Positions 1 through 64,000 of a DNA stretch of 64,000 bases are shown here, piece by piece. The notes under the pieces were generated by a model, which ran no database searches, was not told where the DNA came from, and saw only the letters and a list, made by a program, of their open reading frames with translations. This DNA is from an uncultured Chromatiales bacterium (GTDB lineage: Bacteria; Pseudomonadota; Gammaproteobacteria; DATFLL01): the NCBI GenBank assembly GCA_964561765.1, contig CAZLQI010000009.1, positions 37,266 through 101,265 of the forward strand, in the 5' to 3' direction. How positions within the stretch are numbered: the stretch's first letter is position 1; every line of letters starts with the position of its first letter. The position numbers were made by a program, and so were the translations under genes.

Positions 1-285
1 TTCGAGGCGATGCCCGCGCCAGTCACGATGCCCCTCGCCGGGCCGGTGGTGGTGCGGGTACCGGAGGAGCGCGCCGCACCACCGCAGGGCCCGGAGTGTC
101 TCAACGATGATCTGCGCATGCGCGAGTGGAACCTGATCATTGATGCACTCACCCAGGAGCGGGGCAGTCGCAAGGACACCGCAACGCGCCTGGGTATCAG
201 TCAGCGTACCCTGCGCTACAAACTCTCGCGCATGCGCGAGGCGGGGGTACGGATTCCGGGCGATGTTGGTCCGCAACATGCATGA
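1..285 (+). CDS. sigma-54-dependent response regulator, C-terminal fragment (FleR/FlrC-like); Fis-type HTH; 5' end lies outside the window
   Basis: Translation ends ...RDTATRLGISQRTLRYKLSRMREAGV, the typical Fis-family HTH of NtrC-type activators; sits immediately upstream of fliE as fleSR does in polar flagellar loci. Confidence 0.65.
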   Translation, partial: FEAMPAPVTMPLAGPVVVRVPEERAAPPQGPECLNDDLRMREWNLIIDALTQERGSRKDTATRLGISQRTLRYKLSRMREAGVRIPGDVGPQHA

Positions 286-354
286 TTATGACGCGTTCAA
301 TCATCGATTCCGGAAATGGGTCGTCAATGAACAGCACACTGGGGGACGCCGGAC

Positions 355-702
355 ATGAGTAACACCATTAACAACGACGTGAATGCATTGCTGGCGAAGA
401 TGCAGACGATGAGTCTGGAGGCCCAGGGTGGTGCACCGGGTGCAGGCGGGGCCCTCGCCGGCGGTGCGCCGACAGACAAACCGGATTTCTCGGCGCTGCT
501 CAAGCAGTCCATCGACAGCGTCAATGCCACTCAACAAAATGCCGCAGCATTGTCCAGGTCCTTCGAACTGGGTGATCCCGGCGTACAGTTGGCGCAGGTC
601 ATGGTAGCCATGCAAAAGGCCTCGGTCTCGTTTCAGGCGATGACCCAGGTACGCAACAAACTGGTCTCGGCCTACAAAGACATCATGAACATGCCCATTT
701 GA
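355..702 (+). CDS. fliE: flagellar hook-basal body protein FliE
   Basis: 115 aa with the conserved FliE C-terminus ([39 protein letters not shown]); GGGGA RBS; position before fliF. Confidence 0.9.
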
Positions 703-772
703 TGATCTGCGCAGACGCTGGGGTGCACGGTATAAGCAGGATAGATAAACACTAAAGCAAGCGGATACGACG

Positions 773-2467
773 ATGGCACTGGTCAAGGCTGAAGATATCA
801 ATACGCAATTTAAAAATATGTCGCACTTGCCGATGTTGCGCCAGCTCGGGCTGCTCATTGGTCTGGCGGCGAGTATTGCGCTGGGGGTGGCGGTGGTGCT
901 GTGGTCGCAAACGCCGAACTACAGTCCGGTGTTCAACGGCCTGTCGGGTACGGATGCCAGTGCCGTGATGAGTGCCTTGCAAAGAGATAATATCCCCTAC
1001 AAGCTTGAGGCCGGCACCCTCATGGTGCCGGCCTCGAAGTTGAACGAGGTTCGGCTCAAACTTGCTGGCGAGGGCCTGCCACATGGCACCAATACCGGCT
1101 TTGAACTGCTGAGCAAGCAGCAGGGTTTCGGTACCAGCCAGTTTATCGAACGGGCGCGCTATCAACACGCGATGGAGGGCGAACTCGCCCGCACCATCGC
1201 GAGCATCAATGCAGTGGAAAACGCGCGGGTGCACCTGGCGGTGCCACGCGAGTCGGTATTCATCCGCGCCAGCAAGAAACCCAGTGCCTCGGTCATGGTG
1301 GAATTATATCCCGGGCGTAGTCTGGACGCAGGTCAGGTGACGGCGATCATGCATCTGGTTGCCTCCAGTGTGCCAAATCTCGATGCGGATGGGGTCACAG
1401 TGGTCGACCAGCGTGGACAATTGTTGACGCCGGATGAAAGCCCACACTCGATGGCGTTGAGCAATACGCAGTTCAAATACACCCGTAAGATCGAACAGGC
1501 CTATAGTCGCAAAATACTAAATCTCCTCAGTCCCCTCGTGGGTCGCAACAATGTACGCGCGCAGGTCGTTGCGGATATGGACTTCACGCAGAGTGAGCAG
1601 ACCCGGGAGGTGTACAATCCCAATTCGCTCGCCGTGCGCAGTGAGCAGCGCTTCGATGAGCAGGTGCCAGTCGGTAGCGGTGTCGGCGGAGTGCCGGGGG
1701 CGCTGTCCAATGAGCCGCCGGGGGCCGGCACGGCACCGCAACAGGTCACACCGCCCGCCAGTGCCGGGAACACGAACGCAGCAAACGCTGGAACAAATGC
1801 GCAGCCAAAGCCCGCAGGCAGTACCAATGCATCGAAGAAAATCACGCGCACGCCCTACAAGACGACCAAGCGCTCCACGATCAACTATGAACTCGACAAG
1901 ACGATCAGTCACACGCGCCGCCCGAGTGGTGTCCTGCAACGGCTGTCGGTTGCCGTGGTGGTCAATGACACGCAGAGCGTCAATGCCAAAGGCAAGAGGG
2001 TGGACACGCCCCTGGCACCGAAGGAGCTCAGTCGCATCGCACAGCTGGTCAAGGATGCGGTGGGTTACAATGTGCAGCGCGGTGATACGGTCAATGTCAT
2101 CAATGCCGCGTTTAAGGCCCCTACGATGGTGGCACCGCTGCCCAAACCGCCAATATGGAAGCAACCCTGGGTGTGGAGTATCGGCAAGCAGCTCCTCGGT
2201 GCGCTGGCCGTGATCTTGCTGGTGTTCGGGGTGTTGCGCCCGGTGATGCGTGGCCTTGCCACGCGCCCCGTGCACACGGTGGCCAAGGATGAGGCGCAGG
2301 AGGATATGGCCGAGGATCAACTGACTCTCAGTGACGGGACACAGCAGCGTCTTCCGGCACCGAACGGTCAGTATGAGAACGCACTGGAAATGGCCAAGGC
2401 CGCCGTCGGTGACGACCCGCGTCGGGTCGCACAGGTGGTCAAGACCTGGGTGGCCAGTGAGGTTTGA
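773..2467 (+). CDS. fliF: flagellar MS-ring protein FliF
   Basis: 564 aa; N-terminal TM, YscJ/FliF domain, Pro/Ala-rich linker, C-terminal TM and FliG-binding tail; synteny fliE-fliF-fliG. Confidence 0.95.
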   Translation: MALVKAEDINTQFKNMSHLPMLRQLGLLIGLAASIALGVAVVLWSQTPNYSPVFNGLSGTDASAVMSALQRDNIPYKLEAGTLMVPASKLNEVRLKLAGEGLPHGTNTGFELLSKQQGFGTSQFIERARYQHAMEGELARTIASINAVENARVHLAVPRESVFIRASKKPSASVMVELYPGRSLDAGQVTAIMHLVASSVPNLDADGVTVVDQRGQLLTPDESPHSMALSNTQFKYTRKIEQAYSRKILNLLSPLVGRNNVRAQVVADMDFTQSEQTREVYNPNSLAVRSEQRFDEQVPVGSGVGGVPGALSNEPPGAGTAPQQVTPPASAGNTNAANAGTNAQPKPAGSTNASKKITRTPYKTTKRSTINYELDKTISHTRRPSGVLQRLSVAVVVNDTQSVNAKGKRVDTPLAPKELSRIAQLVKDAVGYNVQRGDTVNVINAAFKAPTMVAPLPKPPIWKQPWVWSIGKQLLGALAVILLVFGVLRPVMRGLATRPVHTVAKDEAQEDMAEDQLTLSDGTQQRLPAPNGQYENALEMAKAAVGDDPRRVAQVVKTWVASEV

Positions 2468-2547
2468 GGGCCCATGAAGCCTGGCCACAACACCGCCCGG
2501 ATGGCTGTCGGCATGGGGGCCGTAATGCACGCAAGGATTAGAAGGTA

Positions 2548-3558
2548 ATGGCGGAGAGTAAAACCAAATTCAGCGGCAGCGAGCGTGCGGCCATCCTGCT
2601 CATGTCGCTGGGTGAGAAGGACGCCGCCGAGGTCATGCGCCACATGTTACCGAAGGAGGTGCAGAAGATCGGCGAGGCCATGGCCACGCTGACCAATGTG
2701 CCCAAGGATTCGGTACATGCCGTGCTCGATGACTTTTGCGGTGTCGTGCAGCAACAGACCTCACTGGGTATCGGCAACGAGGATTACCTGCGCACGGTGC
2801 TGGTCGATGCGATCGGCGCCGATAAGGCGGGTAACCTGATCGATCGTATCCTGCTCGGTCGTTCCTCCAAGGGGCTTGAAGCACTCAAATGGATGGACCC
2901 ACGCGCCGTTGCCGAGATCATCCGCCTCGAACATCCGCAGATTATCGCCATTGTATTGTCCTATCTCGACAGTGATCAGGCGGCAGAGGTGTTGTCGGCA
3001 TTGCCCGAGCGCATGCGCCCGGATGTGTTGATGCGCATCGCGTCGCTCGATGGTATTCAGCCCAATGCGCTGCATGAACTCGATGAGATCCTCGAACGCC
3101 AGTTCTCGGGCAATACGAGCAATGTGCGCTCATCCAGTGTGGGGGGCGTGAAGACTGCGGCGAATATCCTCAACTTCATGGATAGTGCCGTCGAAGGCCA
3201 GCTCATGGACTATGTCAAGGAGCAGGACGAGGAACTCGGCCAAAACATCCAGGACCTGATGTTCGTCTTCGAGAACCTGATTGAACTCGATGATCGCAGT
3301 ATTCAATCCCTGCTGCGCGAGATTTCCTCGGAAAACCTTATCACCGCGCTCAAGGGTGCCGATGAAGCCATCAAGGAGAAGATATTCCACAACATGTCCA
3401 AACGTGCCGCCGAGATGTTGCGCGATGATCTTGAGGCGAAGGGTCCGGTGCGCCTGAGCGATGTCGAGGAGGCGCAAAAGGAGATCCTGTCCGTGGCCCG
3501 GCGCATGGCCGAGTCGGGCGATATCTCGCTGGGCGGCAAGGGCGATGAATATGTCTAG
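2548..3558 (+). CDS. fliG: flagellar motor switch protein FliG
   Basis: 336 aa, N-terminus MAESKTKFSGSERAAILLMSLGE typical of FliG; conserved C-terminal torque helix region. Confidence 0.95.
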   Translation: MAESKTKFSGSERAAILLMSLGEKDAAEVMRHMLPKEVQKIGEAMATLTNVPKDSVHAVLDDFCGVVQQQTSLGIGNEDYLRTVLVDAIGADKAGNLIDRILLGRSSKGLEALKWMDPRAVAEIIRLEHPQIIAIVLSYLDSDQAAEVLSALPERMRPDVLMRIASLDGIQPNALHELDEILERQFSGNTSNVRSSSVGGVKTAANILNFMDSAVEGQLMDYVKEQDEELGQNIQDLMFVFENLIELDDRSIQSLLREISSENLITALKGADEAIKEKIFHNMSKRAAEMLRDDLEAKGPVRLSDVEEAQKEILSVARRMAESGDISLGGKGDEYV

Positions 3559-4321
3559 TCCCTCCAAGCTCATTGGCGCGGAGGAACTGACGGCCTACGA
3601 ACGCTGGGAGTTGCCCACTGTAACCGAAGGGGTCGAGCACCCGCATACCACAGGGCTGGGGGTGAACATGGACGACAGCCCCAACCTGCTAACGGCTGCA
3701 CAGATTGAAGAACTGCAACAACAGGCCTATCAGGAAGGCTACCAGTCCGGTTTCAGTCAGGGGCGCGAAGACGGTGTGCAGGCAGGCCGTGATGAGATGC
3801 ACGCGGCCGCAACGCATCTGGCCGAGGCGTTGAGCGCCCTGAGCACACCCTTCGAGGAACTCGATGCTGAGGTTGAACAGCAACTGGTGGCGTTGGCGTT
3901 CAGCGTGGCGCGCCAGATCATCCGCCGTGAATTGCGTACCGATCCCGGTCAGGTGATTGCCGTGGTTCGCGAGGCGTTGGGTGTATTGCCGGCCGCAGCA
4001 CGCACTATCCGTGTCCACCTGCATCCCGAGGACGCCCGGTTGATGCGTGAGGCGATTACGCTGGGTGATGACGCAGACAGCGCCTGGCAGATTGTCGACG
4101 ACCCGGTGCTGACCCGGGGCGGTTGTCTGATCGAGACTGAATTCTCCACCGTGGATGCCACGGTGGAGAAGCGCATCAATGCCGTCATGGCACAGGTGCT
4201 GGGTAGTGAACGTGGCCATGAGCGGGCGGTGGCGGATCAGCGCTCGCCATCGACTCCGGTTGAGCAGACACGGGTGCCTGTCGGTGATGAGCCGGGCGAG
4301 GGGCACGGTGATGAGCACTGA
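3545..4321 (+). CDS. fliH: flagellar assembly protein FliH
   Basis: In-frame ATG overlapping the fliG stop; Glu/Gln-rich N-terminus and FliH/YscL-type C-terminus; the longer 3461 start of the track ORF is inside fliG. Confidence 0.8.
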
Positions 4322-5798
4322 CGCCCCCGCCTCACCCTCGATCCGGCGTGGCGCGCGCTGGGCACGACAACTGCACGCCCTTGAGGCACATCTGGAAACC
4401 ATGCCGCCACTGGCCGTGACCGGCAGGCTGACCCGCATGGTGGGTCTGACCCTGGAGGCGGTGGGTTGCCAGGCGGTGATTGGCACGCGCTGCCTGGTGG
4501 AGAGTGTTGGCGCCGATCCTATCGAGGCCGAAGTGGTCGGCTTTTCCGGCGAGCGCCTGTACCTGATGCCCACGGGGGAGTTGCGGGGTGTGGGGCCCAA
4601 CGCGCGGGTCACTCCCAGTCAGGAGACCTATCTGGCACCAGCCGGGGAGGCCTTGCTCGGTCGCGTGCTCGATGGTGTTGGCCGCCCGTTGGATGGGCGT
4701 GGACCCTTGCACGAATCGACGCGAGTGCCTATCACCGGGCAACCGATCAATCCGCTGGCACGACAGCCCATTCGTGAACCGCTCGATGTCGGTGTGCGCG
4801 CGATCAATGCCTTGCTGACCGTGGGGCGTGGGCAGCGCATGGGTCTGTTTGCCGGCAGTGGTGTCGGCAAGAGCGTGTTGCTTGGCATGATGACCCGCTA
4901 TACCACGGCCGATGTGATTGTGGTCGGTCTTATCGGTGAGCGTGGGCGCGAGGTCAAGGAGTTCATCGACAACATCCTCGGTGAAGAAGGTCTGGCACGT
5001 GCGGTGGTGGTCGCCGTGCCCGCAGATCATACCCCGGTCATGCGCATGCATGGCGCGGCGCTGGCCACCAGTATTGCCGAATACTTCCGTGATCAGGGGC
5101 GCGATGTCTTGTTGCTGATGGACTCACTCACCCGTTATGCTCAGGCGCAGCGCGAGATCGGGTTGGCCATCGGCGAACCGCCAGCGACCAAGGGTTATCC
5201 GCCGTCGGTGTTCGCCAAGATGCCGCAACTGGTGGAACGCGCCGGTAACGGGTGTGCCGGTGGGGGCTCCATCACCGCCTTCTATACGGTACTGACAGAA
5301 GGCGATGATCAGCAAGACCCCATTGCTGATGCCGCCCGCGCCATCCTTGATGGACACATCGTGCTCTCACGCACGCTGGCCGAGTCTGGCCACTATCCGG
5401 CGATCGATATCGAGGCATCCATCAGTCGGGCGATGACGGAAATCACCGCCCCGGACCATCAGTTGCAGGCGCGTGAGTTCAAGCAGATGTATTCAACCTA
5501 TCAGCAGAATCGTGATCTGATCAGCGTTGGCGCCTACAGTTCGGGTAGTGATCCACGTATTGATTTGGCCATCGAGATGCAGCCCATCGTGCAGGCCTTT
5601 TTACAGCAGGACATGCACACCCCGGTGCGACTGGCCGACAGCCTGGCGGGTCTGCACACGTTGATGGAGGCGGCCGCACACTCCACGGGCAGGGCTGGCT
5701 CCAACGCCGGTGAGGGTGCTGCGGGGATGAACGAGGGTGTGAGCGTCAGTCAGGCCGCCGCATCCCGGGTCTATCAGGAACAGAGCGAAAGCAGGTAG
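4311..5798 (+). CDS. fliI: flagellum-specific ATPase FliI
   Basis: Walker A GSGVGKS and Walker B present; strong similarity to FliI/YscN across the core; the start was chosen by alignment to the FliI N-terminus (MSTDAPAS...WARQL) and overlaps the fliH end; about 35 aa of low-complexity C-terminal extension. Confidence 0.93.
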
Positions 5799-5803
5799 CT
5801 GGT

Positions 5804-6271
5804 ATGTCAAAGCGAAAATCCCGTCGTCTTGAACCCGTCGCTCGCGTGACCAGCCATCATGAACAGGAGGCCATGCGTGCACTGGGTCAGGCCCGTCGGG
5901 TTCTGGAAGAGCAGGTGCGCAAGCTGGGTGAGCTGCGCGAGTATCGCAGCGATTATCAGCAGCGTTTGCAGCACCGCGGCGAACAGGGTATCGATATCGG
6001 TGTCTTGCAGGAATACCGTCGTTTTGTCGAGCGCCTGGATGTCGCCGTTCAGCAGCAGGAAGAGCAGGTGACGCGGGCCAGGCAGGCCTGTGCGGTCTGT
6101 GAGGCCCATTGGCAGGACCGGCGTATTCGTAGTCAGGCCATAGACAAGGCGGTGGCACGCAGCCGGGAGGCCGAGCAACACACCCAGGCTCGGCGTGAGC
6201 AGGACGAGACCGATGAAACGGCGGGGCGTATCAGCGCCAGCGATACCACATCCGAGAGCGGCTCTCGCTGA
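5804..6271 (+). CDS. fliJ: flagellar export chaperone FliJ
   Basis: 155 aa charged coiled-coil protein directly after fliI; FliJ-like heptad pattern. Confidence 0.75.
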   Translation: MSKRKSRRLEPVARVTSHHEQEAMRALGQARRVLEEQVRKLGELREYRSDYQQRLQHRGEQGIDIGVLQEYRRFVERLDVAVQQQEEQVTRARQACAVCEAHWQDRRIRSQAIDKAVARSREAEQHTQARREQDETDETAGRISASDTTSESGSR

Positions 6272-6379
6272 TGACACCGCCCGTTGGCGTTGTCGCATTA
6301 TCCTCAGGGCGCCCACCTGCACTCAGGTGATTCACCCCGAAATGTGATTTCAGCGCGGTGTACTAAGTCAAACAATCTC

Positions 6380-6395
6380 TGGCACGCTCCTTGCT
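6380..6395 (+). promoter_or_regulatory. sigma-54 (-24/-12) promoter upstream of fliK: TGGCACgctccTTGCT
   Basis: Exact GG-N10-GC spacing with a TGGCAC ... TTGC consensus, about 40 nt upstream of the fliK start. Confidence 0.55.
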
Positions 6396-6434
6396 ACTTC
6401 TCCTGACGAAGAGGACCTCGTTACGGAGTACATC

Positions 6435-7667
6435 ATGCCGCAAGTCCCAATGCTTCACGTGAACGCCGTGGCTGCCAATACCCAGAGTGGAGCGCCGGGC
6501 CCCAGCCCGGGGACGTCCGGTGAGGTGAGCGGCCAGGACCCGTCCGCAGGTCATGATGTGCGCGCCGACGGGGGGTTTCACACGGCACTCAAAGGGGTGA
6601 AGAAACAGAGTGATGGTGTGAAAAAGCCGGGCAGCGAACTAAAAAAACAAAATGATGGCCGGGATACGGGGCCGGCATCCACCGCCGGGTCGATGCCGAC
6701 CCATCCGGATACAAAAACCGCCCCGACTGCTCTCGCAGGCAGCATATCAGGTGCTGTCGTCGGGAAAAAATCGACCGATCACGGCAAATTTCAGCCGCCC
6801 TTCCTGCCCTGGACCCTGCCGGTGGAGGCACGCGCCGGGCACATCGGCCTTGTTGCCGACCCCGATTCTGCCATGACAGCATCGGGGCAGGGTCGTCTGC
6901 CGCCAAGCCTGGCGGCCCTCCTGCGACACCCTGGTGCCAATCCCGGTGCCAATCCCGGTGCTGCTCTGGGCACTGGCCCCAAGGCAATTGCGGGTAAAGA
7001 GGGCGATTTTCTGCGCAAAGTGTTTTCCGCGCTCCACAAGCAAGACCCTCCGGGGACCGCCCTCGATCAGACGTTGCTCGCGCGTTTGGCTGTTGATCCA
7101 GCGACCACGAAGGCACTGCTTGGCGGTGGTGCCAGTCCGGCTCAGCTCATGCTCGCTGGCGCAGGTCCGGCGGTGCCCCAACTGCCTGGGGCCACTGTGA
7201 CTCCTGCCGGGCTGATTATCCCGCAGCCGGTTCAGCATCCCGGCTGGTCGCAGGCACTGGGTGAACGGGTGCAGTGGATGCTGGGACAGAACATGCAAAG
7301 CGCGTACATCCGCCTCAATCCACCGGGTCTTGGCCCCCTGGAGGTGCGCATTCTCATCCAAGGTGATCAGACCAGCGTGCAGTTCATTACCCATCACACA
7401 CAAGTACACGATGCCCTGGAGGCTTCGTTGCCGCGTCTGCGGGATATGCTCGGCAATCAGGGCATGCAGTTGGGTAATCTCAATGTCAACGTCTCCGCCC
7501 ATCCTTTCTCCGGATATACGCCGTCGCACGGTGGCGCGGGTCAGGGCCAGGGTGGCTATGGGGGTGGTGCCCATGCGGGTTTCAACGCCGACGATACCGC
7601 CAGTGTGTTGGTGGGGGCCGTCGGGCTGCGACAGCTCGGGCTGAGCATGCTGGATGTGTATGCCTGA
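6435..7667 (+). CDS. fliK: flagellar hook-length control protein FliK
   Basis: Pro/Ala/Gly-rich N-terminal part and a conserved Flg_hook C-terminal domain (QWMLGQNMQSAYIRLNPPGLGPLEVRILIQGDQTSVQF...); follows fliJ. Confidence 0.85.
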   Translation: MPQVPMLHVNAVAANTQSGAPGPSPGTSGEVSGQDPSAGHDVRADGGFHTALKGVKKQSDGVKKPGSELKKQNDGRDTGPASTAGSMPTHPDTKTAPTALAGSISGAVVGKKSTDHGKFQPPFLPWTLPVEARAGHIGLVADPDSAMTASGQGRLPPSLAALLRHPGANPGANPGAALGTGPKAIAGKEGDFLRKVFSALHKQDPPGTALDQTLLARLAVDPATTKALLGGGASPAQLMLAGAGPAVPQLPGATVTPAGLIIPQPVQHPGWSQALGERVQWMLGQNMQSAYIRLNPPGLGPLEVRILIQGDQTSVQFITHHTQVHDALEASLPRLRDMLGNQGMQLGNLNVNVSAHPFSGYTPSHGGAGQGQGGYGGGAHAGFNADDTASVLVGAVGLRQLGLSMLDVYA

Positions 7668-7746
7668 ATGAAGGGCTCGGTTACACTGTGACCTTGTGCC
7701 AAGGCGCAAGACGGCGAACCCGTGCGCAGATTTCGCGGCGGACGAT

Positions 7747-7774
7747 TAAAGGTTTTTCCCGTTGGACCGACACA
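7747..7774 (+). promoter_or_regulatory. putative sigma-28 promoter TAAAGGTTT-N11-CCGACACA upstream of the first fliA paralog
   Basis: Matches the TAAAGTTT-N11-GCCGATAA consensus in the -35 element and spacing, with 5/8 matches in the -10 element; about 110 nt upstream of the ATG at 7888. Confidence 0.35.
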
Positions 7775-7887
7775 CTGACAAGGCCCGCACGCCCACTGAC
7801 AGTGCCCACGCTGATGGCACCAGGGGCAGGCAGACCACGCTTTTCTATCTTTCCGGCAAGCGGACTCTATTCAGGGAACACGCGTGG

Positions 7888-8598
7888 ATGTACCCCAGCA
7901 TTGAGGCGAATACTGCCAGTGAACTGGTCGAAACCTATGCCCCACTGGTCAAGCGTATTGCCTATCATCTGATTGCGCGCCTGCCACCGAGTGTGTCGGT
8001 CGATGATCTCATTCAGGCCGGCATGCTGGGTTTGCTCGACGCCTGCCGCCAGTACGATCCTTCCCAGGGTGCAAAGTTTGCAACCTATGCGCGTATACGC
8101 GTGCGTGGTGCCATGCTGGATGAATTGCGTCGCAATGATTGGGCGCCGAAGTCGGTGCATCGGCGCATGCGCGATGTGGAAGTGGCGATCAGGGTGATTG
8201 AGGCACGGTACGGACGTGATGCCCGCGACGGCGAGGTCGCCGAATGCATGGGCATTGAACTCGATGAGTATTACCACATCCTGCAAGACGCGCGCAGTTG
8301 CACGGTGCTGACTCTCGACGATGCCGGGCTGGAGGGCAATCTGGGTCGCGATGACCCGGGGGAAGGGCTGCGCGGCCCCCTGGATGGCCTGCTCACTGAG
8401 CAGTTCCGCCAGGAACTGGCCAATGCTATCAGTAGTCTGCCCGAGCGCGAGCGCATGGTAGTCAGCTTCTATTATGACAACGAACTCAATCTGCGCGAGA
8501 TCGGCCAGCTGCTGGGTGTGAGTGAATCGCGCATCAGCCAGTTGTTGAGCCAGGCGCATCTGCGGCTGCGCTCGCGCTTGCGCGGCGGCACGGACTGA
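7888..8598 (+). CDS. RNA polymerase sigma factor, FliA/sigma-28 family (paralog 1; extra copy)
   Basis: 236 aa from an in-frame ATG (MYPSIEANTASELVETYAPLVKRIAYHL...); regions 2, 3 and 4 are conserved and highly similar to the canonical fliA at 46078. Confidence 0.85.
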   Translation: MYPSIEANTASELVETYAPLVKRIAYHLIARLPPSVSVDDLIQAGMLGLLDACRQYDPSQGAKFATYARIRVRGAMLDELRRNDWAPKSVHRRMRDVEVAIRVIEARYGRDARDGEVAECMGIELDEYYHILQDARSCTVLTLDDAGLEGNLGRDDPGEGLRGPLDGLLTEQFRQELANAISSLPERERMVVSFYYDNELNLREIGQLLGVSESRISQLLSQAHLRLRSRLRGGTD

Positions 8599-8821
8599 CG
8601 GTATTTATCACCAGTCCGACGGGAAGTTGTGATGTGCTTGGTGTTTTTGGTGTCGCTGCACGGTTATGCTCAATGCGTCGTGATGCTACTTTCCGAGCGC
8701 AGGATGGCGATTCAATATGCCTGGTACAAACCGTTCGCTGCCCGCATTATCTGTCGGCGCGTGGAACGGTCGATATAATAATTATTCATTCTTGATTTGA
8801 AGACCTCTCAAGGAGGCATCG

Positions 8822-10312
8822 ATGAGCCTGTCCGATATTTTTCTCTTCCTGCCGGGACCGCCCGTCATTTCCATCCTGTTCTGGGTGGTGCTGTTAATGG
8901 CGGCCCTGTACCTGGCACGTACCCCTGCACATCGCGCCCTGTTATCTCTGAGCAGTGTGCTGCACCATGCCTTCAGACTGTCGGCGTACTCGGTGCGCCT
9001 GGCCGAACAACGCCTGCACCTGCGCAACCGCGAGGTGTTGCTCTCTGCCGGGCGCGAGGCGTCGGAACGCATCATTGAACGCGAGTTCGAACGCGTGGAT
9101 GATGGGGTGCGCCGCGATCTGGCCGAGTATCCCGCCCTGCAGCGCCACATCAACGAGGGCATCACGCATATCGAGGAGGACTACCAGCAGAGCACCGAGG
9201 TACCACCGGCCCCGCCGGGCTGGGTCAAGGCCGTTGAGTCCGTGGCCAAGATTCCGTCTGCGGGCGATCCTATGGTGGCCAATATTCTTGAGGATATCCA
9301 CAGTTCGTTGCTCAAGGCGCAGAACCATGCCACCGAGGAATACCGCAAGAGTAGCCACGAACGCCATATGTATCTCAAACGCATGATGCCGCACTGGCGC
9401 AGGCTGCTGCAATTGCTTGGTCGTGTGGACAAGAATGTGAACAGCCTGCTGGAGCGATCCAAGACGCTGGACCGACACATGGACGAGTACGAGGGGATCA
9501 TCAAGAAGACGGACCATGCGGTGCGCATGCTGTCCTCGTCTTCCATTACCCAGTTCTTCATCGCGGCCTTTGTGTTGGTGATTGCCATTGGTGGTGCGGT
9601 GATCAACTTTCATCTCATCGCCCGGCCGATGTCGGAGATGGTAGGTGGGACGAGTTACATCAATCTGGGTTTTGCCAGCTATCGGACTGCGGATGTTGCC
9701 GCCCTGGTGCTCATCTTGGTCGAGGTCGCGATGGGCCTGTTTCTGATGGAGTCCTTGCGTATCACGCGCCTGTTCCCGGTGATCAATGCGCTGAATGACA
9801 AGCTGCGTGTGCGCATGATCTGGATTACATTCGCCATCCTGCTCGCATTGGCCAGTGTCGAATCGGGGCTGGCCTATATGCGTGAGATCCTCTCGCTGGA
9901 TGATGCGGCGCTGCGCGCCACGCTGCTCGGCAATACCTCCGTGGCGGTGGACCATACCAGCCGCTGGATCACCACGGCGGCGCAGATGGGGATGAGTTTC
10001 ATCTTGCCCTTCGCCCTGACCTTTGTGGCGATTCCACTGGAGTCCTTTATTCATTCCCTGCGCACCGTGCTGGGTCTCGTCGGTGTGGGGTTGTTGCGGG
10101 CGTTGGCTTTTGCGCTGCGACTGCTGGGCAACATCTCACGCTATACCGGAACACTGTCGGTCAATGTGTATGATTTGCTGATCTTTGCGCCGTTGTGGCT
10201 GGAGCGCCAGTGGATACAACGCAGTGCCGGGCGGCCCCTCGGCGTGGTGGTGAAGGCGGAGGGTCGACGCGGGGGCGGCGCCAAGCCCGCCGCGGTGGAG
10301 GGGCAGTCATGA
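8822..10312 (+). CDS. conserved hypothetical polytopic membrane protein (N-terminal TM, ~200-aa charged helical domain, 5 C-terminal TM helices)
   Basis: 496-aa ORF with a strong AGGAGG RBS 6 nt upstream; hydrophobic segments at about aa 8-30, 241-266, 295-315, 333-355, 382-410 and 413-436; the stop overlaps the next gene's start (ATGA); no family recognised. Confidence 0.7.
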   Translation: MSLSDIFLFLPGPPVISILFWVVLLMAALYLARTPAHRALLSLSSVLHHAFRLSAYSVRLAEQRLHLRNREVLLSAGREASERIIEREFERVDDGVRRDLAEYPALQRHINEGITHIEEDYQQSTEVPPAPPGWVKAVESVAKIPSAGDPMVANILEDIHSSLLKAQNHATEEYRKSSHERHMYLKRMMPHWRRLLQLLGRVDKNVNSLLERSKTLDRHMDEYEGIIKKTDHAVRMLSSSSITQFFIAAFVLVIAIGGAVINFHLIARPMSEMVGGTSYINLGFASYRTADVAALVLILVEVAMGLFLMESLRITRLFPVINALNDKLRVRMIWITFAILLALASVESGLAYMREILSLDDAALRATLLGNTSVAVDHTSRWITTAAQMGMSFILPFALTFVAIPLESFIHSLRTVLGLVGVGLLRALAFALRLLGNISRYTGTLSVNVYDLLIFAPLWLERQWIQRSAGRPLGVVVKAEGRRGGGAKPAAVEGQS

Positions 10313-10980
10313 ACAGGCGTCCTGACCTTATGCGTGTCCTGGTTGCGCTCCTGTTGGTGTTCGCGCTTGCGGGCTGCTCTTCCAAGAGTGCGGTCTCCCA
10401 CACCCGCGGGGTCTACATGCTCATTGACACCTCAGGGACTTATACCAATGAGTTGCAGAAGGCACAAAATATTGTCGACTACGTGCTGTCCAAGCTCAAC
10501 CCGGGTGATTCTTTTGCTGTGGCGCGTATCGATACCGGCAGTTTCAGTCAGAAAAATATCATAGCCAAGATGACGTTTGATGATCGCCCCAGTATGGCCA
10601 ATGCGGAGAAGCGCGAGTTTCGCGAGACCATCGATAAATTCATCAAGCACGTGAGACCGAGCGCTTACACGGATGTCACCGGCGGTATCCTGCAGGCCAT
10701 CGAGTTTCTCAACGAGGTGAACCCGGGCCACAAGACCATCCTGATCTTCTCCGACCTCAAGCAAGATCTGAAGAAAGGCTATGTGCGCAACATTCCTCTC
10801 CAGCTCAACGGTTTCGATGTGATCGCACTCAATGTCACCAAATTGCGCAGCGACAATGTTGATCCCCGCGAGTACATGAACAGGTTGAAGGAATGGCGCA
10901 AGAAGGTCGTGGCGGGCGGTGGTCATTGGCGCGTCATCAATGACCTGGAACGTATGGAGGGAATCTTCCCTAATCCATAG
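10309..10980 (+). CDS. VWA (von Willebrand factor A) domain lipoprotein
   Basis: Signal peptide plus lipobox LLVFALAGCSS; MIDAS motif DxSxS (YMLIDTSGT) with downstream TDVTGG and IFSDLKQD elements typical of VWA; translationally coupled to the upstream membrane protein. Confidence 0.75.
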   Translation: MNRRPDLMRVLVALLLVFALAGCSSKSAVSHTRGVYMLIDTSGTYTNELQKAQNIVDYVLSKLNPGDSFAVARIDTGSFSQKNIIAKMTFDDRPSMANAEKREFRETIDKFIKHVRPSAYTDVTGGILQAIEFLNEVNPGHKTILIFSDLKQDLKKGYVRNIPLQLNGFDVIALNVTKLRSDNVDPREYMNRLKEWRKKVVAGGGHWRVINDLERMEGIFPNP

Positions 10981-11020
10981 ATTATGGTCAGTGATAGCGT
11001 GGGACGACACGCCTTTTCAT

Positions 11021-11057
11021 AAAAAAACCCGTGATGGTATACCGCGGGTTTTTTTAT
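11021..11057. terminator. bidirectional rho-independent terminator (A7 - GC hairpin - T7)
   Basis: aaaaaaaCCCGtgatggtataccgCGGGttttttt, between convergent genes ending at 10980 (+) and 11087 (-). Confidence 0.5.
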
Positions 11058-11086
11058 GGGCTGATCGAAGTGCGATTGAATGCTGA

Positions 11087-12319
11087 CTATTGAATGCGTG
11101 ACAGGACCCGTTCCAGTGCGCCGGATTGCGCCTGTGCCCACTGTCGGCCCTGCTCGGACAACCGGCGTGACCGGGTCTCGTCGCTGATCAGTTGGTATGC
11201 GGCTTCGACCAGAGCGTGGTCATTATCGACGCCAATGATCGCGCCCGCAGCGAGGGCTGCACGTACCACAGGATCATGGTGTACGGGGCCGACGATGACC
11301 GGACATGCCAGGCTCAGGGGCGTCAAGATATCGGGGGTGTGGCCCGCCATCTCGCTGAGGCTGCCACCGGCGACGACGAAGTCCGCACAGCGGTAGAGCG
11401 CCGTCAGTGTCTGTGGGTCTTCGATGTAGTAGACGCGACTCTTGATGGGTACGAATGAGGTGCTCAAACGGTTGTGCCGGTTGGTGGGTAGGTGGTACTT
11501 GAGGGCATCACGGTAGACCGGTTCGTAGCGTTCGCCATCCCGGGGTGCCAGCGCGAGCAGGCCCATTTTGCGCCGTATCAAAGTGAAGAAGGCGCCATAG
11601 GCGATGGCCTCCTCACCGGCGCCGGTGGCGGCAAAATAGCCGATCCAGCGCCCATTCTTGCGGTGCGCGCGAAAGCGCTCACAGAGGCCGTCAATACCCG
11701 CTGGTTTGGGTAGTTGCGTGATGCCGAGCAGGGGATCGCCGGTCAGTTCGGTATCGGCCATGTGGGTGACGTCGGCGGGATCGGCGCTCAACAGAGCCTG
11801 GGCGCGGGGCATTTTGGTGACATGGCGGGGCACGTTGACCCAGAACAGCGGTGCACGGGTGGCTGTGGCGATCGTCTCGCTATGGGGTATGTCACCAAGC
11901 AGGATGAGGCGCACTGGTGCGAGCCTGGCCAAGGCCCTGCGCAGGGCCACAGGATGGGCAGGGAGTGGCACATACGGCATGGCTTGCGTCGATGACGCGG
12001 TGGGTGGTGCGTCAAAGCCGGCGCTGGCAACGCGCCCGAAACGTGCCTGTAACCCGGCCAGCAGGTCGTGGGCCTGCGCCAGGGTGGCACTGTCGCCGAT
12101 CAGCACTGTGGCCTCGCGCGCCACGCACGGGTGCGTCCCGAATCCCATACGCGCAAATAGTGACATGAGCGAGCCCATTGAATAAAAAACCGGTATTATA
12201 CGGACATGGGCGTCAAATGCCACGAGAGGAATAGCCGCCTGCGAGGGTATCGCCACGGTTCCAACAACGGCGCATGCAATTGCGATTGTCTCGCGGGCAT
12301 CGGGTACAGCGATTGCCAC
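11087..12319 (-). CDS. GT30-family glycosyltransferase, Kdo-transferase (WaaA/KdtA)-like with a divergent N-terminal domain
   Basis: C-terminal half aligns with KdtA (RWIGYFAATGAGEE ~ RPVWIASSTHEGEE; FVVAGGSLSEMAGHTPDILTPL...VIVGPVHHD ~ FVGGSLVERGGHNPLEAAAH...VLMGPHTFN; GALERVLSRI ~ GALQRLLQLL); the N-terminal HAASVGE-type motif is not recognisable; the start could instead be the internal Met at 12178. Confidence 0.55.
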   Translation of the reverse strand: MAIAVPDARETIAIACAVVGTVAIPSQAAIPLVAFDAHVRIIPVFYSMGSLMSLFARMGFGTHPCVAREATVLIGDSATLAQAHDLLAGLQARFGRVASAGFDAPPTASSTQAMPYVPLPAHPVALRRALARLAPVRLILLGDIPHSETIATATRAPLFWVNVPRHVTKMPRAQALLSADPADVTHMADTELTGDPLLGITQLPKPAGIDGLCERFRAHRKNGRWIGYFAATGAGEEAIAYGAFFTLIRRKMGLLALAPRDGERYEPVYRDALKYHLPTNRHNRLSTSFVPIKSRVYYIEDPQTLTALYRCADFVVAGGSLSEMAGHTPDILTPLSLACPVIVGPVHHDPVVRAALAAGAIIGVDNDHALVEAAYQLISDETRSRRLSEQGRQWAQAQSGALERVLSRIQ

Positions 12320-12497
12320 GTGTCGGAGCGGGTTGTTACCATGAACGTGGATTGCAGGTCTGGAACGGAGACTGCGGTTGTGACGTTATATGCCAGTACC
12401 GTAGGCAGAGTGGGCAAGGTCGGCGAATGTAACCGCAGGGCGTTAACGTGTCCTTCACGGCAGTCGGTTCCAAAGTGGGTATGTTAAAGCCGGGCAC

Positions 12498-13061
12498 GTG
12501 TCTGCCGATAAACTGCTATGGTTCGCGCCGGGGATATGTGCACTGGCGTACTGGCATGGTGAGGGCATTTTCAGCAGTGTTGAGCAAGTCTTACAATCGG
12601 ACAAATTCATGAGCCATACGATTCCAGTCGGGCGCACACGCCACCCCATGTGGTTCTATGAGCGGAACTATGCCCTGTTGCATCGACTCGTACCGGGCGG
12701 ATTGAGTCTGGGTGAGGATGTCCTGCTGGCTGCCCGCGAGAGTGGTCTGTTGCGTTTTCGTGTCGAGGAACAGTGCAAATATACCCTGACGGTTGGCATC
12801 ACTCACGCGTTTAGTGTCCGATCGGCGGCGGTGAACGAGCTGTATTTGCAGGTAAGAATCTATTGTGATGCCAGTGTGGCTGAAGTGATGGGTTATCAGG
12901 GGCATTGGCGATTTCTGCCTACCTATGATTACCCTAATGAAAACATGTTTTTACCCGATGAGAAACGACAAGTCAATTTTCTGCTCTATGAATTATTGTG
13001 CCATTTCATGACGCGAAATCGTCAGTTTGTGGACATGACCGTCGATACTGTAGGTAGCTGA
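12498..13061 (+). CDS. DUF1249 family protein (YqiB-like)
   Basis: RIYCDASVAEVMGYQGHWRFLPTYDYPNENMFLPDEKRQVNFLLYELL aligns with E. coli YqiB ([48 protein letters not shown]); the true start is possibly the Met at 12609. Confidence 0.7.
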   Translation: MSADKLLWFAPGICALAYWHGEGIFSSVEQVLQSDKFMSHTIPVGRTRHPMWFYERNYALLHRLVPGGLSLGEDVLLAARESGLLRFRVEEQCKYTLTVGITHAFSVRSAAVNELYLQVRIYCDASVAEVMGYQGHWRFLPTYDYPNENMFLPDEKRQVNFLLYELLCHFMTRNRQFVDMTVDTVGS

Positions 13062-13062
13062 C

Positions 13063-13848
13063 ATGAATGTGCCTGAGAAAAGAGGGTGTGACTCGAACGC
13101 CGCGTGCGCCCTTGACGCGACCTTCGTGTCCTGCAAGTGGCGTGGAATTGGCCGCGTCATGTTGTTGTGCGTTGCGCTGAGTGTGCCCGTGGGGGCAGTG
13201 GCCGCTAATGCAGCTCAGGCCCTGCAAGCGCAGCAAGTCGGTGATTTCGCTACCGCGATGCACGTGTGGATGTCATTGGCGCAAGGCGGTGATCCGGTGG
13301 CGGAGTACAATCTCGGTTTGCTGTACCGCCATGGACAGGGCGTGGCGCAGAGTGTTGCTCAGGCACGGCATTGGTTTACCCTTGCGGCCAGTCACGGGTT
13401 GGCTGATGCCTATGCCATGCTGGGTCAGGTACCGGCCGCTCTACAGGCCAGCGCCCAGGCGCCTGCGATGCGCAGTCCGAACGCGCCACAGGTCAGCGCC
13501 AATGTGCCTGCGAGGCAGACATCGACAGGTGTAGCACCAGGCGCCAGTGTGGCGCAGGGTGCACAGAGGTGGATCAGGCAACAAAGCCCGAGCCACTACA
13601 CCCTCCAGTTGGCGAGCAGCAAGAACGTGAGTCTGATCGAGAAATACATCTCTGCTAATAACCTTGAGGGGCGAGCAGGCTATTACAAGAGTCGGCGAGG
13701 TGGCGAGGATTGGTATGCCTTGGTCTACGGCAGCTACGCCTCCTTGGCCACTGCGAAGGCGGCCATCGCCAGTTTACCCGCGAGTCTGCGCAAGTGGTCA
13801 CCGTGGGTACGCAAGTATGCCGATATCCAGCATATCATGGCGCGTTGA
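13063..13848 (+). CDS. Sel1-repeat / SPOR-domain periplasmic protein
   Basis: Sel1-like repeats (AEYNLGLLYRHGQGVAQSVAQARHWFTLAASHG) and a C-terminal SPOR domain (HYTLQLASSKNVSLIEKYI...WYALVYGSYASLATAKAAIASLP); signal-peptide-like MLLCVALSVPVGAVAANA suggests a start near 13159. Confidence 0.7.
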   Translation: MNVPEKRGCDSNAACALDATFVSCKWRGIGRVMLLCVALSVPVGAVAANAAQALQAQQVGDFATAMHVWMSLAQGGDPVAEYNLGLLYRHGQGVAQSVAQARHWFTLAASHGLADAYAMLGQVPAALQASAQAPAMRSPNAPQVSANVPARQTSTGVAPGASVAQGAQRWIRQQSPSHYTLQLASSKNVSLIEKYISANNLEGRAGYYKSRRGGEDWYALVYGSYASLATAKAAIASLPASLRKWSPWVRKYADIQHIMAR

Positions 13849-13860
13849 GTCAGCGTCGAC

Positions 13861-14304
13861 TCAGTCCTGAGTGTGTCCACCGCACTGTCTTGCCATGTTC
13901 ATGATGCGCTGCGCAGCGCGTGTTTCGGTCTTACCAGCGACCTTCACCGCCTGTGCATAGCCATGCAGAAATGCGGGCAGACGTTGTACCACCAGTGCCT
14001 TGCGGGCGCGGCTGACGCCCTGCACCGCCCAGGCAACGCGCCAGTCCGCATTAGGCAGGGCGTCGCAGATCTTCAGGCTCCAGGTCGGTTGACGCAGGGT
14101 CCATTCATGGGCGCGCACCACCAGCCGATAGACCGTCTCTTTGCCCTCCACACCGACACCGGGGCCGATGTACTCGACTTCAAGGGCGGGGGCCAATTGT
14201 TCGAATTCCGCGTCCAGCGCAGCCAGCGCGATATCCAGTGCCTGTGTGATGGCCACAGGCGTGGTCTGACTCAGTTTGGCAAGGACATCCATATAGTCAG
14301 GCAT
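13861..14304 (-). CDS. hypothetical protein (147 aa)
   Basis: The start was set at the Met with a GGAG RBS 6 nt upstream (…aaaggGGAGcaacgATG); the longer track ORF extends into the probable 5' UTR; no family recognised. Confidence 0.5.
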   Translation of the reverse strand: MPDYMDVLAKLSQTTPVAITQALDIALAALDAEFEQLAPALEVEYIGPGVGVEGKETVYRLVVRAHEWTLRQPTWSLKICDALPNADWRVAWAVQGVSRARKALVVQRLPAFLHGYAQAVKVAGKTETRAAQRIMNMARQCGGHTQD

Positions 14305-14847
14305 CGTTGCTCCCCTTTCGGTGCAAATCCAAGGCGACGCAGTATAACAGCCCTCAGACGGGGAATCTGCGTCATCACTCACGGTCAGGTTGTCGTTAAT
14401 GCCCCACGCCAGGTAGACCCCGGTAACCTCAGGGTTCATCAAGACGTGCGCAGAAAGCAGATACCCCACACGGGCGGGTGCGTGCAACTGGAATGATGGT
14501 CACACGATAGGGCGGAAAGAGGGTGAATGTGCTTCACGGAAATAGTACATTTCATACGGGAATATACAGGATATATGCTAGTCGGCCTCCGCTTTACAGT
14601 GGGTGGTTTATCGAGTGCATGTGCTGCCAACAGCGACAAGACGCATTGCGTTATTTTGGGCATGGATTTAGCCCTATTTCTGTGCTAGACCTTTAAGTAG
14701 CTCTGTAACTCAGGTTACTGCCAAACAGGATTACAGCATGATAGGTTAGAGCCGTCCCTTAAAGCGAAGGAATTCAGCAATCCTTGTATTCATTTAAGGT
14801 GTGATCTGGGATGTTGTTGTAATCCTAACTACTAGGAGGGCATAGCC

Positions 14848-15495
14848 ATGAATACTGAAGACCTACATATGAAAGAAACCCTGATCGGCGGTGCCGGGGC
14901 GGAAGCGATTGCCGGCATTGGTGCTGTCGCCCTGAGCGTTATCGGGCTGGCACATGTATATCCCGATGTACTGCTTGCCATAAGCGGGATCGCCGTTGGT
15001 ATCGGGTTGTTGCTGGAAGGCAGCAGTCTTGCGGTAGAACACAGAAAGTTGTTGTCACTCATTGCCCCTGACAAACTGGAGCACATAAACGTCGACATGG
15101 GTATGAGTGTGGAGGTAATCGCTGGTCTGACCGCGGTGGTACTCGGCATACTCTCAGTACTGGCCCTGAATCCCGACGTCCTCATGCCCGCTGCTGCGAT
15201 TGTCGTGGGCACCGCCCTGCTACTTTCCAGTGGTACCACGGCGCGTCTTAACGCGTTGCGTCTGGCGGGCCAGGATGTAGAGGGTCCTGCCCTGCACGTA
15301 GCCCGTGAAATGGTCAACGGCTCGGCCATGACCGAAGTGTTGGTGGGCATCAGTGCTGTTGTACTCGGTATCCTGGCACTGATTGGTGTTGTGCCGACCG
15401 TATTGACCCTGGTCGCCTTCCTGGCCATTGGTGGCTCGCTGGCGCTGAGCGGTTCTGCGATCGGTGGACGCCTGTTTGGCGCCATCAAGGCCTAA
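14848..15495 (+). CDS. small integral membrane protein with three tandem ~50-aa internal repeats (six predicted TM helices), Gly/Ala-zipper rich
   Basis: Strong RBS ctAGGAGGgcatagccATG; repeat units E(A/V)I/LxGI/LxAVxLxxI/LxL...P(D/T)VL...AxIxVGxxLLLxSG occur three times; preceded by a 540-bp AT-rich region. Confidence 0.65.
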   Translation: MNTEDLHMKETLIGGAGAEAIAGIGAVALSVIGLAHVYPDVLLAISGIAVGIGLLLEGSSLAVEHRKLLSLIAPDKLEHINVDMGMSVEVIAGLTAVVLGILSVLALNPDVLMPAAAIVVGTALLLSSGTTARLNALRLAGQDVEGPALHVAREMVNGSAMTEVLVGISAVVLGILALIGVVPTVLTLVAFLAIGGSLALSGSAIGGRLFGAIKA

Positions 15496-15547
15496 ACCAG
15501 GTAGCGCAACCACGTTGGCTGACAATAGAGACTTCACTTAAATCGAC

Positions 15548-15591
15548 CAAGGGCCTATTGCGCAAAGACGACACGCGTCAATAGGCCCTTG
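15548..15591 (+). terminator. perfect 13-bp inverted repeat hairpin (CAAGGGCCTATTG...CAATAGGCCCTTG) downstream of the triplicated membrane protein gene; no U-tract
   Basis: Seen directly in the sequence; 18-nt loop; may be a terminator or other structured site. Confidence 0.4.
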
Positions 15592-15596
15592 CGCTC

Positions 15597-15704
15597 TGGT
15601 TCCATACGAACCTAAAAATCAAGAAAGCCGAAACTCTCTTCCCAGACGTTGATTATCTTCGTTTTCATCTCGTTCAATGTAAGCTCAAGACGATCAAGAA
15701 TATA
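15597..15704 (-). pseudogene. reverse transcriptase remnant (group II intron/retron-type RT domain 6-7 fragment)
   Basis: Translation MLRYILDRLELTLNEMKTKIINVWEESFGFLDF* matches the RT signature ...L.LNEEKTKI...(E)GFDFLGF, with the final motif corrupted and truncated; locally low GC; only about 35-55 codons remain. Confidence 0.4.
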
Positions 15705-15788
15705 TCTCAGCATGGACAGCGGTGTGACTGTCCTCCTGTGCAACTCAATCGAGTCTGAACCCCATTGATTGATCTCCGGTTGGGGGCA

Positions 15789-16655
15789 TCAACACGTGCC
15801 GACAGCCACCAGCATTTCGCAGGGGCCTTCGAACCGGGCGTGAGTTTCAAACTGTCTGAGTGCCTCCGCTATTTCCTGCCAGGTTTCATCTTTTTCTGTA
15901 TCGGACAGCGAAGCCATCATCTGATGCAATGCGCCGAATGATTCTTGTTCGAACTGTAAACATTCGACAGCGGATGCCAGCCGAATCGGCGCGTCAATGG
16001 CTTCCACCCGAATGTCTTTCAGTCCTGCCCGGTTGAACACATCGGTCAGAATATCCGCCGTGCCCAGGCTGAAGGGGCCGGGTTGGCCGGGCAGTGGGGC
16101 AGGCGGTTTGGCGCGGCGGCGGATGATGGAGACCGGAATGGAAAAGAACGGGTTCTTCTCTGCGGTAGCGTACACCATTGCAGCGATCTTGCCGCCTGGC
16201 TTGAGTTGCTGTTTCATTCCGAGCAGGGCCTTTTGCTGGTCGGGGAAATAGATCAGGCCAACACGCGAGATCACGGCATCGAACAGGTCGCCCTTCAACG
16301 TGTCCAGGCATTCGCCGTCGATGACACAGGCGTGGACATTGTTCAGCCCGGCCAGTTTTGCCGAGGCAGCGGCGTAGTCAAGAATGTTTGGCGACAGATC
16401 CGTGGCCAGCACATAGCCGGTGTCACCGACACGTTTGGCGGCGGTAATGGACTGCTCGCCTGCGCCGGCAGCCACATCGAGCACCCGGCTGCCGGTGGTG
16501 ATTTCGCACATATCCAGCATGGTGTCGGTGGCTGGACCCAGCCAGCGGTTCAGCAAGGGGCTCCAACGGTGCCAAGCCTCGGCTGCGCTGTTCCATTGTT
16601 CCAGAGTGGTTTTCTTGTATTGTTCGGCGTTGAATTGCGATGGGTTTTTGGTCAT
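15789..16655 (-). CDS. class I SAM-dependent methyltransferase
   Basis: Motif I VLDVAAGAGEQS and post-I acidic residue ATDLSP; Methyltransf_11/25-like fold; 288 aa. Confidence 0.8.
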   Translation of the reverse strand: MTKNPSQFNAEQYKKTTLEQWNSAAEAWHRWSPLLNRWLGPATDTMLDMCEITTGSRVLDVAAGAGEQSITAAKRVGDTGYVLATDLSPNILDYAAASAKLAGLNNVHACVIDGECLDTLKGDLFDAVISRVGLIYFPDQQKALLGMKQQLKPGGKIAAMVYATAEKNPFFSIPVSIIRRRAKPPAPLPGQPGPFSLGTADILTDVFNRAGLKDIRVEAIDAPIRLASAVECLQFEQESFGALHQMMASLSDTEKDETWQEIAEALRQFETHARFEGPCEMLVAVGTC

Positions 16656-16775
16656 GATTCAGTTCCTCCTGACTTGTTGTGTCACGGTATGAGAAAGCTT
16701 ACCCTGTCCGTAAATAGATGCCATTCTCTAAATATGGAAACATGATGTGCAAATTTGCACAGATGACTACGGCCA

Positions 16776-17648
16776 ATGAATTGGGATGACATGCGCCTGT
16801 TTCTGGCGGTGGCGCGCACCGGTTCGATCAGTGGTGCCGGGCGCCAACTGGGGGTGCAGCACTCCACGGTGTCGCGGCGGATGCGGCAACTGGAGGAAAG
16901 ACTGGGCGCGCGTCTGATCGAGCGCAAGAAAACCAGTTACGAACTCACCGCCGCCGGTGAGAAAATCAAGCTGGCTGCTGAACGCATGGAAAGCGAAATC
17001 CTGTCGGTGGACGGTTCGGTGCTGGGAAGGGATGCCCGGCTGGTCGGCCCGCTGCGCGTGACCGCGATCAACAATATGGCCTCATCCATCCTGATGCCAA
17101 TGTTCGCCGCATTCAGCCGGAAGCACCCGGGGGTGGAACTGCATATCATTGTATCCAACACCTATGCCAGCCTGCCGCAACGCGAAGCCGATGTCGCCAT
17201 TCGCCTGACCAACCGCCCAACTGATACCCTGATAGGCACGCGTGCAGTAGCCGTTGCTTCGACTGTTTATGGCAGCCGTGACTATCTGGCTGAAATCGGC
17301 AGACAAGGTACCCGGCCAAAATGGTTGGGTGTGGAATGTTGTAATTTTCATCGCACATGGACAAAACAGCAATGTGACGGTCAGGCATATACGTTTTACA
17401 GTGACGATACCTTATTAACCCTGGCCGCGTTAAAGCAGGGGCTGGGGGTATCCTATCTTCCCTGCTTTATGGGCGATACCGAACCACAGTTGGAACGTGT
17501 TGGCGAACCGGATGCGGCACGTGATCTAGGACTGTGGATTTTGATGCACCCTGATTTTAAGCACACGGCAAGAGTGCTGGCATTTCGCGAATTCATACTG
17601 GATGCGATAAAACAGCAATCGGCGGTTTTTGAAGGACAGCTTAACTGA
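16776..17648 (+). CDS. LysR-family transcriptional regulator
   Basis: N-terminal wHTH MRLFLAVARTGSISGAGRQLGVQHSTVSRRMRQLEERLGARLIER plus a LysR substrate-binding domain; divergent from the methyltransferase. Confidence 0.9.
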   Translation: MNWDDMRLFLAVARTGSISGAGRQLGVQHSTVSRRMRQLEERLGARLIERKKTSYELTAAGEKIKLAAERMESEILSVDGSVLGRDARLVGPLRVTAINNMASSILMPMFAAFSRKHPGVELHIIVSNTYASLPQREADVAIRLTNRPTDTLIGTRAVAVASTVYGSRDYLAEIGRQGTRPKWLGVECCNFHRTWTKQQCDGQAYTFYSDDTLLTLAALKQGLGVSYLPCFMGDTEPQLERVGEPDAARDLGLWILMHPDFKHTARVLAFREFILDAIKQQSAVFEGQLN

Positions 17649-17903
17649 CGGCTGAATCCGTGAGTCCATCACCCAAGCTCTTGATCCGTTTTTCCTACTT
17701 CAATCCTCTTGCAAAACGCTCGGAAATGAACGCATGGAGTCTGCTATTGGTAGAGAAAAGACGGCAAAGAACTGGAAGCGTTCATGGAAGCTAAGGGTGA
17801 TTGGGACGATGACCCCTGAGCGGGAACAAGTACTTTCGGCTCTCTAACCACAGAGAGCAGGAAGTAAACCTATGTGATGCAGGATCAACTACGACTCGGG
17901 TTA

Positions 17904-18600
17904 TAGCTGCGCCTTGGGCACCTATCCACCGGTAGCAAGCCGTTTGTCGTAGATAATGCCTTTTCCTTCCTGCTGGTCATGGTTCGGTCCCTCGACGTAC
18001 TGGTAGGGAATGAGTCCGTCGATGCGCTCAAATCCAGCTTCATCCAGCATATCGGTCAGATATCCCGCCAGGGGGCTGATATCGGCATAATGGAAAGTGC
18101 CATCAATCTCCAGCCTTGCCCAGCATCGGTGAATATCACCAATGGATTTGTTTCTATCTCATTCTACGCTCGGAAACTGTCGGGGTGGTGCCGGGGCCGT
18201 CATTGTGGCAGACACCGCACTGATGCGGTTCGACTGTGTATGCCAGCACACGGCCGCTGAAATTAACGGTGTCGCGCCATTCACTCACCAGCCGGTAATG
18301 GTTATCCTCTTGTCTGGCGAGGATTGAATGCGCGAAATCCACTGGCATCTTGGCGCCAACTATTTGGGTCAAAATGGTGCTTTGTTCTTCCCGGTATGAT
18401 ATTTCAGATATTCTTGTGCTATGTCTTCGTGATAGGTTGACACCGCTCCGTTACGACCTGTTCGATACGTTTCAGCTCTGGATAGGCGCCGTAGCGTGCC
18501 TCTACTTCCTCCCGTGCAGAGCCGAGGTGTTTTTGTAAACCGGGTGCAATCTCTTTCACGAGCTTACCCAGGAATTGCGACCGTATCGCACATACTGTTT
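17904..18600 (-). pseudogene. frameshifted gene remnant of unknown function (three consecutive reading-frame fragments)
   Basis: Minus-strand fragments ...FLGKLVKEIAPGLQKHLGSAREEVEARYGAYPELKRIEQVV.. / ..ILARQEDNHYRLVSEWRDTVNFSGRVLAYTVEPH.. / ..ARLEIDGTFHYADISPLAGYLTDMLDEAGFERIDGLIPYQYVEGPNHDQQ.. abut in different frames; the region lacks any long intact ORF and has reduced GC. Confidence 0.3.
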
Positions 18601-18687
18601 GGTCAGTGTGTCCCCGTCAGGGGGTACACCGTCCTGTACCTGCGCTTATCCTGGTGGTGTGGTTCAGGTTTCTTTGATGAGTGATGA

Positions 18688-19212
<525 letters not shown>

Positions 19213-19364
19213 GTCGATACAAACCTTTACTGATAATCATCGGCAAATAATGACTGGTTGTGGCTATGTAATCGCTTGCTCTGTTTCATGGCATCTGCTC
19301 AAATAGCCGCGGCTCGTTATTGTGTCTGCGAGTCCCTGCTCGTTTACCAAGGTTCTGTTTCCTC

Positions 19365-21281
19365 ATGGCATTATTGAGTCTGGACAATGTTTCCCTGGCC
19401 TTTGGCCATCATCCGTTGCTGGATGCTGTGGCGCTGAGCATCGAATCGGGTGAACGGGTATGCATCATCGGCCGCAATGGGGCCGGAAAGTCCTCGCTGC
19501 TACGTATCCTGGCCGGTGAACTTGCGCCAGATGATGGCCAGGTCTGGCGTCAATCCGGGTTGCGCGTGGCAACATTGGCCCAGGAGTTACCTGCCGATGA
19601 ACGGCGTACGGTGTTCGAGGTTATCGCCGATGGGTTGGGTGAGGTGGGCAGACTGATCGCGGACTACCATGCCTGCGTCGCCACACTGGCGAGTGACGCG
19701 GGGGGGTTGGTGAAGCTGGAGCGCTTGCAGCATGCCCTGGAGGCCGCCGACGGCTGGTGTCTGGAGCAGCGCGTGGAGGCGGTCATGACCAAACTGGGCC
19801 TACCGGCAGACGCGACCCTGGACAGTCTTTCGGGCGGTTGGCAGCGCCGGGTTCTGCTCGGTCAGGCTCTGGTGCGTGAGCCGGACCTGCTCTTGCTCGA
19901 TGAACCGACCAATCATCTCGACATCGACAGTATCACCTGGCTGGAGCGTTTTCTCGTCGACTTCCGGGGTGCCGTGGTCTTCATCACCCATGACCGCACT
20001 TTTTTGCGCCGCCTGGCAACCCGCCTGGTCGAGCTCGATCGCGGTTGGCTGACCTCCTGGCCGGGCGACTACGACAATTACCTGCGCCGACGCGAGGAAC
20101 GCCTCTCGGCCGAGGCGGTGGAAAATGCCCGTTTTGACAAGAAACTGGCCACGGAAGAGGTCTGGATTCGCCAGGGCATCAAGGCACGGCGTACCCGCAA
20201 TGAAGGTCGGGTGCGAGCGCTGGCAGACCTGCGCGCGGAGCAGGCGCAGCGCCGGGCCCTGATGGGCAAGGTACGCATGAAGCTGGAAGACGGCAAGGGC
20301 AGCGGTAAGCTCGTGCTGGAGGCTGAACACATTAGCAAGGCCTGGGCAGCGGGTGTCGTTGTGGAGGATTTTTCCTTCACCCTGATGCGCGGTGACCGGG
20401 TCGGTCTGATTGGCCCCAATGGCAGCGGCAAGAGCACATTGCTCAAACTGCTGCTCGGCGAGCTCGCGCCTGACAGTGGCACGCTTCGCCACGGCACGCG
20501 CCTGGCGGTGGCCTATTTTGATCAGATCCGCACCCAGCTCAATCTGGAACAGCGTGTGGTCGATGCCGTTGCTGATGGTCAGACGACGATCACGATCAAT
20601 GACCGCAGTCGCCATGTTATGAGCTATTTACAGGACTTTCTGTTCTCGCCAGAGCGTGCCCGTACTCCGGTGAAGGCACTTTCGGGCGGTGAGCGCAACC
20701 GCCTGCTGCTCGCGCGATTGTTCACCCAGCCCGCCAATCTGCTGGTCATGGACGAGCCGACCAACGACCTGGATATGGAGACTCTGGAGCTGCTCGAAGA
20801 ACTCCTGGCTGACTACCAGGGTACGCTGCTGCTGGTCAGCCATGACCGTGCCTTCATGGACAACGTCGTCACCAGTACCCTGATCTTCGAGGGAGAGGGC
20901 CGGATTCAGGAATACGTCGGTGGTTACCATGATTGGTTACGCCAGCGCGGCACTGCTGCGCCCACCAACACCCCGACCGCTACGCCGTCCGCCGCCGGGA
21001 CCGCTGACACCAATAACGCTGTGGCACCGGCCAAAGTCCGTCCCGCCCGGAAACTCAGTTATAAGGAACAGCGCGAGCTCGACGCTCTACCGGGCCGCAT
21101 CGAGGTGCTGGACGCGGAACAGGCCAGCCTGCAGAGCCGCACCGCCGATCCGGCCTTCTACCAGCAAGGTGATGACAAGGTGATGACCGAGACCGTGGCG
21201 CGTCTACAGGCGATCGAGATCGAATTGGCAGAGGTCTATAGCCGCTGGGAGATATTGGAGGAAAAGTGCACCGACCGCTGA
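19365..21281 (+). CDS. uup: ABC-F family ATPase Uup-like (two ABC domains plus a C-terminal coiled-coil domain)
   Basis: Two Walker A motifs (GRNGAGKSS, GPNGSGKST) and two LSGG signatures; about 638 aa with a charged coiled-coil C-terminus. Confidence 0.88.
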   Translation: MALLSLDNVSLAFGHHPLLDAVALSIESGERVCIIGRNGAGKSSLLRILAGELAPDDGQVWRQSGLRVATLAQELPADERRTVFEVIADGLGEVGRLIADYHACVATLASDAGGLVKLERLQHALEAADGWCLEQRVEAVMTKLGLPADATLDSLSGGWQRRVLLGQALVREPDLLLLDEPTNHLDIDSITWLERFLVDFRGAVVFITHDRTFLRRLATRLVELDRGWLTSWPGDYDNYLRRREERLSAEAVENARFDKKLATEEVWIRQGIKARRTRNEGRVRALADLRAEQAQRRALMGKVRMKLEDGKGSGKLVLEAEHISKAWAAGVVVEDFSFTLMRGDRVGLIGPNGSGKSTLLKLLLGELAPDSGTLRHGTRLAVAYFDQIRTQLNLEQRVVDAVADGQTTITINDRSRHVMSYLQDFLFSPERARTPVKALSGGERNRLLLARLFTQPANLLVMDEPTNDLDMETLELLEELLADYQGTLLLVSHDRAFMDNVVTSTLIFEGEGRIQEYVGGYHDWLRQRGTAAPTNTPTATPSAAGTADTNNAVAPAKVRPARKLSYKEQRELDALPGRIEVLDAEQASLQSRTADPAFYQQGDDKVMTETVARLQAIEIELAEVYSRWEILEEKCTDR

Positions 21282-21319
21282 GCCGGACGAATGCCATCGG
21301 GTGTCCTGAGCACACGGAC

Positions 21320-22192
21320 TCAATGCCAGTCGAGGACGATGCCGTGGGCCGTGAGTGTGCGCAAGGTCGAGGCGAGGTTTTCGTCGACGAAGCGGATGCG
21401 GTGTGGATTGGTGCGGGCGAGGCGTTCCCAATCGGTATGTGGTGACAGTCCAGCGAGGTCGTAGACGCTGGAAGTGGGGAAGTACAGAGCGTGTACAAAC
21501 TGACGAAATAGTCTTTTAATTAATGGCTTGAGAAAGAATAAGCGCCAGCGAGGCATGACCGCGAAGCGTGCCGCGAGGGTATCCAGCGCGTGGGCAATGT
21601 GGCGTGCCTCATCAATAATATGCACCCTGGTGACATCATAGATGGCCGCGTTGACCGTATCGCAGTGCGTGCGGATAAAGCGATTGAGCCGATCCGGCAC
21701 CTCCTCGCCAATGAGCATCGCGATCCAGAAGGCGGTGGAATCAAAGGGTGCGAAACGTCCCACCAGATTCGCCGCCCGCATCTGGTAAAAGCGCGTCTGT
21801 GGCCGGGGTAGTCCGCTGCGACGCATCACCTCCAGAAACATCAGGCTGTGACCTGCCTCCTCGCGCAACTCATGCAGATGATAAATGAGGCGACCGAGAT
21901 GGGCATCGGTGTGCTGCAGGGTGCGACTGATGCGCTCCATGAAAATGCCCTCCAGCCACAGTCCTGCCTCAAGCACATGGAGCAACTCGAACTGTGACAG
22001 GGTGATGCGCTGCTCCTCGGTCAGGGTGTCATAGACTGGCAGACCATAGAGTGACAGTGCCTCCTCAGGCAGCCAGAACGACGCCGTATCCAGCGCGTCC
22101 CAATCCACGCGCACCAGCGCATCCCTATACGGTGTGCTGTTGCGGCTGAGCTGCTCGTGGAGTTCACCCGAGTTGGGTTGGGGTATACGCAT
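21320..22192 (-). CDS. ferritin-like diiron-carboxylate protein (AurF/CADD-like oxygenase family), tentative
   Basis: Two ExxH motifs (LREEAGHSL, IIDEARHIAH) in a helical protein of about 290 aa; the track ORF is artificially extended through the tRNA-Ser gene, so the start was set at the Met at 22192. Confidence 0.45.
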   Translation of the reverse strand: MRIPQPNSGELHEQLSRNSTPYRDALVRVDWDALDTASFWLPEEALSLYGLPVYDTLTEEQRITLSQFELLHVLEAGLWLEGIFMERISRTLQHTDAHLGRLIYHLHELREEAGHSLMFLEVMRRSGLPRPQTRFYQMRAANLVGRFAPFDSTAFWIAMLIGEEVPDRLNRFIRTHCDTVNAAIYDVTRVHIIDEARHIAHALDTLAARFAVMPRWRLFFLKPLIKRLFRQFVHALYFPTSSVYDLAGLSPHTDWERLARTNPHRIRFVDENLASTLRTLTAHGIVLDWH

Positions 22193-22442
22193 GATCCGAA
22201 AATCCAGGCCTTGGGTGCAAGTATTTCTGATGCCCTCGCGGGGCGTAAATATTACGTCAAACGCCCCCGGAATGCACCCGAACCCTGCCACGTATAGCAC
22301 GAGGCCAGGCCTCGATAAGACCCCCATGCGACCGGATGTACATTGCAAGTCACATCCATCTGGTTTAATCTTGCCCGCTGTCCGGCGCGGGGCCTTCACA
22401 AGTCGATAGCATGAAGTAATAGGCGTGCCTGGTACAGAATCC

Positions 22443-22535
<93 letters not shown>

Positions 22536-22803
22536 TACGCAGTAGTACGAAATGCTTCGCTGTGACCCTCAGAAACCGACACGAACCCCATTGGATTGTC
22601 AGGCAACCTGTTGGCTATTCAGAGTCCATTTCAATTCCGCCGTCTTTGTGGCGAACGGGGTAGGACATGAACGTCGATTCCCGGTCAATGTTCAAGGGCG
22701 TGCTCCAGAGCGCCCTGAGCATCTGACATGCAGGCGAGAGAGTAAGTTGGCGCAGCGGGTGTATTTCAACCTGACGTCGAGCAGACGCCACCTTACTATT
22801 CTC

Positions 22804-23571
22804 TTACTTTTTCGCGGTATCTGTAGATACCGACTCCAGCAGTGGTCTGATCAGGTCGATAGGCAGCGGGAACAGGATGGTGTTGGACTTTCCGGGTGCG
22901 GCGACTTCGGTTAGCGTCTGCAGATAGCGCAACTGAATGGCTTGTGGTTGCGTAGCCAGGCGATTGGCAGCCTGGGTGAGTTTTTCCGAGGCTTGCAGTT
23001 CGCCTTCGGCGTTGATTACCTTGGCGCGACGCGCGCGTTCGGCCTCGGCTTGGCGCGCGATGGCACGCACCATGTTTTCATCCAGTTCGATTTGTTTGAT
23101 CTCGACATTGGTGACCTTGATGCCCCAGGCGTCGGTCTGGTCGTCGAGGATGGCCTGAATGGCGGTATTGAGTTTTTCGCGTTCGGCAAGCATGTCGTCG
23201 AGTTCGTGTTGCCCCAGTACCGAACGCAGCGTGGTCTGTGCCAACTGACTGGTCGCATCGAACGGATCGGCGACCTGGATGATGGCGCGTTCCGGGTCCA
23301 CGATACGGAAATAGATGACGGCGTTTACCTTGGCCGATACGTTGTCGCGCGAGATTACGTCCTGCGGCGGTACGTCCATGACGATCACGCGTAGATCGAC
23401 CCGTGTCATCTGTTGAATGCCAGGGATCACGATGATCATTCCCGGCCCCTTCACGGCCTGAAATTTGCCGAGCAGGAAGATCACACCACGTTCGTATTCC
23501 TTGAGTATCCTCATCGAGCTGAACGCGATCAGGATGATGAGGCCAATGATAACGAGAATAGGGGTCAGCAT
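22804..23571 (-). CDS. qmcA: SPFH/band-7 (stomatin-like) protein QmcA/YbbK family
   Basis: N-terminal TM followed by an SPFH domain ([17 protein letters not shown]...GPGMIIVIP...); downstream of nfeD in an operon arrangement. Confidence 0.85.
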
Positions 23572-23616
23572 GATTCAATCCTCCAGTGCTTGTTTTGTCA
23601 CTATTGCGTGTGGCGC

Positions 23617-24945
23617 TCAGGTGGAGTGGGTTCGTTGCGTGGAAGCCTGCGGCGAAACGGACAACACCAAGCCGTCGATGGCGTTGACGATAACACGTTC
23701 GCCACGTTTGAGGGGGTTCGAAGTCACCGCCGCCCAGCGTTCGCCCTCGATATGGACGTAGCCCCTGGAGTCGAAATCCGACAGCGCTGTGGCAACGTGC
23801 CCGATCATGTGCTCCACTCCACTCACCACTGGCCTTCGTCTCATTTTTACGACGAGGTAAAGCACTCCCATGATGATTGCCCCGGCCGCAGCGGCGAGGC
23901 TGGTGATGTAGATGCGCGGCAGGCTGTAGCCGGGGGCATGGGTGTCGATCAGCATGATCGAGCCGACAACGAAGGCGACAATGCCGCCGATGGCGAGCGT
24001 GCCGTAACTGGTTACAAAGGCTTCGGTCACAAACAGGATGACGCCAAGCACAATCAATGCCAGTCCCGCGTAGTTGACGGGCAGGGCATGGAAGGCGAAC
24101 AGTGCCAGGATGAGACTGATGGCGCCCACCGTGCCAGGCAGTATCACACCGGGATGCAGGCCTTCCATGATCAGGCCGAAGAGGCCGATCAGGAATAACA
24201 GGTAAGCCACCGTCGGGTTGGTGATGACGGTCAGCAATCGTTCACGCCAGTCCTGATGCTGGATTTTCACAGTGACGTTGTCGGTGTGCAGGGTAACTGT
24301 GCCTTTTGCGGTGGGCACGGTCACGCCGTTTATGGTGGCCAGCAGTGCCTGCGTGTTGGGTGCGATGCGATTGATAACCTGTTTGGCGAGAGCGGTTCTC
24401 GCAGTGATGCTGTCCCCATTGCGAACCGCCTGCTCGGCCCAGACTGCATTGCGCCCGCGCAATTGCGCCAGACTCGTGATGTAGGCTACGGCATCGTTCA
24501 GTATTTTTTTCTGTTCTGCCGTTTTTGGTTTGGCCGGCGTGTTGCTGCCGCCAGTCGGATTGAGCGCCACCGGCGTGGCGGCACCCACATTGGTGCCGGG
24601 CGCCATCGCTGCGTAGCCGCAGGCATAGAGGATGTAGGTGCCGGCACTGGCTGCCCGCGAACCCTCGGGTCCGACCCAGCAAATCACTGGTATGGGCGAG
24701 GCGAGAATGTCTTTGATGATGTTGCGCATGGAAACGGATAGACCGCCCGGTGTGTCGAGTCGTATAAGGACAAAAGGCGCCGCGCTACGCTGCGCCTGGC
24801 CGAGCGTGCGATGCACATAGCCGGCCATGGGCGGACCAATTGGCCCCACGATTGCGATTTCGGGCACTACCGTACCTGCAACCACCGGTGCGATGGAGAA
24901 GAGCAGGGCGAAAACGACTAAGGCACACCGTGCAAGCGCGCTCAT
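23617..24945 (-). CDS. nfeD: NfeD-family membrane-bound serine protease (long form, YbbK partner)
   Basis: Signal/TM segment, ClpP-like domain (ICWVGPEGSRAASAGTYILYAC), multi-TM region and a C-terminal OB domain; classic nfeD-stomatin pairing. Confidence 0.85.
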   Translation of the reverse strand: MSALARCALVVFALLFSIAPVVAGTVVPEIAIVGPIGPPMAGYVHRTLGQAQRSAAPFVLIRLDTPGGLSVSMRNIIKDILASPIPVICWVGPEGSRAASAGTYILYACGYAAMAPGTNVGAATPVALNPTGGSNTPAKPKTAEQKKILNDAVAYITSLAQLRGRNAVWAEQAVRNGDSITARTALAKQVINRIAPNTQALLATINGVTVPTAKGTVTLHTDNVTVKIQHQDWRERLLTVITNPTVAYLLFLIGLFGLIMEGLHPGVILPGTVGAISLILALFAFHALPVNYAGLALIVLGVILFVTEAFVTSYGTLAIGGIVAFVVGSIMLIDTHAPGYSLPRIYITSLAAAAGAIIMGVLYLVVKMRRRPVVSGVEHMIGHVATALSDFDSRGYVHIEGERWAAVTSNPLKRGERVIVNAIDGLVLSVSPQASTQRTHST

Positions 24946-25126
24946 TGGACTGGATCGATGGCAGCCATAGGTTGCATCAGAGCAGAACCAAAGCCGGAAC
25001 ACAAGCCGTGCAAGTCGGCGCCACTCTCATCCCAACAGCAAACAATCAAGCGGGTGCGGTACACTGCAATGGCACAGCACGTATCGTCGGCGATGCCCTA
25101 AACAGAAGAGGGACAAAACGAGGGCC

Positions 25127-25429
25127 ATGGCAATGAAACATCGCAAACTGGAACACCTGCAAATCACCTGCGGCGATGAAAATTTCGATTACCGGCGGGC
25201 GCGACAATTGGCCGAGGAACTGGCCGCCGGGCAGCTCGGTGATGCCCTGCTGGTCGCCTGGTTCGATGGCCAGAAAAACGAGGAGCACCCCCAGGTGCCG
25301 GAGTGTCAGCACAAGCCGGGTTGGCTGGCCTATGCTCATGGCCATGGTGGCCGGTTGTGTATCGATGTCAACGGCGGTGAATTTAGCTTTGTTTATGCCG
25401 ATGCGGGTAACCTGGAGGGCAATGCCTGA
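25127..25429 (+). CDS. hypothetical small protein (100 aa)
   Basis: ORF with a GAGGG RBS; no recognised family. Confidence 0.4.
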   Translation: MAMKHRKLEHLQITCGDENFDYRRARQLAEELAAGQLGDALLVAWFDGQKNEEHPQVPECQHKPGWLAYAHGHGGRLCIDVNGGEFSFVYADAGNLEGNA

Positions 25430-25769
25430 CGACAGGAGCCATACCCATGAGAACGACACTGGATACAGCAACACGCAAGCAGGCCTATGCCAGGCTCGCC
25501 AGACACGACGACCCGTAGCACGGCTTTATCATCGTGAGGGCAGATCAGCGGGGACGACTGCGGCTGATGGAACTACTGGTGGCCCTGGCGATCGGGTGCT
25601 GGACGGTGGTGGTGGTGAATGCGACAGCTACCGTTTGCCGATGATGGCTTCGATGTTGCGCTGGCGGGCCAACGGCAGACGGGGTTGAACCTTGAGCCGC
25701 TTTCTTCCCTCTGGTATCCTGCCGACGCGCTTGGGAGTGGATGTGGTGATGCTCCCGGCGCACTGCAAT

Positions 25770-25885
25770 GGTGGCTTGTGTCGGTCCCCCCGCGACGATA
25801 AACCGTGAACCCGGTCAGACCCGGAAGGGAGCAGCCGCAGCGGTGGACTCGGGCGCCGGGGTGTGGCTGGCATGAGTCGCCACCC
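25770..25885 (+). ncRNA. ffs: signal recognition particle RNA (4.5S RNA, ffs)
   Basis: Domain IV core ...GUGAACCCGGUCAGACCCGGAAGGGAGCAGCCGCAGCGG... matches the E. coli 4.5S motif CCAGGUCAGGUCCGGAAGGAAGCAGCCAAGGCAG; the 5' GGUGGC pairs with the 3' GCCACC; located just upstream of dnaX, as is common in gammaproteobacteria. Confidence 0.7.
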
Positions 25886-26058
25886 AATTTGATACTCTAT
25901 CCCTGCCCCTTAGTGCTACAGGCGGTCTTTCGAGCGTGTCCGTCCGAGGTGTGCCACGGCGCACGGATTTGATGATTGATCTCGTCTTTCCGGGTGCGCC
26001 GCGCTCGTCGAGTCGGTAGAATGTGGATCTACGTTCCCAGGCAGATTCTGACAATTTA

Positions 26059-27849
26059 ATGAGCTATCAGGTACTTGCACGCAAGTGGCGTCCGCGCAGC
26101 TTCGCCGAAATGGTTGGCCAGGAGCATGTGCTGCGCGCCCTGATCAATGCCCTGGACAATGACCGCCTGCATCATGCCTTTTTGTTTACCGGCACCCGTG
26201 GTGTCGGCAAGACCAGCATCGCCCGGATTCTGGCCAAGTCACTGAATTGTGAGCAGGGTGTCAGCTCGCAGCCGTGCGGGGTGTGTTCGGCCTGTCAGGA
26301 GATCGATGAAGGGCGTTTCGTGGATCTCATCGAAGTGGATGCGGCCTCGCGCACCAAGGTCGAGGATACGCGCGAGTTGCTGGACAATGTGCAGTACGCG
26401 CCGACGCGGGGGCGCTACAAGGTGTACCTCATTGATGAGGTACACATGTTGTCGAATCATAGTTTCAATGCCCTGCTCAAGACGTTGGAGGAGCCGCCAC
26501 CGCATGTGAAGTTTCTGTTGGCAACGACAGATCCGCAGAAACTGCCGGTGACGATCCTGTCGCGCTGTCTTCAGTTCAATCTGCGCCGGTTGTCGGCGGA
26601 GCGTATTCGTGACCATCTGGCGGAGGTGTTGGGCAAGGAACAGATCGAGACCGACATGTCGGCACTGGCCTTGTTGGCCCGGGCGGCGGATGGCAGCATG
26701 CGCGACGCTTTGAGCCTGCTTGATCAGGCCATCGCCTTCGGTGGTGGTCGGGTAGGTGAGACGGATGTGGGGGCAATGCTGGGCACGCTGGACCAGACTC
26801 AGGTCTATGCCTTGCTGGAGGCGCTGGGTCGACAGGACGGGGTCGGGGTGATGGCGCAGGTGGCGGCGTTGGCCGAGCAGGCGCCGGACTTTGGTGCGGT
26901 GCTGGCCGATCTGCTTTCGGTGTTGCATCGGTTGGCGCTGTTGCAGGTCTGCCCGGGGGCCTATACGGAGGACATGGGGGAGCGGGGCGTGCTGGAGGCA
27001 TTGGCGAACACCCTGTCGCCGGAGGATGTGCAGCTTTTCTATCAGATCGGTGTGATGGGACAGCGCGATCTGCCATTGGCTCCGGAGCCGCGTGTTGGTC
27101 TGGAGATGACGGTCTTGCGGATGCTGGCCTTTCGCCCCGTCGATGATGTGACGGCAAGTCCAGGCACCGCGACAGGTCCAGCCCGGTCTCAGGGGGTGGT
27201 TGACACACAGGGGCAGGCCGGATCATCAGCGCATGAGGGGAACAACGCATCGGCTGATGCCCGGTCCGGTGCCCCCGCATCGCCATCATCGATATCGGGG
27301 ACCACGCAGTCCCACGCGACGAACACGGCCCCGGTGGGCGTCGCTGAGGCGCCACCCGCACAGCCTGCTCAGGTTGGCCCATCCCCCCCCGCAGTGAGCG
27401 CGGCTGCGCCCACGATGACCCCGTCTGCCGGGGAGGCGAACCCCGACAAGAAAGAGGTAGCGTTCGGGTCTGCCGATGAGTGGCATGCTGCGGTGGCGTC
27501 GTTGCGGCTCACTGGTGTGCTGCGCCAGATTGCATTGAATACGGCCTTCGTGCGCAAGGAGGGGGTCGTCTGGTATCTTGCGCTGGACCCCTCTTGCGCA
27601 CAGTTGATGACTCCGCGTCATCAGGCCCGGTTGGAAGCGGCGTTGGGCGCGCACTGCGGCGAGAAAGTGCGGCTGAATATCTCAACCGAGGCGCCCTCAG
27701 CAGAGACACCCGCGGCGCGCAGTGAACGTGAGCGCGGTGAGCGCCAGGTCAAAGCGGTCGAGGCCATTGAGCATGATGCGAATGTGCAGACCATCATGGA
27801 TACGTTCAATGCACATATTTTACCGGACTCGATCCGACCGCGTGACTGA
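26059..27849 (+). CDS. dnaX: DNA polymerase III subunits gamma/tau
   Basis: N-terminus MSYQVLARKWRPRSFAEMVGQEHV..., Walker A GTRGVGKTS, zinc module CEQG..CGVCSAC, and a Pro/Ala-rich tau domain. Confidence 0.95.
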   Translation: MSYQVLARKWRPRSFAEMVGQEHVLRALINALDNDRLHHAFLFTGTRGVGKTSIARILAKSLNCEQGVSSQPCGVCSACQEIDEGRFVDLIEVDAASRTKVEDTRELLDNVQYAPTRGRYKVYLIDEVHMLSNHSFNALLKTLEEPPPHVKFLLATTDPQKLPVTILSRCLQFNLRRLSAERIRDHLAEVLGKEQIETDMSALALLARAADGSMRDALSLLDQAIAFGGGRVGETDVGAMLGTLDQTQVYALLEALGRQDGVGVMAQVAALAEQAPDFGAVLADLLSVLHRLALLQVCPGAYTEDMGERGVLEALANTLSPEDVQLFYQIGVMGQRDLPLAPEPRVGLEMTVLRMLAFRPVDDVTASPGTATGPARSQGVVDTQGQAGSSAHEGNNASADARSGAPASPSSISGTTQSHATNTAPVGVAEAPPAQPAQVGPSPPAVSAAAPTMTPSAGEANPDKKEVAFGSADEWHAAVASLRLTGVLRQIALNTAFVRKEGVVWYLALDPSCAQLMTPRHQARLEAALGAHCGEKVRLNISTEAPSAETPAARSERERGERQVKAVEAIEHDANVQTIMDTFNAHILPDSIRPRD

Positions 27850-27906
27850 GCCGAGACAGAGTCGGGTGGTGCATGTGTTTCATACTGAGCAAGAGGTGAA
27901 GGTACT

Positions 27907-28230
27907 ATGAAAGGCGGAATCGGCAATCTGATGAAGCAGGCCCAGCAGATGCAGGCCAACATGCAAAAGGCGCAGGAGGAACTGGCGAACATGGAAGTGA
28001 CTGGGCACTCAGGCGGTGGCATGGTCAGCGTGGTGATGACCGGCAAGCACGATGTGAAACGTGTCAGTATCGACGACAGTCTGGTGGGGGACGACAAGGA
28101 AATGCTTGAAGACCTGGTGGCCGCGGCAGTCAATGATGCCGTGCGCCAGATCGAGAAGGTCACTGAGGAAAAATTCTCTGGCATGACCGGCGGGATGGGG
28201 CTGCCCGGCGGTTTCAAGCTGCCGTTCTGA
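27907..28230 (+). CDS. ybaB: nucleoid-associated protein YbaB/EbfC
   Basis: 107 aa, [16 protein letters not shown]... canonical YbaB; dnaX-ybaB-recR synteny. Confidence 0.9.
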
Positions 28231-28236
28231 GCCCGC

Positions 28237-28833
28237 GTGTCTGCGAGTCCCCTGATTACCCGCCTGGTGGTGGCGCTGCGTTGTTTGCCCGGCGTCGGGC
28301 CGAAGTCGGCACAGCGCATGGCTTATGCGCTGCTGGAGCGTGACCGCCCCGGCGCGCTGGCACTGGCTGATGCGCTGCGCGAGGCGGTCGAGCGTGTCGG
28401 GCATTGCACATCCTGCCGGACATTCAGCGAGGACGCGGTGTGCGGCCTGTGCAGCAATCCCCGGCGTGACCGTGGCGTGTTGTGTGTCGTGGAATCACCC
28501 GTCGATGTGCAGGCACTGGAGCAGGCCACGGATTTTCGCGGCCTGTACTTCGTACTCATGGGACATCTCTCGCCGCTGGATGGTATCGGTCCAGATGATA
28601 TTGGCTTGGACCTGTTGGCCACACGGTTGGACAGTGGCGAGGTCACGGAGGTGATTCTGGCCACCAATCCCACTGTCGAGGGTGAGGCCACGGCGCACTA
28701 CATTGGGGAGATGGTACGCAAACGCGGCCTGCGGGCGACCCGGATAGCCCATGGTGTGCCCCTTGGCGGTGAGCTGGAGTTCATTGATGGCAGCACCTTG
28801 TCGCATGCCTTCGCCGGGCGCCTGGACATCTAA
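28237..28833 (+). CDS. recR: recombination protein RecR
   Basis: GTG start; HhH motif, C4 zinc finger ([16 protein letters not shown]) and a Toprim domain. Confidence 0.93.
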
Positions 28834-28865
28834 TTTTTCCCTGTTGTTTAGCGTTACGGGCCGGG

Positions 28866-30302
28866 TTATTTGCGCCGCGGCGAGAGACTGGCGATGGCGG
28901 CGGCAGCCTGTATGCACAGCGACTTGAAGTGCTGATAGCTGCGCATATCGAGTCCGCAGGCGTCGTTGTGACGATCGGCGTAGAACAGCCCGATGGCCTT
29001 ATCGTGTACAAAGATGGACATGGCAAAGAAGGAGTGGGTTCCGATGAGGGTACGAAATTCCTCCGGCACCAATGGCCAGAGGTGGGCGCGATTCTCATCG
29101 TTGAGCCACACGGCCTGTTGGCGTTGCAGCAAGCGCTTGAACAGATTGGCGCCGTCGAGCGGGATTGTCAGGCGATTGAAGTGGGTGTCGTTTTCCGTGC
29201 CGGCCAGCGCACGTACCTGGAGATTTTGTTGATCGGGACTGAGCATGGTGAACACGGCGCGGTTCATGCCGGCACCATCGTGCAGGCCGCGCATGAGTGT
29301 ATCCATCAGGGTCTGTGAAGTCAGTCCGGCGGGTCGACGTAGCCGGGCCATGACTTCGGCCAGGACGGCGGCATTGGGCATGATGCAGATGCCGGCCTCC
29401 TCTGCGACAGCTTCGACCTGGGCAGCCGGAGGCTCTGGCAAGGGCAGGAGGGGCAGCAAGGCGGCAGCAGGCAGAACCCCGTAGATCGATGATTGAGCGG
29501 CACGTACGGCAGTGCGGTGTACACGTGCGTTCATGGCGTCGGGTTTGAGCCCGAGCAGTTCTGCTCCTTGTTCCACCAGGGCGCTGACTTGTGGCCGGTA
29601 CCAACCATGTTCACTGGCCCGTGCCAGTTGTACGGCCAGCATCACGCCCAAGGCACGGGGATGCTGGGCATTTTCCGCCGCCAGACCTTGTTGCACCAAG
29701 GTGGGGAGATGCCATTCCTGGGCCAGGGCCAGAGAGAGCTGGTCAAGGGTGAAACCGAGTACGATGTATTGCGCCTCTTCGTCCGCAATATGTTCATCGC
29801 GGATCATGCGCTCGATGTGTTCGAGTTGTTCGGCACCGAAAATGGACAATACCATGTCACCGATAAAATGCTGTTGTGCGGCGGCGAAGACCTCGTCGGG
29901 TTGCATGTCACGGCGCAACAGCGCCCAGTCGCGTGCCTGAACGGCGGCGTGGTAGGCGCAACTGCAAGTCATGAGCAGGCGGTGGCGGGCGGGGTCGCGT
30001 AATATTTTATCGAGTATCGGCAGGGTCGCGGGCAGTTTGCGCAGTCTTTCGAGTCCGAGTATGAGCAAGGCGGGTTCGACGGCGGTGATCTCGGTGCTGA
30101 GTCGTCCGCGATGCATCGAGTTGGTGATACGCAGGATCTGGGCGGTCAGCCCCGGATCGCGGTGGACAATATCGGCAAATTCACCCAGGGGAATGCGGCC
30201 CTGGTCGATGATCTGTGTCAGCGCACGCACGGTGCGTGCTAGCACCGGGATTGGCCGGTGGCCGATGCGCTTTATCCACTCTGCGATGGGTAGTTGAGGC
30301 AT
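28866..30302 (-). CDS. HDOD-domain signalling protein with a C-terminal GAF-like domain
   Basis: N-terminal HDOD region (…IPLGEFADIVHRDPGLTAQILRITNS...) and a C-terminal GAF-like segment; divergent from motAB. Confidence 0.7.
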   Translation of the reverse strand: MPQLPIAEWIKRIGHRPIPVLARTVRALTQIIDQGRIPLGEFADIVHRDPGLTAQILRITNSMHRGRLSTEITAVEPALLILGLERLRKLPATLPILDKILRDPARHRLLMTCSCAYHAAVQARDWALLRRDMQPDEVFAAAQQHFIGDMVLSIFGAEQLEHIERMIRDEHIADEEAQYIVLGFTLDQLSLALAQEWHLPTLVQQGLAAENAQHPRALGVMLAVQLARASEHGWYRPQVSALVEQGAELLGLKPDAMNARVHRTAVRAAQSSIYGVLPAAALLPLLPLPEPPAAQVEAVAEEAGICIMPNAAVLAEVMARLRRPAGLTSQTLMDTLMRGLHDGAGMNRAVFTMLSPDQQNLQVRALAGTENDTHFNRLTIPLDGANLFKRLLQRQQAVWLNDENRAHLWPLVPEEFRTLIGTHSFFAMSIFVHDKAIGLFYADRHNDACGLDMRSYQHFKSLCIQAAAAIASLSPRRK

Positions 30303-30504
30303 GCGGTTTTTGTTGTCAGACGTCGGGATTTTGGCGTGTCGTGATCTGCAAGGTGGATAATCCCGATATCGCGGTTGTCTCGTGGCAAGTTCGACACTGG
30401 GACGGACGTGCCCGCCGACCCATCCTTAGAGTGTATATCGGTAGTTTGGCGAGTTTCTTTAATATTGAGTACTATGGTAGTCCTGGGCAGGCACACATTC
30501 AGGC

Positions 30505-30532
30505 TCAAGGTTTACCCGGTTGCAGTCGATAG
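30505..30532 (+). promoter_or_regulatory. putative sigma-28 promoter TCAAGGTTT-N11-GTCGATAG upstream of motAB
   Basis: Close match to TAAAGTTT-N11-GCCGATAA with correct spacing, about 55 nt upstream of the motA ATG. Confidence 0.5.
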
Positions 30533-30588
30533 GTACATTAACGCAAGCCTGTGGATTTTAATACTCATTCCGGAGTGAAGTACGTTCC

Positions 30589-31443
30589 ATGAAGTTTATC
30601 GTTGGTTCTTTGATCGTTGCGGGCTCGGTCTTTGGTGGCTATATACTATCGAGTGGGAAATTGGCGGCGCTGTTTCAGCCATTCGAGTTATTGATCATCG
30701 CCGGTGGTGCGACCGGAGCCTTCGTGATCTCCAACCCCGGCAAAGTATTGAAGGATGTCCTCAAGGCCATTCCCAGCCTCCTTGCCGGTGCCAAGTACAA
30801 CAAAAAGTCCTATCTTGATCTGCTGACGATGATGTACGCATTGTTTGCCAAGGCACGCAAGGAAGGGTTGATGGCGCTGGAAAATGATATCGAAGAGCCT
30901 GAGCAGAGCGAGATTTTCAATCAGTATTCCAAGATAGTAAAGGACCATCATGTGATGAACTTCATCACCGATTACCTGCGGTTGATGGTCGGTGGCAGTA
31001 TGAACGCCTTCGAATTGGAAAACCTCATGGATGTCGAGATGGAGACCCACCATCACGAGGCCGAGCAGCCTGCCACCGCGATTACACGTGCTGCTGACGG
31101 CCTGCCGGGGTTCGGCATTGTCGCCGCCGTGATGGGGGTGGTGATCACTATGGGCTATATCAGTGAGCCCCCCGAAGTGTTGGGCCACCATATCGCCGCC
31201 GCCTTGGTGGGTACTTTTCTGGGTATCCTGCTGGCCTATGGCTTCGTCGGCCCGATGGGTACGGCAATAGAGCACAAGTCGCAAGAAGAAGCCAAGTTCA
31301 TGGAGTGCGCGAAGGTATGCATACTCGCCACGCTCAATGGTTATACACCGCAGATTGCCGTCGAGTTTGGTCGCAAGGTGATCTACAGCAAGGACAGACC
31401 GGGTTTTACAGAGCTGGAAGAGCACATCAAACAGAATAAATAA
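30589..31443 (+). CDS. motA: flagellar stator protein MotA (PomA-like)
   Basis: 284 aa, four TM helices, MotA/TolQ/ExbB family with a conserved cytoplasmic loop. Confidence 0.9.
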   Translation: MKFIVGSLIVAGSVFGGYILSSGKLAALFQPFELLIIAGGATGAFVISNPGKVLKDVLKAIPSLLAGAKYNKKSYLDLLTMMYALFAKARKEGLMALENDIEEPEQSEIFNQYSKIVKDHHVMNFITDYLRLMVGGSMNAFELENLMDVEMETHHHEAEQPATAITRAADGLPGFGIVAAVMGVVITMGYISEPPEVLGHHIAAALVGTFLGILLAYGFVGPMGTAIEHKSQEEAKFMECAKVCILATLNGYTPQIAVEFGRKVIYSKDRPGFTELEEHIKQNK

Positions 31444-31518
31444 TTCGGAGCATGGTTCGAGCAGACCGACGCGGGGGAATGCTCCGCTCCCGCTCCCGCA
31501 CAGGCATGTTGCAGGCAT

Positions 31519-32508
31519 ATGGACGACAAGAAACAACCCATTGTCATCAAACGCATCAAGAAGGGCGGTCATGCTGCGCATGGCGGTGCCTGGAAGGTGG
31601 CCTATGCCGATTTCGTGACTGCGATGATGGCGTTTTTTCTGCTCATGTGGTTGCTTGGTTCCACGACCAAGGCGCAAAAACGCGGTATCTCCGACTGGTT
31701 CCAGAATCCCACCGGGATACAGGGGCCGGGTGGAGCGAGTACCAGCATGATCCAGCTGGGCGGCACCATGGACATGCCGACCGGTGAAGGAAAAAAGACC
31801 AATAAGGAATCGCCTTCCAATAATAAGGCTAGGCAGCGGGTGCTCATCGCGGAGAAGGCGCTGGACAAACGCCGCCTTGATGCACTGATGCAGCAGATCA
31901 AGAAGGCCATTGACAAGAGCCAGGCACTCAAGCCCTTCAAGGATCAGCTATTGCTCGACATTACCCCCGAAGGCCTGCGTATCCAAATCGTGGACAAGGA
32001 AAATCGTCCCATGTTTGACAGTGGCAGTCCCAAGCTGAAGTGGTACACCACGGAGATCCTCCACGAGATTGGCAAGACCATTAATCAGGTGCCGAACAAG
32101 ATATCGATCACCGGGCATACCGATGCGACGCCCTACAGCAATGCAGTTCATGATTACACGAACTGGGAGTTGTCGGCGGATCGTGCCAATGCTGCTCGCC
32201 GGGCACTGATTGCCGGTGGGATGAATCCAGACAAGGTTGCCCAGGTGGTGGGCCTGGCTTCGACGGTCTTGTTCGATAAGGCTAATCCCTTCAGTCCGAT
32301 AAACCGGCGTATCAGCATTATCGTGATGAATAAGGCGACGGAAAAGGCGATACGCAAGCAGGGCAGAGGGCAGTCGGTGCCTACCCCTAGGCTTGCGGCA
32401 CCCAGTGTTCCCCCTGGTGCGAAAGCGCCTGGAGCGACGCCGGCTCCAGGCGCAGCGGCGCCCGCATTAACGCCCATATTGCCACCGATTAAATTGCCAT
32501 CGCCCTGA
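31519..32508 (+). CDS. motB: flagellar stator protein MotB with OmpA-like PG-binding domain
   Basis: N-terminal TM with the conserved Asp (VAYADFVTAMMAFFLLMWL) and a C-terminal OmpA domain (ITGHTDATPY..NWELSADRANAARRAL). Confidence 0.9.
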   Translation: MDDKKQPIVIKRIKKGGHAAHGGAWKVAYADFVTAMMAFFLLMWLLGSTTKAQKRGISDWFQNPTGIQGPGGASTSMIQLGGTMDMPTGEGKKTNKESPSNNKARQRVLIAEKALDKRRLDALMQQIKKAIDKSQALKPFKDQLLLDITPEGLRIQIVDKENRPMFDSGSPKLKWYTTEILHEIGKTINQVPNKISITGHTDATPYSNAVHDYTNWELSADRANAARRALIAGGMNPDKVAQVVGLASTVLFDKANPFSPINRRISIIVMNKATEKAIRKQGRGQSVPTPRLAAPSVPPGAKAPGATPAPGAAAPALTPILPPIKLPSP

Positions 32509-32525
32509 GTTTTTCGCACCACTTT

Positions 32526-33536
32526 TCAGACGCTCAAGCTATCCACAATGCAGTGATAACTTTCCAGGCGACGAGGGCTGGCACGGCCTGCGTCCACGGC
32601 CGCACGCACGGCGCAACCCGGTTCCTGGCGATGTCTGCAGTTACGAAAGCGACATAAACCACGCAGTGGACGGAATTCGGGGAACCCCTCAAAGGCCTGT
32701 TGTGGTGAAACATTCCAGAGCCCGAATTCACGGATTCCCGGAGAGTCGATGATGGCACCTGACTTCGACAGGCGGTAGAGCAGGGAGGTTGTGGTGGTAT
32801 GACGCCCCTGGTCGGAGTGTGTTGATATGGCACCGATGCGGGCATTGGCCTCAGGCAGCAGGGCATTGATGAGCGAGGATTTGCCCACTCCGGACTGGCC
32901 GACAAAGATGCTGGTGTGTCCGTGCAGGTGGGTGTGCAGGGTGTCAAGTCCGTGTCGCTGGCATGTGCTTGCATAGAGAAGGGTGTAATCGAGCCGGTGG
33001 TATTCATCAAGGCTGTGTTCGAGCGCCACGCGTTCATCCGCATTGAGCAAGTCGATTTTATTGATCAGAATGAGGGGAGTGATGCCGGTGATCTCAGCCG
33101 CCAGCAGGTAGCGGTCAATGAGTGGTAACTGGATGCCTGGACGCGGTGCCACTACGATAAATATCTGCCCGATATTTGCTGCGATCGGTTTCATCTGCCC
33201 TTCCCGATCGGGGCGGGCAAGCAGGGTTTGCCTCGGGGTGAGGGCCACCACCACACCGTCGCCGTTGCGGGCCCTCTGCCAGATGATCCGATCGCCGCTT
33301 ACCATGGGGCTGAGGTTTTGGCGCAACAGGCAGCGATGGTGTGCGCCCATTGCGTCCTCGACGAGGACATAGGCCCCGTAGCGTGCCAGCAGGGTGCCGG
33401 TTTGCTCCGGGTACAGTGCTTGGTCACTGGGTCCTTCCTGTAGACGTACGGCTTTGCGCGCGGCCCGAGTCAGCCGTTCTTCCTGTATTTTTTCGATACG
33501 CCAGCGCTGGCGTCGACTCAGTTTACGTGAGGCCAT
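32526..33536 (-). CDS. rsgA: ribosome small-subunit-dependent GTPase A
   Basis: OB fold, GTPase motifs (FVGQSGVGKSSLINAL, DSPGIREF) and a C-terminal zinc finger CRFRNCRHRQEPGC. Confidence 0.9.
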   Translation of the reverse strand: MASRKLSRRQRWRIEKIQEERLTRAARKAVRLQEGPSDQALYPEQTGTLLARYGAYVLVEDAMGAHHRCLLRQNLSPMVSGDRIIWQRARNGDGVVVALTPRQTLLARPDREGQMKPIAANIGQIFIVVAPRPGIQLPLIDRYLLAAEITGITPLILINKIDLLNADERVALEHSLDEYHRLDYTLLYASTCQRHGLDTLHTHLHGHTSIFVGQSGVGKSSLINALLPEANARIGAISTHSDQGRHTTTTSLLYRLSKSGAIIDSPGIREFGLWNVSPQQAFEGFPEFRPLRGLCRFRNCRHRQEPGCAVRAAVDAGRASPRRLESYHCIVDSLSV

Positions 33537-33610
33537 GCAGTCAGCGCGTGGGCCGGGAACGGCCGTTGGTGTGACGTCATGGCGCACCTCATGGCGTGGA
33601 TACCGGTCGT

Positions 33611-34846
33611 TTAGCCAACAGATGCGCGACGCGCACCGAGGCGGGGCGGATGGGAGTCGTGAAAGGCTGAGTATAGCGGGTCCGGTGTCAGGGTGCTGGC
33701 ATTGTCACGATACAGTTTGACCAGGGCGCGAACCAGGGTGCCGGCATCGGTTTGTTCGACGGCAAAATCGTCTGCCTCGAATTCGTGCCGACGTTGAGAG
33801 GCCGCGAGCAGAGGTTGGAGGAAAAAGGTGAACACCGGGGCGATCATCAGAAACAGGAGCAGGGCCATGTGCTGGGAGGCACGGGTGACCCCCAGGCCAT
33901 GGTAGAACCAACCCTGGGTGGCCAGCCAGCCAAGCAGGGCAAGGCCAAGCAGGCTCATGAGGGCCATGATCAGCAGGCGTTTCTGCACATGGCGACGACG
34001 AAAGTGTCCGAGTTCATGCGCCAGGACGGCCTCGACCTCGGTGGGCTCCAGGGTCTGGAGCAGAGTGTCGAAGAACACGATACGCTTGTTGGCGCCGAAA
34101 CCGGTGAAATAGGCATTGCCGTGACTGGAACGCCGTGAGCCATCCATGATGAAAACTCCCTGGCTGGTAAAACCGCAGCGCACGAGTAGATGCTCGATGC
34201 GGTTCCTCAGACCGGTATCCTCCAGGGGCTTGAAGCGGTTGAATAGTGGGGCGATGAAGGCGGGGTAGGCCCAGAGCATGAGCAGACTGAAACCCATCCA
34301 GACCAGCCAGACCCATACCCACCAGAACGGTCCGGTGTGGTGCATCAGCCACAGTACCAGCCAGATGAGTGGGGCGCCGATGAGCACACTGAGCAGCACC
34401 TGCTTGAACAGATCGGTGATGAACAGGGCCGGTCGGGTATGGTTGAAGCCGAAACGTTGTTCGATGCTGAAGGTCCGGTAGAGATCGAGCGGCAGGCTGA
34501 TCAAACCGGCAATGAGCAGGACGCTCAACACCACAGCGGTGGCGCTGAGCAGCGGAGACAAGCCGCTGGTCTGCCAGGCCCGGTCCAGGACATTGAGACC
34601 ACCGCCCAGCGTCCAGCCGAGCAGGATGAGGGCGCCAAAGACGGTGTCGAACATCGCGAAGCTGGCCCTGGCCTGGGTGTAGTCTGCCGCGCGTTGGTGC
34701 GATTGTGGTTCGATCTTGCCGAGAAAGGCCTCGGGCACAGTGGCGCGGTGTGCCAGTACGTGCCGGCGCTGTCGGTACAGCAGCCACAGTTGGGTCGTGC
34801 CTTGAATAATCACGGCGGCAATGAAGATAAGGCTGAAAAGGTCCAT
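33611..34846 (-). CDS. M48-family zinc metallopeptidase (Ste24/HtpX-like), membrane-bound
   Basis: Multiple N-terminal TM helices plus HEXXH (LAHELGHFRRRH) and a downstream Glu (EFEADDFA). Confidence 0.8.
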   Translation of the reverse strand: MDLFSLIFIAAVIIQGTTQLWLLYRQRRHVLAHRATVPEAFLGKIEPQSHQRAADYTQARASFAMFDTVFGALILLGWTLGGGLNVLDRAWQTSGLSPLLSATAVVLSVLLIAGLISLPLDLYRTFSIEQRFGFNHTRPALFITDLFKQVLLSVLIGAPLIWLVLWLMHHTGPFWWVWVWLVWMGFSLLMLWAYPAFIAPLFNRFKPLEDTGLRNRIEHLLVRCGFTSQGVFIMDGSRRSSHGNAYFTGFGANKRIVFFDTLLQTLEPTEVEAVLAHELGHFRRRHVQKRLLIMALMSLLGLALLGWLATQGWFYHGLGVTRASQHMALLLFLMIAPVFTFFLQPLLAASQRRHEFEADDFAVEQTDAGTLVRALVKLYRDNASTLTPDPLYSAFHDSHPPRLGARRASVG

Positions 34847-35132
34847 GTTTTTGCTCTGTTACGCGATCGACGGGCGCTGAGCGCGAACACCGCCAAGTGC
34901 AAACGTGTGAAAAGAGTCTGGCGGCGACCGGCCCGGACAGCGCAGGGTAGCCTTTGGTAGAATGCTTGGCAAGTCGCTGGCACACAGCTACTGCGGCCAT
35001 GCAGGCACCGGTGATGTGCCCTGCGCGCGGGCACGGGACCGGTATGGGGAGGGTATTGCCCGTGCTTGCGCCCAGGGTCAAATGAAAACCGGTTAACATC
35101 AACTGCATTCAACTAACTATAAGGAATGACGC

Positions 35133-35684
35133 ATGCCCCAGGACGCGATGAATCTCATCTGGATCGATCTTGAAATGACCGGTCTGGATACACAGGCGGA
35201 TTTGATTATCGAGATTGCCACCAGCGTGACAGATGCCCAGCTCAATGTGCTGGCGGAAGGACCGGTGGTGGCCATCCACCAGAGCGATGCTGTGCTCAAT
35301 GCCATGGATGCCTGGAACACGAATCAACATGGCAAGTCAGGACTGATTGAGCGTGTGCGCACCAGCCGCTGTGACGAGGCCGAGGCCGAACGCCAGACAT
35401 TGGCGTTTTTGTGCGAACATGTGCCGGCCAAGGCCTCACCGATGTGCGGTAACAGCATTTGTCAGGACCGGCGTTTCCTCGCCCGGTGTATGCCGAAGCT
35501 GGAGGCCTATTTCCATTACCGCAATCTCGATGTCAGCACGATCAAGGAACTGGCCCGGCGCTGGGCACCAAAGGTTTACAGCAGCTTCAATAAGCAGGGC
35601 GCTCACCTGGCACTCGATGATATCCGCGACTCCATTCTGGAACTGCAACACTACCGTGAACGGTTTATCCGCGTAGCGGAGTGA
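35133..35684 (+). CDS. orn: oligoribonuclease
   Basis: DEDDh exonuclease motifs ([13 protein letters not shown]-x4-D ...ALDDIRDS); 183 aa. Confidence 0.9.
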
Positions 35685-36019
35685 ATCGGTTTTCCCGATA
35701 CGGTCACGCTGGCAGGCACATCTGCCCACATCAACGAGCGGGTGCAGGCACACCACGGCTGAGCGATTACGTTCCTGCGGGTTAGTCGTGGCGCGGATTC
35801 GCATCCTCTGGACGGCTCTTCTGCCGTCGTCTTTACTCTCCATGATTCTGTACAGAACACCCATTACGCACGGATAAGGGGGGGACACGTTGCAGCGGGT
35901 GTCGATCCGGCACGGATACTCGTCATATTTTCGCCGGTATCATCGGGCGACAGCAGTCAAATCTCCGACACTTTGCTTTTGTCGGTTTTTATCTTGTTGA
36001 TTAATAGATCTAAAATAGA

Positions 36020-36035
36020 TGGCACGTGTTTTGCT
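36020..36035 (+). promoter_or_regulatory. sigma-54 (-24/-12) promoter TGGCACgtgttTTGCT upstream of fliL
   Basis: Canonical GG-N10-GC spacing about 40 nt upstream of the fliL ATG; matches the FleQ/FleR-dependent class of polar flagellar promoters. Confidence 0.55.
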
Positions 36036-36075
36036 GTTTGGTCTCTGACGTCAGTTTGATTCCGGAGTATACAAC

Positions 36076-36582
36076 ATGGCAAAAGACGATACTGAACTGG
36101 ATACCACTGCCCCCAGTGGGTCCGGCAAGAAAAAACTTATCCTGATCATCGTGCTCGTTGTGGCGCTGGTGGGGGTGTCGGTCGGGGCGACGTTGTTTCT
36201 GACCGGTGCCCTCGGTGGTGGCAAGGCGCATCCTGGCAAAAAAGCAGAAACGGCACAGATCAAGCCGACATTGTATTTACCGCTTGATCCCACCTTTGTG
36301 GTCAATTTCGAAAATCAGAGCATGGCGCGTTATCTGCAAGTGAAGTTACAGATTATGGCCCGATCAAAGGCTGCGCTCAACGCCGTGCAGTCGCAGATGC
36401 CGGTGATTCGTAACAATATTCTGCTCCTGCTCAGCAGCCAGCGCTACGCGCAGGTCAGTACCAGTGCGGGTAAGGATAAACTGCGCCAGGCCATCCTTGA
36501 CTCCATCAACAAGGTGCTGCACGACGCGGGCAGCAAGGAACACATCACGGCGGTGTACTTCACCGGCTTCGTGATGCAATAG
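36076..36582 (+). CDS. fliL: flagellar basal body-associated protein FliL
   Basis: Single N-terminal TM (LILIIVLVVALVGVSVGATLFL) plus the FliL periplasmic domain; precedes fliM. Confidence 0.85.
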   Translation: MAKDDTELDTTAPSGSGKKKLILIIVLVVALVGVSVGATLFLTGALGGGKAHPGKKAETAQIKPTLYLPLDPTFVVNFENQSMARYLQVKLQIMARSKAALNAVQSQMPVIRNNILLLLSSQRYAQVSTSAGKDKLRQAILDSINKVLHDAGSKEHITAVYFTGFVMQ

Positions 36583-36594
36583 GAGGACGCGTGC

Positions 36595-37575
36595 ATGGCC
36601 GTCAATGATCTGCTGAGCCAGGACGAGATCGATGCACTGTTACACGGGGTCGATTCGGGTGATGTCGAGACTGAGGTCGATGAGGTCGAGGCCGGACAGG
36701 CGCGTAGCTACGATTTCAACAGTCAGGATCGTATCGTGCGTGGGCGTATGCCCACGTTGGAGATGATCAATGAGCGTTTCGCGCGCCATATCCGTATCAG
36801 CATGTTCAATCTATTGCGCCGCAGTGCCGAGATATCGGTCGGTGGGGTGCAGATGCTCAAGTTTTCCGAGTACCTACATAACCTGTTTGTGCCGACCAGC
36901 CTGAATATCGTCAAGGTACGGCCCTTGCGGGGGGTGGCGTTGTTCGTGCTCGATCCCAAGTTGGTGTTTATTCTCGTCGATAATTTTTTTGGTGGTGACG
37001 GGCGGTTTCACGCCAAGATCGAAGGCCGCGAATTCACGACTACCGAGCAGCGCGTGATCACGATGATCCTGGAACTGGCATTTAAGGATTTGAAAGAGGC
37101 ATGGAAGCCGGTGCTCGACGTGGATTTTGATTATGTCAACTCGGAGGTCAACCCGCAGTTCGCCAATATCGTTAGTCCCACAGAGGTGGTGGTGGTTAGT
37201 ACCTTTCATATCGAACTCGACGGTGGCGGTGGCGATCTGCACGTGACCATGCCCTATTCCATGGTTGAACCGATCCGCGATCTGCTCGATGCCGGCATTC
37301 AAAGTGATCGCGCCGAGAAGGACGATCGCTGGACCAATGCCCTGCGCGATGAGATCAAGGCGGCGGAGGTCGAACTGAGTTCGGTGCTGACCCAGACTAC
37401 GGTCTCGCTGCGCGAGATTCTGAATATGAAACCGGGGGATGTGATTCCCATCGAATTGCCCAAAAAAGTGACTGTGCTGGCAGAGGACATTCCGGTGTTT
37501 CGCGGTCGCTACGGTGTATCACGCGGCAACATGGCGGTGAAGATTCTCGAACATGTCGAGCGTCCCAAAAACTGA
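36595..37575 (+). CDS. fliM: flagellar motor switch protein FliM
   Basis: N-terminal CheY-P binding peptide LSQDEIDALL, CheC-like middle domain and SpoA C-terminus. Confidence 0.95.
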   Translation: MAVNDLLSQDEIDALLHGVDSGDVETEVDEVEAGQARSYDFNSQDRIVRGRMPTLEMINERFARHIRISMFNLLRRSAEISVGGVQMLKFSEYLHNLFVPTSLNIVKVRPLRGVALFVLDPKLVFILVDNFFGGDGRFHAKIEGREFTTTEQRVITMILELAFKDLKEAWKPVLDVDFDYVNSEVNPQFANIVSPTEVVVVSTFHIELDGGGGDLHVTMPYSMVEPIRDLLDAGIQSDRAEKDDRWTNALRDEIKAAEVELSSVLTQTTVSLREILNMKPGDVIPIELPKKVTVLAEDIPVFRGRYGVSRGNMAVKILEHVERPKN

Positions 37576-37616
37576 TTCGAACACGGCGTTTTTACCCGAG
37601 AAACGGGAGTATACCC

Positions 37617-38081
37617 ATGAGTGACGAGACGACAGAAGACACGCCGGCCGGTGGCGAGGCGGTGGATGAGTGGGCCGAGGCCATGGCTGAACAAGCGACT
37701 GATGAGGCGACTGAACAGGCGAGCGAGACCGTTCAGACAGGGAGTGACAGCGCGGCGGGTGGTGAGATTGCCGCTGCGGGTTTCGACAGTCTGGTGGACG
37801 AGGGTGTGCCGGGTGATGCAGAGGTCAACCTGGACGTGATTCTGGATATTCCAGTCACCATTTCCATGGAGATTGGTCGCAGCAGAATTAACATTCGTAA
37901 TCTGCTTCAGCTCAATCAGGGTTCGGTCATTGAACTCGACCGATTGGCCGGTGAGCCCATGGACGTACTGGTCAATGGCACCCTTATCGCACACGGTGAG
38001 GTCGTGGTCGTGAACGAGAAATTCGGTATCCGTCTCACCGATGTGATCAGTCCGGTCGAGCGCGTGAAGAAATTAAAATGA
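37617..38081 (+). CDS. fliN: flagellar motor switch protein FliN
   Basis: Acidic N-terminus plus a C-terminal SpoA domain (ILDIPVTISMEIGRSRINIRNLLQLNQGSVIELD). Confidence 0.9.
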   Translation: MSDETTEDTPAGGEAVDEWAEAMAEQATDEATEQASETVQTGSDSAAGGEIAAAGFDSLVDEGVPGDAEVNLDVILDIPVTISMEIGRSRINIRNLLQLNQGSVIELDRLAGEPMDVLVNGTLIAHGEVVVVNEKFGIRLTDVISPVERVKKLK

Positions 38082-38106
38082 ACGCGGTCCAGGTGAATTA
38101 GGCGCC

Positions 38107-38616
38107 ATGATGCTGTTTAAACGTATCCTCATGCCGATCTTGTGCCTCGGTCTAAACTGGCCGTTGGCGGCGTCTGCGAGTGCATCGGTCACGGATAAGG
38201 TGGTTTCGGGCAGCCGTGTGGGTGGTGTCGCGCAGGCGGCGTTGGTTGGACAGGGGGTGGGTGGAGGCGAATACCTTCAAGTCTTTCTTGGTCTGTTCCT
38301 GGTGGTGGGTCTGATCATTGCGTTGGCTTGGGTGGCCCGCCGTTTCGGGCGCTTTAATGTGGCGGGGGCCGGTGCTCTGCGTATCCTGGGCGGATTGTCG
38401 ATGGGGCAACGCGAGCGTGTCGTATTGATCCAGGTGGGCGAACAACAGATCCTGCTGGGTGTCGCGCCAGGACGGGTGCAGACCCTGCACGTGCTGACAC
38501 AACCGATCACCTCGTCTGCGGCCAACACGGGGTTAGACCGCGGTGGCGCATCGGGCAGTGGCCCGCGTTTTGCCGAACGACTCAGTGCCGTACTCAAGCG
38601 GGGGCTACGCCCGTGA
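38107..38616 (+). CDS. fliO: flagellar biosynthesis protein FliO
   Basis: Signal-like N-terminus and a single TM ([24 protein letters not shown]); position between fliN and fliP. Confidence 0.75.
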
Positions 38617-39404
38617 CGAGATTTATATCGGTATCGTTACTGCCACCAGTGAGCGCGCGCCGGGGAATACAATGTGTACTGGTGTTGTTGCTGGCATTGT
38701 TGCCAATCGGTGTGGCGCTAGCCGCGCCGGGGCTGCCTGCGGTGACGGTAACCAGCAATGGTGATGGTAGCCAGACGTACTCGCTGAGCCTGCAGGTCCT
38801 GGGCCTGATGACGGCGCTGACACTGTTGCCCGCAGCGTTGCTGATGATGACCGCCTTTACCCGCATCATCATTGTCTTGTCCATCCTGCGCCAGGCACTG
38901 GGACTGACACAGACACCGTCATCGCAGATATTGATTGGACTGGCCCTGTTTCTGACTTTCTTCATCATGGCGCCGGTATTCAACCGGATTAACAGCACGG
39001 CCCTGCAGCCCTACATAAAAAACCAGATTTCGCTCCAACAGGCGATAACCAATGCAAGCCTGCCGTTGCGCGGCTTCATGTTGAAGCAGACCCGCAAACC
39101 CGATTTGAGTATGTTTGCCAAGATCAGCGGTCAGGGCAAGATTGCCTCGCCGGACAAGGTGCCGTTCTCGTTGTTGGTGCCGGCGTTTGTCACCAGTGAG
39201 TTGAAGACGGCATTCCAGATAGGTTTCCTGTTGTTCATCCCCTTTATGATCATCGACCTCGTCGTGGCCAGTGTATTGATGGCCATGGGCATGCTGATGC
39301 TCTCACCGATGATCATCTCGCTGCCGTTCAAGATCATGTTGTTCGTGTTGGTCAATGGCTGGACGCTGGTGTTGGGGACGCTGGCCTCGAGTTTTTACAG
39401 ATGA
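38613..39404 (+). CDS. fliP: flagellar export apparatus protein FliP
   Basis: Signal peptide plus conserved FliP TM domains; overlaps the fliO stop. Confidence 0.95.
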
Positions 39405-39426
39405 TGACAGTATAGGGAGAAGTGCG

Positions 39427-39696
39427 ATGAGTCCGGATAGTGTACTCAGTATTTTCCAACAGGCCTTGCATGTCATCTTGTTGCTAATCATCGTTATGCT
39501 GGTGCCGGCGTTGGTGGTCGGTCTGTTGGTGAGCATGTTCCAGGCAGCCACGCAGATCAACGAGCAGACCTTGAGTTTCATCCCCAAACTGCTCGTGACC
39601 TTGTTGACGCTGTTGCTGGCTGGCCCTTGGATGCTAAATCTTCTGGTGCAGTACACCGAGCGGTTAATTCACAACATCCCCTACCTTATCGGGTGA
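39427..39696 (+). CDS. fliQ: flagellar export apparatus protein FliQ
   Basis: 89 aa, two TM helices, MSPDSVLSIFQQALHVIL... typical of FliQ; start set at the internal ATG of the track ORF. Confidence 0.9.
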   Translation: MSPDSVLSIFQQALHVILLLIIVMLVPALVVGLLVSMFQAATQINEQTLSFIPKLLVTLLTLLLAGPWMLNLLVQYTERLIHNIPYLIG

Positions 39697-39699
39697 TGC

Positions 39700-40476
39700 A
39701 TGCACTTTACCAGCGCCGAGATCAACACCTGGGTCGGTGCCTTCATCTGGCCCTTCGTGCGTATTGCGGCCATGACTATGACCGCACCGCTGCTCAGTGC
39801 GCGCAGTGTACCGGTGCGTGTCCGCTTAGGTATCGCGTTGGCCATCACGTTGGTGGTGGCGCCGATGTTGCCGGCCATGCCACAGGTCGCCCCCTTCAGT
39901 GTGGCGGCGCTGTTGATTTTATTCCAGCAAATGCTCATCGGTATTATCTTTGGCTTCATAATCCAGCTCGTGTTCAGTGCGATCATCACCGCCGGACAGT
40001 TGATCGCCTTGCAAATGGGTTTGGGTTTTGCCGCCATGGTTGATCCCCAGAACGGCAAGCAGGTGCCGGTGGTCAGTCAGTTCTACCTGATGATGATGAC
40101 GCTGGTCTTCCTCGCCCTGAACGGTCATCTGATTCTTATTGAAGTGCTGGTGAACAGTTTCAAATTTATGCCGATTGCCAGTACTGGGCTGTTGCCGGCA
40201 AATTTCTGGCAACTCGCATTGTGGGGTGGACATGTCTTCTCCGGGGCGGTGAGTATTTCGTTGCCTGCGATTGCCTCACTGCTTATCGTCAATCTGGCCT
40301 TCGGCGTCATGACCCGTGCGGCACCGCAAATCAATATCTTCTCCATCGGTTTCCCGCTGACCATGCTGTTGGGCTTTGCCGTGATGTTAGTGACGCTGCC
40401 CAGTGCGTTGCCGCAGTCGGAACAGCTCTGGCGCGGTGCCTTTAATCTGTTGCGCGCACTGTCAGGGGGGGGCTGA
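39700..40476 (+). CDS. fliR: flagellar export apparatus protein FliR
   Basis: 258 aa polytopic membrane protein, FliR family; follows fliQ. Confidence 0.9.
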   Translation: MHFTSAEINTWVGAFIWPFVRIAAMTMTAPLLSARSVPVRVRLGIALAITLVVAPMLPAMPQVAPFSVAALLILFQQMLIGIIFGFIIQLVFSAIITAGQLIALQMGLGFAAMVDPQNGKQVPVVSQFYLMMMTLVFLALNGHLILIEVLVNSFKFMPIASTGLLPANFWQLALWGGHVFSGAVSISLPAIASLLIVNLAFGVMTRAAPQINIFSIGFPLTMLLGFAVMLVTLPSALPQSEQLWRGAFNLLRALSGGG

Positions 40477-40479
40477 GCC

Positions 40480-41637
40480 ATGGCCGAGCAGGACACCGGA
40501 CAGGAACGCACCGAAGAGGCGACCCCGAAACGCCAGCAGGAGGCGCGCGAAAAAGGCCAAATTGCACGTTCGCGTGAACTCAATACCATGTTGTTATTGC
40601 TGGCCGCCGCGGTGGCGGCGTGGAAGCTGGGTCCGCGCATGATTCACGGCCTGCTCGCCATGCTCCATGCGCACCTGAGTCTGACACGCGCCGAGGTCTT
40701 CGATACCCATGCGCTGACCTTGCAGTTACGCGTGGCCCTGCTCCATGCGTTGTCCATCATGACGCCGTTTTTTGTCATCGTTGTGTTGGCGGCCCTGCTG
40801 GCACCGCTGGCCATGGGTGGGTGGGGTTTCAGTGGCGAGGCCATGGCCTTCAAATGGGACAAACTCGATCCGGTCAAGGGGCTCACGCGCGTGTTTGCCT
40901 GGCGGGGCCTAGTGGAGTTGATCAAGGCGTTGGCGAAATTCATTCTGGTCGGCAGCGTGGCGCTGCTCTTTCTCTACCTCAGCCTGGGGGCGTTGCTGGG
41001 TCTGGGCTATGAGCCGTTACGCCAGGCACTGGGACACACGGGTCATCTCTTTGTGCGGGCCTTCATGGTGTTTTCCGCTGCGCTGATCCTCATTGCCGCG
41101 GCGGATGTCCCCTTCCAGCTCTGGGATTACAAGCGCCAGCTCAAGATGACGCGCCAGGAGATCAAGGATGAGTTCAAACAATCGGAGGGCAGTCCCGAGT
41201 CGAAGGCACGGGTGCGCCGCATGCAACAGGAAATGGCGCAAAGACGCATGATGTCGGAGGTGCCCAAGGCCGATGTCATCGTCACCAATCCGCAACACTA
41301 TGCCGTTGCCCTGCGCTATGACCAGACGAAGATGGCTGCCCCGGTGGTGGTTGCCAAGGGCGCGGATCTGGTGGCGGCAAAGATCCGCGGCATTGCCGCC
41401 AAGGTGAAGGTGCCCATCGTTTCCGCGCCACCGTTGGCCCGCGCGATCTTCCATACCACCGAGATCAATGCCGAGGTGCCGGCGGCCCTGTACATGGCGG
41501 TGGCCCAGGTGCTGGCCTATGTCTTCCAGTTGCGCCAGACCGCCGGAGCAGGCACGTCACGACAAGGCTCAACGCATGCCGCGGAGATACATATGGATGA
41601 TTTGCCGATTCCCGATGACTTGCACTACGACAGTTAA
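40480..41637 (+). CDS. flhB: flagellar export switch protein FlhB
   Basis: Four TM helices plus a cytoplasmic domain with the NPTH autocleavage site (VIVTNPQHYAVAL). Confidence 0.95.
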   Translation: MAEQDTGQERTEEATPKRQQEAREKGQIARSRELNTMLLLLAAAVAAWKLGPRMIHGLLAMLHAHLSLTRAEVFDTHALTLQLRVALLHALSIMTPFFVIVVLAALLAPLAMGGWGFSGEAMAFKWDKLDPVKGLTRVFAWRGLVELIKALAKFILVGSVALLFLYLSLGALLGLGYEPLRQALGHTGHLFVRAFMVFSAALILIAAADVPFQLWDYKRQLKMTRQEIKDEFKQSEGSPESKARVRRMQQEMAQRRMMSEVPKADVIVTNPQHYAVALRYDQTKMAAPVVVAKGADLVAAKIRGIAAKVKVPIVSAPPLARAIFHTTEINAEVPAALYMAVAQVLAYVFQLRQTAGAGTSRQGSTHAAEIHMDDLPIPDDLHYDS

Positions 41638-41718
41638 TTTGGTGCTGCGGACAACCTGTGCCCAGTCCGGGCCGACACTGTCCGGTTGCACTGCAGACGG
41701 ATGGTAAGGATAGAGACA

Positions 41719-43839
41719 ATGGCTGAACAGAGCATATCGCAGAATACACCGAGCAACCTGCTCGCTACGGTGCGCAATGTCCTGGGCAACGGGCTGGGGG
41801 CGCCTCTCCTGCTCATGGTCATGATGGCCATGATCATTGTGCCGCTGGCGCCGTTTATGCTGGACCTGTTCTTCAGCTTCAATATTGCGTTGTCGCTGAT
41901 TTTCTTGCTGGCAACTATCTATGTGTTGCGGCCGCTGGACTTCAGCGTATTTCCAACGGTACTGCTCATTGCCACGTTGTTGCGCCTGGCCCTCAACGTT
42001 GCCTCCACGCGTGTGGTGTTGCTCAATGGTCAGACCGGCCCTGGTGCGGCCGGTCATGTCATCGAGGCCTTCGGCAATTTTGTCGTCGGCGGTGACTATG
42101 CTGTCGGTATCGCGGTCTTCCTGATTCTGGTGATCATCAACTTCGTGGTGGTGACCAAGGGTGCGACCCGTGTCTCGGAGGTCAGCGCCCGCTTCACCCT
42201 GGATGCCATGCCGGGCAAACAGATGGCGATCGACGCCGATCTGAATGCCGGCATTATCGATCAGGAGGAGGCGCGCCAGCGGCGCGATGAGATCGTCCAG
42301 GAGGCGGATTTCTACGGTTCCATGGACGGTGCGAGCAAATTTGTCCGTGGCGATGCCATCGCTGGTATTTTGATCCTGTTTGTCAATATCATCGGCGGGC
42401 TGACTATTGGGGTATTCCAGCACAACATGCCGGTGGCCGATGCCGCACGCACCTACACTCTGCTGACCATCGGTGATGGCCTGGTGGCGCAAATTCCCTC
42501 GCTGCTGTTGTCTACCGCGACCGGCATCATGGTGACCCGCGTGTCCTCCTCGCAGGATATGGGCACACAGGTGATCTCTCAGCTCTTCAGGAACCCGCGC
42601 ACACTGGCAGTGACCGCCGGCATCCTGACCGTAATGGGTATTATTCCCGGTATGCCGAACGTGGCGTTTCTCAGCCTTGCGCTCATGTGCGGCGGGACGG
42701 CCTGGTGGATCTACCGCCGCAGCCTGGTCAGTGTGGTCGAGGAGCCGGTGCCGGCAACGGTTGAACCCGCTGCGGAGAACCGGGAGTTGAGCTGGGATGA
42801 TGTCACGCCGGTCGATGCCATTGGTTTGGAGGTCGGTTATCGCCTGATTCCGATGGTGGACAAGAATCAGGGTGGGCAGCTCATGGCACGCATCAAGGGA
42901 GTGCGCAAGAAACTGTCGCAGGAACTGGGTTTCCTGGTCCCGCCCGTACATATCCGTGACAACCTCGACCTGGTGCCCAACGCCTATCGTATTACCCTCA
43001 TGGGGGTGACGGTGGGCGAGGCGGAGATCTATCCGGAGCGTGAGATGGCCATCAATCCCGGTCAGGTCTTCGGTACGTTGGAGGGGGTGGAGACACAGGA
43101 TCCGGCCTTTGGTCTGGATGCGGTGTGGATCGAGCATGGCCAGCGTGATCACGCCCAGACCCTGGGCTATACCGTGGTGGACGCCAATACCGTTGTCGCC
43201 ACCCACCTGAGTCAGCTGATCCAGTCGCACAGCCACGAGCTGCTTGGCCACGAGGAAGTCCAGCAGTTGCTCGATCTGCTGGCCAAGCACTCGCCAAAAC
43301 TGGTGGAGAATCTGGTGCCCGATACACTCGCGCTCGGCGTGGTGGTGAAGGTGTTGCAGAACCTGCTTGTCGAGGGGGTGGCGATACGCGATATGCGCAC
43401 GATTGCCGAGGCATTGGCGGAGCAGGGTGCACGGAGTCAAGACCCCGACGTCTTGACTGCGACGGTCCGTATTGCACTTGGGCGTTTAATTGTCCAACAA
43501 ATCAACGGTATGCAGCATGAGTTGCCGGTTATTACACTTGATCCTGAGCTGGAACGCATATTGCATCAGTCAATGCAGGTGTCGGGCGAGGGTGGCGGGA
43601 CCATCGAGCCGGGGCTCGCGGAGCGGATGCATGCGAGTCTGGCTGAAAGTGCTCAGAACCAGGAGCACGCCGGTCAACCCGCGGTCCTTGTTGTTTCCGC
43701 CGGGCTGCGGCCCTTGTTGACCCGCTTCGTGCGCAACTCGATACCAGGACTACATGTGCTGTCCTATAACGAGATACCGGACAACAAACAGATTCGTATC
43801 GTCGCCGCTGTTGGCCAACCGACCGGCGCCCTGGCCTGA
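41719..43839 (+). CDS. flhA: flagellar export gate protein FlhA
   Basis: Start at ATG with an AAGGA RBS (MAEQSISQNT...); eight TM helices plus the large conserved cytoplasmic domain. Confidence 0.95.
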   Translation: MAEQSISQNTPSNLLATVRNVLGNGLGAPLLLMVMMAMIIVPLAPFMLDLFFSFNIALSLIFLLATIYVLRPLDFSVFPTVLLIATLLRLALNVASTRVVLLNGQTGPGAAGHVIEAFGNFVVGGDYAVGIAVFLILVIINFVVVTKGATRVSEVSARFTLDAMPGKQMAIDADLNAGIIDQEEARQRRDEIVQEADFYGSMDGASKFVRGDAIAGILILFVNIIGGLTIGVFQHNMPVADAARTYTLLTIGDGLVAQIPSLLLSTATGIMVTRVSSSQDMGTQVISQLFRNPRTLAVTAGILTVMGIIPGMPNVAFLSLALMCGGTAWWIYRRSLVSVVEEPVPATVEPAAENRELSWDDVTPVDAIGLEVGYRLIPMVDKNQGGQLMARIKGVRKKLSQELGFLVPPVHIRDNLDLVPNAYRITLMGVTVGEAEIYPEREMAINPGQVFGTLEGVETQDPAFGLDAVWIEHGQRDHAQTLGYTVVDANTVVATHLSQLIQSHSHELLGHEEVQQLLDLLAKHSPKLVENLVPDTLALGVVVKVLQNLLVEGVAIRDMRTIAEALAEQGARSQDPDVLTATVRIALGRLIVQQINGMQHELPVITLDPELERILHQSMQVSGEGGGTIEPGLAERMHASLAESAQNQEHAGQPAVLVVSAGLRPLLTRFVRNSIPGLHVLSYNEIPDNKQIRIVAAVGQPTGALA

Positions 43840-43926
43840 GGGCCTCAAGATTAAACCTGTCAACCAGGTATGGGCCTACGGGTATGGTACGACACCGGGC
43901 CACCACACAGTTTCGGGAGTGCGTGA

Positions 43927-45204
43927 ATGAAAATTAAGCGGTTCTTTGCCCCCGACATGCGCCAGGCCATACGCCTGGTGCGTGAGGCAATGGGGCCGGA
44001 TGCCGTCATCCTGTCCAATGAGCGGGTCAAGGGTGGTATCGAACTGGTTGCTGCCACCGACTATGATGAGTCCATTTTCGAGTCTGACGCCAAACCTGCA
44101 CTCAAACCGGCCCTTCGGCCTGCCTCCAGATCGACTCCCATAGCCGCTTATAGCAGCGCCACAGCCAGTGCGTCGCCGGTGCATACGGTTCACGTCGCAG
44201 GTGAGGGGTGCAGCGCACAGAGCCCTGTCGAGCTGTCCGGCGACGCCGCGCAGAATATCTGGTCTCAGGAACCCACACTGGTCGAGATGCGCCGTGAACT
44301 CAGCGGCCTGCGCGGACTGTTGGTCAATCAATTATCGGGACTGGCTTGGCACGAGACACAACGCAATCGTCCTCTCTACGCCCGGCTTTTGCAGCGCATG
44401 ATGGCGCTGGGATTGAGTCCTGCACTGGCCAGGCATATCGCTGAGGCCGCGCCGGAGACCGAGGATTTTGACCACCACTGGCGCCAGGCGCTGGGTCGGC
44501 TCGCGCATGCGCTGCCGATCACGGATGATGATATTCTGGAACAGGGTGGTGTGGTGGCACTGGTGGGGCCGACCGGAGCGGGAAAAACGACCTCGGTGGC
44601 CAAACTGGCCGCCCGCTATACCCTGCGCCACGGTGCTGGCCGCGTGGCCCTGGTGGCGACCGACAGTTTTCGCATCGGTGCCCAGGAGCAGTTGCGCACC
44701 TATGCCCGCATCCTGGGTGTGCCCCTGCGGGCTGCGGACAATGGGGAGGCCCTGCGTGAGGCACTGGTTCATTTTGCCGACAAAGATCTGGTCCTGATCG
44801 ACACGGCAGGCATGGGACCACAGGACCTGCGGTTGAATCAGCAACTGGCGCTGCTCAATGAGGAGGCCTGCCCGGTGCGCAGCTATCTGGTCCTGGCCGC
44901 CAATACTCAGCGCCGGGCAATGGAGCAGGCGGTCACGGTCTTTCGCCACCCCCGTCTGACGGGTTGTATTCTCACCAAGATCGATGAAGCCGCCAGCCTC
45001 GGCGGCGCGCTGTCGGTGGCAGTGGAACAACAACTTGCGGTCGCCTATCTGACGGATGGGCAGCAGGTGCCGGAGGATATGCACGCGGCCCGTGCGCACA
45101 CTCTGGTCAGCCGCTGTGTGACACTCATGCAGCACGGGGCCGTTGGGCGTAAGGATGTGGACACTCTGACAATCGGTGGAATGGTGGCTCATGCTCATGG
45201 TTGA
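43927..45204 (+). CDS. flhF: flagellar biosynthesis GTPase FlhF (SRP-type)
   Basis: N-terminus MKIKRFFAPDMRQA..., SRP54-type G domain (GPTGAGKTTS, DTAG). Confidence 0.9.
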   Translation: MKIKRFFAPDMRQAIRLVREAMGPDAVILSNERVKGGIELVAATDYDESIFESDAKPALKPALRPASRSTPIAAYSSATASASPVHTVHVAGEGCSAQSPVELSGDAAQNIWSQEPTLVEMRRELSGLRGLLVNQLSGLAWHETQRNRPLYARLLQRMMALGLSPALARHIAEAAPETEDFDHHWRQALGRLAHALPITDDDILEQGGVVALVGPTGAGKTTSVAKLAARYTLRHGAGRVALVATDSFRIGAQEQLRTYARILGVPLRAADNGEALREALVHFADKDLVLIDTAGMGPQDLRLNQQLALLNEEACPVRSYLVLAANTQRRAMEQAVTVFRHPRLTGCILTKIDEAASLGGALSVAVEQQLAVAYLTDGQQVPEDMHAARAHTLVSRCVTLMQHGAVGRKDVDTLTIGGMVAHAHG

Positions 45205-46081
45205 AACACAACAGTTTGATCAGGCCGCCGGGCTTCGGCGCATCACCCGACCCCGGCCGGTCCGTGTCGTCGCGGTGGCCAGCGGCAAGGGTGGGGTCGG
45301 CAAGACCAATGTCTCGGTCAATCTCGCCATGTCGTTGGTCAACAACGGCAAGAAGGTCATGCTCATGGACGCCGATCTGGGTCTGGGTAATGTCGATGTC
45401 CTGCTGGGTGTTCACCCACGCTACAATCTGTCACACGTGGTGACCGGCGTATGCAGTCTGGAGGAGGCCCTCGTCCAGGGTCCCGGTGGTCTGAGGATCA
45501 TCCCGGCCTCCTCGGGTGTGCAGCAAATGGCCATGCTCTCGCCCGCCGAACACGCTGGACTCATCCGTGCCTTCAGTGAACTGAGCCAGCAGGTCGATGT
45601 ACTGCTCATCGACACCGCCGCGGGTATCGCTGACAGCGTGATTAGCTTCAGCCGGGCCGCGCAGGAGGTGATCGTGGTGGTCTGCGATGAACCCGCATCG
45701 GTCACCGATGCCTATGCCCTGATCAAACTCCTGAACCGCGAGCACGGCGTCTATCGGTTCCATGTGCTGGCCAATATGGCCCAGAGTGCGCAACAGGGGC
45801 GCGACGTCTTTGACAAGATCAATAAGGTGTCGGACCGGTTTCTGGACGTGACTCTTGACTACCTCGGCCATATTCCTTACGACGATTTTCTACGCAAGGC
45901 AGTACAGAAACAGCGTACTGTTGTCGAGGCCTACCCGCGCAGCAAGGCGGCCATGGCCTTCAGGACACTGGCAGACAAGACAGAGCGCTGGCCCATGCCC
46001 TCTGCGGCGGGTGGCCATCTGGAGTTTTTTGTTGAACGCCTTATTCAGACCAATCTGCATGATGCGGGGGTGATGCCATGA
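45191..46081 (+). CDS. flhG: flagellar number regulator FlhG/FleN (MinD-like ATPase)
   Basis: Deviant Walker A SGKGGVGKT; ParA/MinD fold; overlaps the flhF stop; start choice 45191 versus 45197 is uncertain. Confidence 0.85.
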   Translation: MLMVETQQFDQAAGLRRITRPRPVRVVAVASGKGGVGKTNVSVNLAMSLVNNGKKVMLMDADLGLGNVDVLLGVHPRYNLSHVVTGVCSLEEALVQGPGGLRIIPASSGVQQMAMLSPAEHAGLIRAFSELSQQVDVLLIDTAAGIADSVISFSRAAQEVIVVVCDEPASVTDAYALIKLLNREHGVYRFHVLANMAQSAQQGRDVFDKINKVSDRFLDVTLDYLGHIPYDDFLRKAVQKQRTVVEAYPRSKAAMAFRTLADKTERWPMPSAAGGHLEFFVERLIQTNLHDAGVMP

Positions 46082-46806
46082 ATGGAATGGCAGTGTATGC
46101 GGCGGTCCAGTTGACGACGTACTATGACGACATGGTGGAACGACATGCGTCTTTGGTAAAGCGCATTGCCTATCATCTAATGAGCCGCCTGCCGGCGAGT
46201 ATCCAGATCGAGGACATGATCCAGGCGGGGATGATTGGCCTGCTCGAGGCCTCGCGTAATTACGACGAGACCCAGGGGGCCAGTTTCGAGACCTACGCCG
46301 GTATTCGTATCCGTGGCTCCATGTTAGATGAAATCCGCAAAAACGACTGGGCACCACGCTCGGTGCATCGCAAGGCGCGCATGGTCGCGGAGGCGGTACG
46401 CGGGATCGAGCATGCCCATGGGCGCGATGCCCGTGATCACGAGATCGCCGCCGAACTGGATATCAGCCTGAATGAGTACTACCACATCCTCCAGGAGGCC
46501 AATAATCACAAGATCATGAGCGTGGAGGACATCGGGGTGGGTGATGAGTCCTATCTCAATAACATGTCGGACAATGCCCCGGGCATCGTCGATGGCCTGC
46601 ACCGTGAAGACTTGCAGCGCCTGTTGGGTGCGGCTATCGCCGGTTTGCCAGAGCGCGAACGGCTGGTCATGGCCCTCTACTATGAAGAAGAACTCAATCT
46701 GCGCGAAATCGGGGCCGTGATGGGAGTGAGTGAGTCGCGGATCAGTCAGATACACAGTCAGGCGGTCATTCGCCTGCAGGCCCGGTTGGTCATCAGACCG
46801 GACTAA
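46078..46806 (+). CDS. fliA: flagellar sigma factor FliA (sigma-28), canonical copy
   Basis: 242 aa with sigma-70 regions 2, 3 and 4; flhF-flhG-fliA-cheY synteny; start overlaps the flhG stop (ATGA). Confidence 0.93.
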   Translation: MNGMAVYAAVQLTTYYDDMVERHASLVKRIAYHLMSRLPASIQIEDMIQAGMIGLLEASRNYDETQGASFETYAGIRIRGSMLDEIRKNDWAPRSVHRKARMVAEAVRGIEHAHGRDARDHEIAAELDISLNEYYHILQEANNHKIMSVEDIGVGDESYLNNMSDNAPGIVDGLHREDLQRLLGAAIAGLPERERLVMALYYEEELNLREIGAVMGVSESRISQIHSQAVIRLQARLVIRPD

Positions 46807-46816
46807 GCGGTTTAGA

Positions 46817-46844
46817 TTGAAGAAATTCCAGATTCCGCCGATAT
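46817..46844 (+). promoter_or_regulatory. weak candidate sigma-28 promoter (TGAAGAAA-N11-GCCGATAT) upstream of cheY
   Basis: Good -10 GCCGATAT, poor -35; about 85 nt upstream of the cheY ATG. Confidence 0.25.
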
Positions 46845-46928
46845 ACCCAAACGATAGGGTTATGTTCCCCCTGCGGAGTCTGGGTGGGGTTGTTATAAAG
46901 ATGCGTTGACGCGGTACTGGAGGGTACG

Positions 46929-47321
46929 TTGGATAAGAGCATGAAAATTCTTGTTGTGGACGACTTTTCCACAATGCGGCGGATCATAAAAAATCTGTTG
47001 CGCGATCTGGGGTTTAACGACACCGCAGAGGCCGATGATGGCACGACCGCCTGGCCCGCGCTGCAAAATGGCGGCTTTGATCTGCTGATCACCGACTGGA
47101 ACATGCCGGGCATGCAGGGCATCGACCTGCTCAAACTGGTCCGTGCCGATGAACACCTGAGCAAGCTGCCGGTACTTATGGTGACTGCAGAGCAAAAGCG
47201 CGACCAGATTGTTGCGGCTGCACAGGCCGGAGTGAACGGCTATATTGTCAAACCGTTTACCGCCGTGACGCTCAAGGAAAAGCTTGAGAAAATCTTCGAA
47301 CGCATTGAAAGCAATGCCTGA
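46929..47321 (+). CDS. cheY: chemotaxis response regulator CheY
   Basis: 130 aa receiver domain with DD...D57 ([11 protein letters not shown]), T87 and K109. Confidence 0.95.
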
Positions 47322-47335
47322 GCAGGGGAGCCTGG

Positions 47336-48094
47336 ATGGAAGAGCACGTAGTCGACGAGAACACCTTGACGTATGCCCGCGAACTGGTCGCACTGATGGA
47401 AGCGGGAGACGAACAGAAGGCATCCTTACTGCTTGATAAACTGATGACCGAGCGCGAGAAGGACCTGTACCAGGAGTTGGGACGACTGACTCGCGATTTC
47501 CATGATACGTTGAAAAATTTTCAGTTCGATGATCGGCTGACGAACCTCGCCGAGGAGGAGATTCCGGATGCGCGGGAGCGATTGAACTATGTCCTGACCA
47601 TGACCGATCAGGCCGCTGATCGCACCCTGACCGCGGTGGAGGCCTCCTTGCCGCTGTGTGACGGCTTGGCGCAGGAGTGTGCCGGTTTGTCCAGCGACTG
47701 GGAGCGGTTTACTCATCGGGACATGGATGCAGAGGAATTTCGTGGATTGAGTCTGCGACTCAAGGATTTTCTCAACAACAGTAATGCCTCGGTGCACAGC
47801 TTGCGTGAGAATCTCAATGAGGTATTGATGGCGCAGGATTTTCAGGATCTGACCGGGCAGATCATCAAACGTGTCGTTACGATGGTCGAAGAACTGGAGG
47901 CGAGTTTGGTCAATCTGATTCGTATCAGTGGACAAAAATTCAAAACCGAGACGGAAAAAACGACGCAACCGGTGTCGGCCGATAGCAAGGACGTCAGCTG
48001 CGAAGGACCGGTCGTTCCGGGTGTGACGGGCGCCCTGGATGTGGTTTCCGGGCAGGATGATGTGGATGACCTCCTGTCCAGCCTGGGCTTCTAG
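47336..48094 (+). CDS. cheZ: CheY-P phosphatase CheZ
   Basis: Helical protein with the catalytic Gln region (QDFQDLTGQIIKRV) and a C-terminal CheY-binding peptide DDVDDLLSSLGF. Confidence 0.85.
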   Translation: MEEHVVDENTLTYARELVALMEAGDEQKASLLLDKLMTEREKDLYQELGRLTRDFHDTLKNFQFDDRLTNLAEEEIPDARERLNYVLTMTDQAADRTLTAVEASLPLCDGLAQECAGLSSDWERFTHRDMDAEEFRGLSLRLKDFLNNSNASVHSLRENLNEVLMAQDFQDLTGQIIKRVVTMVEELEASLVNLIRISGQKFKTETEKTTQPVSADSKDVSCEGPVVPGVTGALDVVSGQDDVDDLLSSLGF

Positions 48095-48128
48095 GCGCGT
48101 ATCGCTTTATTAATTAGGCAGAGTCACT

Positions 48129-50219
48129 ATGGCGTTGGACGTTGACGACGAGATTCTTCAGGATTTCCTGATCGAGGCGGGTGAGATCCTCGAACAACTG
48201 GGTGAGCAACTGGTTGACCTGGAACAACGCCCGCAGGATGTTGAACTGCTCAATACGGTATTTCGTGGATTTCACACGATTAAGGGTGGCGCTGGCTTTC
48301 TGGCGCTGGAGTCGATGGTGGCGCTGTGCCATCGTGCGGAGGATGTCTTTAATCTCCTGCGCAACGGCGAACGCCAGGTCGACACGCAGTTGATGGATAT
48401 CATGTTGCCGGTGCTCGATATGCTCAATGATCAGTTCGAGAGCCTGCGTGCCGGTGAGGAACCGGCGGCGGCGGAGCCGGCCCTGCTGGCGGCACTTGAG
48501 GCGTTGTCATTACCGGCGGCTCCGGTAGCGGCACCTCCCCCGCCAGCGCCGCCTGCCTCGCCAACGTCATCGGTCCCGTCCACCCCGCCGGGGCAGTGTG
48601 CCGGCGCGGCGGTGGCGAGTGGCAGCGGTGAGGACATCACGGACGAGGAATTCGAGGCCCTGCTTGATGCGATGGAGGGCTCCGGCGAACAAGGCGATGC
48701 AGTCGCCGCTGGCGTGGTGACACCCGCTACCGGGGCAGCATCGTCCAGTGATGAGATCAGTGGCGAGGAGTTTGAAACGCTGCTCGATGATCTGCATGGC
48801 AAAGGGCAGTTCAACGGACAACCGGCAACGCTGGCCGCTGGAGTAAACGCAGGCAAGGTGGGCACGGAGGATATCACGGATGATGAATTTGAGGCCTTGC
48901 TCGATGGCCTGCACGGCAAGGGGAAGTTTAGTGGGGAGGTAGTTGCCCATCCCGTGGCAAAACCTGGCGCACCGGTTGGTGCGAGTGCAACGGCCGCGAC
49001 GGGCGGGCGCACGGCTGGGGCACGCGCCGAGAAGCACGAAGGGGTACAGACCGAGACGACAGTGCGTGTCGATACCAAGCGTCTTGATGACATTATGAAT
49101 CTGGTCGGTGAGCTGGTGCTTGCACGCAACCGCCTGGCGCGCCTGGAAGAGAACATGGCCGATGAGGCAATGGCCAAGGCCGTTAGTAATCTCGATCTGG
49201 TGACCGCCGATTTGCAGACGGCGGTGATGAAGACCCGTATGCAGCCTATCAAGAAGGTCTTCGGGCGTTTTCCCCGTGTAGTGCGCGACCTGGCCCGTCA
49301 CCTGGAAAAGGAAATCAAACTGGAGCTCCAGGGCGAGGAGACCGATCTCGACAAGAATCTGGTCGAGGCGCTGGCCGATCCCCTGGTGCATCTGGTGCGC
49401 AACGCCGTCGATCACGGTATTGAATTGCCGGATGTGCGCGAGGCCGCCGGCAAGCCGCGTAGCGGTACGGTGATTCTTTCCGCCGAGCAGGAAGGCGATC
49501 ATATCTTGTTGTCGATCGAAGACGATGGGGCAGGCATGGATGTCAATGTCCTGCGTAACAAGGCGGTTGAGAAAGGTCTGCTCGATGCCGATGCCGCAGC
49601 CAGGCTGGATCGGCGCGATACCTACAATCTGATTTTTATGCCGGGTTTTTCCACCAAGACCGAGATATCCGATGTCTCTGGACGCGGTGTGGGTATGGAT
49701 GTGGTCAAGACGCGCATCGCGCAGCTCAATGGCACGGTTGATATTGATTCACAACTTGGCAAGGGCAGTCGCCTGAGCATCAAGGTCCCGCTGACACTGG
49801 CGATCATGCCCACCCTGATGGTCAAGCTGGACACGCAGATGTTTGCGCTGCCACTGGTCAGCGTCAGCGAGATATTCCACCTCGATCTGAGCAAGACCAA
49901 TACCGTCGATGGACAGCTGGTGGTCATGGTGCGTGCGCACGCCCTGCCGTTGTTTTACCTCAGTCGCTGGCTGATCAAGGGATGTGAGAACCGTTCCCTG
50001 CCGGGGTTTGGCCATGTCGTGGTGGTGCAGGCGGGTACGCAGCGGGTCGGTTTTGTGGTTGATCAGCTGATTGGCCAGGAAGAGGTGGTCATCAAGCCGC
50101 TGGGGACCCTGTTACACGGTATCGACGGGCTGGCGGGGGCCACGATAACGGGCGATGGCCGTATCGCTATCATTTTGGATATTCCGGGGATCATGGACAA
50201 ATATGCCCGGCGCGCATAA
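48129..50219 (+). CDS. cheA: chemotaxis histidine kinase CheA
   Basis: P1 Hpt (FRGFHTIKGGAG), dimerisation domain, HATPase (DDGAGMD...GRGVGMD) and a CheW-like P5; the linker carries three acidic tandem repeats. Confidence 0.95.
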   Translation: MALDVDDEILQDFLIEAGEILEQLGEQLVDLEQRPQDVELLNTVFRGFHTIKGGAGFLALESMVALCHRAEDVFNLLRNGERQVDTQLMDIMLPVLDMLNDQFESLRAGEEPAAAEPALLAALEALSLPAAPVAAPPPPAPPASPTSSVPSTPPGQCAGAAVASGSGEDITDEEFEALLDAMEGSGEQGDAVAAGVVTPATGAASSSDEISGEEFETLLDDLHGKGQFNGQPATLAAGVNAGKVGTEDITDDEFEALLDGLHGKGKFSGEVVAHPVAKPGAPVGASATAATGGRTAGARAEKHEGVQTETTVRVDTKRLDDIMNLVGELVLARNRLARLEENMADEAMAKAVSNLDLVTADLQTAVMKTRMQPIKKVFGRFPRVVRDLARHLEKEIKLELQGEETDLDKNLVEALADPLVHLVRNAVDHGIELPDVREAAGKPRSGTVILSAEQEGDHILLSIEDDGAGMDVNVLRNKAVEKGLLDADAAARLDRRDTYNLIFMPGFSTKTEISDVSGRGVGMDVVKTRIAQLNGTVDIDSQLGKGSRLSIKVPLTLAIMPTLMVKLDTQMFALPLVSVSEIFHLDLSKTNTVDGQLVVMVRAHALPLFYLSRWLIKGCENRSLPGFGHVVVVQAGTQRVGFVVDQLIGQEEVVIKPLGTLLHGIDGLAGATITGDGRIAIILDIPGIMDKYARRA

Positions 50220-50359
50220 CGCGTCGGGTACTCGTGGCATAGCGATCAAAAAGGAGCTGGGGTGGAACTCAAACAGTCAGGCAGGTTACCGCGTTGGTGG
50301 GTAGGGCAATCAGCGCAGTGCAACAAGACATTACGTGTGGTGATAGCAGGGAGGCGGGG

Positions 50360-51421
50360 ATGAGCGTCAAGGTGCTGGTTGTCGATGACTCGCGGTTTTT
50401 CCAGCGTCGGGTCACAGAGATACTGAATGCCGATCCCCTGATCGAGGTTGTGGGTACCGCCGGCGATGGCGCGGAGGCCATTACGCAGGTTGTCCACCTC
50501 AAACCGGATGTGATCACGATGGATATCGAGATGCCGGTTATGGATGGCATCACGGCCGTGCGCAAGATCATGGCGCGCCACCCGGTCCCGGTGCTCATGT
50601 TCTCTTCACTGACCACTGATGGCGCACAGGCCACGCTTGATGCCCTGGATGCCGGGGCGGTGGATTTTTTGCCTAAGCGCTTTGAGGATATTTCCAAGGA
50701 TCGGGAAGAGGCCAAACGGTTGCTATGCCAGCGGGTGCGTGCCATTGCACGCACCCGTACCGCTGCGCTGCGCCGTGCCCCTGCCACGGTGGCTGGCGCG
50801 CTCCGAACGGTGCCGGTCGTAGCGCCTGTTGCGCGACACATGCCCCGCGGACGGCCCGTTAAACTGGTGGCGATCGGGACGTCGACCGGTGGTCCCGTTG
50901 CCTTGCTGGAGGTCCTGCGCAAGCTGCCTGCCAGTTGTTCGGTGCCCTTGGTGCTGGTTCAGCACATGCCGGCGACTTTTACCCCGGCGTTTGCCAAGCG
51001 CCTTGACCAGCAATGCGCGATTCGGGTTCGGGAGGCGCAGGATGGCGATCGACTCGAACCCGGTCTGGCCTTGCTGGCACCGGGTGGGAGTCAGATGAGT
51101 GTGGAACGCAACGGGCATGAGGCGCGTGTGCGTATTCGCGAGGGAACGGCGGATGAGACTTATAAACCCTCGGTGGACATTACCTTCAGTGCGGTGGCCA
51201 GGCTGTTCCCCGCCGATACCCTGGCGGTCGTTCTGACCGGCATGGGGGCCGATGGGCGTGAAGGGGTGCGTGCGCTCAAGCAGGGCGGCTCGACGGTTTG
51301 GGTTCAGGATGAGGCCAGTTGTGTGGTCTATGGTATGCCGGCTGCCGTGGCGGAGGCGGGCCTGGCGGATCAGGTGATCGCACTGCCGGAAATTGGTTCT
51401 CTTCTGGCACAACGGGTCTAG
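50360..51421 (+). CDS. cheB: chemotaxis methylesterase CheB
   Basis: Receiver domain ([10 protein letters not shown]...D56) plus a methylesterase domain with Ser/His/Asp (GTSTGGP, HMP, GMGADG). Confidence 0.95.
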
Positions 51422-51425
51422 CGTC

Positions 51426-52166
51426 GTGGATTTGCTCAGTCTCATCGGTCTGGTGCTTGGCCTCGCTGCGGTGCTGATGGGACAGTCCCTCGAAGGCGGT
51501 CACATCGACACACTGGTCAATGGGCCGGCGGCGATGATCGTCCTCGGTGGCAGCATCGGCGCTGTCATGTTGCAATCGCCGTTGGCGTTGTTTCTGCGTG
51601 CCTTGCGCATGCTGGCCTGGGTGTTCAGACCGCCGCGTCTGCAGGTGGAGTCCGCCGTGGAGAAGATCATCGGCTGGAGCGGCATCGCCCGTAAGGAGGG
51701 TTTGCTGGGTCTGGAGTCGTTGGAAGACGACGAAGACGATCCGTTTATTCGCAAGGGCCTGCAATTGCTGATCGACGGCAGTGAGCCGGAGAGTATTCGT
51801 GCGATTCTGGAGGTTGAGATCGATGCCAAGGAGCACTTCGATATGCAGGCGGCGAAGATTTTCGAGAGTATGGGCGGCTATACCCCGACGCTGGGCATCA
51901 TCGGTGCGGTCATGGGTCTGATCCATGTCATGGGCAACCTGTCCAATCCGGCGAAACTTGGCAGCGGGATCGCCGTGGCCTTTGTTGCCACGATTTACGG
52001 TGTCGGTATGGCCAATATGATCCTGATTCCGATGGCAAAGAAACTCCTGATCCTGGTGAGACAGCACAGTCAGTTTCGCGAGATGATTGTCGAGGGTATG
52101 GTGTCCATCGCCGAGGGTGAAAATCCGCGCAATATCGAGACCAAACTGCAGGGATACCTGCACTGA
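51426..52166 (+). CDS. motC: flagellar stator protein MotC (second MotA-type stator)
   Basis: Aligns end to end with P. aeruginosa MotC from a GTG start (VDLLSLIG ~ MDVLSLIG); the upstream ATG at 51393 lies inside cheB. Confidence 0.85.
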   Translation: MDLLSLIGLVLGLAAVLMGQSLEGGHIDTLVNGPAAMIVLGGSIGAVMLQSPLALFLRALRMLAWVFRPPRLQVESAVEKIIGWSGIARKEGLLGLESLEDDEDDPFIRKGLQLLIDGSEPESIRAILEVEIDAKEHFDMQAAKIFESMGGYTPTLGIIGAVMGLIHVMGNLSNPAKLGSGIAVAFVATIYGVGMANMILIPMAKKLLILVRQHSQFREMIVEGMVSIAEGENPRNIETKLQGYLH

Positions 52167-52203
52167 GGCGCCGTGTGTTGCGCCACGGGTGGATGATACA
52201 ACC

Positions 52204-53073
52204 ATGTCTCGCAGGAAGCCAAAGCATGAAGAGAACGAGAATCTAGACCGCTGGTTGGTGTCCTATGCCGATTTTATCACCCTGTTGTTTGCGTTTTTCG
52301 TCGTGATGTATTCGATCTCCTCGGTCAATGAAGGAAAGTATCGCGTATTGTCGGACTCGATCATTGCCGCATTTCGAACGCCACAGAAAAGCACCAAACC
52401 CATCAGCCTCAGTCCTAAGGCGAAGTCGGTCATGATCAACGAAGGTGCCCCGGTTAGAGCACCGCTGATCCAGATACCCCATGCGCCGGGATTGCAGATG
52501 CAACACATCGCCAGCCAGCTGCGGGATGCGCTGCGCCCGTTGATCGATAAAAAACTGATCAAGGTCTCCAGCAACAAACTATGGGTTGAGGTGGAGATGA
52601 GCACTCACATCCTGTTTCCTAGTGGCAGTGCGGTGCTGGAGAGCACGGCAACGCCCGTTCTGCGCGCCTTGGCCGGTGTGTTGAATAAGTTGCCCAACCC
52701 CGTGCAGGTCGAAGGATATACGGATAATGTGCCGATCAGCACTCTGGTCTATCCTTCCAACTGGGAACTCTCCACAGCGCGCGCCTCCAGTGTGGTGCGC
52801 CTGTTTATGCGGGCTGGCGTGGACCCCGGGCACATGGCCGCGATCGGCTATGGTGAGTATCGCCCGCTGGCCAGCAACGCGACGGCGGCGGGGCGCAGCC
52901 GTAACCGCCGTGTCGTGGTGGTGATCCTGGCCAATAAAAAGGCCCGTCATGTACTGGAAACCGGGCGGGGCGTAGCGCCGACCAGCACTGCGCTAACTGG
53001 CGGGCCGGCACGCGCACCGAGTCAGCCCGTTATTGCCACGCCGGGTGTCGCAGGCCGGAGGACGATACCATGA
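52204..53073 (+). CDS. motD: flagellar stator protein MotD (second MotB-type stator, OmpA domain)
   Basis: TM with the conserved Asp (WLVSYADFITLLFAFFVVMY) and a C-terminal OmpA-like domain (EGYTDNVPI...NWELSTARASSVVR). Confidence 0.85.
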   Translation: MSRRKPKHEENENLDRWLVSYADFITLLFAFFVVMYSISSVNEGKYRVLSDSIIAAFRTPQKSTKPISLSPKAKSVMINEGAPVRAPLIQIPHAPGLQMQHIASQLRDALRPLIDKKLIKVSSNKLWVEVEMSTHILFPSGSAVLESTATPVLRALAGVLNKLPNPVQVEGYTDNVPISTLVYPSNWELSTARASSVVRLFMRAGVDPGHMAAIGYGEYRPLASNATAAGRSRNRRVVVVILANKKARHVLETGRGVAPTSTALTGGPARAPSQPVIATPGVAGRRTIP

Positions 53074-53852
53074 GGATCTGGGCCGTCGCCAATCAGAAGG
53101 GAGGTGTGGGTAAGACCACTACCGCCGTTACCCTGGCGGGACATTTGTGCCGGATGGGCAGTGCCACATTGCTGGTCGACCTTGACCCGCATGGCTCGAT
53201 GACGGCGTACTTCGGCCATGATCCGGACGCGATCGAACGCGGTGTCTATCAACTCTTTCAGTCCGAAGCCTTGCCAACCACCGCGCTCATTGTGCCGACC
53301 GCGAACGAGGGCTTGTCGCTGATGCCGGCCACCACGGCCCTGGCCACGCTGGATCGTCAACTGGGCACTCAGGAGGGCAAGGGGTTGGTGATTTTGCACG
53401 CCTTGAAAGGGCTCGATGCACACTATGAGCATGTCATTATCGATTGTCCACCAGTCCTGGGTATCCTGATGATCAATGCCCTGGCGGCGTGCCAGCACCT
53501 TCTGGTGCCGGTGCAGACCGAGTTTCTTGCACTCAAAGGGCTGGAACGCATTATTCACACTCTGGAGATGATCACGCGCTCGCGCCGCCAGCACTTGCCC
53601 TACACCATTGTGCCGACGATGTTCGACCGCCGCACACGTGCCTCCATCAGCAGCCTGCGCGCGCTGCGCAAGCGCTATGGCGAGGAACTCTGGGACGGGG
53701 TCATTCCGGTCGATACACGCTTTCGTGAGGCGAGTATGCACGGTCAGCCCCTGTCCATCATGCAGCCGCACTCGCGCGGTGCGCTTGCCTATGGGACCTT
53801 GCTCGAACGACTGCTTGCGCAGAGCCCGGTCAGGCATCTCAACGTGGTATAG
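53070..53852 (+). CDS. ParA/MinD-family ATPase of the chemotaxis cluster (ParC-like)
   Basis: Deviant Walker A NQKGGVGKTT; position motD-parA-cheW as in Pseudomonas and Vibrio. Confidence 0.85.
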   Translation: MRIWAVANQKGGVGKTTTAVTLAGHLCRMGSATLLVDLDPHGSMTAYFGHDPDAIERGVYQLFQSEALPTTALIVPTANEGLSLMPATTALATLDRQLGTQEGKGLVILHALKGLDAHYEHVIIDCPPVLGILMINALAACQHLLVPVQTEFLALKGLERIIHTLEMITRSRRQHLPYTIVPTMFDRRTRASISSLRALRKRYGEELWDGVIPVDTRFREASMHGQPLSIMQPHSRGALAYGTLLERLLAQSPVRHLNVV

Positions 53853-53856
53853 GTCC

Positions 53857-54612
53857 ATGGCAAAAGACAACATACTGGTTGATCAGAAGCTCGCGCTGTC
53901 CCTGTTTCTGGACGCCCTGTTACACGAGCCGGCCCCGGAATCGGTAGTGGCGCCGGAACGGGTGACGACACTCCCTGAGCAGACCCCGCCGTCACTTGCC
54001 GTACTCAGACCGGTGCGGGTCCCACCGCAACAGCTGCCTCCTGTTGCCTTGCCCGAACCTGCGCTCAAGACACCGCTGACCCCTCCCGTTGTGTCCCTGC
54101 CCAGGAGTGGCGCACCTGCGCTGGCAACGCCGGATGCCGCGACCGAGGTGCTGCGCCCGGATTGGGCTACCGAGGCGTTTCAGATCCTGCTGTTCAAAGT
54201 GGCCGGACTGGGGCTGGCGGTGCCACTCATCGAACTCAATGGCATCGTTGAATGGACCGACGCGGTGACCCCCTTGCCCGGTCATGCCGATTTCTACCTC
54301 GGTCTGCTACAACATCGGGATTGCAGCGTGCCGGTGGTGGACCCCGCTCGTCTGGTTTTGCCTGCGCAGCAGTTTGCGGCCCTGACGCAGGACCCGCGCG
54401 AGCGCGTGCGCCGTATCGTGCTCATTGACGAGGGGCGTTGGGGGTTGGCCTGCGATCAGGTCAGCGAGGTCATCACGGTCAAGCCTGAGCAAGTGCGCTG
54501 GCGCGGTCGCCGCACACAACGCCGCTGGCTGGCCGGTACCGTGATCGATCATATGTGTGCTTTGCTCGACACCCAGGCGTTTGCCCGCTTGCTGGAGTCC
54601 GGGTGGGGATAG
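53857..54612 (+). CDS. CheW-domain protein with a Pro-rich N-terminal extension
   Basis: C-terminal CheW-like domain (FQILLFKVAGLGLAVPLIELNGIVEW...); start at ATG 53857 (MAKDNILVDQ). Confidence 0.7.
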   Translation: MAKDNILVDQKLALSLFLDALLHEPAPESVVAPERVTTLPEQTPPSLAVLRPVRVPPQQLPPVALPEPALKTPLTPPVVSLPRSGAPALATPDAATEVLRPDWATEAFQILLFKVAGLGLAVPLIELNGIVEWTDAVTPLPGHADFYLGLLQHRDCSVPVVDPARLVLPAQQFAALTQDPRERVRRIVLIDEGRWGLACDQVSEVITVKPEQVRWRGRRTQRRWLAGTVIDHMCALLDTQAFARLLESGWG

Positions 54613-54753
54613 GGTGCCAGGCAGGGGATAACGTCGATATTGAACCAGTTTATGGCATGTATCGTGCTTATATTTTTGTACAAATGCCTTCAGCGCCGGG
54701 GCTTTGACGCCCGCAGATCGGTGCGTGACAACCGAATCTCAGGAGAATGACTG

Positions 54754-55233
54754 ATGAATCAGGCTGTGGAAACCAACAATGCCCCGCTGAGCCAGTGGGT
54801 GACCTTCCGGCTGGATGCCGAGAAATACGGCATCAATGTCATGAGCGTGCAGGAGGTGCTGCGCATGACCGAGATCGCCCCCGTGCCGGGTGCCCCCGAT
54901 TATGTGCTGGGCATCATCAATTTGCGCGGCAATGTCGTGACGGTGATCGATACCCGCAAGCGCTTTGGACTCAGCGACAAGGAAGCCGATGAGCAGACCC
55001 GTATCGTGATCATCGAGGCCGAGAATCAGGTCGTGGGCATACTGGTCGACAGCGTTGCCGAAGTGGCTGATCTTCAGGGGTCCCAGATCGAGTCGGCACC
55101 CAATGTCGGAAATGATGAAAGCGCCCGGTACATCCAGGGGGTGTCCTCGCAGGAGAGCGAACTTCTGATCCTGATCGATGTGAACAAGTTGCTCTCGGAT
55201 GACGAATGGGAGGAGGTGGCGGCCGCGTTGTAG
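54754..55233 (+). CDS. cheW: chemotaxis coupling protein CheW
   Basis: 159 aa canonical CheW (WVTFRLDAEKYGINVMSVQEVLR...GIINLRGNVVTVID). Confidence 0.9.
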   Translation: MNQAVETNNAPLSQWVTFRLDAEKYGINVMSVQEVLRMTEIAPVPGAPDYVLGIINLRGNVVTVIDTRKRFGLSDKEADEQTRIVIIEAENQVVGILVDSVAEVADLQGSQIESAPNVGNDESARYIQGVSSQESELLILIDVNKLLSDDEWEEVAAAL

Positions 55234-55497
55234 GCCGCCGTCCGTGTCGCCGTGGCCGAGATAGGGGACCTTAACCCGCTCGGTCCGATCCGCCCGACTC
55301 GTGCCCCCGGGCCACGCAAGGAACGGCGGCAGGTGCCATCCCGGCCGCCAGACAGAAAAGGCGATGACGATGATGGACCGGGTGATAACCCGCAGGGAGA
55401 GTCCGATGAGAACAAGCGGCCACCCCATATCGATGAGTATGTGTGAGGCGATGGCCGGGGATGGTTGTCGACGAACGGATGAGGAGGCGCCTGAGTC

Positions 55498-55914
55498 ATG
55501 ATGAGCGCACTGTTTTCGCTGACCGACCCCTGGTTACCCGTGGCCGGCGTGGTTACCTCCGTCGTATTGCTGCTGGTGACGCTCGTGGTGCTGAGCGCGG
55601 TCGTGCGCCGTATGCGCCGGCGTCTGTTGCACCAGGATGAGAGGATTTCGGCCCTGCGCCAGGATCTGCGTGCCCTGACCACCGCCGCGGTTGGGGTCGG
55701 TGAGCGGGTACTGGGCGCCGAGCGCCGGCAACGCCGTCTTGCCGAGCGCCAGGACCAGCTCGACCTCTACGATGCCGCCAACCAGCCCTACGAACAGGCC
55801 ATCCGTCTCGTGCACAAGGGGGCCGGTGTCGATGAACTGGTCGATATCTGCGGCCTCAATCTTGGCGAGGCGGAACTTATCCGCATGCTCCACCGGTTAG
55901 ACAAGAGCGCTTGA
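55498..55914 (+). CDS. DUF2802-like small membrane protein (flagellar-cluster associated)
   Basis: N-terminal TM plus a charged coiled-coil; position after cheW as in Pseudomonas; family assignment is from memory. Confidence 0.5.
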   Translation: MMSALFSLTDPWLPVAGVVTSVVLLLVTLVVLSAVVRRMRRRLLHQDERISALRQDLRALTTAAVGVGERVLGAERRQRRLAERQDQLDLYDAANQPYEQAIRLVHKGAGVDELVDICGLNLGEAELIRMLHRLDKSA

Positions 55915-55973
55915 GTTCGTATCGGTGTCGATACCGACCCCTCGGCCCGCGTTGAAGGCGTGGCGGTTCTGCG

Positions 55974-56264
55974 CTAGGGCGTGGTCGCCGGGGGGGGCTC
56001 GCGCCCGCGCACCTGATAGGCAAAGGCAATGATCTCGGCGACCGCCACATACAGCTCATAGGGAATTTCGCTGCCCAGTTCCAGGTGCGACAAGAGCTGT
56101 ACCATCTCCCGATCCTCGCGCAGGGGCACCCCGTGTTCCTCGGCCAGGGCGAGGATCTGTTCGGCGACCAGTCCCGCCCCCTTGGCGGTGACGCGCGGGG
56201 CGCCGCTGCCGTCATAGTGCAGGGCGACGGCGAGGGTCGGTGGCGTGTCCTGTGGTTCATTCAT
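55974..56264 (-). CDS. FlhB C-terminal-domain-like protein (EscU/YscU/HrcU family, soluble)
   Basis: RVTAKGAGLVAEQILALAEEHGVPLREDREMVQLL...IPYELYVAVAEIIAFAY parallels the FlhB cytoplasmic domain in this window (VVAKGADLVAAKIRGIAAKVKVPIVSAPPLARAIF...VPAALYMAVAQVLAYVF). Confidence 0.75.
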   Translation of the reverse strand: MNEPQDTPPTLAVALHYDGSGAPRVTAKGAGLVAEQILALAEEHGVPLREDREMVQLLSHLELGSEIPYELYVAVAEIIAFAYQVRGREPPPATTP

Positions 56265-57589
56265 GCCTTTTCGTTCACCAGACCGGAGGGGGGCGGGGGT
56301 GGGATGTCACTCGGTATGCCGTCCTGGCAACCCAGCCGGCCGACCTGCAGTCCGGCGGTGCCCAGGTGGGTGCGCAAGGTGGCCAACTCGGCGTCGAAAC
56401 GCTGGCGTGTCATGGGCCGTTCGACCCAGAACTGGGCGCTCACCTGGCCATCGTACAGACTGACATGGACGCGTACTGCGCCCAGTTCGCTGAGGTTAAA
56501 GGCCAGGATGACCGACCAGACGGCAGAGCGCGTACTGGTTACCTTCCGCTCACCTGCGTCGCGTTGGATATGCAGCTCGAACAAATCGATCTGTGGTCCG
56601 TTGTGCAGGGGGAGTTCCATGGCCCAGATGGCACGGGTGGCCTCAGCGCTGGATTGGGAGGACTGAGATTGAGATTGGGGCTGGGACTGGATCTGGTGGA
56701 GCTGGATGCGCGCCAGGGCCCCTTCGATCTGCTGGAGCAGTTCATGTCCGGCTGCGCTCGGCGGTAGGGTGGCCAGGGTAGGCGCAGCCTGTGGCTGGGG
56801 ATGCGGCGATGTGCCCCGCAAGGGGGCCGGGGTAACGGCGGGAGGCACAGAGGCAGACTTTGCCTGGGCGCCGGGGAGGGCAGCGGACTGCGGTGGGGTC
56901 GCAGGGGGTTGTGCGCGACTGGCCTGCAAGGTCGCCGCCAGTCGCAGTAGTCCGGCACGCAGATCGCCGCCCAGCAGTTGCGCGGCCTGGCGCTGCAGGC
57001 CGTCGGGCTGGGTGCCTGGCGTCGCGCTCAACAAACGGGCAAGACGACCCTCCAGGAACACGCCGCTGTCCTGCAGGGCCTGTTTCAGGCCATCGGGGTG
57101 ACTGGCCTGTGCACTATCGGGCAGCAGGCGCAGCCATTGCTGCAGCTGTTCGATAACCGGACGGGACAAGGCCGTGGTGAGGCCGGTCGTCGCCGTCTGT
57201 GCCGGACCGGAGCGGGTGCCCGCCGCGCTGTCGGCCAGCAGCCTCAGATTGGCGAGCAGCGGTGCCAGCGAGGTCTGTCGGGGAAGCAGTATCCGCAGGG
57301 CCTGTTCGGCCGGGTTTTTCCTGTCGGTGGCGGTCAGGATGCGCAGAATGGGGGGGTCACTGCGTGGCTGGACGACTTCCAGCCTCAAGTGCTGGCCGAC
57401 CTGCAGCGGGGCCTGGGTGCGGGCCAGGACATGCTGGCGACCCACCGCCAGCACCGCACCTTGGTCGACCAGTCGCAGGACCGTCGCCAGCAGTTTGTCG
57501 CCGGCCTGCCAGGGGCGCGTGTTCAGCGCCTCCGCGCCCGGATTCTGGGACGGCGCGGGTGGTGGCAAGGGTGGGCCGTTAATCTGCAT
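56261..57589 (-). CDS. FliK-like hook-length-control family protein (second copy)
   Basis: Pro/Gln/Ala-rich body with a C-terminal Flg_hook-type domain (VILAFNLSELGAVRVHVSLYDGQVSAQFWVERPMTRQRFDAELATLRTHLGTAGLQVGRL); stop overlaps the FlhB-like start. Confidence 0.7.
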   Translation of the reverse strand: MQINGPPLPPPAPSQNPGAEALNTRPWQAGDKLLATVLRLVDQGAVLAVGRQHVLARTQAPLQVGQHLRLEVVQPRSDPPILRILTATDRKNPAEQALRILLPRQTSLAPLLANLRLLADSAAGTRSGPAQTATTGLTTALSRPVIEQLQQWLRLLPDSAQASHPDGLKQALQDSGVFLEGRLARLLSATPGTQPDGLQRQAAQLLGGDLRAGLLRLAATLQASRAQPPATPPQSAALPGAQAKSASVPPAVTPAPLRGTSPHPQPQAAPTLATLPPSAAGHELLQQIEGALARIQLHQIQSQPQSQSQSSQSSAEATRAIWAMELPLHNGPQIDLFELHIQRDAGERKVTSTRSAVWSVILAFNLSELGAVRVHVSLYDGQVSAQFWVERPMTRQRFDAELATLRTHLGTAGLQVGRLGCQDGIPSDIPPPPPSGLVNEKA

Positions 57590-57764
57590 AGTCCTGAGAA
57601 CCTGACGCTTGGCATTGGCCGTGGTTGTCGGTGTGCTTTATGATGCCAGTATCCCACATCGTAAAGGCCAATAATAATCAATAAGCATAGCCAGTTAGTG
57701 CAGGAACCACAGGCGCGCAACAGACGCTGAACCCGGTGGCGGGTACCCGCAGCGAGGAGGCTCG

Positions 57765-58721
57765 ATGGCACACAATAATCTCTGGTACGTTCGGCGCGGG
57801 CGCACGCTCAAGGGGCCGTTCCCGGCCGGTCTGATCTCGCGTTATATCCTGCTGGAGCGGATTCGTCTGAGTGACGAACTGAGTCAGGATCGCACGACCT
57901 GGAAGCCGGTGAAGGCGTGTGCCGAGTTGATCCCGGAGGTGCTGAAGGCCGATCCGGAGGATGAGGACGCCCAGCGTCGGCTTGAGGCGGCCCGGCGCTG
58001 GGCGGATGAACGGCGTGGGGAGGATCAGCGGGCCTGGGGGGGCGCCGGGGATCAGCCTGGAGAGGTGGCCGAGGTGGCCGAGGTGCGCGATGCGGGCGAG
58101 CGGCGTAGTGCGGAGCGCCGGCGCACGGAGTCGGAGGAGCAGGCCCAGTTCCGCCAGATCCATCAGCGCTTGATCGGGGCAGCGCACCAGAAGCAGCACT
58201 ACCTGTTGCAGTTGTCGATGATCCTCATCGTGGTGGCGGTGGTCATCGGTGCGGCCATGTATTACACACCGAGCAAGACGATAAATACGGCGGACTGCAC
58301 GGCGCCGCCGGGCCTTGGGGTCAACTGGAGCAATTGCAGGTTACAGGGTATTCAGGTGCCGGGGAAAGATCTGCGCGGGGCACATCTCAATAGCACTGAT
58401 GCCTCGGGTAGTGACCTCGCCGGTACCAATTTGCGCCAGGCGGTGTTGTCCTACGCCGATCTGAGTCTCGCCAATCTGCGGGGTGCCGATCTGCGTGACG
58501 CACAGTTGGTCGGTACCAATCTGCGCCGGGCCAATCTGGCCCAGGCAGATCTGCGCCGAGCCAATCTTACCTATGCCGATCTCACCGGTGCCCGCCTGAC
58601 GGGAGCGCAGTTGCAGGGCGCACGCCTGGATCACGCCATCTGGGTGGATGGTCAGACCTGTCAGCCGGGCTCGTTGGGGCGTTGCCTGACCGGGGTCCCC
58701 GCCGTGCCGCCCGTTCGTTAG
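57765..58721 (+). CDS. GYF-like (DUF4339) domain - TM - pentapeptide-repeat protein
   Basis: N-terminal WYVRRGRTLKGPFPAGLISRYILLERIRLSDELSQD (DUF4339/GYF-like), Arg/Glu-rich linker, TM helix, then about 14 A(D/N)LxG pentapeptide repeats. Confidence 0.75.
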   Translation: MAHNNLWYVRRGRTLKGPFPAGLISRYILLERIRLSDELSQDRTTWKPVKACAELIPEVLKADPEDEDAQRRLEAARRWADERRGEDQRAWGGAGDQPGEVAEVAEVRDAGERRSAERRRTESEEQAQFRQIHQRLIGAAHQKQHYLLQLSMILIVVAVVIGAAMYYTPSKTINTADCTAPPGLGVNWSNCRLQGIQVPGKDLRGAHLNSTDASGSDLAGTNLRQAVLSYADLSLANLRGADLRDAQLVGTNLRRANLAQADLRRANLTYADLTGARLTGAQLQGARLDHAIWVDGQTCQPGSLGRCLTGVPAVPPVR

Positions 58722-58747
58722 CCATTGCCCCCCAATCGTTGGCCGGT

Positions 58748-59320
58748 TCAGTCGACCGTCTCCACCGTGTAGCTCGCAATGTGCAGCGTATCAGACCAGT
58801 AGTCGGCGGGCAGACCGGCCTTGCGTTTGAGCGCCTGTATGAACTGCGCGGGATCGGGCAGGCTGCTCCAGACCGAGGGCAGGAAAGTGGCGCGATGTGC
58901 CCGATCTTCGAGGATGAGTCCATCGATGCCGGGTCGCAACCGTGCGCATAGTGTGGCCTCGTTGGGCACCGTCAGCACGTGCGGTGGCTGAAGTATTGAG
59001 ATGTGCAGGTGCAGTTCGGCGCGTTCGGTGGTGGTGAGCGGGTTGAAACGCGGATCACGAAAGGCCGCGGCATAGGCATTGTCACTGACATCGTGCGCCA
59101 GGGGACGGCAGGCCTCCAGGCTGCCGATGCAGCCGCGCAGTGCGTCGTGCAGGGTCAGAGTGACAAAACTGGCACGCCAGGCCTGCAGGGCGGATGGGCA
59201 GGTCGTGCTGTCGAGTGCGGGAGGATGGCCGGTATGCAGACCCTGATCGATGGCCTGGGTAGCCAGGGTCAGTAGGGTGTGGCGGTCAGCGGTGCTCAGC
59301 AGGATGTGATGAGGGTTCAT
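58748..59320 (-). CDS. amrA: AmmeMemoRadiSam system protein A (AMMECR1 domain)
   Basis: AMMECR1 core (ASFVTLTLHDALRGCIGSLEACRPL...); adjacent to MEMO1 and radical-SAM partners. Confidence 0.85.
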   Translation of the reverse strand: MNPHHILLSTADRHTLLTLATQAIDQGLHTGHPPALDSTTCPSALQAWRASFVTLTLHDALRGCIGSLEACRPLAHDVSDNAYAAAFRDPRFNPLTTTERAELHLHISILQPPHVLTVPNEATLCARLRPGIDGLILEDRAHRATFLPSVWSSLPDPAQFIQALKRKAGLPADYWSDTLHIASYTVETVD

Positions 59321-60159
59321 GAAGGCGGCAGGGCGTCAGTGTGGCCCTCCCCCGAAGACACCGCCCAGAAGGCGAAGGCGCCATAGCCGACGACACGATC
59401 CTGTGGCCCGGCGGTATCGCCGGAGTTGCGCAGGTCCAGTGTCCGGGCCTGTAGCCCGTGTTGTCGGGCGAAATACAACAGCCCGTTGATGGGGTCACGG
59501 CCGCAGGCGTCCTCATAGCCGATGGTCTCCGGGTGCAGCTGTTCGATAGCACTGGCAGTGGCCTGATCGCGCCAGCGGGCCGTCTCATAGTCGTGGTAGT
59601 GGCTCAGATCGGAGCTGATGACGATCAGGGTTTCCGCTCCGCCCCATACCCTCTCCAGTACCTGTGCGACTGCGCCCGGTTCGGCCCTGCCCACCACCAG
59701 CGGTACCAGCGTGCATTCACCCAGCACCACCTGCAGGAAAGGCAGGTGCACCTCCAGACTGTGTTCCAGCGCATGGGCTTCATCGAACGGATGTACCTGG
59801 GGCAGGGTGAGTAACCGATCCAGGGTCGCCCGGTCGAGGGTTATGGCGCCCAGCGGTGTGTCGAAGGCGCTGGCGCTGCTCGTGGCCAGGCCTGAAAATG
59901 ACACCCGATGCGCCGGGCCGAGCAGAACCACACGCTTGACCGTGCCGCGCAGAGGACGCAGGCGCACATAGGCGCTGGCCGCGACCGGCCCGGAATAGAT
60001 ATACCCGGCATGTGGTGCAATGATGGCCTTAGGTGGTGCTGTATCATCGTGCACCACCGCGTGTAAATAGCCTTCCACCGCACTTTGCAGTGCCTGTGCC
60101 TCTTCGGGATAGAACAGGCCAGCGACGGCAGGGGGGCGTACACAGGTGTGGCTGGACAT
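59317..60159 (-). CDS. amrB: AmmeMemoRadiSam system protein B (MEMO1 family)
   Basis: MEMO1 signature (RPPAVAGLFYPEE..., IIAPHAGYIYSGPVAA, ISSDLSHYH); start at MSSHTC. Confidence 0.85.
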   Translation of the reverse strand: MSSHTCVRPPAVAGLFYPEEAQALQSAVEGYLHAVVHDDTAPPKAIIAPHAGYIYSGPVAASAYVRLRPLRGTVKRVVLLGPAHRVSFSGLATSSASAFDTPLGAITLDRATLDRLLTLPQVHPFDEAHALEHSLEVHLPFLQVVLGECTLVPLVVGRAEPGAVAQVLERVWGGAETLIVISSDLSHYHDYETARWRDQATASAIEQLHPETIGYEDACGRDPINGLLYFARQHGLQARTLDLRNSGDTAGPQDRVVGYGAFAFWAVSSGEGHTDALPPS

Positions 60160-60332
60160 AGCGGAAACTTCCGACACAGACCGATGAGGGTCTCAGAGGC
60201 AAGTATAGCGTGCGGTGCTGATCGGCGATGGGTCGGGTGACGGGCGGGTCGATGTGCCGGTAGGGTCGGCGTCGCTGAACTATGCTTGATCTATCGGTTT
60301 GCGGAATCAAGGTGCCAGGAGGGGCGGCGACA

Positions 60333-61433
60333 ATGAGCGATACGGCCGTGCAGGAGCCGGTTCGGCCGGTGGGCTACTGGCATCGCCTCGACGACGGTCG
60401 TATCCAGTGCGATCTGTGTCCGCGTTTCTGCAAGTTGCGCGATGGCCAGCGTGGTCTGTGTTTTGTACGTGCCCGTCAGGGTGACACCTTGGTGTCGACC
60501 ACCTACGGGCGCTCCAGCGGGTTTTGCATTGATCCGATTGAGAAAAAGCCGCTCAATCATTTTCTTCCGGGCACCTCGGTGCTGTCTTTCGGTACCGCCG
60601 GTTGCAACCTCGCCTGTGCGTTTTGTCAGAACTGGGATATCAGTAAATCACGCGAGTTCGATACGCTGAGCGATACGGCCTCGCCCGAGGCGATTGCGTG
60701 TGCGGGCGCTGCGCAAGGCTGTGCCAGCGTGGCGTTTACCTACAATGATCCGGTGATTTTTCATGAATACGCCATCGATGTGGCCCGGGCCTGTCATGCA
60801 CGCGACATCCGCACCGTGGCGGTCACGGCCGGTTATGTGAGTGCCGCGCCACGCGCGGAATTCTATCGCCACATGGATGCGGTGAATGTGGACCTCAAGG
60901 CGTTTACCGAGCGCTTCTACCACACGCTGACCGGTGGTCACCTGCAACCGGTACTGGAGACCCTCGAATACATCCGCCACGAGACTGACGTCTGGCTGGA
61001 GGTGACGACACTGCTGATCCCCGGTGAGAATGACAGCGACGAGGAACTCCGCACGCTCGCACGGTGGATAGGCGAACATCTGGGCGTGGACGTGCCGCTG
61101 CATTTCAGCGCCTTTCACCCGGACTGGAAGATGCTGAACCTGCCGCCGACACTGCCGGCGACGCTGCGCCGCGCGCGCCATCTCGCCATGGAACAGGGTT
61201 TGCATTATGTCTATACCGGCAACGTGCATGATCCGCAAGGCGAGAGCACTTTCTGCCCCGCGTGCGGTAGCAAAGTGATCGGCCGGGACGGCTACACCCT
61301 GACGGCCTGGCACCTCACCGACGAGGGTCATTGTCGTGCTTGTGGTACACCCTGTGCCGGTGTGTTCGCCGCTCCTCCTAGACAGAGGGGAGCGCGTCGA
61401 AGACCCGTGCGCCTTAGGGATTTTACCACTTGA
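60333..61433 (+). CDS. amrS: AmmeMemoRadiSam system radical SAM enzyme
   Basis: CxxxCxxC (GCNLACAFCQNW) plus an N-terminal Cys cluster (CDLCPRFCKL) typical of PFL-activase-like AmrS. Confidence 0.85.
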   Translation: MSDTAVQEPVRPVGYWHRLDDGRIQCDLCPRFCKLRDGQRGLCFVRARQGDTLVSTTYGRSSGFCIDPIEKKPLNHFLPGTSVLSFGTAGCNLACAFCQNWDISKSREFDTLSDTASPEAIACAGAAQGCASVAFTYNDPVIFHEYAIDVARACHARDIRTVAVTAGYVSAAPRAEFYRHMDAVNVDLKAFTERFYHTLTGGHLQPVLETLEYIRHETDVWLEVTTLLIPGENDSDEELRTLARWIGEHLGVDVPLHFSAFHPDWKMLNLPPTLPATLRRARHLAMEQGLHYVYTGNVHDPQGESTFCPACGSKVIGRDGYTLTAWHLTDEGHCRACGTPCAGVFAAPPRQRGARRRPVRLRDFTT

Positions 61434-61643
61434 GTGGGCCTCCCCGCTTGTACCCCGAGACCTGCAGAAACAGTCGCACCGGGCGTTAACGCTAAACGAT
61501 GCAGGGTTGTGGTACGTCGGGCCGATGTTTGCGCGGGAAATGCCAGGATTCCGGCCAATCTGGTGTATGATTTCCGCACCCGATGGCCCGGTGCCAACGG
61601 GCATCGGCCCACAGAGCAGCGAGATAAGGCAGTTGAACCGACG

Positions 61644-62210
61644 ATGAGTAAAGCGAAAGTACGTATTGGTATTGTGACCGTTTCCGATCGCGCCAGTCGT
61701 GGCGAGTATGAGGACCTGGGTGGTCCGGCCATCCATGAGTGGCTCGACAAGACCCTGGTGAGTGCCTGGGAACCCGTCCCCCGACTGGTTGCCGATGAGC
61801 AATTGCAGGTCGAGGCCGTCTTGCGTGCCCTGTGTGATGAGCAGGGGTGCTGCCTGGTGGTGACCACCGGGGGCACCGGACCGGCACCCCGCGATATCAC
61901 TCCGGAGGCGACCATGGCGGTGTGCGACAAGATTCTCGACGGTTTCGGCGAACAGATGCGCGCGGTCTCGCTGCGCCATGTGCCCACGGCCATCCTCTCT
62001 CGCCAAATCGCTGGCGTGCGGGGGCGTAGTCTGCTCATCAATCTGCCGGGCAAGCCCTCGGCCATCGCCGATTGCCTCAACGCGGTGTTCCCGGCGGTGC
62101 CCGATTGCATTGAACTGATAGGAGGCGGCAGCGGCCCGTATCTGCACACCGATCCGGAGAGGCTCAAGGCCTTTTGGCCGAAGCACGCCGAACAATCCAC
62201 TCCGGTCTGA
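61644..62210 (+). CDS. mogA: molybdopterin adenylyltransferase MogA
   Basis: MogA/MoaB fold ([23 protein letters not shown]...[18 protein letters not shown]). Confidence 0.85.
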
Positions 62211-62221
62211 GGTGTCTGCAC

Positions 62222-63196
62222 ATGCGTGATGCGACATCGGGGCCACGATTGGGGAACCCAGGTGATACCGTGTCCGCCAGCGATCAGACGCTGGCGGCGT
62301 TGCATACCCTGCGTGACTTTATCCGCTGGGGCGCCAGTCTGTTCCATGCCGAGGGCCTGTGTTTCGGTCATGGCAGCGATAACGCCTTTGACGAGGCGAC
62401 CTATCTAGTCAGCCATGCCGTGCATTTGCCACCGGACTTCCCGCCGGCCTATCTGGATGCACGCCTGGTGCCCGCAGAACGTGAAGCGGTGGCGGGCCTG
62501 TTGTTGCAACGCGCGCAGACACGCTTGCCAGCGCCCTATCTGACGCACGAGGCCTGGTTTGCCGGTCTGCGTTTCTATGTGGATGAACGGGTGTTGGTCC
62601 CGCGCTCCCCGATCGCGGAGCTGATTGAACACGGTTTTGCGCCTTGGCTGGAGGCAGACGGCGTCAGTCGGGTACTGGATTTGTGCACCGGCAGCGGTTG
62701 CATTGCCATTGCCTGTGCGCAGGCCTTTCCCGAGGCCGGGGTCGATGCCGTGGACATCTCCACAGATGCGCTGGCAGTGGCCGCCATGAATATCGAACGT
62801 CACGGACTGGGTGAGCGGGTGCAGGCGATCGTCTCGGATCTGTTCACCGGGTTGCCCCTGCGCGGTTATGACCTGATTGTCAGCAATCCGCCCTATGTAG
62901 ATGCCGCAGACATGGCAGCCCTGCCTGCGGAGTACCGCCATGAGCCCGTGCTGGGGCTGGCGGCGGGCACGCAGGGGTTGGACCTGGTGATCCCTCTGCT
63001 GCGTGATGCCAGCGATTACCTCAATCCGGGCGGCATCCTGGTGGTCGAGGTTGGCCACAGCGCAGCGGCCTTGGTCGGGCGTTTCCCGCAGGTTCCGTTC
63101 CTGTGGCTGGATTTCGCCCGCGGCGGTGAGGGGGTATTCATGCTCGATGCCGGGCAGTTGTCCGGGTATCATCGCCTGTTCGCCGAGGCATCCTGA
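62222..63196 (+). CDS. prmB: 50S ribosomal protein L3 glutamine N5-methyltransferase PrmB
   Basis: N-terminus aligns with E. coli PrmB ([33 protein letters not shown]), SAM motif [11 protein letters not shown] and NPPY. Confidence 0.85.
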
Positions 63197-63289
63197 GCAG
63201 GCCCGGCATACCGATGCCACACGGACACCACAGGTTCCCTGTGAGGTCTGTATTGAATACAACGAAGACAGTGGGAGGAGAGACAGACC

Positions 63290-63625
63290 ATGCAGATACC
63301 GAAAACCCGGGTGCAGCGTCCGCACACGGCACAGGAGTACGTCGATCTGGTCGAGCAGGCGATCTTCGAACTCGAGGAACTGCGCTTGGCGATGGAATAC
63401 GACATGGAGTCCATGGGCGAGTCCGGTGGGTTCATTGACGAAATGGAACGCGCGATGCGCGCGCTGCGCCAGTCGATGGCCGACGGCAGCTACCAGTTTG
63501 ACCGCCACGATTTCCCGTTTATGGCGCTAGTGGACAAGCAAAATGACCATGTCCTGCCGTTCAAGTACCTGTTCAAGGTGATCAATGAAACGCACAAGCT
63601 GGGTCTGGACACCGATGGGGCTTGA
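63290..63625 (+). CDS. hypothetical acidic protein (111 aa)
   Basis: GGGAGGA RBS; helical, no family recognised. Confidence 0.5.
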   Translation: MQIPKTRVQRPHTAQEYVDLVEQAIFELEELRLAMEYDMESMGESGGFIDEMERAMRALRQSMADGSYQFDRHDFPFMALVDKQNDHVLPFKYLFKVINETHKLGLDTDGA

Positions 63626-63670
63626 TCCAGGTCAACGCGGTGTACAGGTGGGGTATTTATAGTGAACACC

Positions 63671-64000
63671 ATGACAACAGACGATGATTTTCACGCCCTG
63701 GTCTTCGACCCGGAGCGACTTGAACGCTATGATGCCAGCGGTCCGCGTTATACCTCCTACCCGACGGCCGTTCAGTTCCACAGTGGTTTTACCGCCGAGG
63801 ATTACCAGGCGGCCTGCGCGCGTAGTCAAGCGCATGAAGACCTGCTACCGCTGTCGCTGTATTTTCATCTCCCGTTCTGTAACACGGTCTGTTATTACTG
63901 CGCCTGCAACAAGGTCATAACCAAGAACCGCAACCGGGCCGCCCCCTACCTGGCACGTCTGCACCGTGAGCTTGCCCTGCAGGGCGCACTGTTCGACTCA
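63671..64000 (+). CDS. hemN: oxygen-independent coproporphyrinogen III oxidase HemN, N-terminal fragment (continues beyond the window)
   Basis: MTTDDDFHALVFDPERLERYDASGPRYTSYPTAVQF...LSLYFHLPFCNTVCYYCACNK, the canonical HemN N-terminus with the CxxxCxxC radical-SAM motif. Confidence 0.75.
   Translation, partial: MTTDDDFHALVFDPERLERYDASGPRYTSYPTAVQFHSGFTAEDYQAACARSQAHEDLLPLSLYFHLPFCNTVCYYCACNKVITKNRNRAAPYLARLHRELALQGALFDS

Follow-up and report, generated by a model that had tools for sequence, protein, structure and literature searches.

A second FliA-family sigma factor downstream of fliK and its relation to a conserved sister lineage of canonical FliA

In textbook Gammaproteobacteria, the control of flagellar genes ends with one sigma-28 factor. 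The 64-kb stretch of DNA analysed here (the window, at its full length) encodes two FliA-type proteins, here called FliA1, the canonical copy, and FliA2, which raises the question of whether the additional protein is a defective or redundant copy or a sigma factor with a role of its own. From comparisons of sequence and gene order, we consider it probable that FliA2 is functional and represents an old lineage of sigma-28 paralogs that stands beside the flhG-linked FliA1 in Gammaproteobacteria of the sulfur-oxidiser type.

Two FliA-family genes and one flagellar gene set

The original prediction held that the window contains two full-length, clearly related FliA proteins, one directly after fliK and the canonical one after flhG, and both intact reading frames were found in these positions (Table 1). 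The fliK gene is immediately upstream of FliA2, while flhG overlaps the start of FliA1, which is followed by cheY. The two proteins are identical at 123 of 232 residues (53%; BLASTP, E = 4e-89), and the sequence GVSESRISQ(L/I) occurs in both, as had been noted. FliA2 exceeds the curated NCBIfam family thresholds of the FliA/WhiG (sigma-28) group 3 sigma factors, with 283.2 bits for NF005413 (cut-off 201; FliA1, 303 bits) and 253.8 bits for TIGR02479 (cut-off 189.6; FliA1, 264 bits). Its Pfam domains are Sigma70_r2, r3 and r4, with region 1.1/1.2 absent, which is the same sigma2-sigma3-sigma4 arrangement as in the canonical gammaproteobacterial FliA proteins of P. aeruginosa (9wsf/9wsm) and E. 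coli (6pmi). It aligns end to end with residues 10-242 of P. aeruginosa FliA, its best match among solved structures (E = 5e-78). Either copy is 57-58% identical to Pseudomonas FliA, which is close to the identity between the two copies themselves; the description of the gene as duplicated therefore holds for the presence of a second copy and not for a recent duplication.

The flagellar genes of the window form one set divided into two complementary clusters, fliEFGHIJK and fliLMNOPQR-flhBAFG, and none of the structural genes occurs twice. This agrees with the single flagellar system that had been proposed, and is established for the 64-kb window rather than for the whole genome. Perfect TGGCAC-N5-TTGCW sequences, of the sigma-54 type, occur only twice in the window, before fliK and before fliL (36020-36035), and none is present in the spacer between fliK and FliA2. 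The sigma-54-type promoter before fliK would place fliK and FliA2 in different promoter classes; FliA2 may also be transcribed by read-through from fliK.

Table 1. Coordinates of the genes and candidate regulatory elements discussed in the text.
Feature	Position	Strand	Basis
Sigma-54-type promoter TGGCACGCTCCTTGCT, upstream of fliK	6380..6395	+	
fliK (hook-length control), last gene of the fliEFGHIJK cluster	6435..7667	+	NF007514, Pfam Flg_hook
FliA2 sigma-28-type promoter, TAAAGGTT-N11-ACCGACAC	7747..7773	+	Motif match and conservation
FliA2, non-canonical FliA-family sigma factor, 236 aa, Lys at the P. aeruginosa R97 position	7888..8598	+	
X496, conserved inner-membrane protein, no known family	8822..10312	+	
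X223, VWA-fold lipoprotein with MIDAS-like invariant residues	10309..10980	+	
Terminator-like hairpin with T-rich tail, 17 nt after the X223 stop	10997..11012	+	
Sigma-28-type promoter TAAAGCCG-N11-GCCGATAA, 98 nt upstream of DUF1249	12485..12511	+	Best match in window
DUF1249 (YqiB-like) gene	12609..13061	+	Pfam PF06853
Sel1/SPOR-domain protein	13063..13848	+	
HDOD-GAF gene	28866..30302	-	
Sigma-28-type promoter TAAAGAAA-N11-ACCGATAT, upstream of the HDOD-GAF gene	30435..30461	-	
flhG/fleN (MinD-type ATPase), canonical upstream neighbour of FliA1	45176..46081	+	
FliA1, canonical FliA, 242 aa, Arg at the P. aeruginosa R97 position	46078..46806	+	
Weaker sigma-28-type element TGAAGAAA-N11-GCCGATAT, upstream of cheY	46818..46844	+	

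Promoter, phylogeny and gene context of the FliA2 lineage

A sigma-28-like promoter had been predicted before FliA2, and the proposed element proved to rank second among the sigma-28 matches of the whole 64 kb and to be kept in orthologous loci. TAAAGGTT (7747-7754) and ACCGACAC (7766-7773) are separated by an 11-nt spacer, the -35 element lies 141 nt before the ATG, and the arrangement is of the TAAAG-N15-CCGA type, as for canonical FliA. The three best matches of the window are all intergenic and correctly oriented, while the loose pattern TAAA-N14-16-CCGA was found four times against 1.9 expected and is not above chance. Among loci with 72-100% protein identity, TAAAGGTT and ACCGACA(C/A) recur exactly across otherwise unrelated spacers, at 127-141 nt from the ATG; loci L170 and L090, for example, carry both elements with different spacers between them. 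The motif is present upstream of 39 of 80 FliA2 orthologs, compared with 25 of 3,020 random control windows (0.8%) and 2.2% of other genes. The strict pattern is matched by only about half of the orthologs, and by none of the eight in the orn-linked subclade. As judged by this conservation, TAAAGGTT-N11-ACCGACAC is a genuine phylogenetic footprint of a putative promoter. A metagenome scan for closer relatives, carried out for the footprinting, returned one locus, at 76%. Within the window, cheY, motA and the HDOD gene likewise have sigma-28-type promoters in front of them.

FliA2 belongs to a lineage of 145 unique loci from MAGs and metagenomes of the Thiohalomonadales, Thioalkalispiraceae and Ectothiorhodospiraceae type, which separates from canonical FliA in 91 of 100 neighbour-joining bootstraps. 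The phylogeny thus identifies FliA2 as a member of an old and conserved sister lineage of canonical FliA. A UPGMA tree had put the clade linked to recR and DUF1249 nearer to canonical FliA, a placement overruled by neighbour joining with bootstrap and by the lysine at the R97 position (see below), both of which group this clade with the non-canonical lineage. The position after flhF-flhG and before cheY-cheZ-cheA is held by FliA1 and its orthologs and not by FliA2, and flhF is upstream of none of the 145 non-canonical loci. At least two other genomes carry a canonical FliA beside a member of the lineage, with both sigma types on the same replicon in each case (CALNYZ010000018.1; CP070733.1), and MAG SG8_47 carries both types by name. 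In matched genomes, the non-canonical clade evolves faster than the canonical one, with identities of 61-65% versus 74-79%.

The gene context of the lineage is conserved as well, with several recurrent arrangements. DUF1249 is the most frequent downstream neighbour of the sigma gene (109 of 145 loci), and 50 of the 145 loci have the X496/X223 pair downstream, in the order sigma-X496-X223, so that about two thirds of the loci are without it. Upstream, 47 loci follow dnaX-ybaB-recR and eight follow orn, while 40 of the 50 X496-linked loci are directly after fliJ/fliK or a complete chemotaxis operon.

Residues that read the promoter and contact FlgM

The roles of the residues that contact the -35 element, the -10 element and the anti-sigma factor FlgM were taken from the P. 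aeruginosa FliA structures (PMC12784957). In the open complex, S224 and Q228 read the -35 element, and Y76, R80 and D87 read the -10 core (PMC12784957). FliA2 is about 57% identical to this protein, and all five residues are identical in FliA2 and 100% conserved within its clade; R32, H36 and H100 are conserved there too. The FlgM contacts R40, R82, R90, P96, Y206 and E209 are likewise kept in FliA2 and its clade, while in FliA2 A203 is replaced by Ser and L204 by Phe. In the complex of the P. aeruginosa proteins, the linker between regions 3 and 4 lies packed on FlgM; this linker shares only 18% identity between FliA2 and FliA1. A flgM gene was not recognised in the 64-kb window.

The diagnostic columns that distinguish the non-canonical from the canonical clade are I89L, R97K and H230L, the last of which adjoins a -35 reader; the remaining DNA-contact residues are retained. 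The position of P. aeruginosa R97, the reader of the extended -10 guanines, is occupied by Lys in FliA2 and in all 145 non-canonical loci, and by Arg in 164 of 164 canonical sequences as well as in E. coli FliA and WhiG-type structures. FliA2 therefore differs exactly at the residue for which structural and genetic work has established a role in reading the extended -10 motif, and it lacks the arginine whose conservation is a criterion of the sigma-28 family. Since the replacement is conservative, we classify FliA2 as a variant within the FliA/WhiG family and not outside it. No disabling substitutions, which would have counted against a second working copy, were found in regions 2.4 or 4.2. 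R97K is the only invariant base-reading change, which suggests a function that is altered rather than lost, and so conservative an exchange may have little effect on FliA2. In the promoters of FliA2 orthologs, the extended -10 is AC, GT or GC, with no clear rule and few canonical late promoters with which to compare it. Taken as a whole, FliA2 differs from canonical FliA in its locus, in R97K, I89L and H230L, in its divergent 3/4 linker, in its faster evolution, and in coexisting with a canonical copy while having a sigma-28-type promoter on its own gene.

Downstream genes and the possible role of FliA2

The original prediction also proposed that the additional sigma factor might drive an adjacent membrane/VWA module. 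The product of the first of the two genes, X496, has about six transmembrane segments according to a topology estimate. The first segment is followed by a soluble, helical loop of some 210 aa (residues 33-240), which the positive charges on either side would place in the cytoplasm. Profile searches of Pfam, NCBIfam and PDB gave no match for X496, and its single-sequence AlphaFold model has a pLDDT of 49. Its family comprises 779 representative clusters, and orthologs are 58-67% identical to the protein of the window, with a mean column identity of 70%. The start of X223 overlaps the stop of X496 (ATGA). The X223 protein of the window has no Pfam match, and its profile match to the VWA domain of ITIH1 is weak (E = 0.053). 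Its AF2 model (pLDDT 84) has VWA or integrin I domains for nearly all of the top 50 Foldseek PDB matches, with E-values as low as 8.5e-7 but TM-scores limited to 0.45-0.5. D40, S42, T44, T121, D122, S148 and D149 are invariant, and of these D40, S42, T44, T121 and D149 fit the MIDAS pattern D-x-S-x-S/T ... T ... D. The X223 family has more than 8000 relatives. The model supports the assignment of X223 to the VWA domain proteins at the level of the fold, and to this extent the VWA label is upheld.

The other part of that proposal, a sigma-driven module, was not borne out as far as a promoter of its own is concerned. In front of X496 the window has no separate sigma-28-type promoter (the score is 13 of 24), nor is one conserved in 29 orthologous spacers. 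Control of the pair by FliA2, if any, would therefore be most simply achieved by co-transcription. Between FliA2 and X496 the window shows neither a terminator-like site nor a sigma-70-like promoter on the plus strand, and no conserved intrinsic terminator was seen after the sigma gene. From locus to locus, X496 lies 84-739 nt from the sigma gene, and this long, variable spacer shows no sigma-28 element that is conserved, so co-transcription is uncertain. The hairpin after X223 possibly marks the end of a FliA2-X496-X223 transcription unit, on account of its position, the number of terminator-like sites in the region being not above chance. In most X496-linked loci the Sel1/SPOR protein comes after DUF1249. 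In the window, a reverse-strand gene separates X223 from DUF1249, and DUF1249 has a sigma-28-type promoter of its own with a perfect GCCGATAA.

These data suggest a model in which FliA2 would be a late-class flagellar gene, turned on by FliA1, by FliA2 itself or by both, and would extend the hierarchy that runs from sigma-54 to sigma-28 by a further tier of feed-forward or positive feedback. FliA2 would probably be co-transcribed with X496 and X223, and in related genomes this unit would continue into DUF1249-Sel1/SPOR. Because of the invariant Arg to Lys change, together with the His to Leu change beside the -35 reader, FliA2 is probably relaxed or shifted in its demand for the extended -10 'GC' at sigma-28-like promoters, so that its target set would overlap that of FliA1 but differ from it. 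The division of promoter classes between the two sigma factors that the original prediction had raised is speculative. Candidate promoters of the TAAAGTTT-N11-GCCGATAA type are present in the window, and their use by FliA2 is a prediction. We suggest only tentatively, as a possibility, that the lineage with Lys at position 97 forms an extra flagellar tier in which canonical FliA1 activates FliA2 from its sigma-28 promoter, and FliA2 in turn recognises a shifted class of promoters that differ in their extended -10 requirement, driving previously unrecognised late genes that would include the trans-envelope module of X496 and the VWA lipoprotein and DUF1249-Sel1/SPOR. Such a tier, if it exists, would link an envelope function to flagellar completion or to signalling in chemotaxis.

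Two other roles for an active FliA2 have to be weighed against these proposals. It is unlikely that FliA2 is a non-flagellar alternative sigma factor for an envelope module (X496, X223, DUF1249 and Sel1/SPOR) whose adjacency to fliK is incidental. The most constant neighbours of the lineage are indeed non-flagellar, many loci follow dnaX-ybaB-recR or orn rather than flagellar genes, and sigma-28-family factors with non-flagellar roles, such as WhiG, are known (PMC12871210). The conserved sigma-28-type promoter nevertheless links the FliA2 gene to FliA activity, and the same promoter type serves motility genes in the window; nearly all promoter-reading residues are kept, and the flagellar or chemotaxis position of 40 of the 50 X496-linked loci also speaks against an incidental association. 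We regard as improbable a redundant back-up with the specificity and FlgM control of FliA1, supplying extra dosage late in assembly, since redundant copies would hardly persist as a clade with a diagnostic promoter-reading change fixed in 145 of 145 loci, with a conserved synteny of its own, with faster evolution and with so divergent a FlgM-packing linker. Redundancy would fit the DNA-contact residues and most of the FlgM-contact residues, which are equal in both proteins, and the promoter of FliA2 taken alone would give simple positive feedback.

A signal-responsive, ECF-like module, with X496 as the membrane anti-sigma factor of FliA2 and X223 as its periplasmic sensor partner, is very unlikely. 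The adjacency of the sigma gene and X496 in 50 loci, the apparently cytoplasmic helical loop of X496, and the ligand-binding type of fold of X223, an exported lipoprotein, are all compatible with it. Yet in Mariprofundaceae and on another contig X496 and X223 are paired with no sigma gene beside them, and X496 is missing from most of the non-canonical sigma loci. X496 shows a much higher conservation than is usual for anti-sigma factors, the profile searches gave it no similarity to a known anti-sigma domain, and FliA2 has a sigma3 domain, whereas the ECF type consists of sigma2 and sigma4 only and has an adjacent anti-sigma gene that strictly co-occurs with it. Finally, three further explanations of the second copy are hardly credible: an artefact of the assembly, a pseudogene, and a sigma factor that serves another (lateral) flagellar system. 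Nothing but the presence of two fliA-like genes speaks for them. An artefact, which had been named as an outcome that would undo the original prediction, is ruled out, as is a recent duplication, by the protein identity of only 53% and by the same locus, encoding an identical FliA2 protein, on eight contigs from separate assemblies (e.g., GCA_006240815.1 and GCA_006240935.1). The full-length ORF and the kept functional residues rule out a pseudogene, and the complementary clusters of the window, with no structural gene duplicated, argue against a second system. A foreign origin is unsupported as well, the GC content of the FliA2 gene (0.59-0.61) being equal to the window mean (0.595).

The preferred reading, a functional member of an old paralog lineage, would mean that a group of environmental sulfur-cycle Gammaproteobacteria has a second conserved sigma-28-type factor behind a sigma-28-type promoter. 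FliA2 could then be a natural case in which duplication of a sigma factor and a one-residue shift in promoter reading add a regulatory tier, and late-flagellar co-regulation would provide the first functional handle on X496 and X223, two very widespread families without an assigned function.

Among known systems, Streptomyces WhiG is the sole sigma-28-family member of its genome and is controlled by the c-di-GMP-armed anti-sigma factor RsiG. FliA2, like this sigma-28-family protein, has perhaps been redeployed to non-flagellar targets; WhiG, in contrast, as seen in the WhiG-type structures 6pfv/6pfj, retains Arg at the equivalent of R97, where FliA2 has Lys. The FliA2 lineage itself is apparently undescribed so far: no prior description was found in the open-access literature, where the only cases found were Actinoplanes and the dual-flagellum systems. 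The dual systems of Vibrio and Shewanella (lateral sigma), including fliA1/fliA2 of Shewanella piezotolerans (PMC5178100), likewise have two fliA-type genes per genome. There, however, each sigma factor has its own complete structural set, whereas the window has one split set and its FliA2 is linked to the non-flagellar X496, X223 and DUF1249. Actinoplanes missouriensis is reported to have three FliA-family sigma factors (Hashiguchi et al. 2020, Mol Microbiol 113:1170, cited in PMC11522434). Here, too, several sigma-28-family paralogs occur beside one flagellar system, which sets a precedent for FliA paralogs that share out their tasks; the organism differs in being an actinomycete with a sporangium/zoospore developmental programme and unrelated gene neighbourhoods.

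Two sigma-28 genes in one flagellar set

The window (GC content, 59.5%) carries a single, polar-type flagellar gene set, arranged in two complementary clusters separated by approximately 27 kb of housekeeping genes, with FliA2 following the first cluster and FliA1, the flhG-linked copy, lying within the second (see table). The proteins, of 236 and 242 aa, respectively, show no internal stops in either translation, share 53% identity over 232 residues (E = 4e-89), and each score over the curated NCBIfam FliA cut-offs. The original prediction of two full-length, related FliA proteins within one flagellar system is thus borne out, and its core interpretation is supported overall. Because the FliA2 locus, with an identical protein and the same neighbourhood, recurs on eight contigs of separate assemblies (including GCA_006240815.1 and GCA_006240935.1), the two genes represent real, diverged paralogs; this recurrence, together with the 53% identity between the copies, rules out the assembly duplication that had been raised as a possible objection.

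Features of the window, in order of position
Feature	Position	Strand	Remarks
Cluster 1: sigma-54 activator tail, fliE-F-G-H-I-J-K	355-7667		followed by FliA2
Perfect TGGCAC-N5-TTGCT site	6380-6395	+	~40 nt upstream of fliK
FliA2 promoter, TAAAGGTT-N11-ACCGACAC	7747-7754, 7766-7773	+	sigma-28-type, sequence match; top three in weighted scan
FliA2	7888-8598	+	
48-codon ORF	8632-8778	+	FliA2-X496 spacer; called by public annotation, no family match
X496, membrane protein	8822-10312	+	
X223, lipoprotein	10309-10980	+	start overlaps X496 stop
Reverse-strand gene	11087-12178	-	weak glycosyltransferase-like match
Promoter of DUF1249-Sel1/SPOR, TAAAGCCG-N11-GCCGATAA	12485-12511	+	best sigma-28 match of window; perfect -10
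HDOD-GAF gene	28866-30302	-	signalling protein; divergent from motA-motB
Promoter of HDOD-GAF gene, TAAAGAAA-N11-ACCGATAT	30435-30461	-	top three in weighted scan
Promoter of motA-motB	30505-30532	+	weaker sigma-28-type element
motA-motB	30589-32508	+	
Perfect TGGCAC-N5-TTGCT site	36020-36035	+	~40 nt upstream of fliL
Cluster 2: fliL-M-N-O-P-Q-R, flhB-A-F-G, FliA1, cheY-Z-A-B, motD	36076-53073		
FliA1	46078-46806	+	
motD	52087-53073		second stator-like gene, in che cluster

The Lys-97 sister lineage

Many proteins are 74-81% identical to FliA1; FliA2 has few close relatives (72-96%), the next nearest being just 57-68% identical. From 80 loci of species-representative genomes and 80 of metagenomes we obtained 145 unique non-canonical sigma loci, none of which has flhF-flhG directly upstream (0/145). 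The sigma gene precedes X496 and X223 in 50 loci, 17 of which lie behind fliJ/fliK and 23 behind a complete second chemotaxis operon (cheA-cheW-parA-MCP-cheR-cheD-cheB); it follows dnaX-ybaB-recR in 47 and orn in eight, and is followed by DUF1249, with no other marker, in 29, the context of 11 on short contigs being undetermined. When 324 sequences were aligned together, the canonical cluster comprised all 120 FliA1-search matches and 42 FliA2-search matches, all retrieved sigma loci fell outside it, and the split was recovered in 91/100 NJ bootstraps. Both types co-occur on CALNYZ010000018.1 (2.13 Mb), where flhB-A-F-G-fliA-cheY-Z-A-B-motA-B lies at 2.11 Mb and che-operon-sigma-X479-X216-DUF1249-SPOR (X479-X216 being the counterparts of X496-X223) lies at 1.31 Mb; they also share a second replicon, CP070733.1, and, by name, MAG SG8_47. 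Across these three matched genomes, identity to FliA1 is 74-79% for the canonical orthologs and identity to FliA2 just 61-65% for the non-canonical ones, the excess divergence falling mainly in sigma3 and the 3/4 linker. Since P. aeruginosa FliA shares about 57% identity with FliA1 and FliA2 alike, the duplication must be old; the two genes are paralogs, as proposed, and their duplication should not be read as recent. Judged by these comparisons, FliA2 belongs to a conserved lineage of long standing, sister to FliA.

Two of these loci have further peculiarities. The canonical fliA of CP070733.1 (L085, 450012-462749 of a 2.5-Mb chromosome) lies in a shortened cluster, orn-fliM-fliN-flhG-fliA, with flhB/flhA/flhF absent upstream and cheY absent downstream, suggesting that this flagellar locus has been rearranged or reduced. 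In the second chemotaxis operon, which precedes the non-canonical sigma of CALNYZ010000018.1 (L087, 1-5252), CheA and a 982-aa MCP both have globin-domain matches, suggesting that an oxygen- or redox-sensing chemotaxis pathway is tied to this sigma.

Residue-level contacts are available from the P. aeruginosa sigma-28/FlgM crystal and open-complex cryo-EM structures (PMC12784957; PDB 9wsf, 9wsm), which are also the best solved-structure matches of FliA2, and we placed these contacts on the FliA alignment. S224 and Q228, which read the -35 element, are kept in FliA2 and its clade, as are Y76, R80 and D87, which read the -10 core, residues R32, H36 and H100, and the FlgM contacts R40, R82, R90, P96, Y206 and E209. 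Just three columns are diagnostic between the two types at the 90% level: I89L, R97K and H230L, the last lying two positions C-terminal to Q228. For R97, PMC12784957 reports contacts with guanines -15 and -14 in the extended -10 element and severely impaired transcription when it is mutated. Position 97 is Arg in 164/164 canonical sequences, as in E. coli FliA and WhiG-type structures, and Lys in 145/145 non-canonical loci. We thus found no disabling change in the DNA-binding regions, the R97K exchange being conservative; the lineage retains the means of sigma-28 promoter recognition, altered in a fixed but conservative way at a single base-reading residue, which suggests a shifted or relaxed extended -10 preference rather than lost function.

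Promoters and the X496-X223 module

A weighted scan of both strands of the window ranked three sigma-28 matches highest, those of DUF1249, FliA2 and the HDOD-GAF gene, each of which lies between genes in the right orientation, 98-133 nt before a start codon; weaker elements precede cheY and motA. A loose form of the FliA2 pattern was no more frequent than chance within this single 64-kb window. In the close-relative loci whose DNA was retrievable, L170 and L090 (protein identity 72% and 76%, respectively), TAAAGGTT and ACCGACA(C/A) are kept exactly, 127-141 nt from the ATG, and the spacers of the compared loci are dissimilar (tttcccgttgg, caccagggtta, gcaccggccgat). Among orthologs, TAAAG-N14/15-[CT]CG[ATC] is present in the 250 nt before the sigma gene in 39/80 of the first loci, vs 25/3020 random windows and 17/771 upstream regions of other genes, and in 70/144 testable loci of the enlarged set; it was found in 0/8 orn-linked loci. 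Window ranking, footprint and enrichment together make the predicted sigma-28-like promoter convincing.

In recR-linked loci (L018, L024-L030, L036, L050, L052, L058, L082) the -10 part reads GCCG(T/C)AAT or GCCGTAAC, and so has a non-A at the flipped -11 A position of the P. aeruginosa structure; this form may reflect a variant particular to the lineage or a shift of the register by one base. In Thiohalophilus-type loci (L016, ~14460; L017, ~13055; L019, L020, L061), an ankyrin-repeat gene 3' of the SPOR gene has a conserved TAAAG-N15-GCCGA sigma-28-type promoter, accounting for 5/17 of the other-gene control matches.

The only two perfect sigma-54 matches in the 64 kb mark fliK and fliL as sigma-54-class operon starts, and none was found in the fliK-FliA2 spacer; this arrangement places FliA2 in a predicted sigma-28-dependent class and its upstream neighbour fliK in the sigma-54 class. 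The FliA2 promoter could be used by FliA1, FliA2 or both.

X496 consists of helices, with roughly six hydrophobic segments, the first of which is followed by a soluble loop of ~210 aa; it matched no family in Pfam, NCBIfam or PDB-profile searches, and is well conserved, with orthologs at 58-67% identity and 779 representative clusters in a library of 1.84 billion proteins. X223 has an LAGC lipobox, invariant MIDAS-like residues and a confident model (pLDDT 84), for which almost all of the top structural matches are VWA or integrin I domains, bacterial BatB and NorD among them, in agreement with the VWA assignment proposed earlier; its family counts more than 8000 relatives among the matches listed and reaches Mariprofundaceae. 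The pair is also encoded away from any sigma gene, behind an OmpA-like gene in a MAG of Mariprofundaceae (Zetaproteobacteria) and behind a cox operon on another contig; this marks it as a two-gene module in its own right, which came to lie downstream of the sigma gene in part of the lineage only. The overlapping gene pair is widespread and tightly conserved (L088, 5535-7654; L089, 5517-7651).

We found neither a terminator-like site nor a plus-strand sigma-70-like promoter in the FliA2-X496 spacer, no conserved sigma-28 element before X496 in 29 orthologous spacers, and a terminator-like hairpin 17 nt 3' of X223. The simplest reading, made less certain by a long and variable sigma-X496 spacer (84-739 nt), is that X496-X223 would be co-transcribed from the FliA2 promoter. 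The 48-codon ORF in this spacer is probably not a gene. In Thioalkalispiraceae-type loci (L010, L011, L014, L015, L022) the spacer holds a conserved inverted repeat, TTCACA-N4-6-TGTGA, resembling a CRP/FNR-type half-site arrangement, which hints at separate X496 regulation there. DUF1249 is directly next in most related loci; here a reverse-strand gene interrupts this order, and DUF1249 has its own sigma-28 promoter, a single case that fits a need for sigma-28-type control.

Possible role of FliA2

We consider it reasonably probable that FliA2 works as a paralog of the sigma-28 family whose gene is switched on late in the flagellar programme by its sigma-28-type promoter, on an mRNA probably including X496-X223, and that FliA2 would read sigma-28-like promoters with an altered extended -10 requirement and add a feed-forward or autoregulatory tier beneath FliA1. 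Redeployment to envelope genes, with an incidental flagellar location, is unlikely; the membrane and lipoprotein neighbours speak for it, and the loci behind fliJ/fliK or a chemotaxis operon, the kept promoter-reading residues and the sigma-28-type promoter of the gene against it. Plain redundancy with FliA1 is less likely still, the shared recognition residues being set beside the invariant Lys-97. We give little credence to X496 as a membrane anti-sigma factor, a membrane protein also encoded where no sigma gene is near, and next to none to the second gene being an artefact, a pseudogene or part of a second flagellar system. The Lys-97 lineage is clearly beyond an ordinary duplicate and suggests an extra regulatory tier, every functional step of which we infer.

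FliA2 fits the definition of the FliA/sigma-28 family in all but the Arg otherwise conserved where the extended -10 is read, and neither its position nor its phylogeny is that of a canonical, flhG-linked fliA ortholog. We found no earlier description of a gammaproteobacterial Lys-97 FliA lineage in the open-access literature; this conserved sister lineage, with its own putative sigma-28-type promoter and characteristic neighbours, is best placed as a variant within the known family. Several FliA-family sigmas per organism, as here, are also known from Actinoplanes missouriensis, which has three (Hashiguchi et al. 2020, cited in PMC11522434), and from species with two flagellar systems (e.g., PMC5178100); the Burkholderia 'FliA-like' gene is its ordinary fliA.

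Follow-up and report, generated by a model that had tools for sequence, protein, structure and literature searches.

In an uncultured Chromatiales bacterium, two overlapping genes, referred to here as A and B, are best explained as encoding the two subunits of an autonomous complex of the inner membrane and periplasm, which would be widely distributed, not yet described, and not a core component of the flagellum; this explanation is held tentatively, at slightly less than even confidence. The autonomy of the pair is indicated by its occurrence in many unrelated gene contexts, by an upstream motif of its own that is kept regardless of whether a sigma gene is present, and by its own terminator. 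A literature search found no description of the A-B pair, or of FliA paralogues such as the one that precedes it in this genome.

The locus and its surroundings

The window, i.e. the whole stretch of 64,000 nucleotides that was analysed, contains the following features in and around the module:

7888–8598, plus strand: extra FliA (sigma-28) paralogue (NCBIfam FliA NF005413, 283 bits)
8628–8670, plus strand: promoter-like or operator-like motif 5' of A (aligned in 38 loci; putative role)
8822–10312, plus strand: gene A, 496 aa (open reading frame and homologues)
10309–10312, plus strand: ATGA stop/start overlap of A and B, 'gtcATGAac' (read from the sequence)
10309–10980, plus strand: gene B, 223 aa, with lipobox LAGC (open reading frame and homologues)
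about 11021–11056, both strands: bidirectional intrinsic terminator (read from the sequence)

Both open reading frames were found where an earlier reading of the letters alone (the sequence-only reading) had placed them, and both are genuine genes, with thousands of homologues each; the conserved N-terminus of the A homologues agrees with the start MSLSDIF.... The flagellar setting that had been described was also recovered: fliF, fliG, fliH, fliI, fliJ and fliK (fliE-K), and then the FliA-type sigma gene, lie upstream of A-B on the same strand. The sigma gene, whose 283-bit match compares with a cut-off of 201, is indeed an extra copy, as the canonical fliA lies at 46078–46806, after flhA-flhF-flhG, and the two proteins are 53% identical.

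Downstream, the module is closed, as had been proposed, by a bidirectional terminator, a hairpin shared with the convergent minus-strand gene and laid out as an A-run, a 7-bp stem (11027–11033 paired with 11043–11049), and a T-run. Weak Rfam matches to Thr- and Leu-leaders, on both strands of the interval scanned (8500–11200), are matches to terminator hairpins, and no riboswitch was found by Rfam in the long leader within the same interval. An ORF of 48 aa at 8632–8778 was judged spurious, being without conservation and overlapping the DNA motif.

A conserved and naturally fused gene pair

The locus survey comprised 85 loci of ~17 kb each, and for 62 of them the upstream flank reached 6 kb or more. 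B lies directly 3' of A in 83 of the 85 (82 by tblastn, with L094 added by hhalign at 98% probability), the spacing being the −4 overlap in 22 loci, −1 in four, and 52 nt or less wherever there is a gap; the overlap also recurs in the distant loci L089, L090, L092, L093 and L094. The ATGA overlap implies translational coupling of A and B and, together with the frequency of pairing, upholds the earlier description of a two-gene, translationally coupled module that joins a polytopic coiled-coil membrane protein to a lipoprotein of VWA fold.

In a Gemmatimonadota-type lineage, A and B are fused into one protein of 652–691 aa, the C-terminal part of which is 56% identical to B. The fusions fall into 15 or more clusters at 90% identity, have diverged down to 50% identity, and are found on many independent contigs, standing alone in L095 and L096. 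The linker that joins the two parts begins with a positively charged stretch, which is followed by a hydrophobic segment and then a Cys, an arrangement pointing to a cytoplasmic C-terminus of A and a periplasmic VWA domain. The near-constant adjacency of the genes and their natural fusion argue, at the level of sequence, for a physical complex, and the high identity of both proteins across classes and phyla (58–80% for each) is consistent with tightly packed interfaces.

Protein A belongs to an undescribed membrane-protein family

A is a member of an undescribed membrane-protein family and, generic helical hairpins aside, its fold cannot be recognised. No model in the Pfam, NCBIfam and PADLOC profile libraries matched A, and a Foldseek search of its predicted structure against the PDB returned nothing below E=0.1. 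Searches of PDB sequences with three profiles, including that of A, gave for A only matches attributable to coiled coils and TM bias, whilst Pfam searches with 41 diverse relatives and eight unusually long ones gave scattered chance matches only. The sequence-only reading's statement that A belongs to no recognised family therefore holds for profiles, for PDB sequences, and for specific folds. The motif GGAxINF...PMSEM of A resembles the YGMNF...MPEL motif of CorA; the Pfam CorA model did not match A.

The family is large, being present in at least 594 species genomes and dividing into 779 clusters at an identity of 50%, or into thousands at 90%, and its members are 58–74% identical across Gammaproteobacteria, Zetaproteobacteria and Campylobacterota. 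A more distant subfamily, at ~28–30% identity, consists of A without B, which suggests that A can work without the VWA partner.

Hydropathy and an AlphaFold2 monomer model (pLDDT 81.6, pTM 0.59) both give an N-terminal TM helix (TM1, residues 14–32) and an antiparallel helical hairpin of ~200 aa (33–227), at the tip of which lies a conserved Pro-rich motif, EVPPxPPGW (126–134). By hydropathy, further hydrophobic segments follow at 245–263, 292–310, 332–350, 392–410 and 416–434, the last of which is drawn by AlphaFold2 inside one long helix (381–468). Because the model merges this segment into the helix, the C-terminal TM helices, counted as five at first, number four or five; the N-terminal TM helix and the helical region of ~200 aa described alongside them stand. 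In the predicted layout, the N-terminus would lie outside and the hairpin in the cytoplasm, followed by TM2–TM5 (245–410), the long C-terminal helix, and a cytoplasmic tail. A positive-inside analysis agrees with a cytoplasmic C-terminus.

Conservation of the TM segments is extreme: among close homologues, charged or polar residues that never vary lie within TM2–TM5 or at their ends, and this favours reading the pair as an ion channel or cation transporter. A would then form an oligomeric pore, with N262, E301, E347 and Q388 lining a cation path, and B would cap the periplasmic mouth through its metal ion-dependent adhesion site (MIDAS), in the way that the VWA domain of alpha2-delta docks on Cav channels. 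Such a reading would draw support from the long helices of the model that are continuous with TM helices (H231–274, H326–369 and H381–468), which resemble the stalks of oligomeric channels; from the low pTM of the monomer, which would fit an oligomer; and from the VWA domains of Cav alpha2-delta among the Foldseek matches of B. However, E301 and E347 are not kept in the wider family, conservation in A peaks at the cytoplasmic interface and not along a pore, and the gene neighbourhoods have no consistent transport context, making a channel or transporter an unlikely interpretation.

Protein B is a divergent VWA lipoprotein

B comprises a signal peptide ending in ...LVFALAGC23, a linker of ~9 residues, and a minimal VWA domain (33–215). 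Cys23 is invariant among close homologues and a lipobox is found in essentially all loci, features by which B is a predicted lipoprotein and substrate of signal peptidase II. In most B proteins the lipid-modified Cys is followed by Ser at +2, a residue from which the sorting rule of E. coli would predict export to the outer membrane; as the linker spans just ~9 residues, a B anchored there could not reach the loops of A. The fusion proteins argue against an outer-membrane location, for their own lineage only.

On its AlphaFold2 model (pLDDT 84.8), B is a divergent VWA domain: virtually all of the best 50 Foldseek matches in the PDB belong to VWA domains, the lowest E being 7e-7 and the TM-scores lying near 0.5. 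At the level of profiles, 46 of 85 close homologues match Pfam VWA_2 (best E 3.3e-7) and two match VWA. The B profile found only ITIH1 among PDB sequences (E=0.25), and searches of the Pfam, NCBIfam and PADLOC libraries with B gave only weak matches to lipoprotein and sortase-target fragments. All 85 homologues keep the MIDAS-like residues D40-T-S42-G-T44, T121/D122 and D149 unchanged, but the site is degenerate in at least one distant B, that of L094. Of the 'textbook VWA MIDAS' attributed to B from its letters, the VWA fold is thus clear, whereas the motif is DxSxT and not DxSxS, and the B of the window has no Pfam VWA match at E<=0.1.

Genomic context, promoters and the flagellar question

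The position of A-B in the window, on the same strand and directly after fliE-K and the FliA paralogue, had led to the proposal that the pair serves the polar flagellum as an envelope-associated accessory, such as a ring, sheath or anchoring component, or is a surface system under sigma-28 control; a stator-associated part was considered along with these. Some of the wider evidence points the same way. A FliA-type sigma gene lies directly upstream of A in 36 of the 85 loci, all within one broad gammaproteobacterial clade, where the order sigma-A-B is kept though fliK or cheB alternates upstream of the sigma gene, the whole block being sigma-A-B-DUF1249-SPOR. Outside this clade, a Desulfobacterales-type contig has A-B after a FapA/DUF342 gene, of a family named for flagellar assembly.

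Across the A-B family, flagellar co-localisation does not hold. In half (31) of the 62 loci whose upstream flank reaches 6 kb or more, no fli, che or sigma gene lies nearby. Unrelated gene contexts of A-B number at least nine, and such contexts are seen in at least five phyla. Neighbours outside the sigma-bearing clade include Pal/CpoB (in Campylobacterota and Zetaproteobacteria loci), TusA, XerD-YajQ-DsbC, lepA-era-recO, ppk/ppx and Lon, among others, in Zetaproteobacteria, Campylobacterota, Desulfobacterales, and Nitrospirota-type and Gemmatimonadota-type contigs. Closely related genomes of Thiohalophilus differ in this respect: some have fliK-sigma upstream and others a LysR gene, with A-B and the upstream motif the same in both. 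Missing linkage does not by itself decide the matter, since MotX and MotY, known accessories of the flagellum, are also unlinked to flagellar clusters.

The upstream motif of the window reads TGTGA-N6-TGGTG-TTTTT, followed by a −10-like hexamer, TATGCT, at 8665–8670; its conserved form across loci is TGTGA-N6-TnGCG-TTTT, then TAnnAT. It was aligned in loci with and without a sigma gene, and is specific to the module, with 43 of the 51 matches to its position weight matrix in 2.26 Mb falling directly upstream of A, and a single occurrence in the 64-kb window against 0.02 expected. Sigma-54 (GG-N10-GC), sigma-28 and simple sigma-70 (−35/−10) readings of the motif were rejected, its spacings being at odds with them; a class II CRP/FNR-like geometry would be compatible. 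In the window, no sigma-28 promoter of the form TAAA-N15-GCCGATAA precedes A, only GTCGATAT being present, with no TAAA at the right spacing. In some other loci, a GCCGAYAA-like element comes right behind the −10-like hexamer, with TAAA at N12, an element that would favour a flagellar connection.

In the light of the loci lacking a sigma gene or any flagellar neighbour, and of the missing canonical sigma-28 promoter, the proposed flagellar accessory or sigma-28-controlled system has become quite unlikely. The large soluble domain of A is, moreover, predicted to be cytoplasmic, so it would be ill-placed for a periplasmic ring.

The block formed with the FliA paralogue could alternatively represent a regulatory module for that sigma factor. 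In rpoE-rseA-rseB, a sigma gene is accompanied by genes for a membrane protein with a cytoplasmic domain (RseA) and a periplasmic protein (RseB); by analogy, the coiled coil of A would sequester or modulate the extra sigma-28, with B sensing a periplasmic cue. The conserved gene order of the 36 sigma-bearing loci would suit such an arrangement, as would the sigmas themselves: those adjacent to A-B resemble one another a little more (54–64% identity, a range that also separates the extra FliA of the window from sigmas upstream of A-B elsewhere) than they resemble canonical FliA (50–58%). This is nonetheless very unlikely. Most lineages have no adjacent sigma gene and the fusion genes stand alone, so that an obligate pairing with sigma is not observed, and A-B has a promoter-like motif of its own. 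In addition, no anti-sigma domain was found in A or B by Pfam and NCBIfam, and A, in retaining 58–74% identity across phyla, would seem far more conserved than anti-sigma factors usually are.

The preferred explanation, an autonomous complex, leaves room for a lineage-specific role. As A-B is carried in a block with the FliA paralogue in the clade of the window, it may there be co-regulated with, or feed into, the regulation of motility and chemotaxis. A bolder version would make A-B a new trans-inner-membrane machine, composed of a membrane protein of new family and fold and a dedicated periplasmic VWA subunit, that has spread through at least five phyla and has been recruited in this clade as the envelope-sensing partner of the second sigma-28, relaying a periplasmic cue to motility genes or to the flagellar pole; we consider this doubtful.

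A possible mechanism

A coupling or scaffold function for A-B can be inferred from its architecture rather than from homology. In the autonomous complex envisaged here, the N-terminus of A would be periplasmic, with a hairpin of ~13 nm bearing the invariant Pro-rich tip, the C-terminal helix, and the tail all projecting into the cytoplasm, whilst the VWA domain of B would be held at the periplasmic face of the inner membrane. B could thereby sit beside the short conserved periplasmic loops of A, namely PMSEMVGG (269–276) and the ends of the loop at 351–381, and its metal site may bind a carboxylate, supplied either by A (e.g. the conserved Glu272) or by a ligand of the envelope. A conserved charged network at the cytoplasmic membrane interface of A (R33, E310, T315, R329, E407, D451 and E461) would couple this binding to the coiled-coil platform, which might then dock or organise cytoplasmic partners.

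The acidic residue of the periplasmic loop is kept even in the subfamily of A that occurs without B, and is thus not specific evidence for a contact with the MIDAS. The use of this Glu as a mark of B-partnered A proteins was ruled out for the same reason.

Significance

Assigning a role to A-B would annotate thousands of genes now labelled 'hypothetical', and could reveal a new envelope function, with the VWA partner and the natural fusion already outlining in concrete terms how two subunits would make up a membrane complex. Most carriers are oxidisers of sulfur or iron, sulfate reducers and sediment dwellers, groups little studied by genetics, and the module may have escaped notice for this reason. 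Thiohalophilus thiocyanatoxydans is a cultured carrier, and Ectothiorhodospira shaposhnikovii has the form of A without B. The clade-specific link to an extra FliA poses a further question, namely what role a second sigma-28 plays in bacteria with a single polar flagellum.

Comparison with known systems

In its broad plan, A is reminiscent of MotA, TolQ and ExbB, sharing with them an outside N-terminus, a helical cytoplasmic domain after TM1, and a conserved TM bundle, though the number of TM helices differs; the Pal and CpoB genes beside A-B in Campylobacterota and Zetaproteobacteria are a further likeness. Kinship with these proteins was considered and rejected: neither A nor its 41 relatives matched PF01618, and hhalign against E. 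coli TolQ gave a probability of 0.5%. The likeness to rpoE-rseA-rseB is one of gene order, and applies to 36 of the 85 A-B loci, including that of the window. The sigma factor is of the ECF type there and of the FliA type here, and A, a polytopic protein of high conservation, is in most cases not found beside a sigma gene.

The BatA-E/MoxR systems also contain an envelope-associated bacterial VWA protein, and BatB is a weak fold match to B, at rank 45, but they have no counterpart of A. Neither MoxR, DUF58 nor TPR Bat genes occur in the locus gene tables inspected or among the recurrent neighbour clusters. The sequence-only reading had named two signs that would count against a flagellar role; of these, occurrence of the pair independently of flagellar genes was observed, whereas homology to Bat/MoxR or to another characterised non-flagellar system was not.

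With VWA/MIDAS proteins more generally, such as the integrin I-domains, ITIH1, CLCA1, NorD, BatB and TFIIH p44 among its Foldseek matches, B shares the alpha/beta fold (E 1e-6 to 1e-4) and the geometry of the motif, with DxSxT directly behind beta-1, T121/D122 preceding a helix, and D149 following beta-4. It differs in being very divergent, in consisting of a minimal single domain of ~185 aa with a lipid anchor, and in having Thr in place of the second Ser of the motif. It has no MoxR/AAA+ partner and is always paired with an unrelated polytopic membrane protein. In this last respect a parallel is Cav alpha2-delta, which is itself among the fold matches of B. A has no homology to channel subunits, and B, as a bacterial lipoprotein, is of a different size and domain composition. 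By analogy only, and on the supposition that A and B are in contact, both systems would place a VWA/MIDAS domain on the outer face of a membrane beside a multi-pass partner.

Organisation of the locus

The genes considered here, A (encoding a polytopic membrane protein) and B (encoding a lipoprotein), follow fliF, fliG, fliH, fliI, fliJ, fliK and a FliA-type sigma-factor gene. The sequence-only reading had described this layout accurately: the ORF positions, fliK and an extra sigma gene upstream, a bidirectional terminator, and an overlap in which the TGA stop of A shares bases with the ATG of B (gtcATGAac) were all found. The window sequence is identical to contigs of assemblies GCA_006240815.1 and GCA_006240935.1.

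Features of the A-B locus
7888-8598, FliA-type sigma gene
8628-8670, conserved upstream motif
8632-8778, 48-aa ORF
8822-10312, + strand, A, 496 aa
10309-10980, + strand, B, 223 aa counted from the ATG at 10309
~11021-11056, both strands, terminator-like hairpin, 7-bp GC-rich stem between A-run and T-run
11087-12319, - strand, convergent gene
12498-13061, DUF1249 (YqiB-like) gene, downstream of A-B
13063-13848, Sel1/SPOR-domain gene, downstream of A-B
13861-14487, - strand, ORF of 208 aa from the first start codon (147 aa in the gene calls of the source assemblies)
14848-15495, + strand, ORF of 215 aa, Gly/Ala-rich, repetitive and hydrophobic

The product of the upstream sigma gene scores 283 bits against the NCBIfam FliA model NF005413 (cut-off 201). 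As the canonical flhA-flhF-flhG-fliA(46078-46806)-che cluster is also present, the window carries two sigma-28 genes in 64 kb, and the 7888-8598 copy, 53% identical to the canonical one, is an extra FliA paralogue. The hairpin is common to A-B and the convergent gene, whose product is weakly similar to the C-terminal half of the Kdo transferase WaaA/KdtA (best 73 bits, cut-offs >360), has a weak Glycos_transf_1 match and, by sequence, appears to be a divergent glycosyltransferase-like protein. ORFs 13861-14487 and 14848-15495 have no Pfam match; both positions carry gene calls in the source assemblies. The 48-aa ORF, likewise called there, overlaps the conserved DNA motif, lacks counterparts in the other loci, where the intergenic stretch is shorter, and is probably not a gene.

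Distribution of the family

A word-indexed search returned >6,400 A clusters at 90% identity, every one unnamed or “hypothetical”, and exhaustive HMMER searching of 1.84 billion representatives gave, at the 50% identity level, 779 clusters passing E<=1e-3, 239 of them also passing E<=1e-30. When a single genome of each GTDB species was scanned, relatives of A were confirmed in at least 594 of the 599 matched stretches listed. Among these matches, carriers include Chromatiales, Thiohalophilus (with the cultured T. thiocyanatoxydans DSM 16326), Thioalkalispiraceae, Thiohalomonadales, Ectothiorhodospiraceae, Thiotrichales, Mariprofundaceae/Zetaproteobacteria, some Alphaproteobacteria and Sulfurimonadaceae, with 58-74% identity to the window's A across Gammaproteobacteria, Zetaproteobacteria and Campylobacterota. 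Remoter members occur in Desulfobacterales, Nitrospirota/Leptospirillia, Gemmatimonadota/Longimicrobiales and Ectothiorhodospira. Conservation of B is similar, at 64-83% identity among the best matches.

Structure of A and B

The earlier impression that A matches no recognised family was borne out: the window protein and 41 relatives (27-57% identity) found none in Pfam, NCBIfam or PADLOC, and profiles gave compositional matches only against PDB sequences. Its topology was derived from hydropathy and the positive-inside rule.

Predicted topology of A
N-terminus outside, then TM1, 14-32
33-240, cytoplasmic hairpin with conserved tip EVPPxPPGW
TM2, 245-263, then periplasmic loop bearing PMSEMVGG
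TM3, 292-310, then cytoplasmic loop with five positive charges
TM4, 332-350, then second periplasmic loop
TM5, 392-410, then hydrophobic, amphipathic continuation
C-terminal tail, basic, cytoplasmic

The residues most conserved across the wide family (R33, W134, E310, T315, R329, E407, Y450/D451 and E461) are mostly found where the membrane meets the cytoplasm, the exception being W134, at the hairpin tip.

B was expected to be a lipoprotein with a textbook VWA MIDAS motif. The fold and an invariant DxSxT...T...D pattern stood, but the window's B has no Pfam VWA match, and Thr stands where the classical motif has its second Ser. Several observations point to B being a lipoprotein with a minimal, divergent VWA fold and a MIDAS-like site: VWA_2 is matched by 46 of 85 close homologues (best E 3.3e-7); an AF2 model (pLDDT 84.8) shows the beta-alpha-beta order expected of VWA domains; Foldseek against the PDB retrieves essentially VWA domains only (E 7e-7 to 5e-4), including TFIIH p44, ITIH1, CLCA1, NorD, CMG2, integrin I-domains and BatB; D40-x-S42-x-T44, T121/D122 and D149, invariant among close homologues, occupy MIDAS residue positions; and the signal peptide ends in LAGC, with its Cys invariant among homologues. 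A distant homologue (locus L094, 9503-10138; hhalign 98% probability) has lost most of the motif, reading DFSQD with T121 changed to Ala and D149 to Gly, so metal binding may not be universal in the family.

Pairing and natural fusion of A and B

Pairing was assessed by ORF clustering in 81 loci and tblastn on 90, 85 of which have room for B. In 82 of these 85, B stands directly 3' of A, and the divergent B of L094 adds one pair. The remaining two belong to an A subfamily at ~28-30% identity and have no B: L088 8001-9416 (Ectothiorhodospira shaposhnikovii CP178333.1), where A adjoins a convergent rhodanese gene, and L091 8001-9443, where it adjoins an FKBP gene. It follows that A can occur without a VWA partner. 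A and B overlap by 4 nt in 22 loci and by 1 nt in four, and no gap between them is >52 nt; the overlap of 4 nt is also seen on distant contigs where the surrounding genes are quite different.

In a Gemmatimonadota-type lineage A and B form one polypeptide of 652-691 aa. These fusions (P0251, P0458-P0469, P0473 and P0479; L095 7001-9058 and L096 7001-9076) comprise at least 15 clusters when grouped at 90% identity and have diverged to as little as 50%; the first cluster has 10 members across a dozen contigs, and L095 and L096 each carry the fused gene on its own. The C-terminal part is 56% identical to B (E=2e-83), and the linker (...HRRDGPVATVKRKAGTTTALLISLIMMGCSPP...) keeps the positive and hydrophobic parts of the B signal peptide, together with the Cys. 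If the VWA domain is periplasmic, as the lipoprotein signal implies, its fusion to A places the A C-terminus in the cytoplasm, in independent agreement with the topology predicted above. The fused form also argues strongly for a physical A-B complex and, in this lineage at least, would put the VWA domain on the inner membrane.

A putative control region

A motif, ttnTGTGAtccGnTTggCGtTTTt, lies ~90-200 nt 5' of A and is common to most gamma- and zetaproteobacterial loci (aligned in 38 loci, e.g. L006, L060, L019 and L084), with or without a sigma gene upstream. Its core is TGTGA-N6-T(T)GGCG-TTTT, with a TAnnAT hexamer beginning ~37 nt after TGTGA, a spacing that by analogy suggests a class II CRP/FNR-type site. 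It occurs once in the 64-kb window, against 0.02 expected by chance. A PWM built from the sites found 51 matches in 2.26 Mb of locus DNA, 43 directly 5' of A and two more probably so, a test that is partly circular yet shows specificity. No canonical sigma-28 promoter was found 5' of A in the window, and an Rfam search of the leader found no known RNA element. With its own upstream motif and terminator, A-B looks like a self-contained transcription unit.

Genomic context and the flagellar question

The sequence-only reading proposed a flagellar accessory or a sigma-28-controlled surface system. This derives support from one wider gammaproteobacterial clade, where a sigma(FliA paralogue)-A-B-DUF1249-SPOR block is kept in many genomes. 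As fliE-fliK and MCP-cheR-cheD-cheB clusters alternate 5' of the sigma gene, after fliK or cheB respectively, the sigma travels with A-B and not with either cluster; the A-B-linked sigmas are also somewhat closer to one another than to canonical FliA. The association with a motility-type regulator is genuine but clade-limited. Several findings argue against a general role in flagella. The sigma is beside A-B in only 36 of 85 loci, and of the 62 whose upstream flank reaches at least 6 kb, 31 lack any fli gene, che gene or sigma. Even within Thiohalophilus the neighbour varies: fliK-sigma precedes the pair in L069 and L073, a LysR gene in L060 (type strain), L062 and L021. Elsewhere the contexts are unrelated: XerD-YajQ-DsbC-A-B, TusA-A-B-(Pro-rich)-(coiled-coil SPOR protein), rSAM-chorismate mutase-A-B-Pal-CpoB-SlyD (Sulfurimonadaceae) and Pal-like OmpA-A-B (Zetaproteobacteria) recur, and others include FapA(DUF342)-A-B (a Desulfobacterales-type contig), lepA-lepB-rnc-era-recO...A-B, rubrerythrin...A-B, Lon...A-B and ppx/ppk...A-B-ABC transporter. 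The flagellar reading that made the pair attractive is weakly supported, and membership of a flagellar apparatus or sigma-28 regulon is doubtful. That A-B might regulate the FliA paralogue in the manner of RseA/RseB is improbable.

DUF1249 and Sel1/SPOR genes follow A-B in ~40 loci, some without the sigma, and in other lineages Pal-like OmpA, CpoB-like TPR or coiled-coil SPOR proteins lie beside it; a link to septal or envelope functions is possible on this gene order. Neither the recurring envelope/division genes (Pal, CpoB, SPOR proteins, DsbC) nor the sulfur-trafficking genes (TusA, YeeE) are consistent enough for a pathway to be assigned.

A model for the A-B complex

The best-supported reading, held tentatively at somewhat below even chance, is a two-subunit complex spanning the inner membrane. 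The VWA domain, with its putative metal site, would lie on the periplasmic face, lipid-anchored or, in one lineage, fused, and the main mass of polytopic A would be a ~13 nm cytoplasmic coiled-coil hairpin with an invariant Pro-rich tip, possibly a docking platform. In VWA domains generally, the MIDAS site binds a carboxylate. By analogy, B may bind one supplied by the conserved periplasmic loop of A or by an envelope ligand, and the charged cluster at the cytoplasmic interface of A could relay or stabilise the bound state. Of these elements, the data establish the anatomy and the linkage of A with B; the remainder is a proposal. A difficulty for such a complex is the sorting of B: Ser occupies +2 in most B proteins and the linker is just ~9 residues long, and a B sorted to the outer membrane could not touch A. 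A rival reading, a cation channel or transporter with B as an auxiliary VWA cap, we consider unlikely.

Comparison with known systems

Within the VWA superfamily B is a new and divergent member; A fits no family or fold yet described. A Bat/MoxR-like system is rejected, as no such neighbouring genes occur in the A-B loci with gene tables; nor is the pair MotA/TolQ-like (hhalign 0.5% probability). A-B is not demonstrably an anti-sigma module, and full-text literature searches found no description of it. On these grounds the module is judged to fit none of the known kinds of system; “new” is used in the sense of uncharacterised and implies no new function. Its significance lies in being a large, strikingly conserved and wholly unannotated family for which a natural fusion and a clear structural hypothesis are available.

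What the first reader, a model, noticed from the sequence alone, without database searches (positions are those of the whole stretch)
14305..15495. AT-rich 540-bp leader and a small membrane protein made of three tandem 2-TM repeats
A 63%-GC genome background drops sharply across 14500-14850, which is long, AT-rich and free of ORFs, between divergent starts. It precedes a gene with a perfect AGGAGG RBS encoding a 215-aa protein built from three roughly 50-aa repeats, each a Gly/Ala-zipper helical hairpin (six predicted TM helices in total). I cannot place it in a known family, and its compositional context (AT-rich flank, adjacent reverse-transcriptase relic, hairpin) suggests horizontally acquired DNA. 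Candidates include a small oligomeric channel or holin-like protein, or a stress/envelope protein; the long leader could carry an sRNA or riboregulator.
Basis: seen in the sequence. Interest (0 to 1): 0.6.

Follow-up and report, generated by a model that had tools for sequence, protein, structure and literature searches.

The report
Unnamed three-repeat membrane protein, CRP/FNR-type operator
The gene encodes a real six-helix inner-membrane protein made of three repeated hairpins, from a widespread family that no curated library describes, and its long AT-rich upstream region holds a conserved binding site for an oxygen/NO-type regulator, not a structured RNA.

Summary
ORF 14848-15495 (215 aa, AGGAGG 8 nt upstream) follows a 543-bp divergent intergenic region. 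That region contains the most AT-rich 350 nt of the 64-kb window. The protein consists of three homologous ~65-70-aa units (profile-profile E about 1e-14). Each unit is a hydrophobic helical hairpin. Lys/Arg distribution supports an N-in/C-in six-TM topology.

It belongs to a family of about 1,800 clusters at 50% identity across many phyla. This family has no Pfam, NCBIfam, PHROGs, PADLOC or PDB match. It is not detectably HdeD/DUF308 and shows nothing holin-like.

I found no support for a riboregulator in the leader. There is no Rfam hit, the fold z-score is -0.94, and the distal part carries large indels in a sister strain. The conserved proximal 150 nt instead holds the palindrome CTGTAAC-N4-GTTACTG. 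This is unique in the window and recurs upstream of orthologues in two other lineages, where a CRP/FNR-family regulator gene lies directly upstream. The motif equals the published predicted HcpR2 consensus.

Relatives cluster with an H+-efflux P-type ATPase, PPK2 and CFA synthase. The best reading is a stress-induced (low oxygen/NO/energy) membrane protein. Its biochemical role is unknown.

The parts
14848..15495 (+). CDS, 215 aa. Predicted six-TM inner-membrane protein with N- and C-termini in the cytoplasm, member of an undescribed family.
   Evidence: ORF. Hydropathy. 177 homologues in the word-indexed database and 1,819 50%-identity representatives at E<=1e-3, all 205-277 aa and matched full length. 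AF2 model has six helices, pLDDT 87. K+R are concentrated in the N-terminus, the two linkers and the C-terminus (2.1-3.5 per segment) against 0.04-0.14 in the three turns.
14872..15063 (+). Repeat 1 (residues 9-72): helix, turn (VYPD), helix, then polar linker.
15079..15276 (+). Repeat 2 (residues 78-143): helix, turn (NPDV), helix, then polar linker.
15289..15492 (+). Repeat 3 (residues 148-215): helix, turn (VPTV), helix, then basic C-terminal tail.
14834..14839 (+). Shine-Dalgarno AGGAGG, 8 nt before the ATG. GGAGG is also present at the orthologues.
14703..14720 (.). CTGTAACTCAGGTTACTG: 14-bp palindrome GTAAC-N4-GTTAC (14705-14718) with conserved CT/TG flanks, 143 nt upstream of the ATG. 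Predicted operator of a CRP/FNR-family regulator.
   Evidence: It is the only match (<=1 mismatch) in the 64-kb window. Exact matches in ~187 kb of related loci lie only upstream of orthologues (L019, L005, L014/L020/L021). Chance per 300-nt upstream region is <=3e-4. The flanks are identical in all lineages. It lies inside a 33-nt block that is 100% identical to the sister strain. It matches the predicted HcpR2 consensus GTAACnnnnGTTAC (PMC1274295).
14305..14847 (.). Divergent intergenic region (543 bp). The distal part 14305-14700 is poorly constrained. The proximal part 14700-14847 is conserved and is probably the promoter plus 5' UTR.
   Evidence: No Rfam hit. Fold z -0.94.
15548..15591 (+). 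13-bp perfect stem with 18-nt loop, 53 nt after the stop codon and without a U tract. Probable 3' end or stabiliser of the transcript.
   Evidence: Fold z -4.0 with 0/200 shuffles as stable. One compensatory A-T to G-C change against L019. Not repeated elsewhere in the window. Window/L019 homology ends at 15590.
13861..14304 (-). Divergently transcribed 147-aa ORF of unknown function that shares the intergenic region.
   Evidence: No Pfam, NCBIfam, PHROGs or PADLOC hit. Among the fetched loci it is found only in the sister strain L019.

Best explanation
The gene encodes an integral inner-membrane protein built by triplication of a ~65-70-aa unit. Each unit is a transmembrane helical hairpin with a 4-residue periplasmic turn, followed by a polar cytoplasmic helical extension. 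This gives six TM helices with both termini and both linkers in the cytoplasm. It is one member of a large, phylogenetically broad family that no curated library describes.

The gene stands alone as a transcription unit, with a strong RBS and a 3' stem-loop. Transcription is probably controlled from the palindrome GTAAC-N4-GTTAC at -143 by a dimeric CRP/FNR-family regulator that is encoded elsewhere in this genome. In this reading the AT-rich 'leader' is a divergent promoter/operator region plus unconstrained spacer, not a riboregulator.

By association, the protein is made under low-oxygen, NO or energy/acid stress and acts in the membrane. Possible roles are stabilising or tightening the bilayer, or modulating the H+-efflux P-type ATPase that accompanies it in relatives.

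Shown here: the ORF, the repeats, the family, the charge distribution consistent with N-in/C-in topology, motif conservation, regulator adjacency in relatives, and the recurring neighbours. Inferred: regulator binding, the inducing signal, and the biochemical role.
For: Architecture.

Family size and breadth. Named sources include Gammaproteobacteria, Zetaproteobacteria, Burkholderiaceae, Xanthobacteraceae, Blastocatellia, Gemmatimonadaceae, Rhodothermales, Minicystis and Sorangium.

Operator: unique in the window. Exact copies sit upstream of orthologues in three independent lineages and nowhere else in ~187 kb. Flanks are conserved. It lies in the best-conserved block of the leader.

Regulator: a CRP/FNR-family gene lies directly upstream of the orthologue in L005, in L020/L021/L014 and in the P0013 contig. 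The three regulator sequences share an invariant recognition helix, IGSVRVV(V/A)NRL. When I align this by eye to CRP's R180-E181-T-V-G-R185, it has Val at the Glu-181 position. Rodionov et al. link loss of Glu-181 with the GTAAC-N4-GTTAC motif (PMC1274295).

Other lineages carry FNR-like boxes at the same distance from the ATG: L023 at -143, L009/L016 at -133, L020 at -133. In all, 5 of 7 lineages have a CRP/FNR-type box.

Neighbours in the close subfamily: a type IIIA H+-efflux P-type ATPase in three lineages (TIGR01647, 1026 bits), PPK2, a PGM-like gene preceded by a 1-mismatch box in L020, CFA synthase, PDH-E1b/E2 with phosphotransacetylase, and NnrS.
Against: No homologue of the regulator lies within the 64-kb window (best tblastn E 0.28), so the trans factor in this organism is unseen.

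No convincing -10/-35 could be placed next to the box, and the consensus scan found no promoter on the + strand.

The 83%-identical Zetaproteobacteria orthologue (L008/L015) and L006 have no box.

The box lies in a shared divergent region and could serve the 147-aa gene instead.

In the wider family (35-45% identity) the neighbourhoods are unrelated to each other, so the stress-cluster association holds only for the close subfamily.

The window locus itself has none of the ATPase, PPK2 or regulator neighbours.

No residue pattern points to a specific activity. The conserved positions are mostly Gly and Leu.
Confidence: 0.5

Rival explanations
1. The protein is an accessory or regulatory subunit (proteolipid-like partner) of the type IIIA H+-efflux P-type ATPase, acting by direct helix-helix contact in the membrane.
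For: The ATPase gene lies within 0.3-1.7 kb downstream of the orthologue in three lineages: L005, L020 and L008. A 1-mismatch copy of the box sits just before the ATPase gene in L020.
Against: The window (64 kb) and the sister strain carry the gene without any such ATPase nearby. Most family members have unrelated contexts. At 215 aa with six helices, it is much larger than known P-type ATPase regulators such as PMP1, phospholamban or KdpF (own knowledge).
Confidence: 0.12
2. It is a small channel or transporter, possibly oligomeric.
For: It has six TM helices from an internal triplication, which is common among carriers and channels. Glu/Gln is conserved at the start of the first helix of each repeat (E19 80%, E89 82%).
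Against: The conserved acidic residues lie at the predicted cytoplasmic interface, not mid-membrane. No polar or charged residue is conserved inside the hydrophobic cores. No transporter family or fold match was found. The best structural match is a designed helical-repeat protein (TM 0.69), which is generic.
Confidence: 0.12
3. It is a distant HdeD/DUF308-type acid-resistance membrane protein, that is, homologous and not merely analogous.
For: The overall plan is the same: ~190-215 aa and three 2-TM units. JGI labelled one fragment of the family as HdeD/DUF308, and that fragment gives DUF308 at E 0.37. Relatives sit next to acid/membrane-stress genes, namely CFA synthase and the H+-ATPase.
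Against: hhalign of the family profile and of the repeat profile against an HdeD alignment gives probability 0.8% and 0.7%. No DUF308 hit appeared among the top families for 57 full-length members or 58 repeat units. The HdeD profile used was narrow (enterobacterial only).
Confidence: 0.08
4. The locus is horizontally acquired DNA encoding a holin-like or otherwise mobile-element-derived protein, with an sRNA or riboregulator in the leader.
For: It holds the lowest-GC 350 nt of the window. Gene GC3 is the 4th lowest of 58 ORFs. Strain-variable DNA starts right after the 3' hairpin.
Against: There are no PHROGs, PADLOC or viral fold matches. The RT relic is unconfirmed. There is no Rfam hit, no fold signal and no leader conservation beyond the sister strain. 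Upstream synteny is kept between strains. The family is chromosomal and stand-alone in many phyla.
Confidence: 0.05

Closest known systems
HdeD / DUF308 (PF03729) acid-resistance inner-membrane protein of E. coli
   Same: It is a small (190 aa) inner-membrane protein built from repeated 2-TM units, six TM helices in all, and stress-induced. Some relatives of the present gene sit beside acid/membrane-stress genes.
   Different: No detectable sequence relationship was found (hhalign probability 0.8%; no PF03729 hit). The present family has 25-35-aa polar helical linkers between hairpins. There is no hdeAB/gadE context.
DUF1206 (PF06724), as I recall it: a 2-TM unit occurring three times per protein
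   Same: The same 3 x 2-TM plan (from memory, not verified here).
   Different: No Pfam match at E<=1 to any model, PF06724 included, for the protein, 57 relatives or 58 repeat units. No profile-profile test was possible.
HcpR2-type CRP/FNR regulon (predicted motif GTAACnnnnGTTAC; Rodionov et al. 2005, PMC1274295)
   Same: The palindrome is identical. A CRP/FNR-family regulator gene is adjacent to the target in related loci. The regulator's recognition helix lacks Glu at the CRP-181 position.
   Different: HcpR2 was defined in Clostridia, Bacteroides, Thermotogales and Treponema with hcp as the target. Here the hosts are Proteobacteria, the target is an unknown membrane protein, no hcp gene is seen in the loci, and position 181 is Val rather than Pro.
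Low-oxygen-activated (lxa) locus of Burkholderia cenocepacia (PMC3721108)
   Same: It is a cluster under CRP/FNR-type boxes that includes CRP-family regulators and a cation-transporting ATPase and serves anoxic persistence. This is analogous to the PPK2, H+-ATPase and regulator clusters around the orthologues.
   Different: The motif is different (TGA-N6-TCA). No homologue of the 215-aa protein is reported there, and I did not test for one. This is an analogy only.
F/V/A-ATPase c-subunit proteolipids
   Same: Gly/Ala-rich helical hairpins, duplicated or triplicated in some lineages.
   Different: Foldseek TM-scores are only 0.14-0.19. The conserved carboxylate is at the interface rather than mid-membrane. 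The topology is opposite (termini inside here). There is no ATPase operon.

Membership tests
HdeD / DUF308 (PF03729) | Match to the Pfam DUF308 repeat model | tested here: not met
   No hit at E<=1 for the protein, and DUF308 is not among the families listed (top 25) for 57 relatives or for 58 repeat units. E. coli HdeD itself scores 7e-19.
HdeD / DUF308 (PF03729) | Profile-profile similarity to HdeD homologues | tested here: not met
   hhalign probability is 0.8% for the full family and 0.7% for the repeat unit. The HdeD profile was narrow (11 enterobacterial sequences).
HdeD / DUF308 (PF03729) | Six TM helices from repeated 2-TM units in a ~190-aa protein | tested here: met
   This is a resemblance of plan only.
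Phage holins (including Holin-X, PF07332) | Match to a holin family or a viral protein fold | tested here: not met
   PHROGs gave 0 families. BFVD best E was 0.022 with TM 0.44, to an uncharacterised Pithovirus protein. Only 1 of 57 relatives touched PF07332, at 6e-5.
Phage holins (including Holin-X, PF07332) | Neighbouring endolysin/spanin or prophage genes | tested here: not met
   The neighbours are DUF1249, Sel1-SPOR, a methyltransferase and LysR.
CRP/FNR-family operator of the HcpR2 type | 14-bp palindrome GTAAC-N4-GTTAC upstream of the regulated gene | tested here: met
   Window 14705-14718. Exact copies lie upstream of orthologues in L019, L005 and L014/L020/L021. The consensus is from PMC1274295.
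CRP/FNR-family operator of the HcpR2 type | Cognate CRP/FNR-family regulator gene linked to the target | tested here: inconclusive
   Met in three related lineages. No such gene lies in this 64-kb window.
CRP/FNR-family operator of the HcpR2 type | Recognition helix without Glu at CRP position 181 | tested here: met
   The invariant SVRVV(V/A)NR is. Placing it against CRP's RETVGR was done by eye from my own knowledge of the CRP sequence.
CRP/FNR-family operator of the HcpR2 type | hcp (hybrid-cluster protein) as core regulon member | not tested
   No hcp-like Pfam annotation appears among the called genes of the fetched loci. The genomes were not searched.
CRP/FNR-family operator of the HcpR2 type | Protein-DNA binding and effect on transcription | not testable with these tools
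   Needs EMSA, ChIP or reporter assays.
cis-regulatory RNA / sRNA in the leader | Match to a described RNA family, unusual stability, or conservation/covariation across loci | tested here: not met
   Rfam gave 0 at E<=1. Fold z was -0.94. The leader is not alignable in L008. The terminator-like stem at 14588-14603 is broken in L019 (G.U to A/C).
F/V/A-ATPase c-subunit proteolipids | Structural superposition and a mid-membrane carboxylate | tested here: not met
   TM 0.14-0.19. The conserved Glu lies at the start of the helices.

The most novel reading that the evidence does not exclude
The family is a so far unrecognised, widely distributed effector of bacterial low-oxygen/NO (CRP/FNR-type) stress regulons. 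In this reading it is a triplicated-hairpin membrane protein that works with the bacterial plasma-membrane-type H+-ATPase and polyphosphate-driven nucleotide regeneration to keep the membrane energised and proton-tight when respiration stops.
Probability: 0.15. Interest if true: 0.65.

Novelty: new variant of a known kind. Interest (0 to 1): 0.4.

Why it matters
The family comprises about 1,800 50%-identity clusters spread over Proteobacteria, Acidobacteriota, Gemmatimonadota, Rhodothermales and Myxococcota. It has a fixed three-repeat architecture and no Pfam, NCBIfam or PDB anchor, so it is a candidate for a new curated family.

The operator and the regulator adjacency give it a first testable handle. 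They predict induction through a CRP/FNR-type regulator that carries an unusual recognition helix. They also extend the GTAAC-N4-GTTAC specificity, previously predicted for HcpR2 of anaerobes, to proteobacterial regulators and to a new target.

The recurring link with a bacterial type IIIA H+-ATPase, PPK2 and CFA synthase points to membrane-energetics stress. If confirmed, this would identify a new component of that response. If not, this is simply one more conserved hypothetical membrane protein with an ordinary regulated promoter.

Tried and rejected
- Known protein family. Pfam, NCBIfam, PHROGs and PADLOC scans of the protein, 57 relatives and 58 repeat units gave nothing consistent.
- Solved structure. 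PDB sequence-profile search: best E 1.2. Foldseek against PDB: no hit at E<=1e-3, best TM 0.69 to a designed helical repeat. Foldseek against viral structures: nothing.
- HdeD homology: rejected by hhalign.
- Single-hairpin ancestors. A search with the repeat-unit profile returned only fragments of the same family.
- Leader RNA: rejected, see the membership test.
- Sigma-54, EcfG, sigma-32 and sigma-E consensus searches in upstream regions gave only weak, non-recurrent matches.
- A sigma-70 promoter on the + strand was not found by the scan.
- RT relic: no Pfam support.
- REP-like nature of the 3' hairpin: rejected, it is a single copy.
- GxxxG 'zipper' enrichment: rejected.
- Scans of genome and metagenome collections gave only six extra loci. 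The first attempt, with the broad alignment, failed.
- A literature search for the PPK2/ATPase/CFA cluster found nothing specific.
Full report
**Observation**

The window carries an ATG-initiated ORF at 14848-15495 (+) encoding 215 aa. A perfect AGGAGG sits at 14834-14839. The gene upstream is divergent. Its long TTG-ORF (13861-14487) is best read from the ATG at 14304, which has a GGGGAG RBS and is the start chosen by public gene calls for the identical contigs (147 aa).

The window's overall GC is 59.5%, not 63%. The region 14488-14847 is 45% GC. The 350-nt stretch starting at 14531 has the lowest GC of any 350-nt window in the 64 kb (0.434), and only 0.09% of windows are as low as 14500-14849. 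Several short intergenic regions fall to 42-50% too, so the unusual feature is the length of the AT-rich stretch. The gene's own GC3 (0.62) is the fourth lowest of 58 ORFs (z -1.56), which is low but within range.

**The protein**

Three hydrophobic double peaks appear in the hydropathy profile. The three thirds of the protein align to each other with z = 7.7-11.1 over shuffles. At family level, profiles of the three units match each other with hhalign probability 98.3-98.5% and E 1e-14 to 2e-15. The triplication is therefore real and old.

The period is about 65-70 aa. Each unit has a ~45-50-aa hydrophobic hairpin whose turn is four residues long (VYPD, NPDV, VPTV), followed by a polar, partly amphipathic linker. 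An AlphaFold2 model built on 57 homologues is confident (pLDDT 87.1, pTM 0.84) and shows six helices of 28-34 residues in three hairpins. Across the family, Lys+Arg average 2.1-3.5 in the N-terminus, both linkers and the C-terminus, but 0.04-0.14 in the three turns. This fits a six-TM, N-in/C-in inner-membrane protein with minimal periplasmic exposure.

Conserved positions are mostly Gly and Leu, plus a Glu/Gln at the start of the first helix of each unit. No charged residue is conserved in mid-membrane. Small-xxx-small spacing is not enriched (z 0.27), and the conserved glycines are at G-x6-G spacing. 'Glycine zipper' is therefore only loosely apt.

**Family**

The word-indexed search found 177 homologues. 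An exhaustive profile search found 1,819 50%-identity representatives at E<=1e-3 (830 at E<=1e-30). All the best 150 are 205-277 aa and match end to end. Named sources include Gammaproteobacteria, Burkholderiaceae, Xanthobacteraceae, Blastocatellia, Gemmatimonadaceae, Rhodothermales, Minicystis and Sorangium, and a Zetaproteobacteria MAG.

Because one JGI label pointed to HdeD/DUF308, I fetched E. coli hdeD and built an HdeD alignment. Comparing profiles gave probability 0.8% and 0.7%. The resemblance to HdeD (three 2-TM units, ~190 aa) is one of plan, not demonstrable ancestry.

**The leader**

There is no Rfam match at E<=1 in 13500-16500 and none at gathering threshold in the locus. RNA folding of 14600-14870 is ordinary (z -0.94).

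A sister strain (L019; protein 98%, DNA ~90% identical) allows phylogenetic footprinting. The distal leader carries a 53-nt deletion, a 43-nt insertion and many substitutions, which also destroy the small ORFs there. The last ~150 nt are better conserved (~93%) than the CDS (89.9%), and they include a 33-nt block with no change. The 83%-identical Zetaproteobacteria orthologue has only 193 bp upstream and nothing alignable. Other loci have 193-440 bp upstream. So the long leader is specific to this lineage and most of it is unconstrained.

**The operator**

The invariant block contains CTGTAACTCAGGTTACTG (14703-14720), a 14-bp palindrome GTAAC-N4-GTTAC. It is the only match, even with one mismatch, in the 64-kb window. 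In ~187 kb of window and related loci, exact matches occur only upstream of orthologues:
- L019, at -140;
- L005 (77% identical protein), at -250;
- L014/L020/L021 (75%), at -197.

The CT/TG flanks are the same in all. The chance of one such box in a 300-nt upstream region is <=3e-4.

In L005, in L020/L021/L014 and in the P0013 contig, the gene immediately upstream is a 242-250-aa CRP/FNR-family regulator. The three available regulator sequences share an invariant recognition helix, IGSVRVV(V/A)NRL. L020 has a further 1-mismatch box 150 nt upstream of a PGM-like gene, and another just before the ATPase gene.

The literature gives the same consensus, GTAACnnnnGTTAC, as the predicted site of the HcpR2 branch of the CRP/FNR family. 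It ties this consensus to loss of Glu-181 in the recognition helix (PMC1274295). In my alignment by eye, the regulators here have Val at that position.

Other lineages of the close subfamily carry FNR-like boxes (TTGAY-N4-ATCAA, one mismatch) at nearly the same distance from the ATG: L023 at -143, L009/L016 at -133, L020 at -133. Chance is 0.2-1.7% per lineage. In L009/L016 a TACCAT hexamer sits at the class II distance.

Altogether, 5 of 7 independent lineages have a CRP/FNR-type box. No homologue of the regulator lies in this window, and I could not place a convincing -10. Binding and activation in this organism are therefore inferred.

**Context and function**

In this window the gene is flanked by DUF1249, a Sel1-SPOR protein and the unknown 147-aa ORF upstream. 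Downstream are a SAM methyltransferase and a LysR regulator. None of these is informative.

In the close subfamily the neighbours recur:
- a type IIIA plasma-membrane-type H+-efflux P-type ATPase (TIGR01647, 1026 bits) in L005, L020 and L008;
- PPK2;
- a PGM/PMM-like enzyme;
- CFA synthase;
- PDH E1b/E2 plus phosphotransacetylase;
- NnrS and a PRC-barrel protein.

These are functions typical of survival without respiration, nitrosative stress, and acid/membrane stress. The Burkholderia lxa locus is an analogous cluster with CRP-family regulators and a cation ATPase, but with a different motif (PMC3721108). In the wider family (35-45% identity) the gene stands alone in unrelated contexts.

My best reading is a stress-induced inner-membrane protein under CRP/FNR-type control. 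A structural or modulatory role in the membrane is more likely than transport. That last step rests on guilt by association and is weak.

**3' end and variability**

A 13-bp perfect stem (15548-15591) lies 53 nt past the stop codon. The 3' UTR folds far better than shuffles (z -4.0). The stem keeps pairing through an A-T to G-C double change in L019. It is single-copy and lacks a U tract.

Homology with L019 stops at 15590. Beyond it the window has the alleged RT fragment (no Pfam support), a methyltransferase and LysR, whereas L019 has a Liv-type ABC transporter. The gene's transcription unit thus ends at the hairpin, and the DNA beyond it is strain-variable. This gives no evidence that the gene itself was recently acquired.

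**Verdict**

The unplaced three-repeat membrane protein and the stress/envelope option stand. The riboregulator, holin and island readings are not supported.

The new element is a conserved CRP/FNR-type (HcpR2-like) operator and its linked regulator family. This is an undescribed but not exotic kind of gene, of moderate interest.

Noticed in passing
window 17649-18705: A 1,057-bp stretch has no ORF of 100 aa or more (GC 0.52). It lies between the LysR gene and a cytidine/deoxycytidylate deaminase gene. It gave no Rfam hit at gathering threshold.
   Followed up: partly
The 42-43-aa peptide ...LELTLNEMKTKIINVWEESFGFLDF looks a little like RT motifs 6-7 but gives no Pfam hit at E<=1. It lies in DNA that is absent from the sister strain L019.
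   Followed up: partly
window 15591/15592 versus L019 ~5530: A synteny breakpoint between two strains that are ~90% identical at DNA level falls exactly after the 3' hairpin. The window continues with a methyltransferase and LysR, while L019 continues with a five-gene branched-chain-amino-acid-type ABC transporter.
   Followed up: partly
window 13861-14304 (-): The divergent 147-aa ORF has no hit in Pfam, NCBIfam, PHROGs or PADLOC. Among the fetched loci it is present only in the sister strain (93% identity). It shares the intergenic region and could also be controlled from the palindrome.
   Followed up: partly
L020 1984-3781 (also L021): Two paralogous CRP/FNR-family regulators (47% identical to each other) sit in tandem, separated by a 70-aa ORF with no family. 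They have the same recognition helix and lie upstream of the orthologue, PPK2 and the H+-ATPase.
   Followed up: partly
L009 and L016, -133 to -92 from the ATG: The FNR-like box TTGGTTTCCATCAA is followed by TACCAT at the spacing expected for a class II FNR promoter. This is upstream of the 55%-identical orthologue in a Gammaproteobacteria MAG.
   Followed up: partly
window 10309-10980 (+) and 12498-13061 (+): Two genes have clearly lower GC (0.51) than their neighbours. One is a 223-aa protein with only a weak lipoprotein-signal hit, and the other is DUF1249. The whole 10-19 kb region is patchy in GC.
   Followed up: no
window 25779-25875 and 22443-22533: Bacterial small SRP RNA (69.5 bits) and tRNA-Ser(GGA). 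These are ordinary housekeeping RNAs and show that the window is chromosomal.
   Followed up: yes
L008 8-6295: In the Zetaproteobacteria MAG the orthologue lies between a GCS2-type glutamate-cysteine ligase (divergent) and CFA synthase plus the H+-ATPase (same strand). It has no CRP/FNR-type box within 300 nt.
   Followed up: partly
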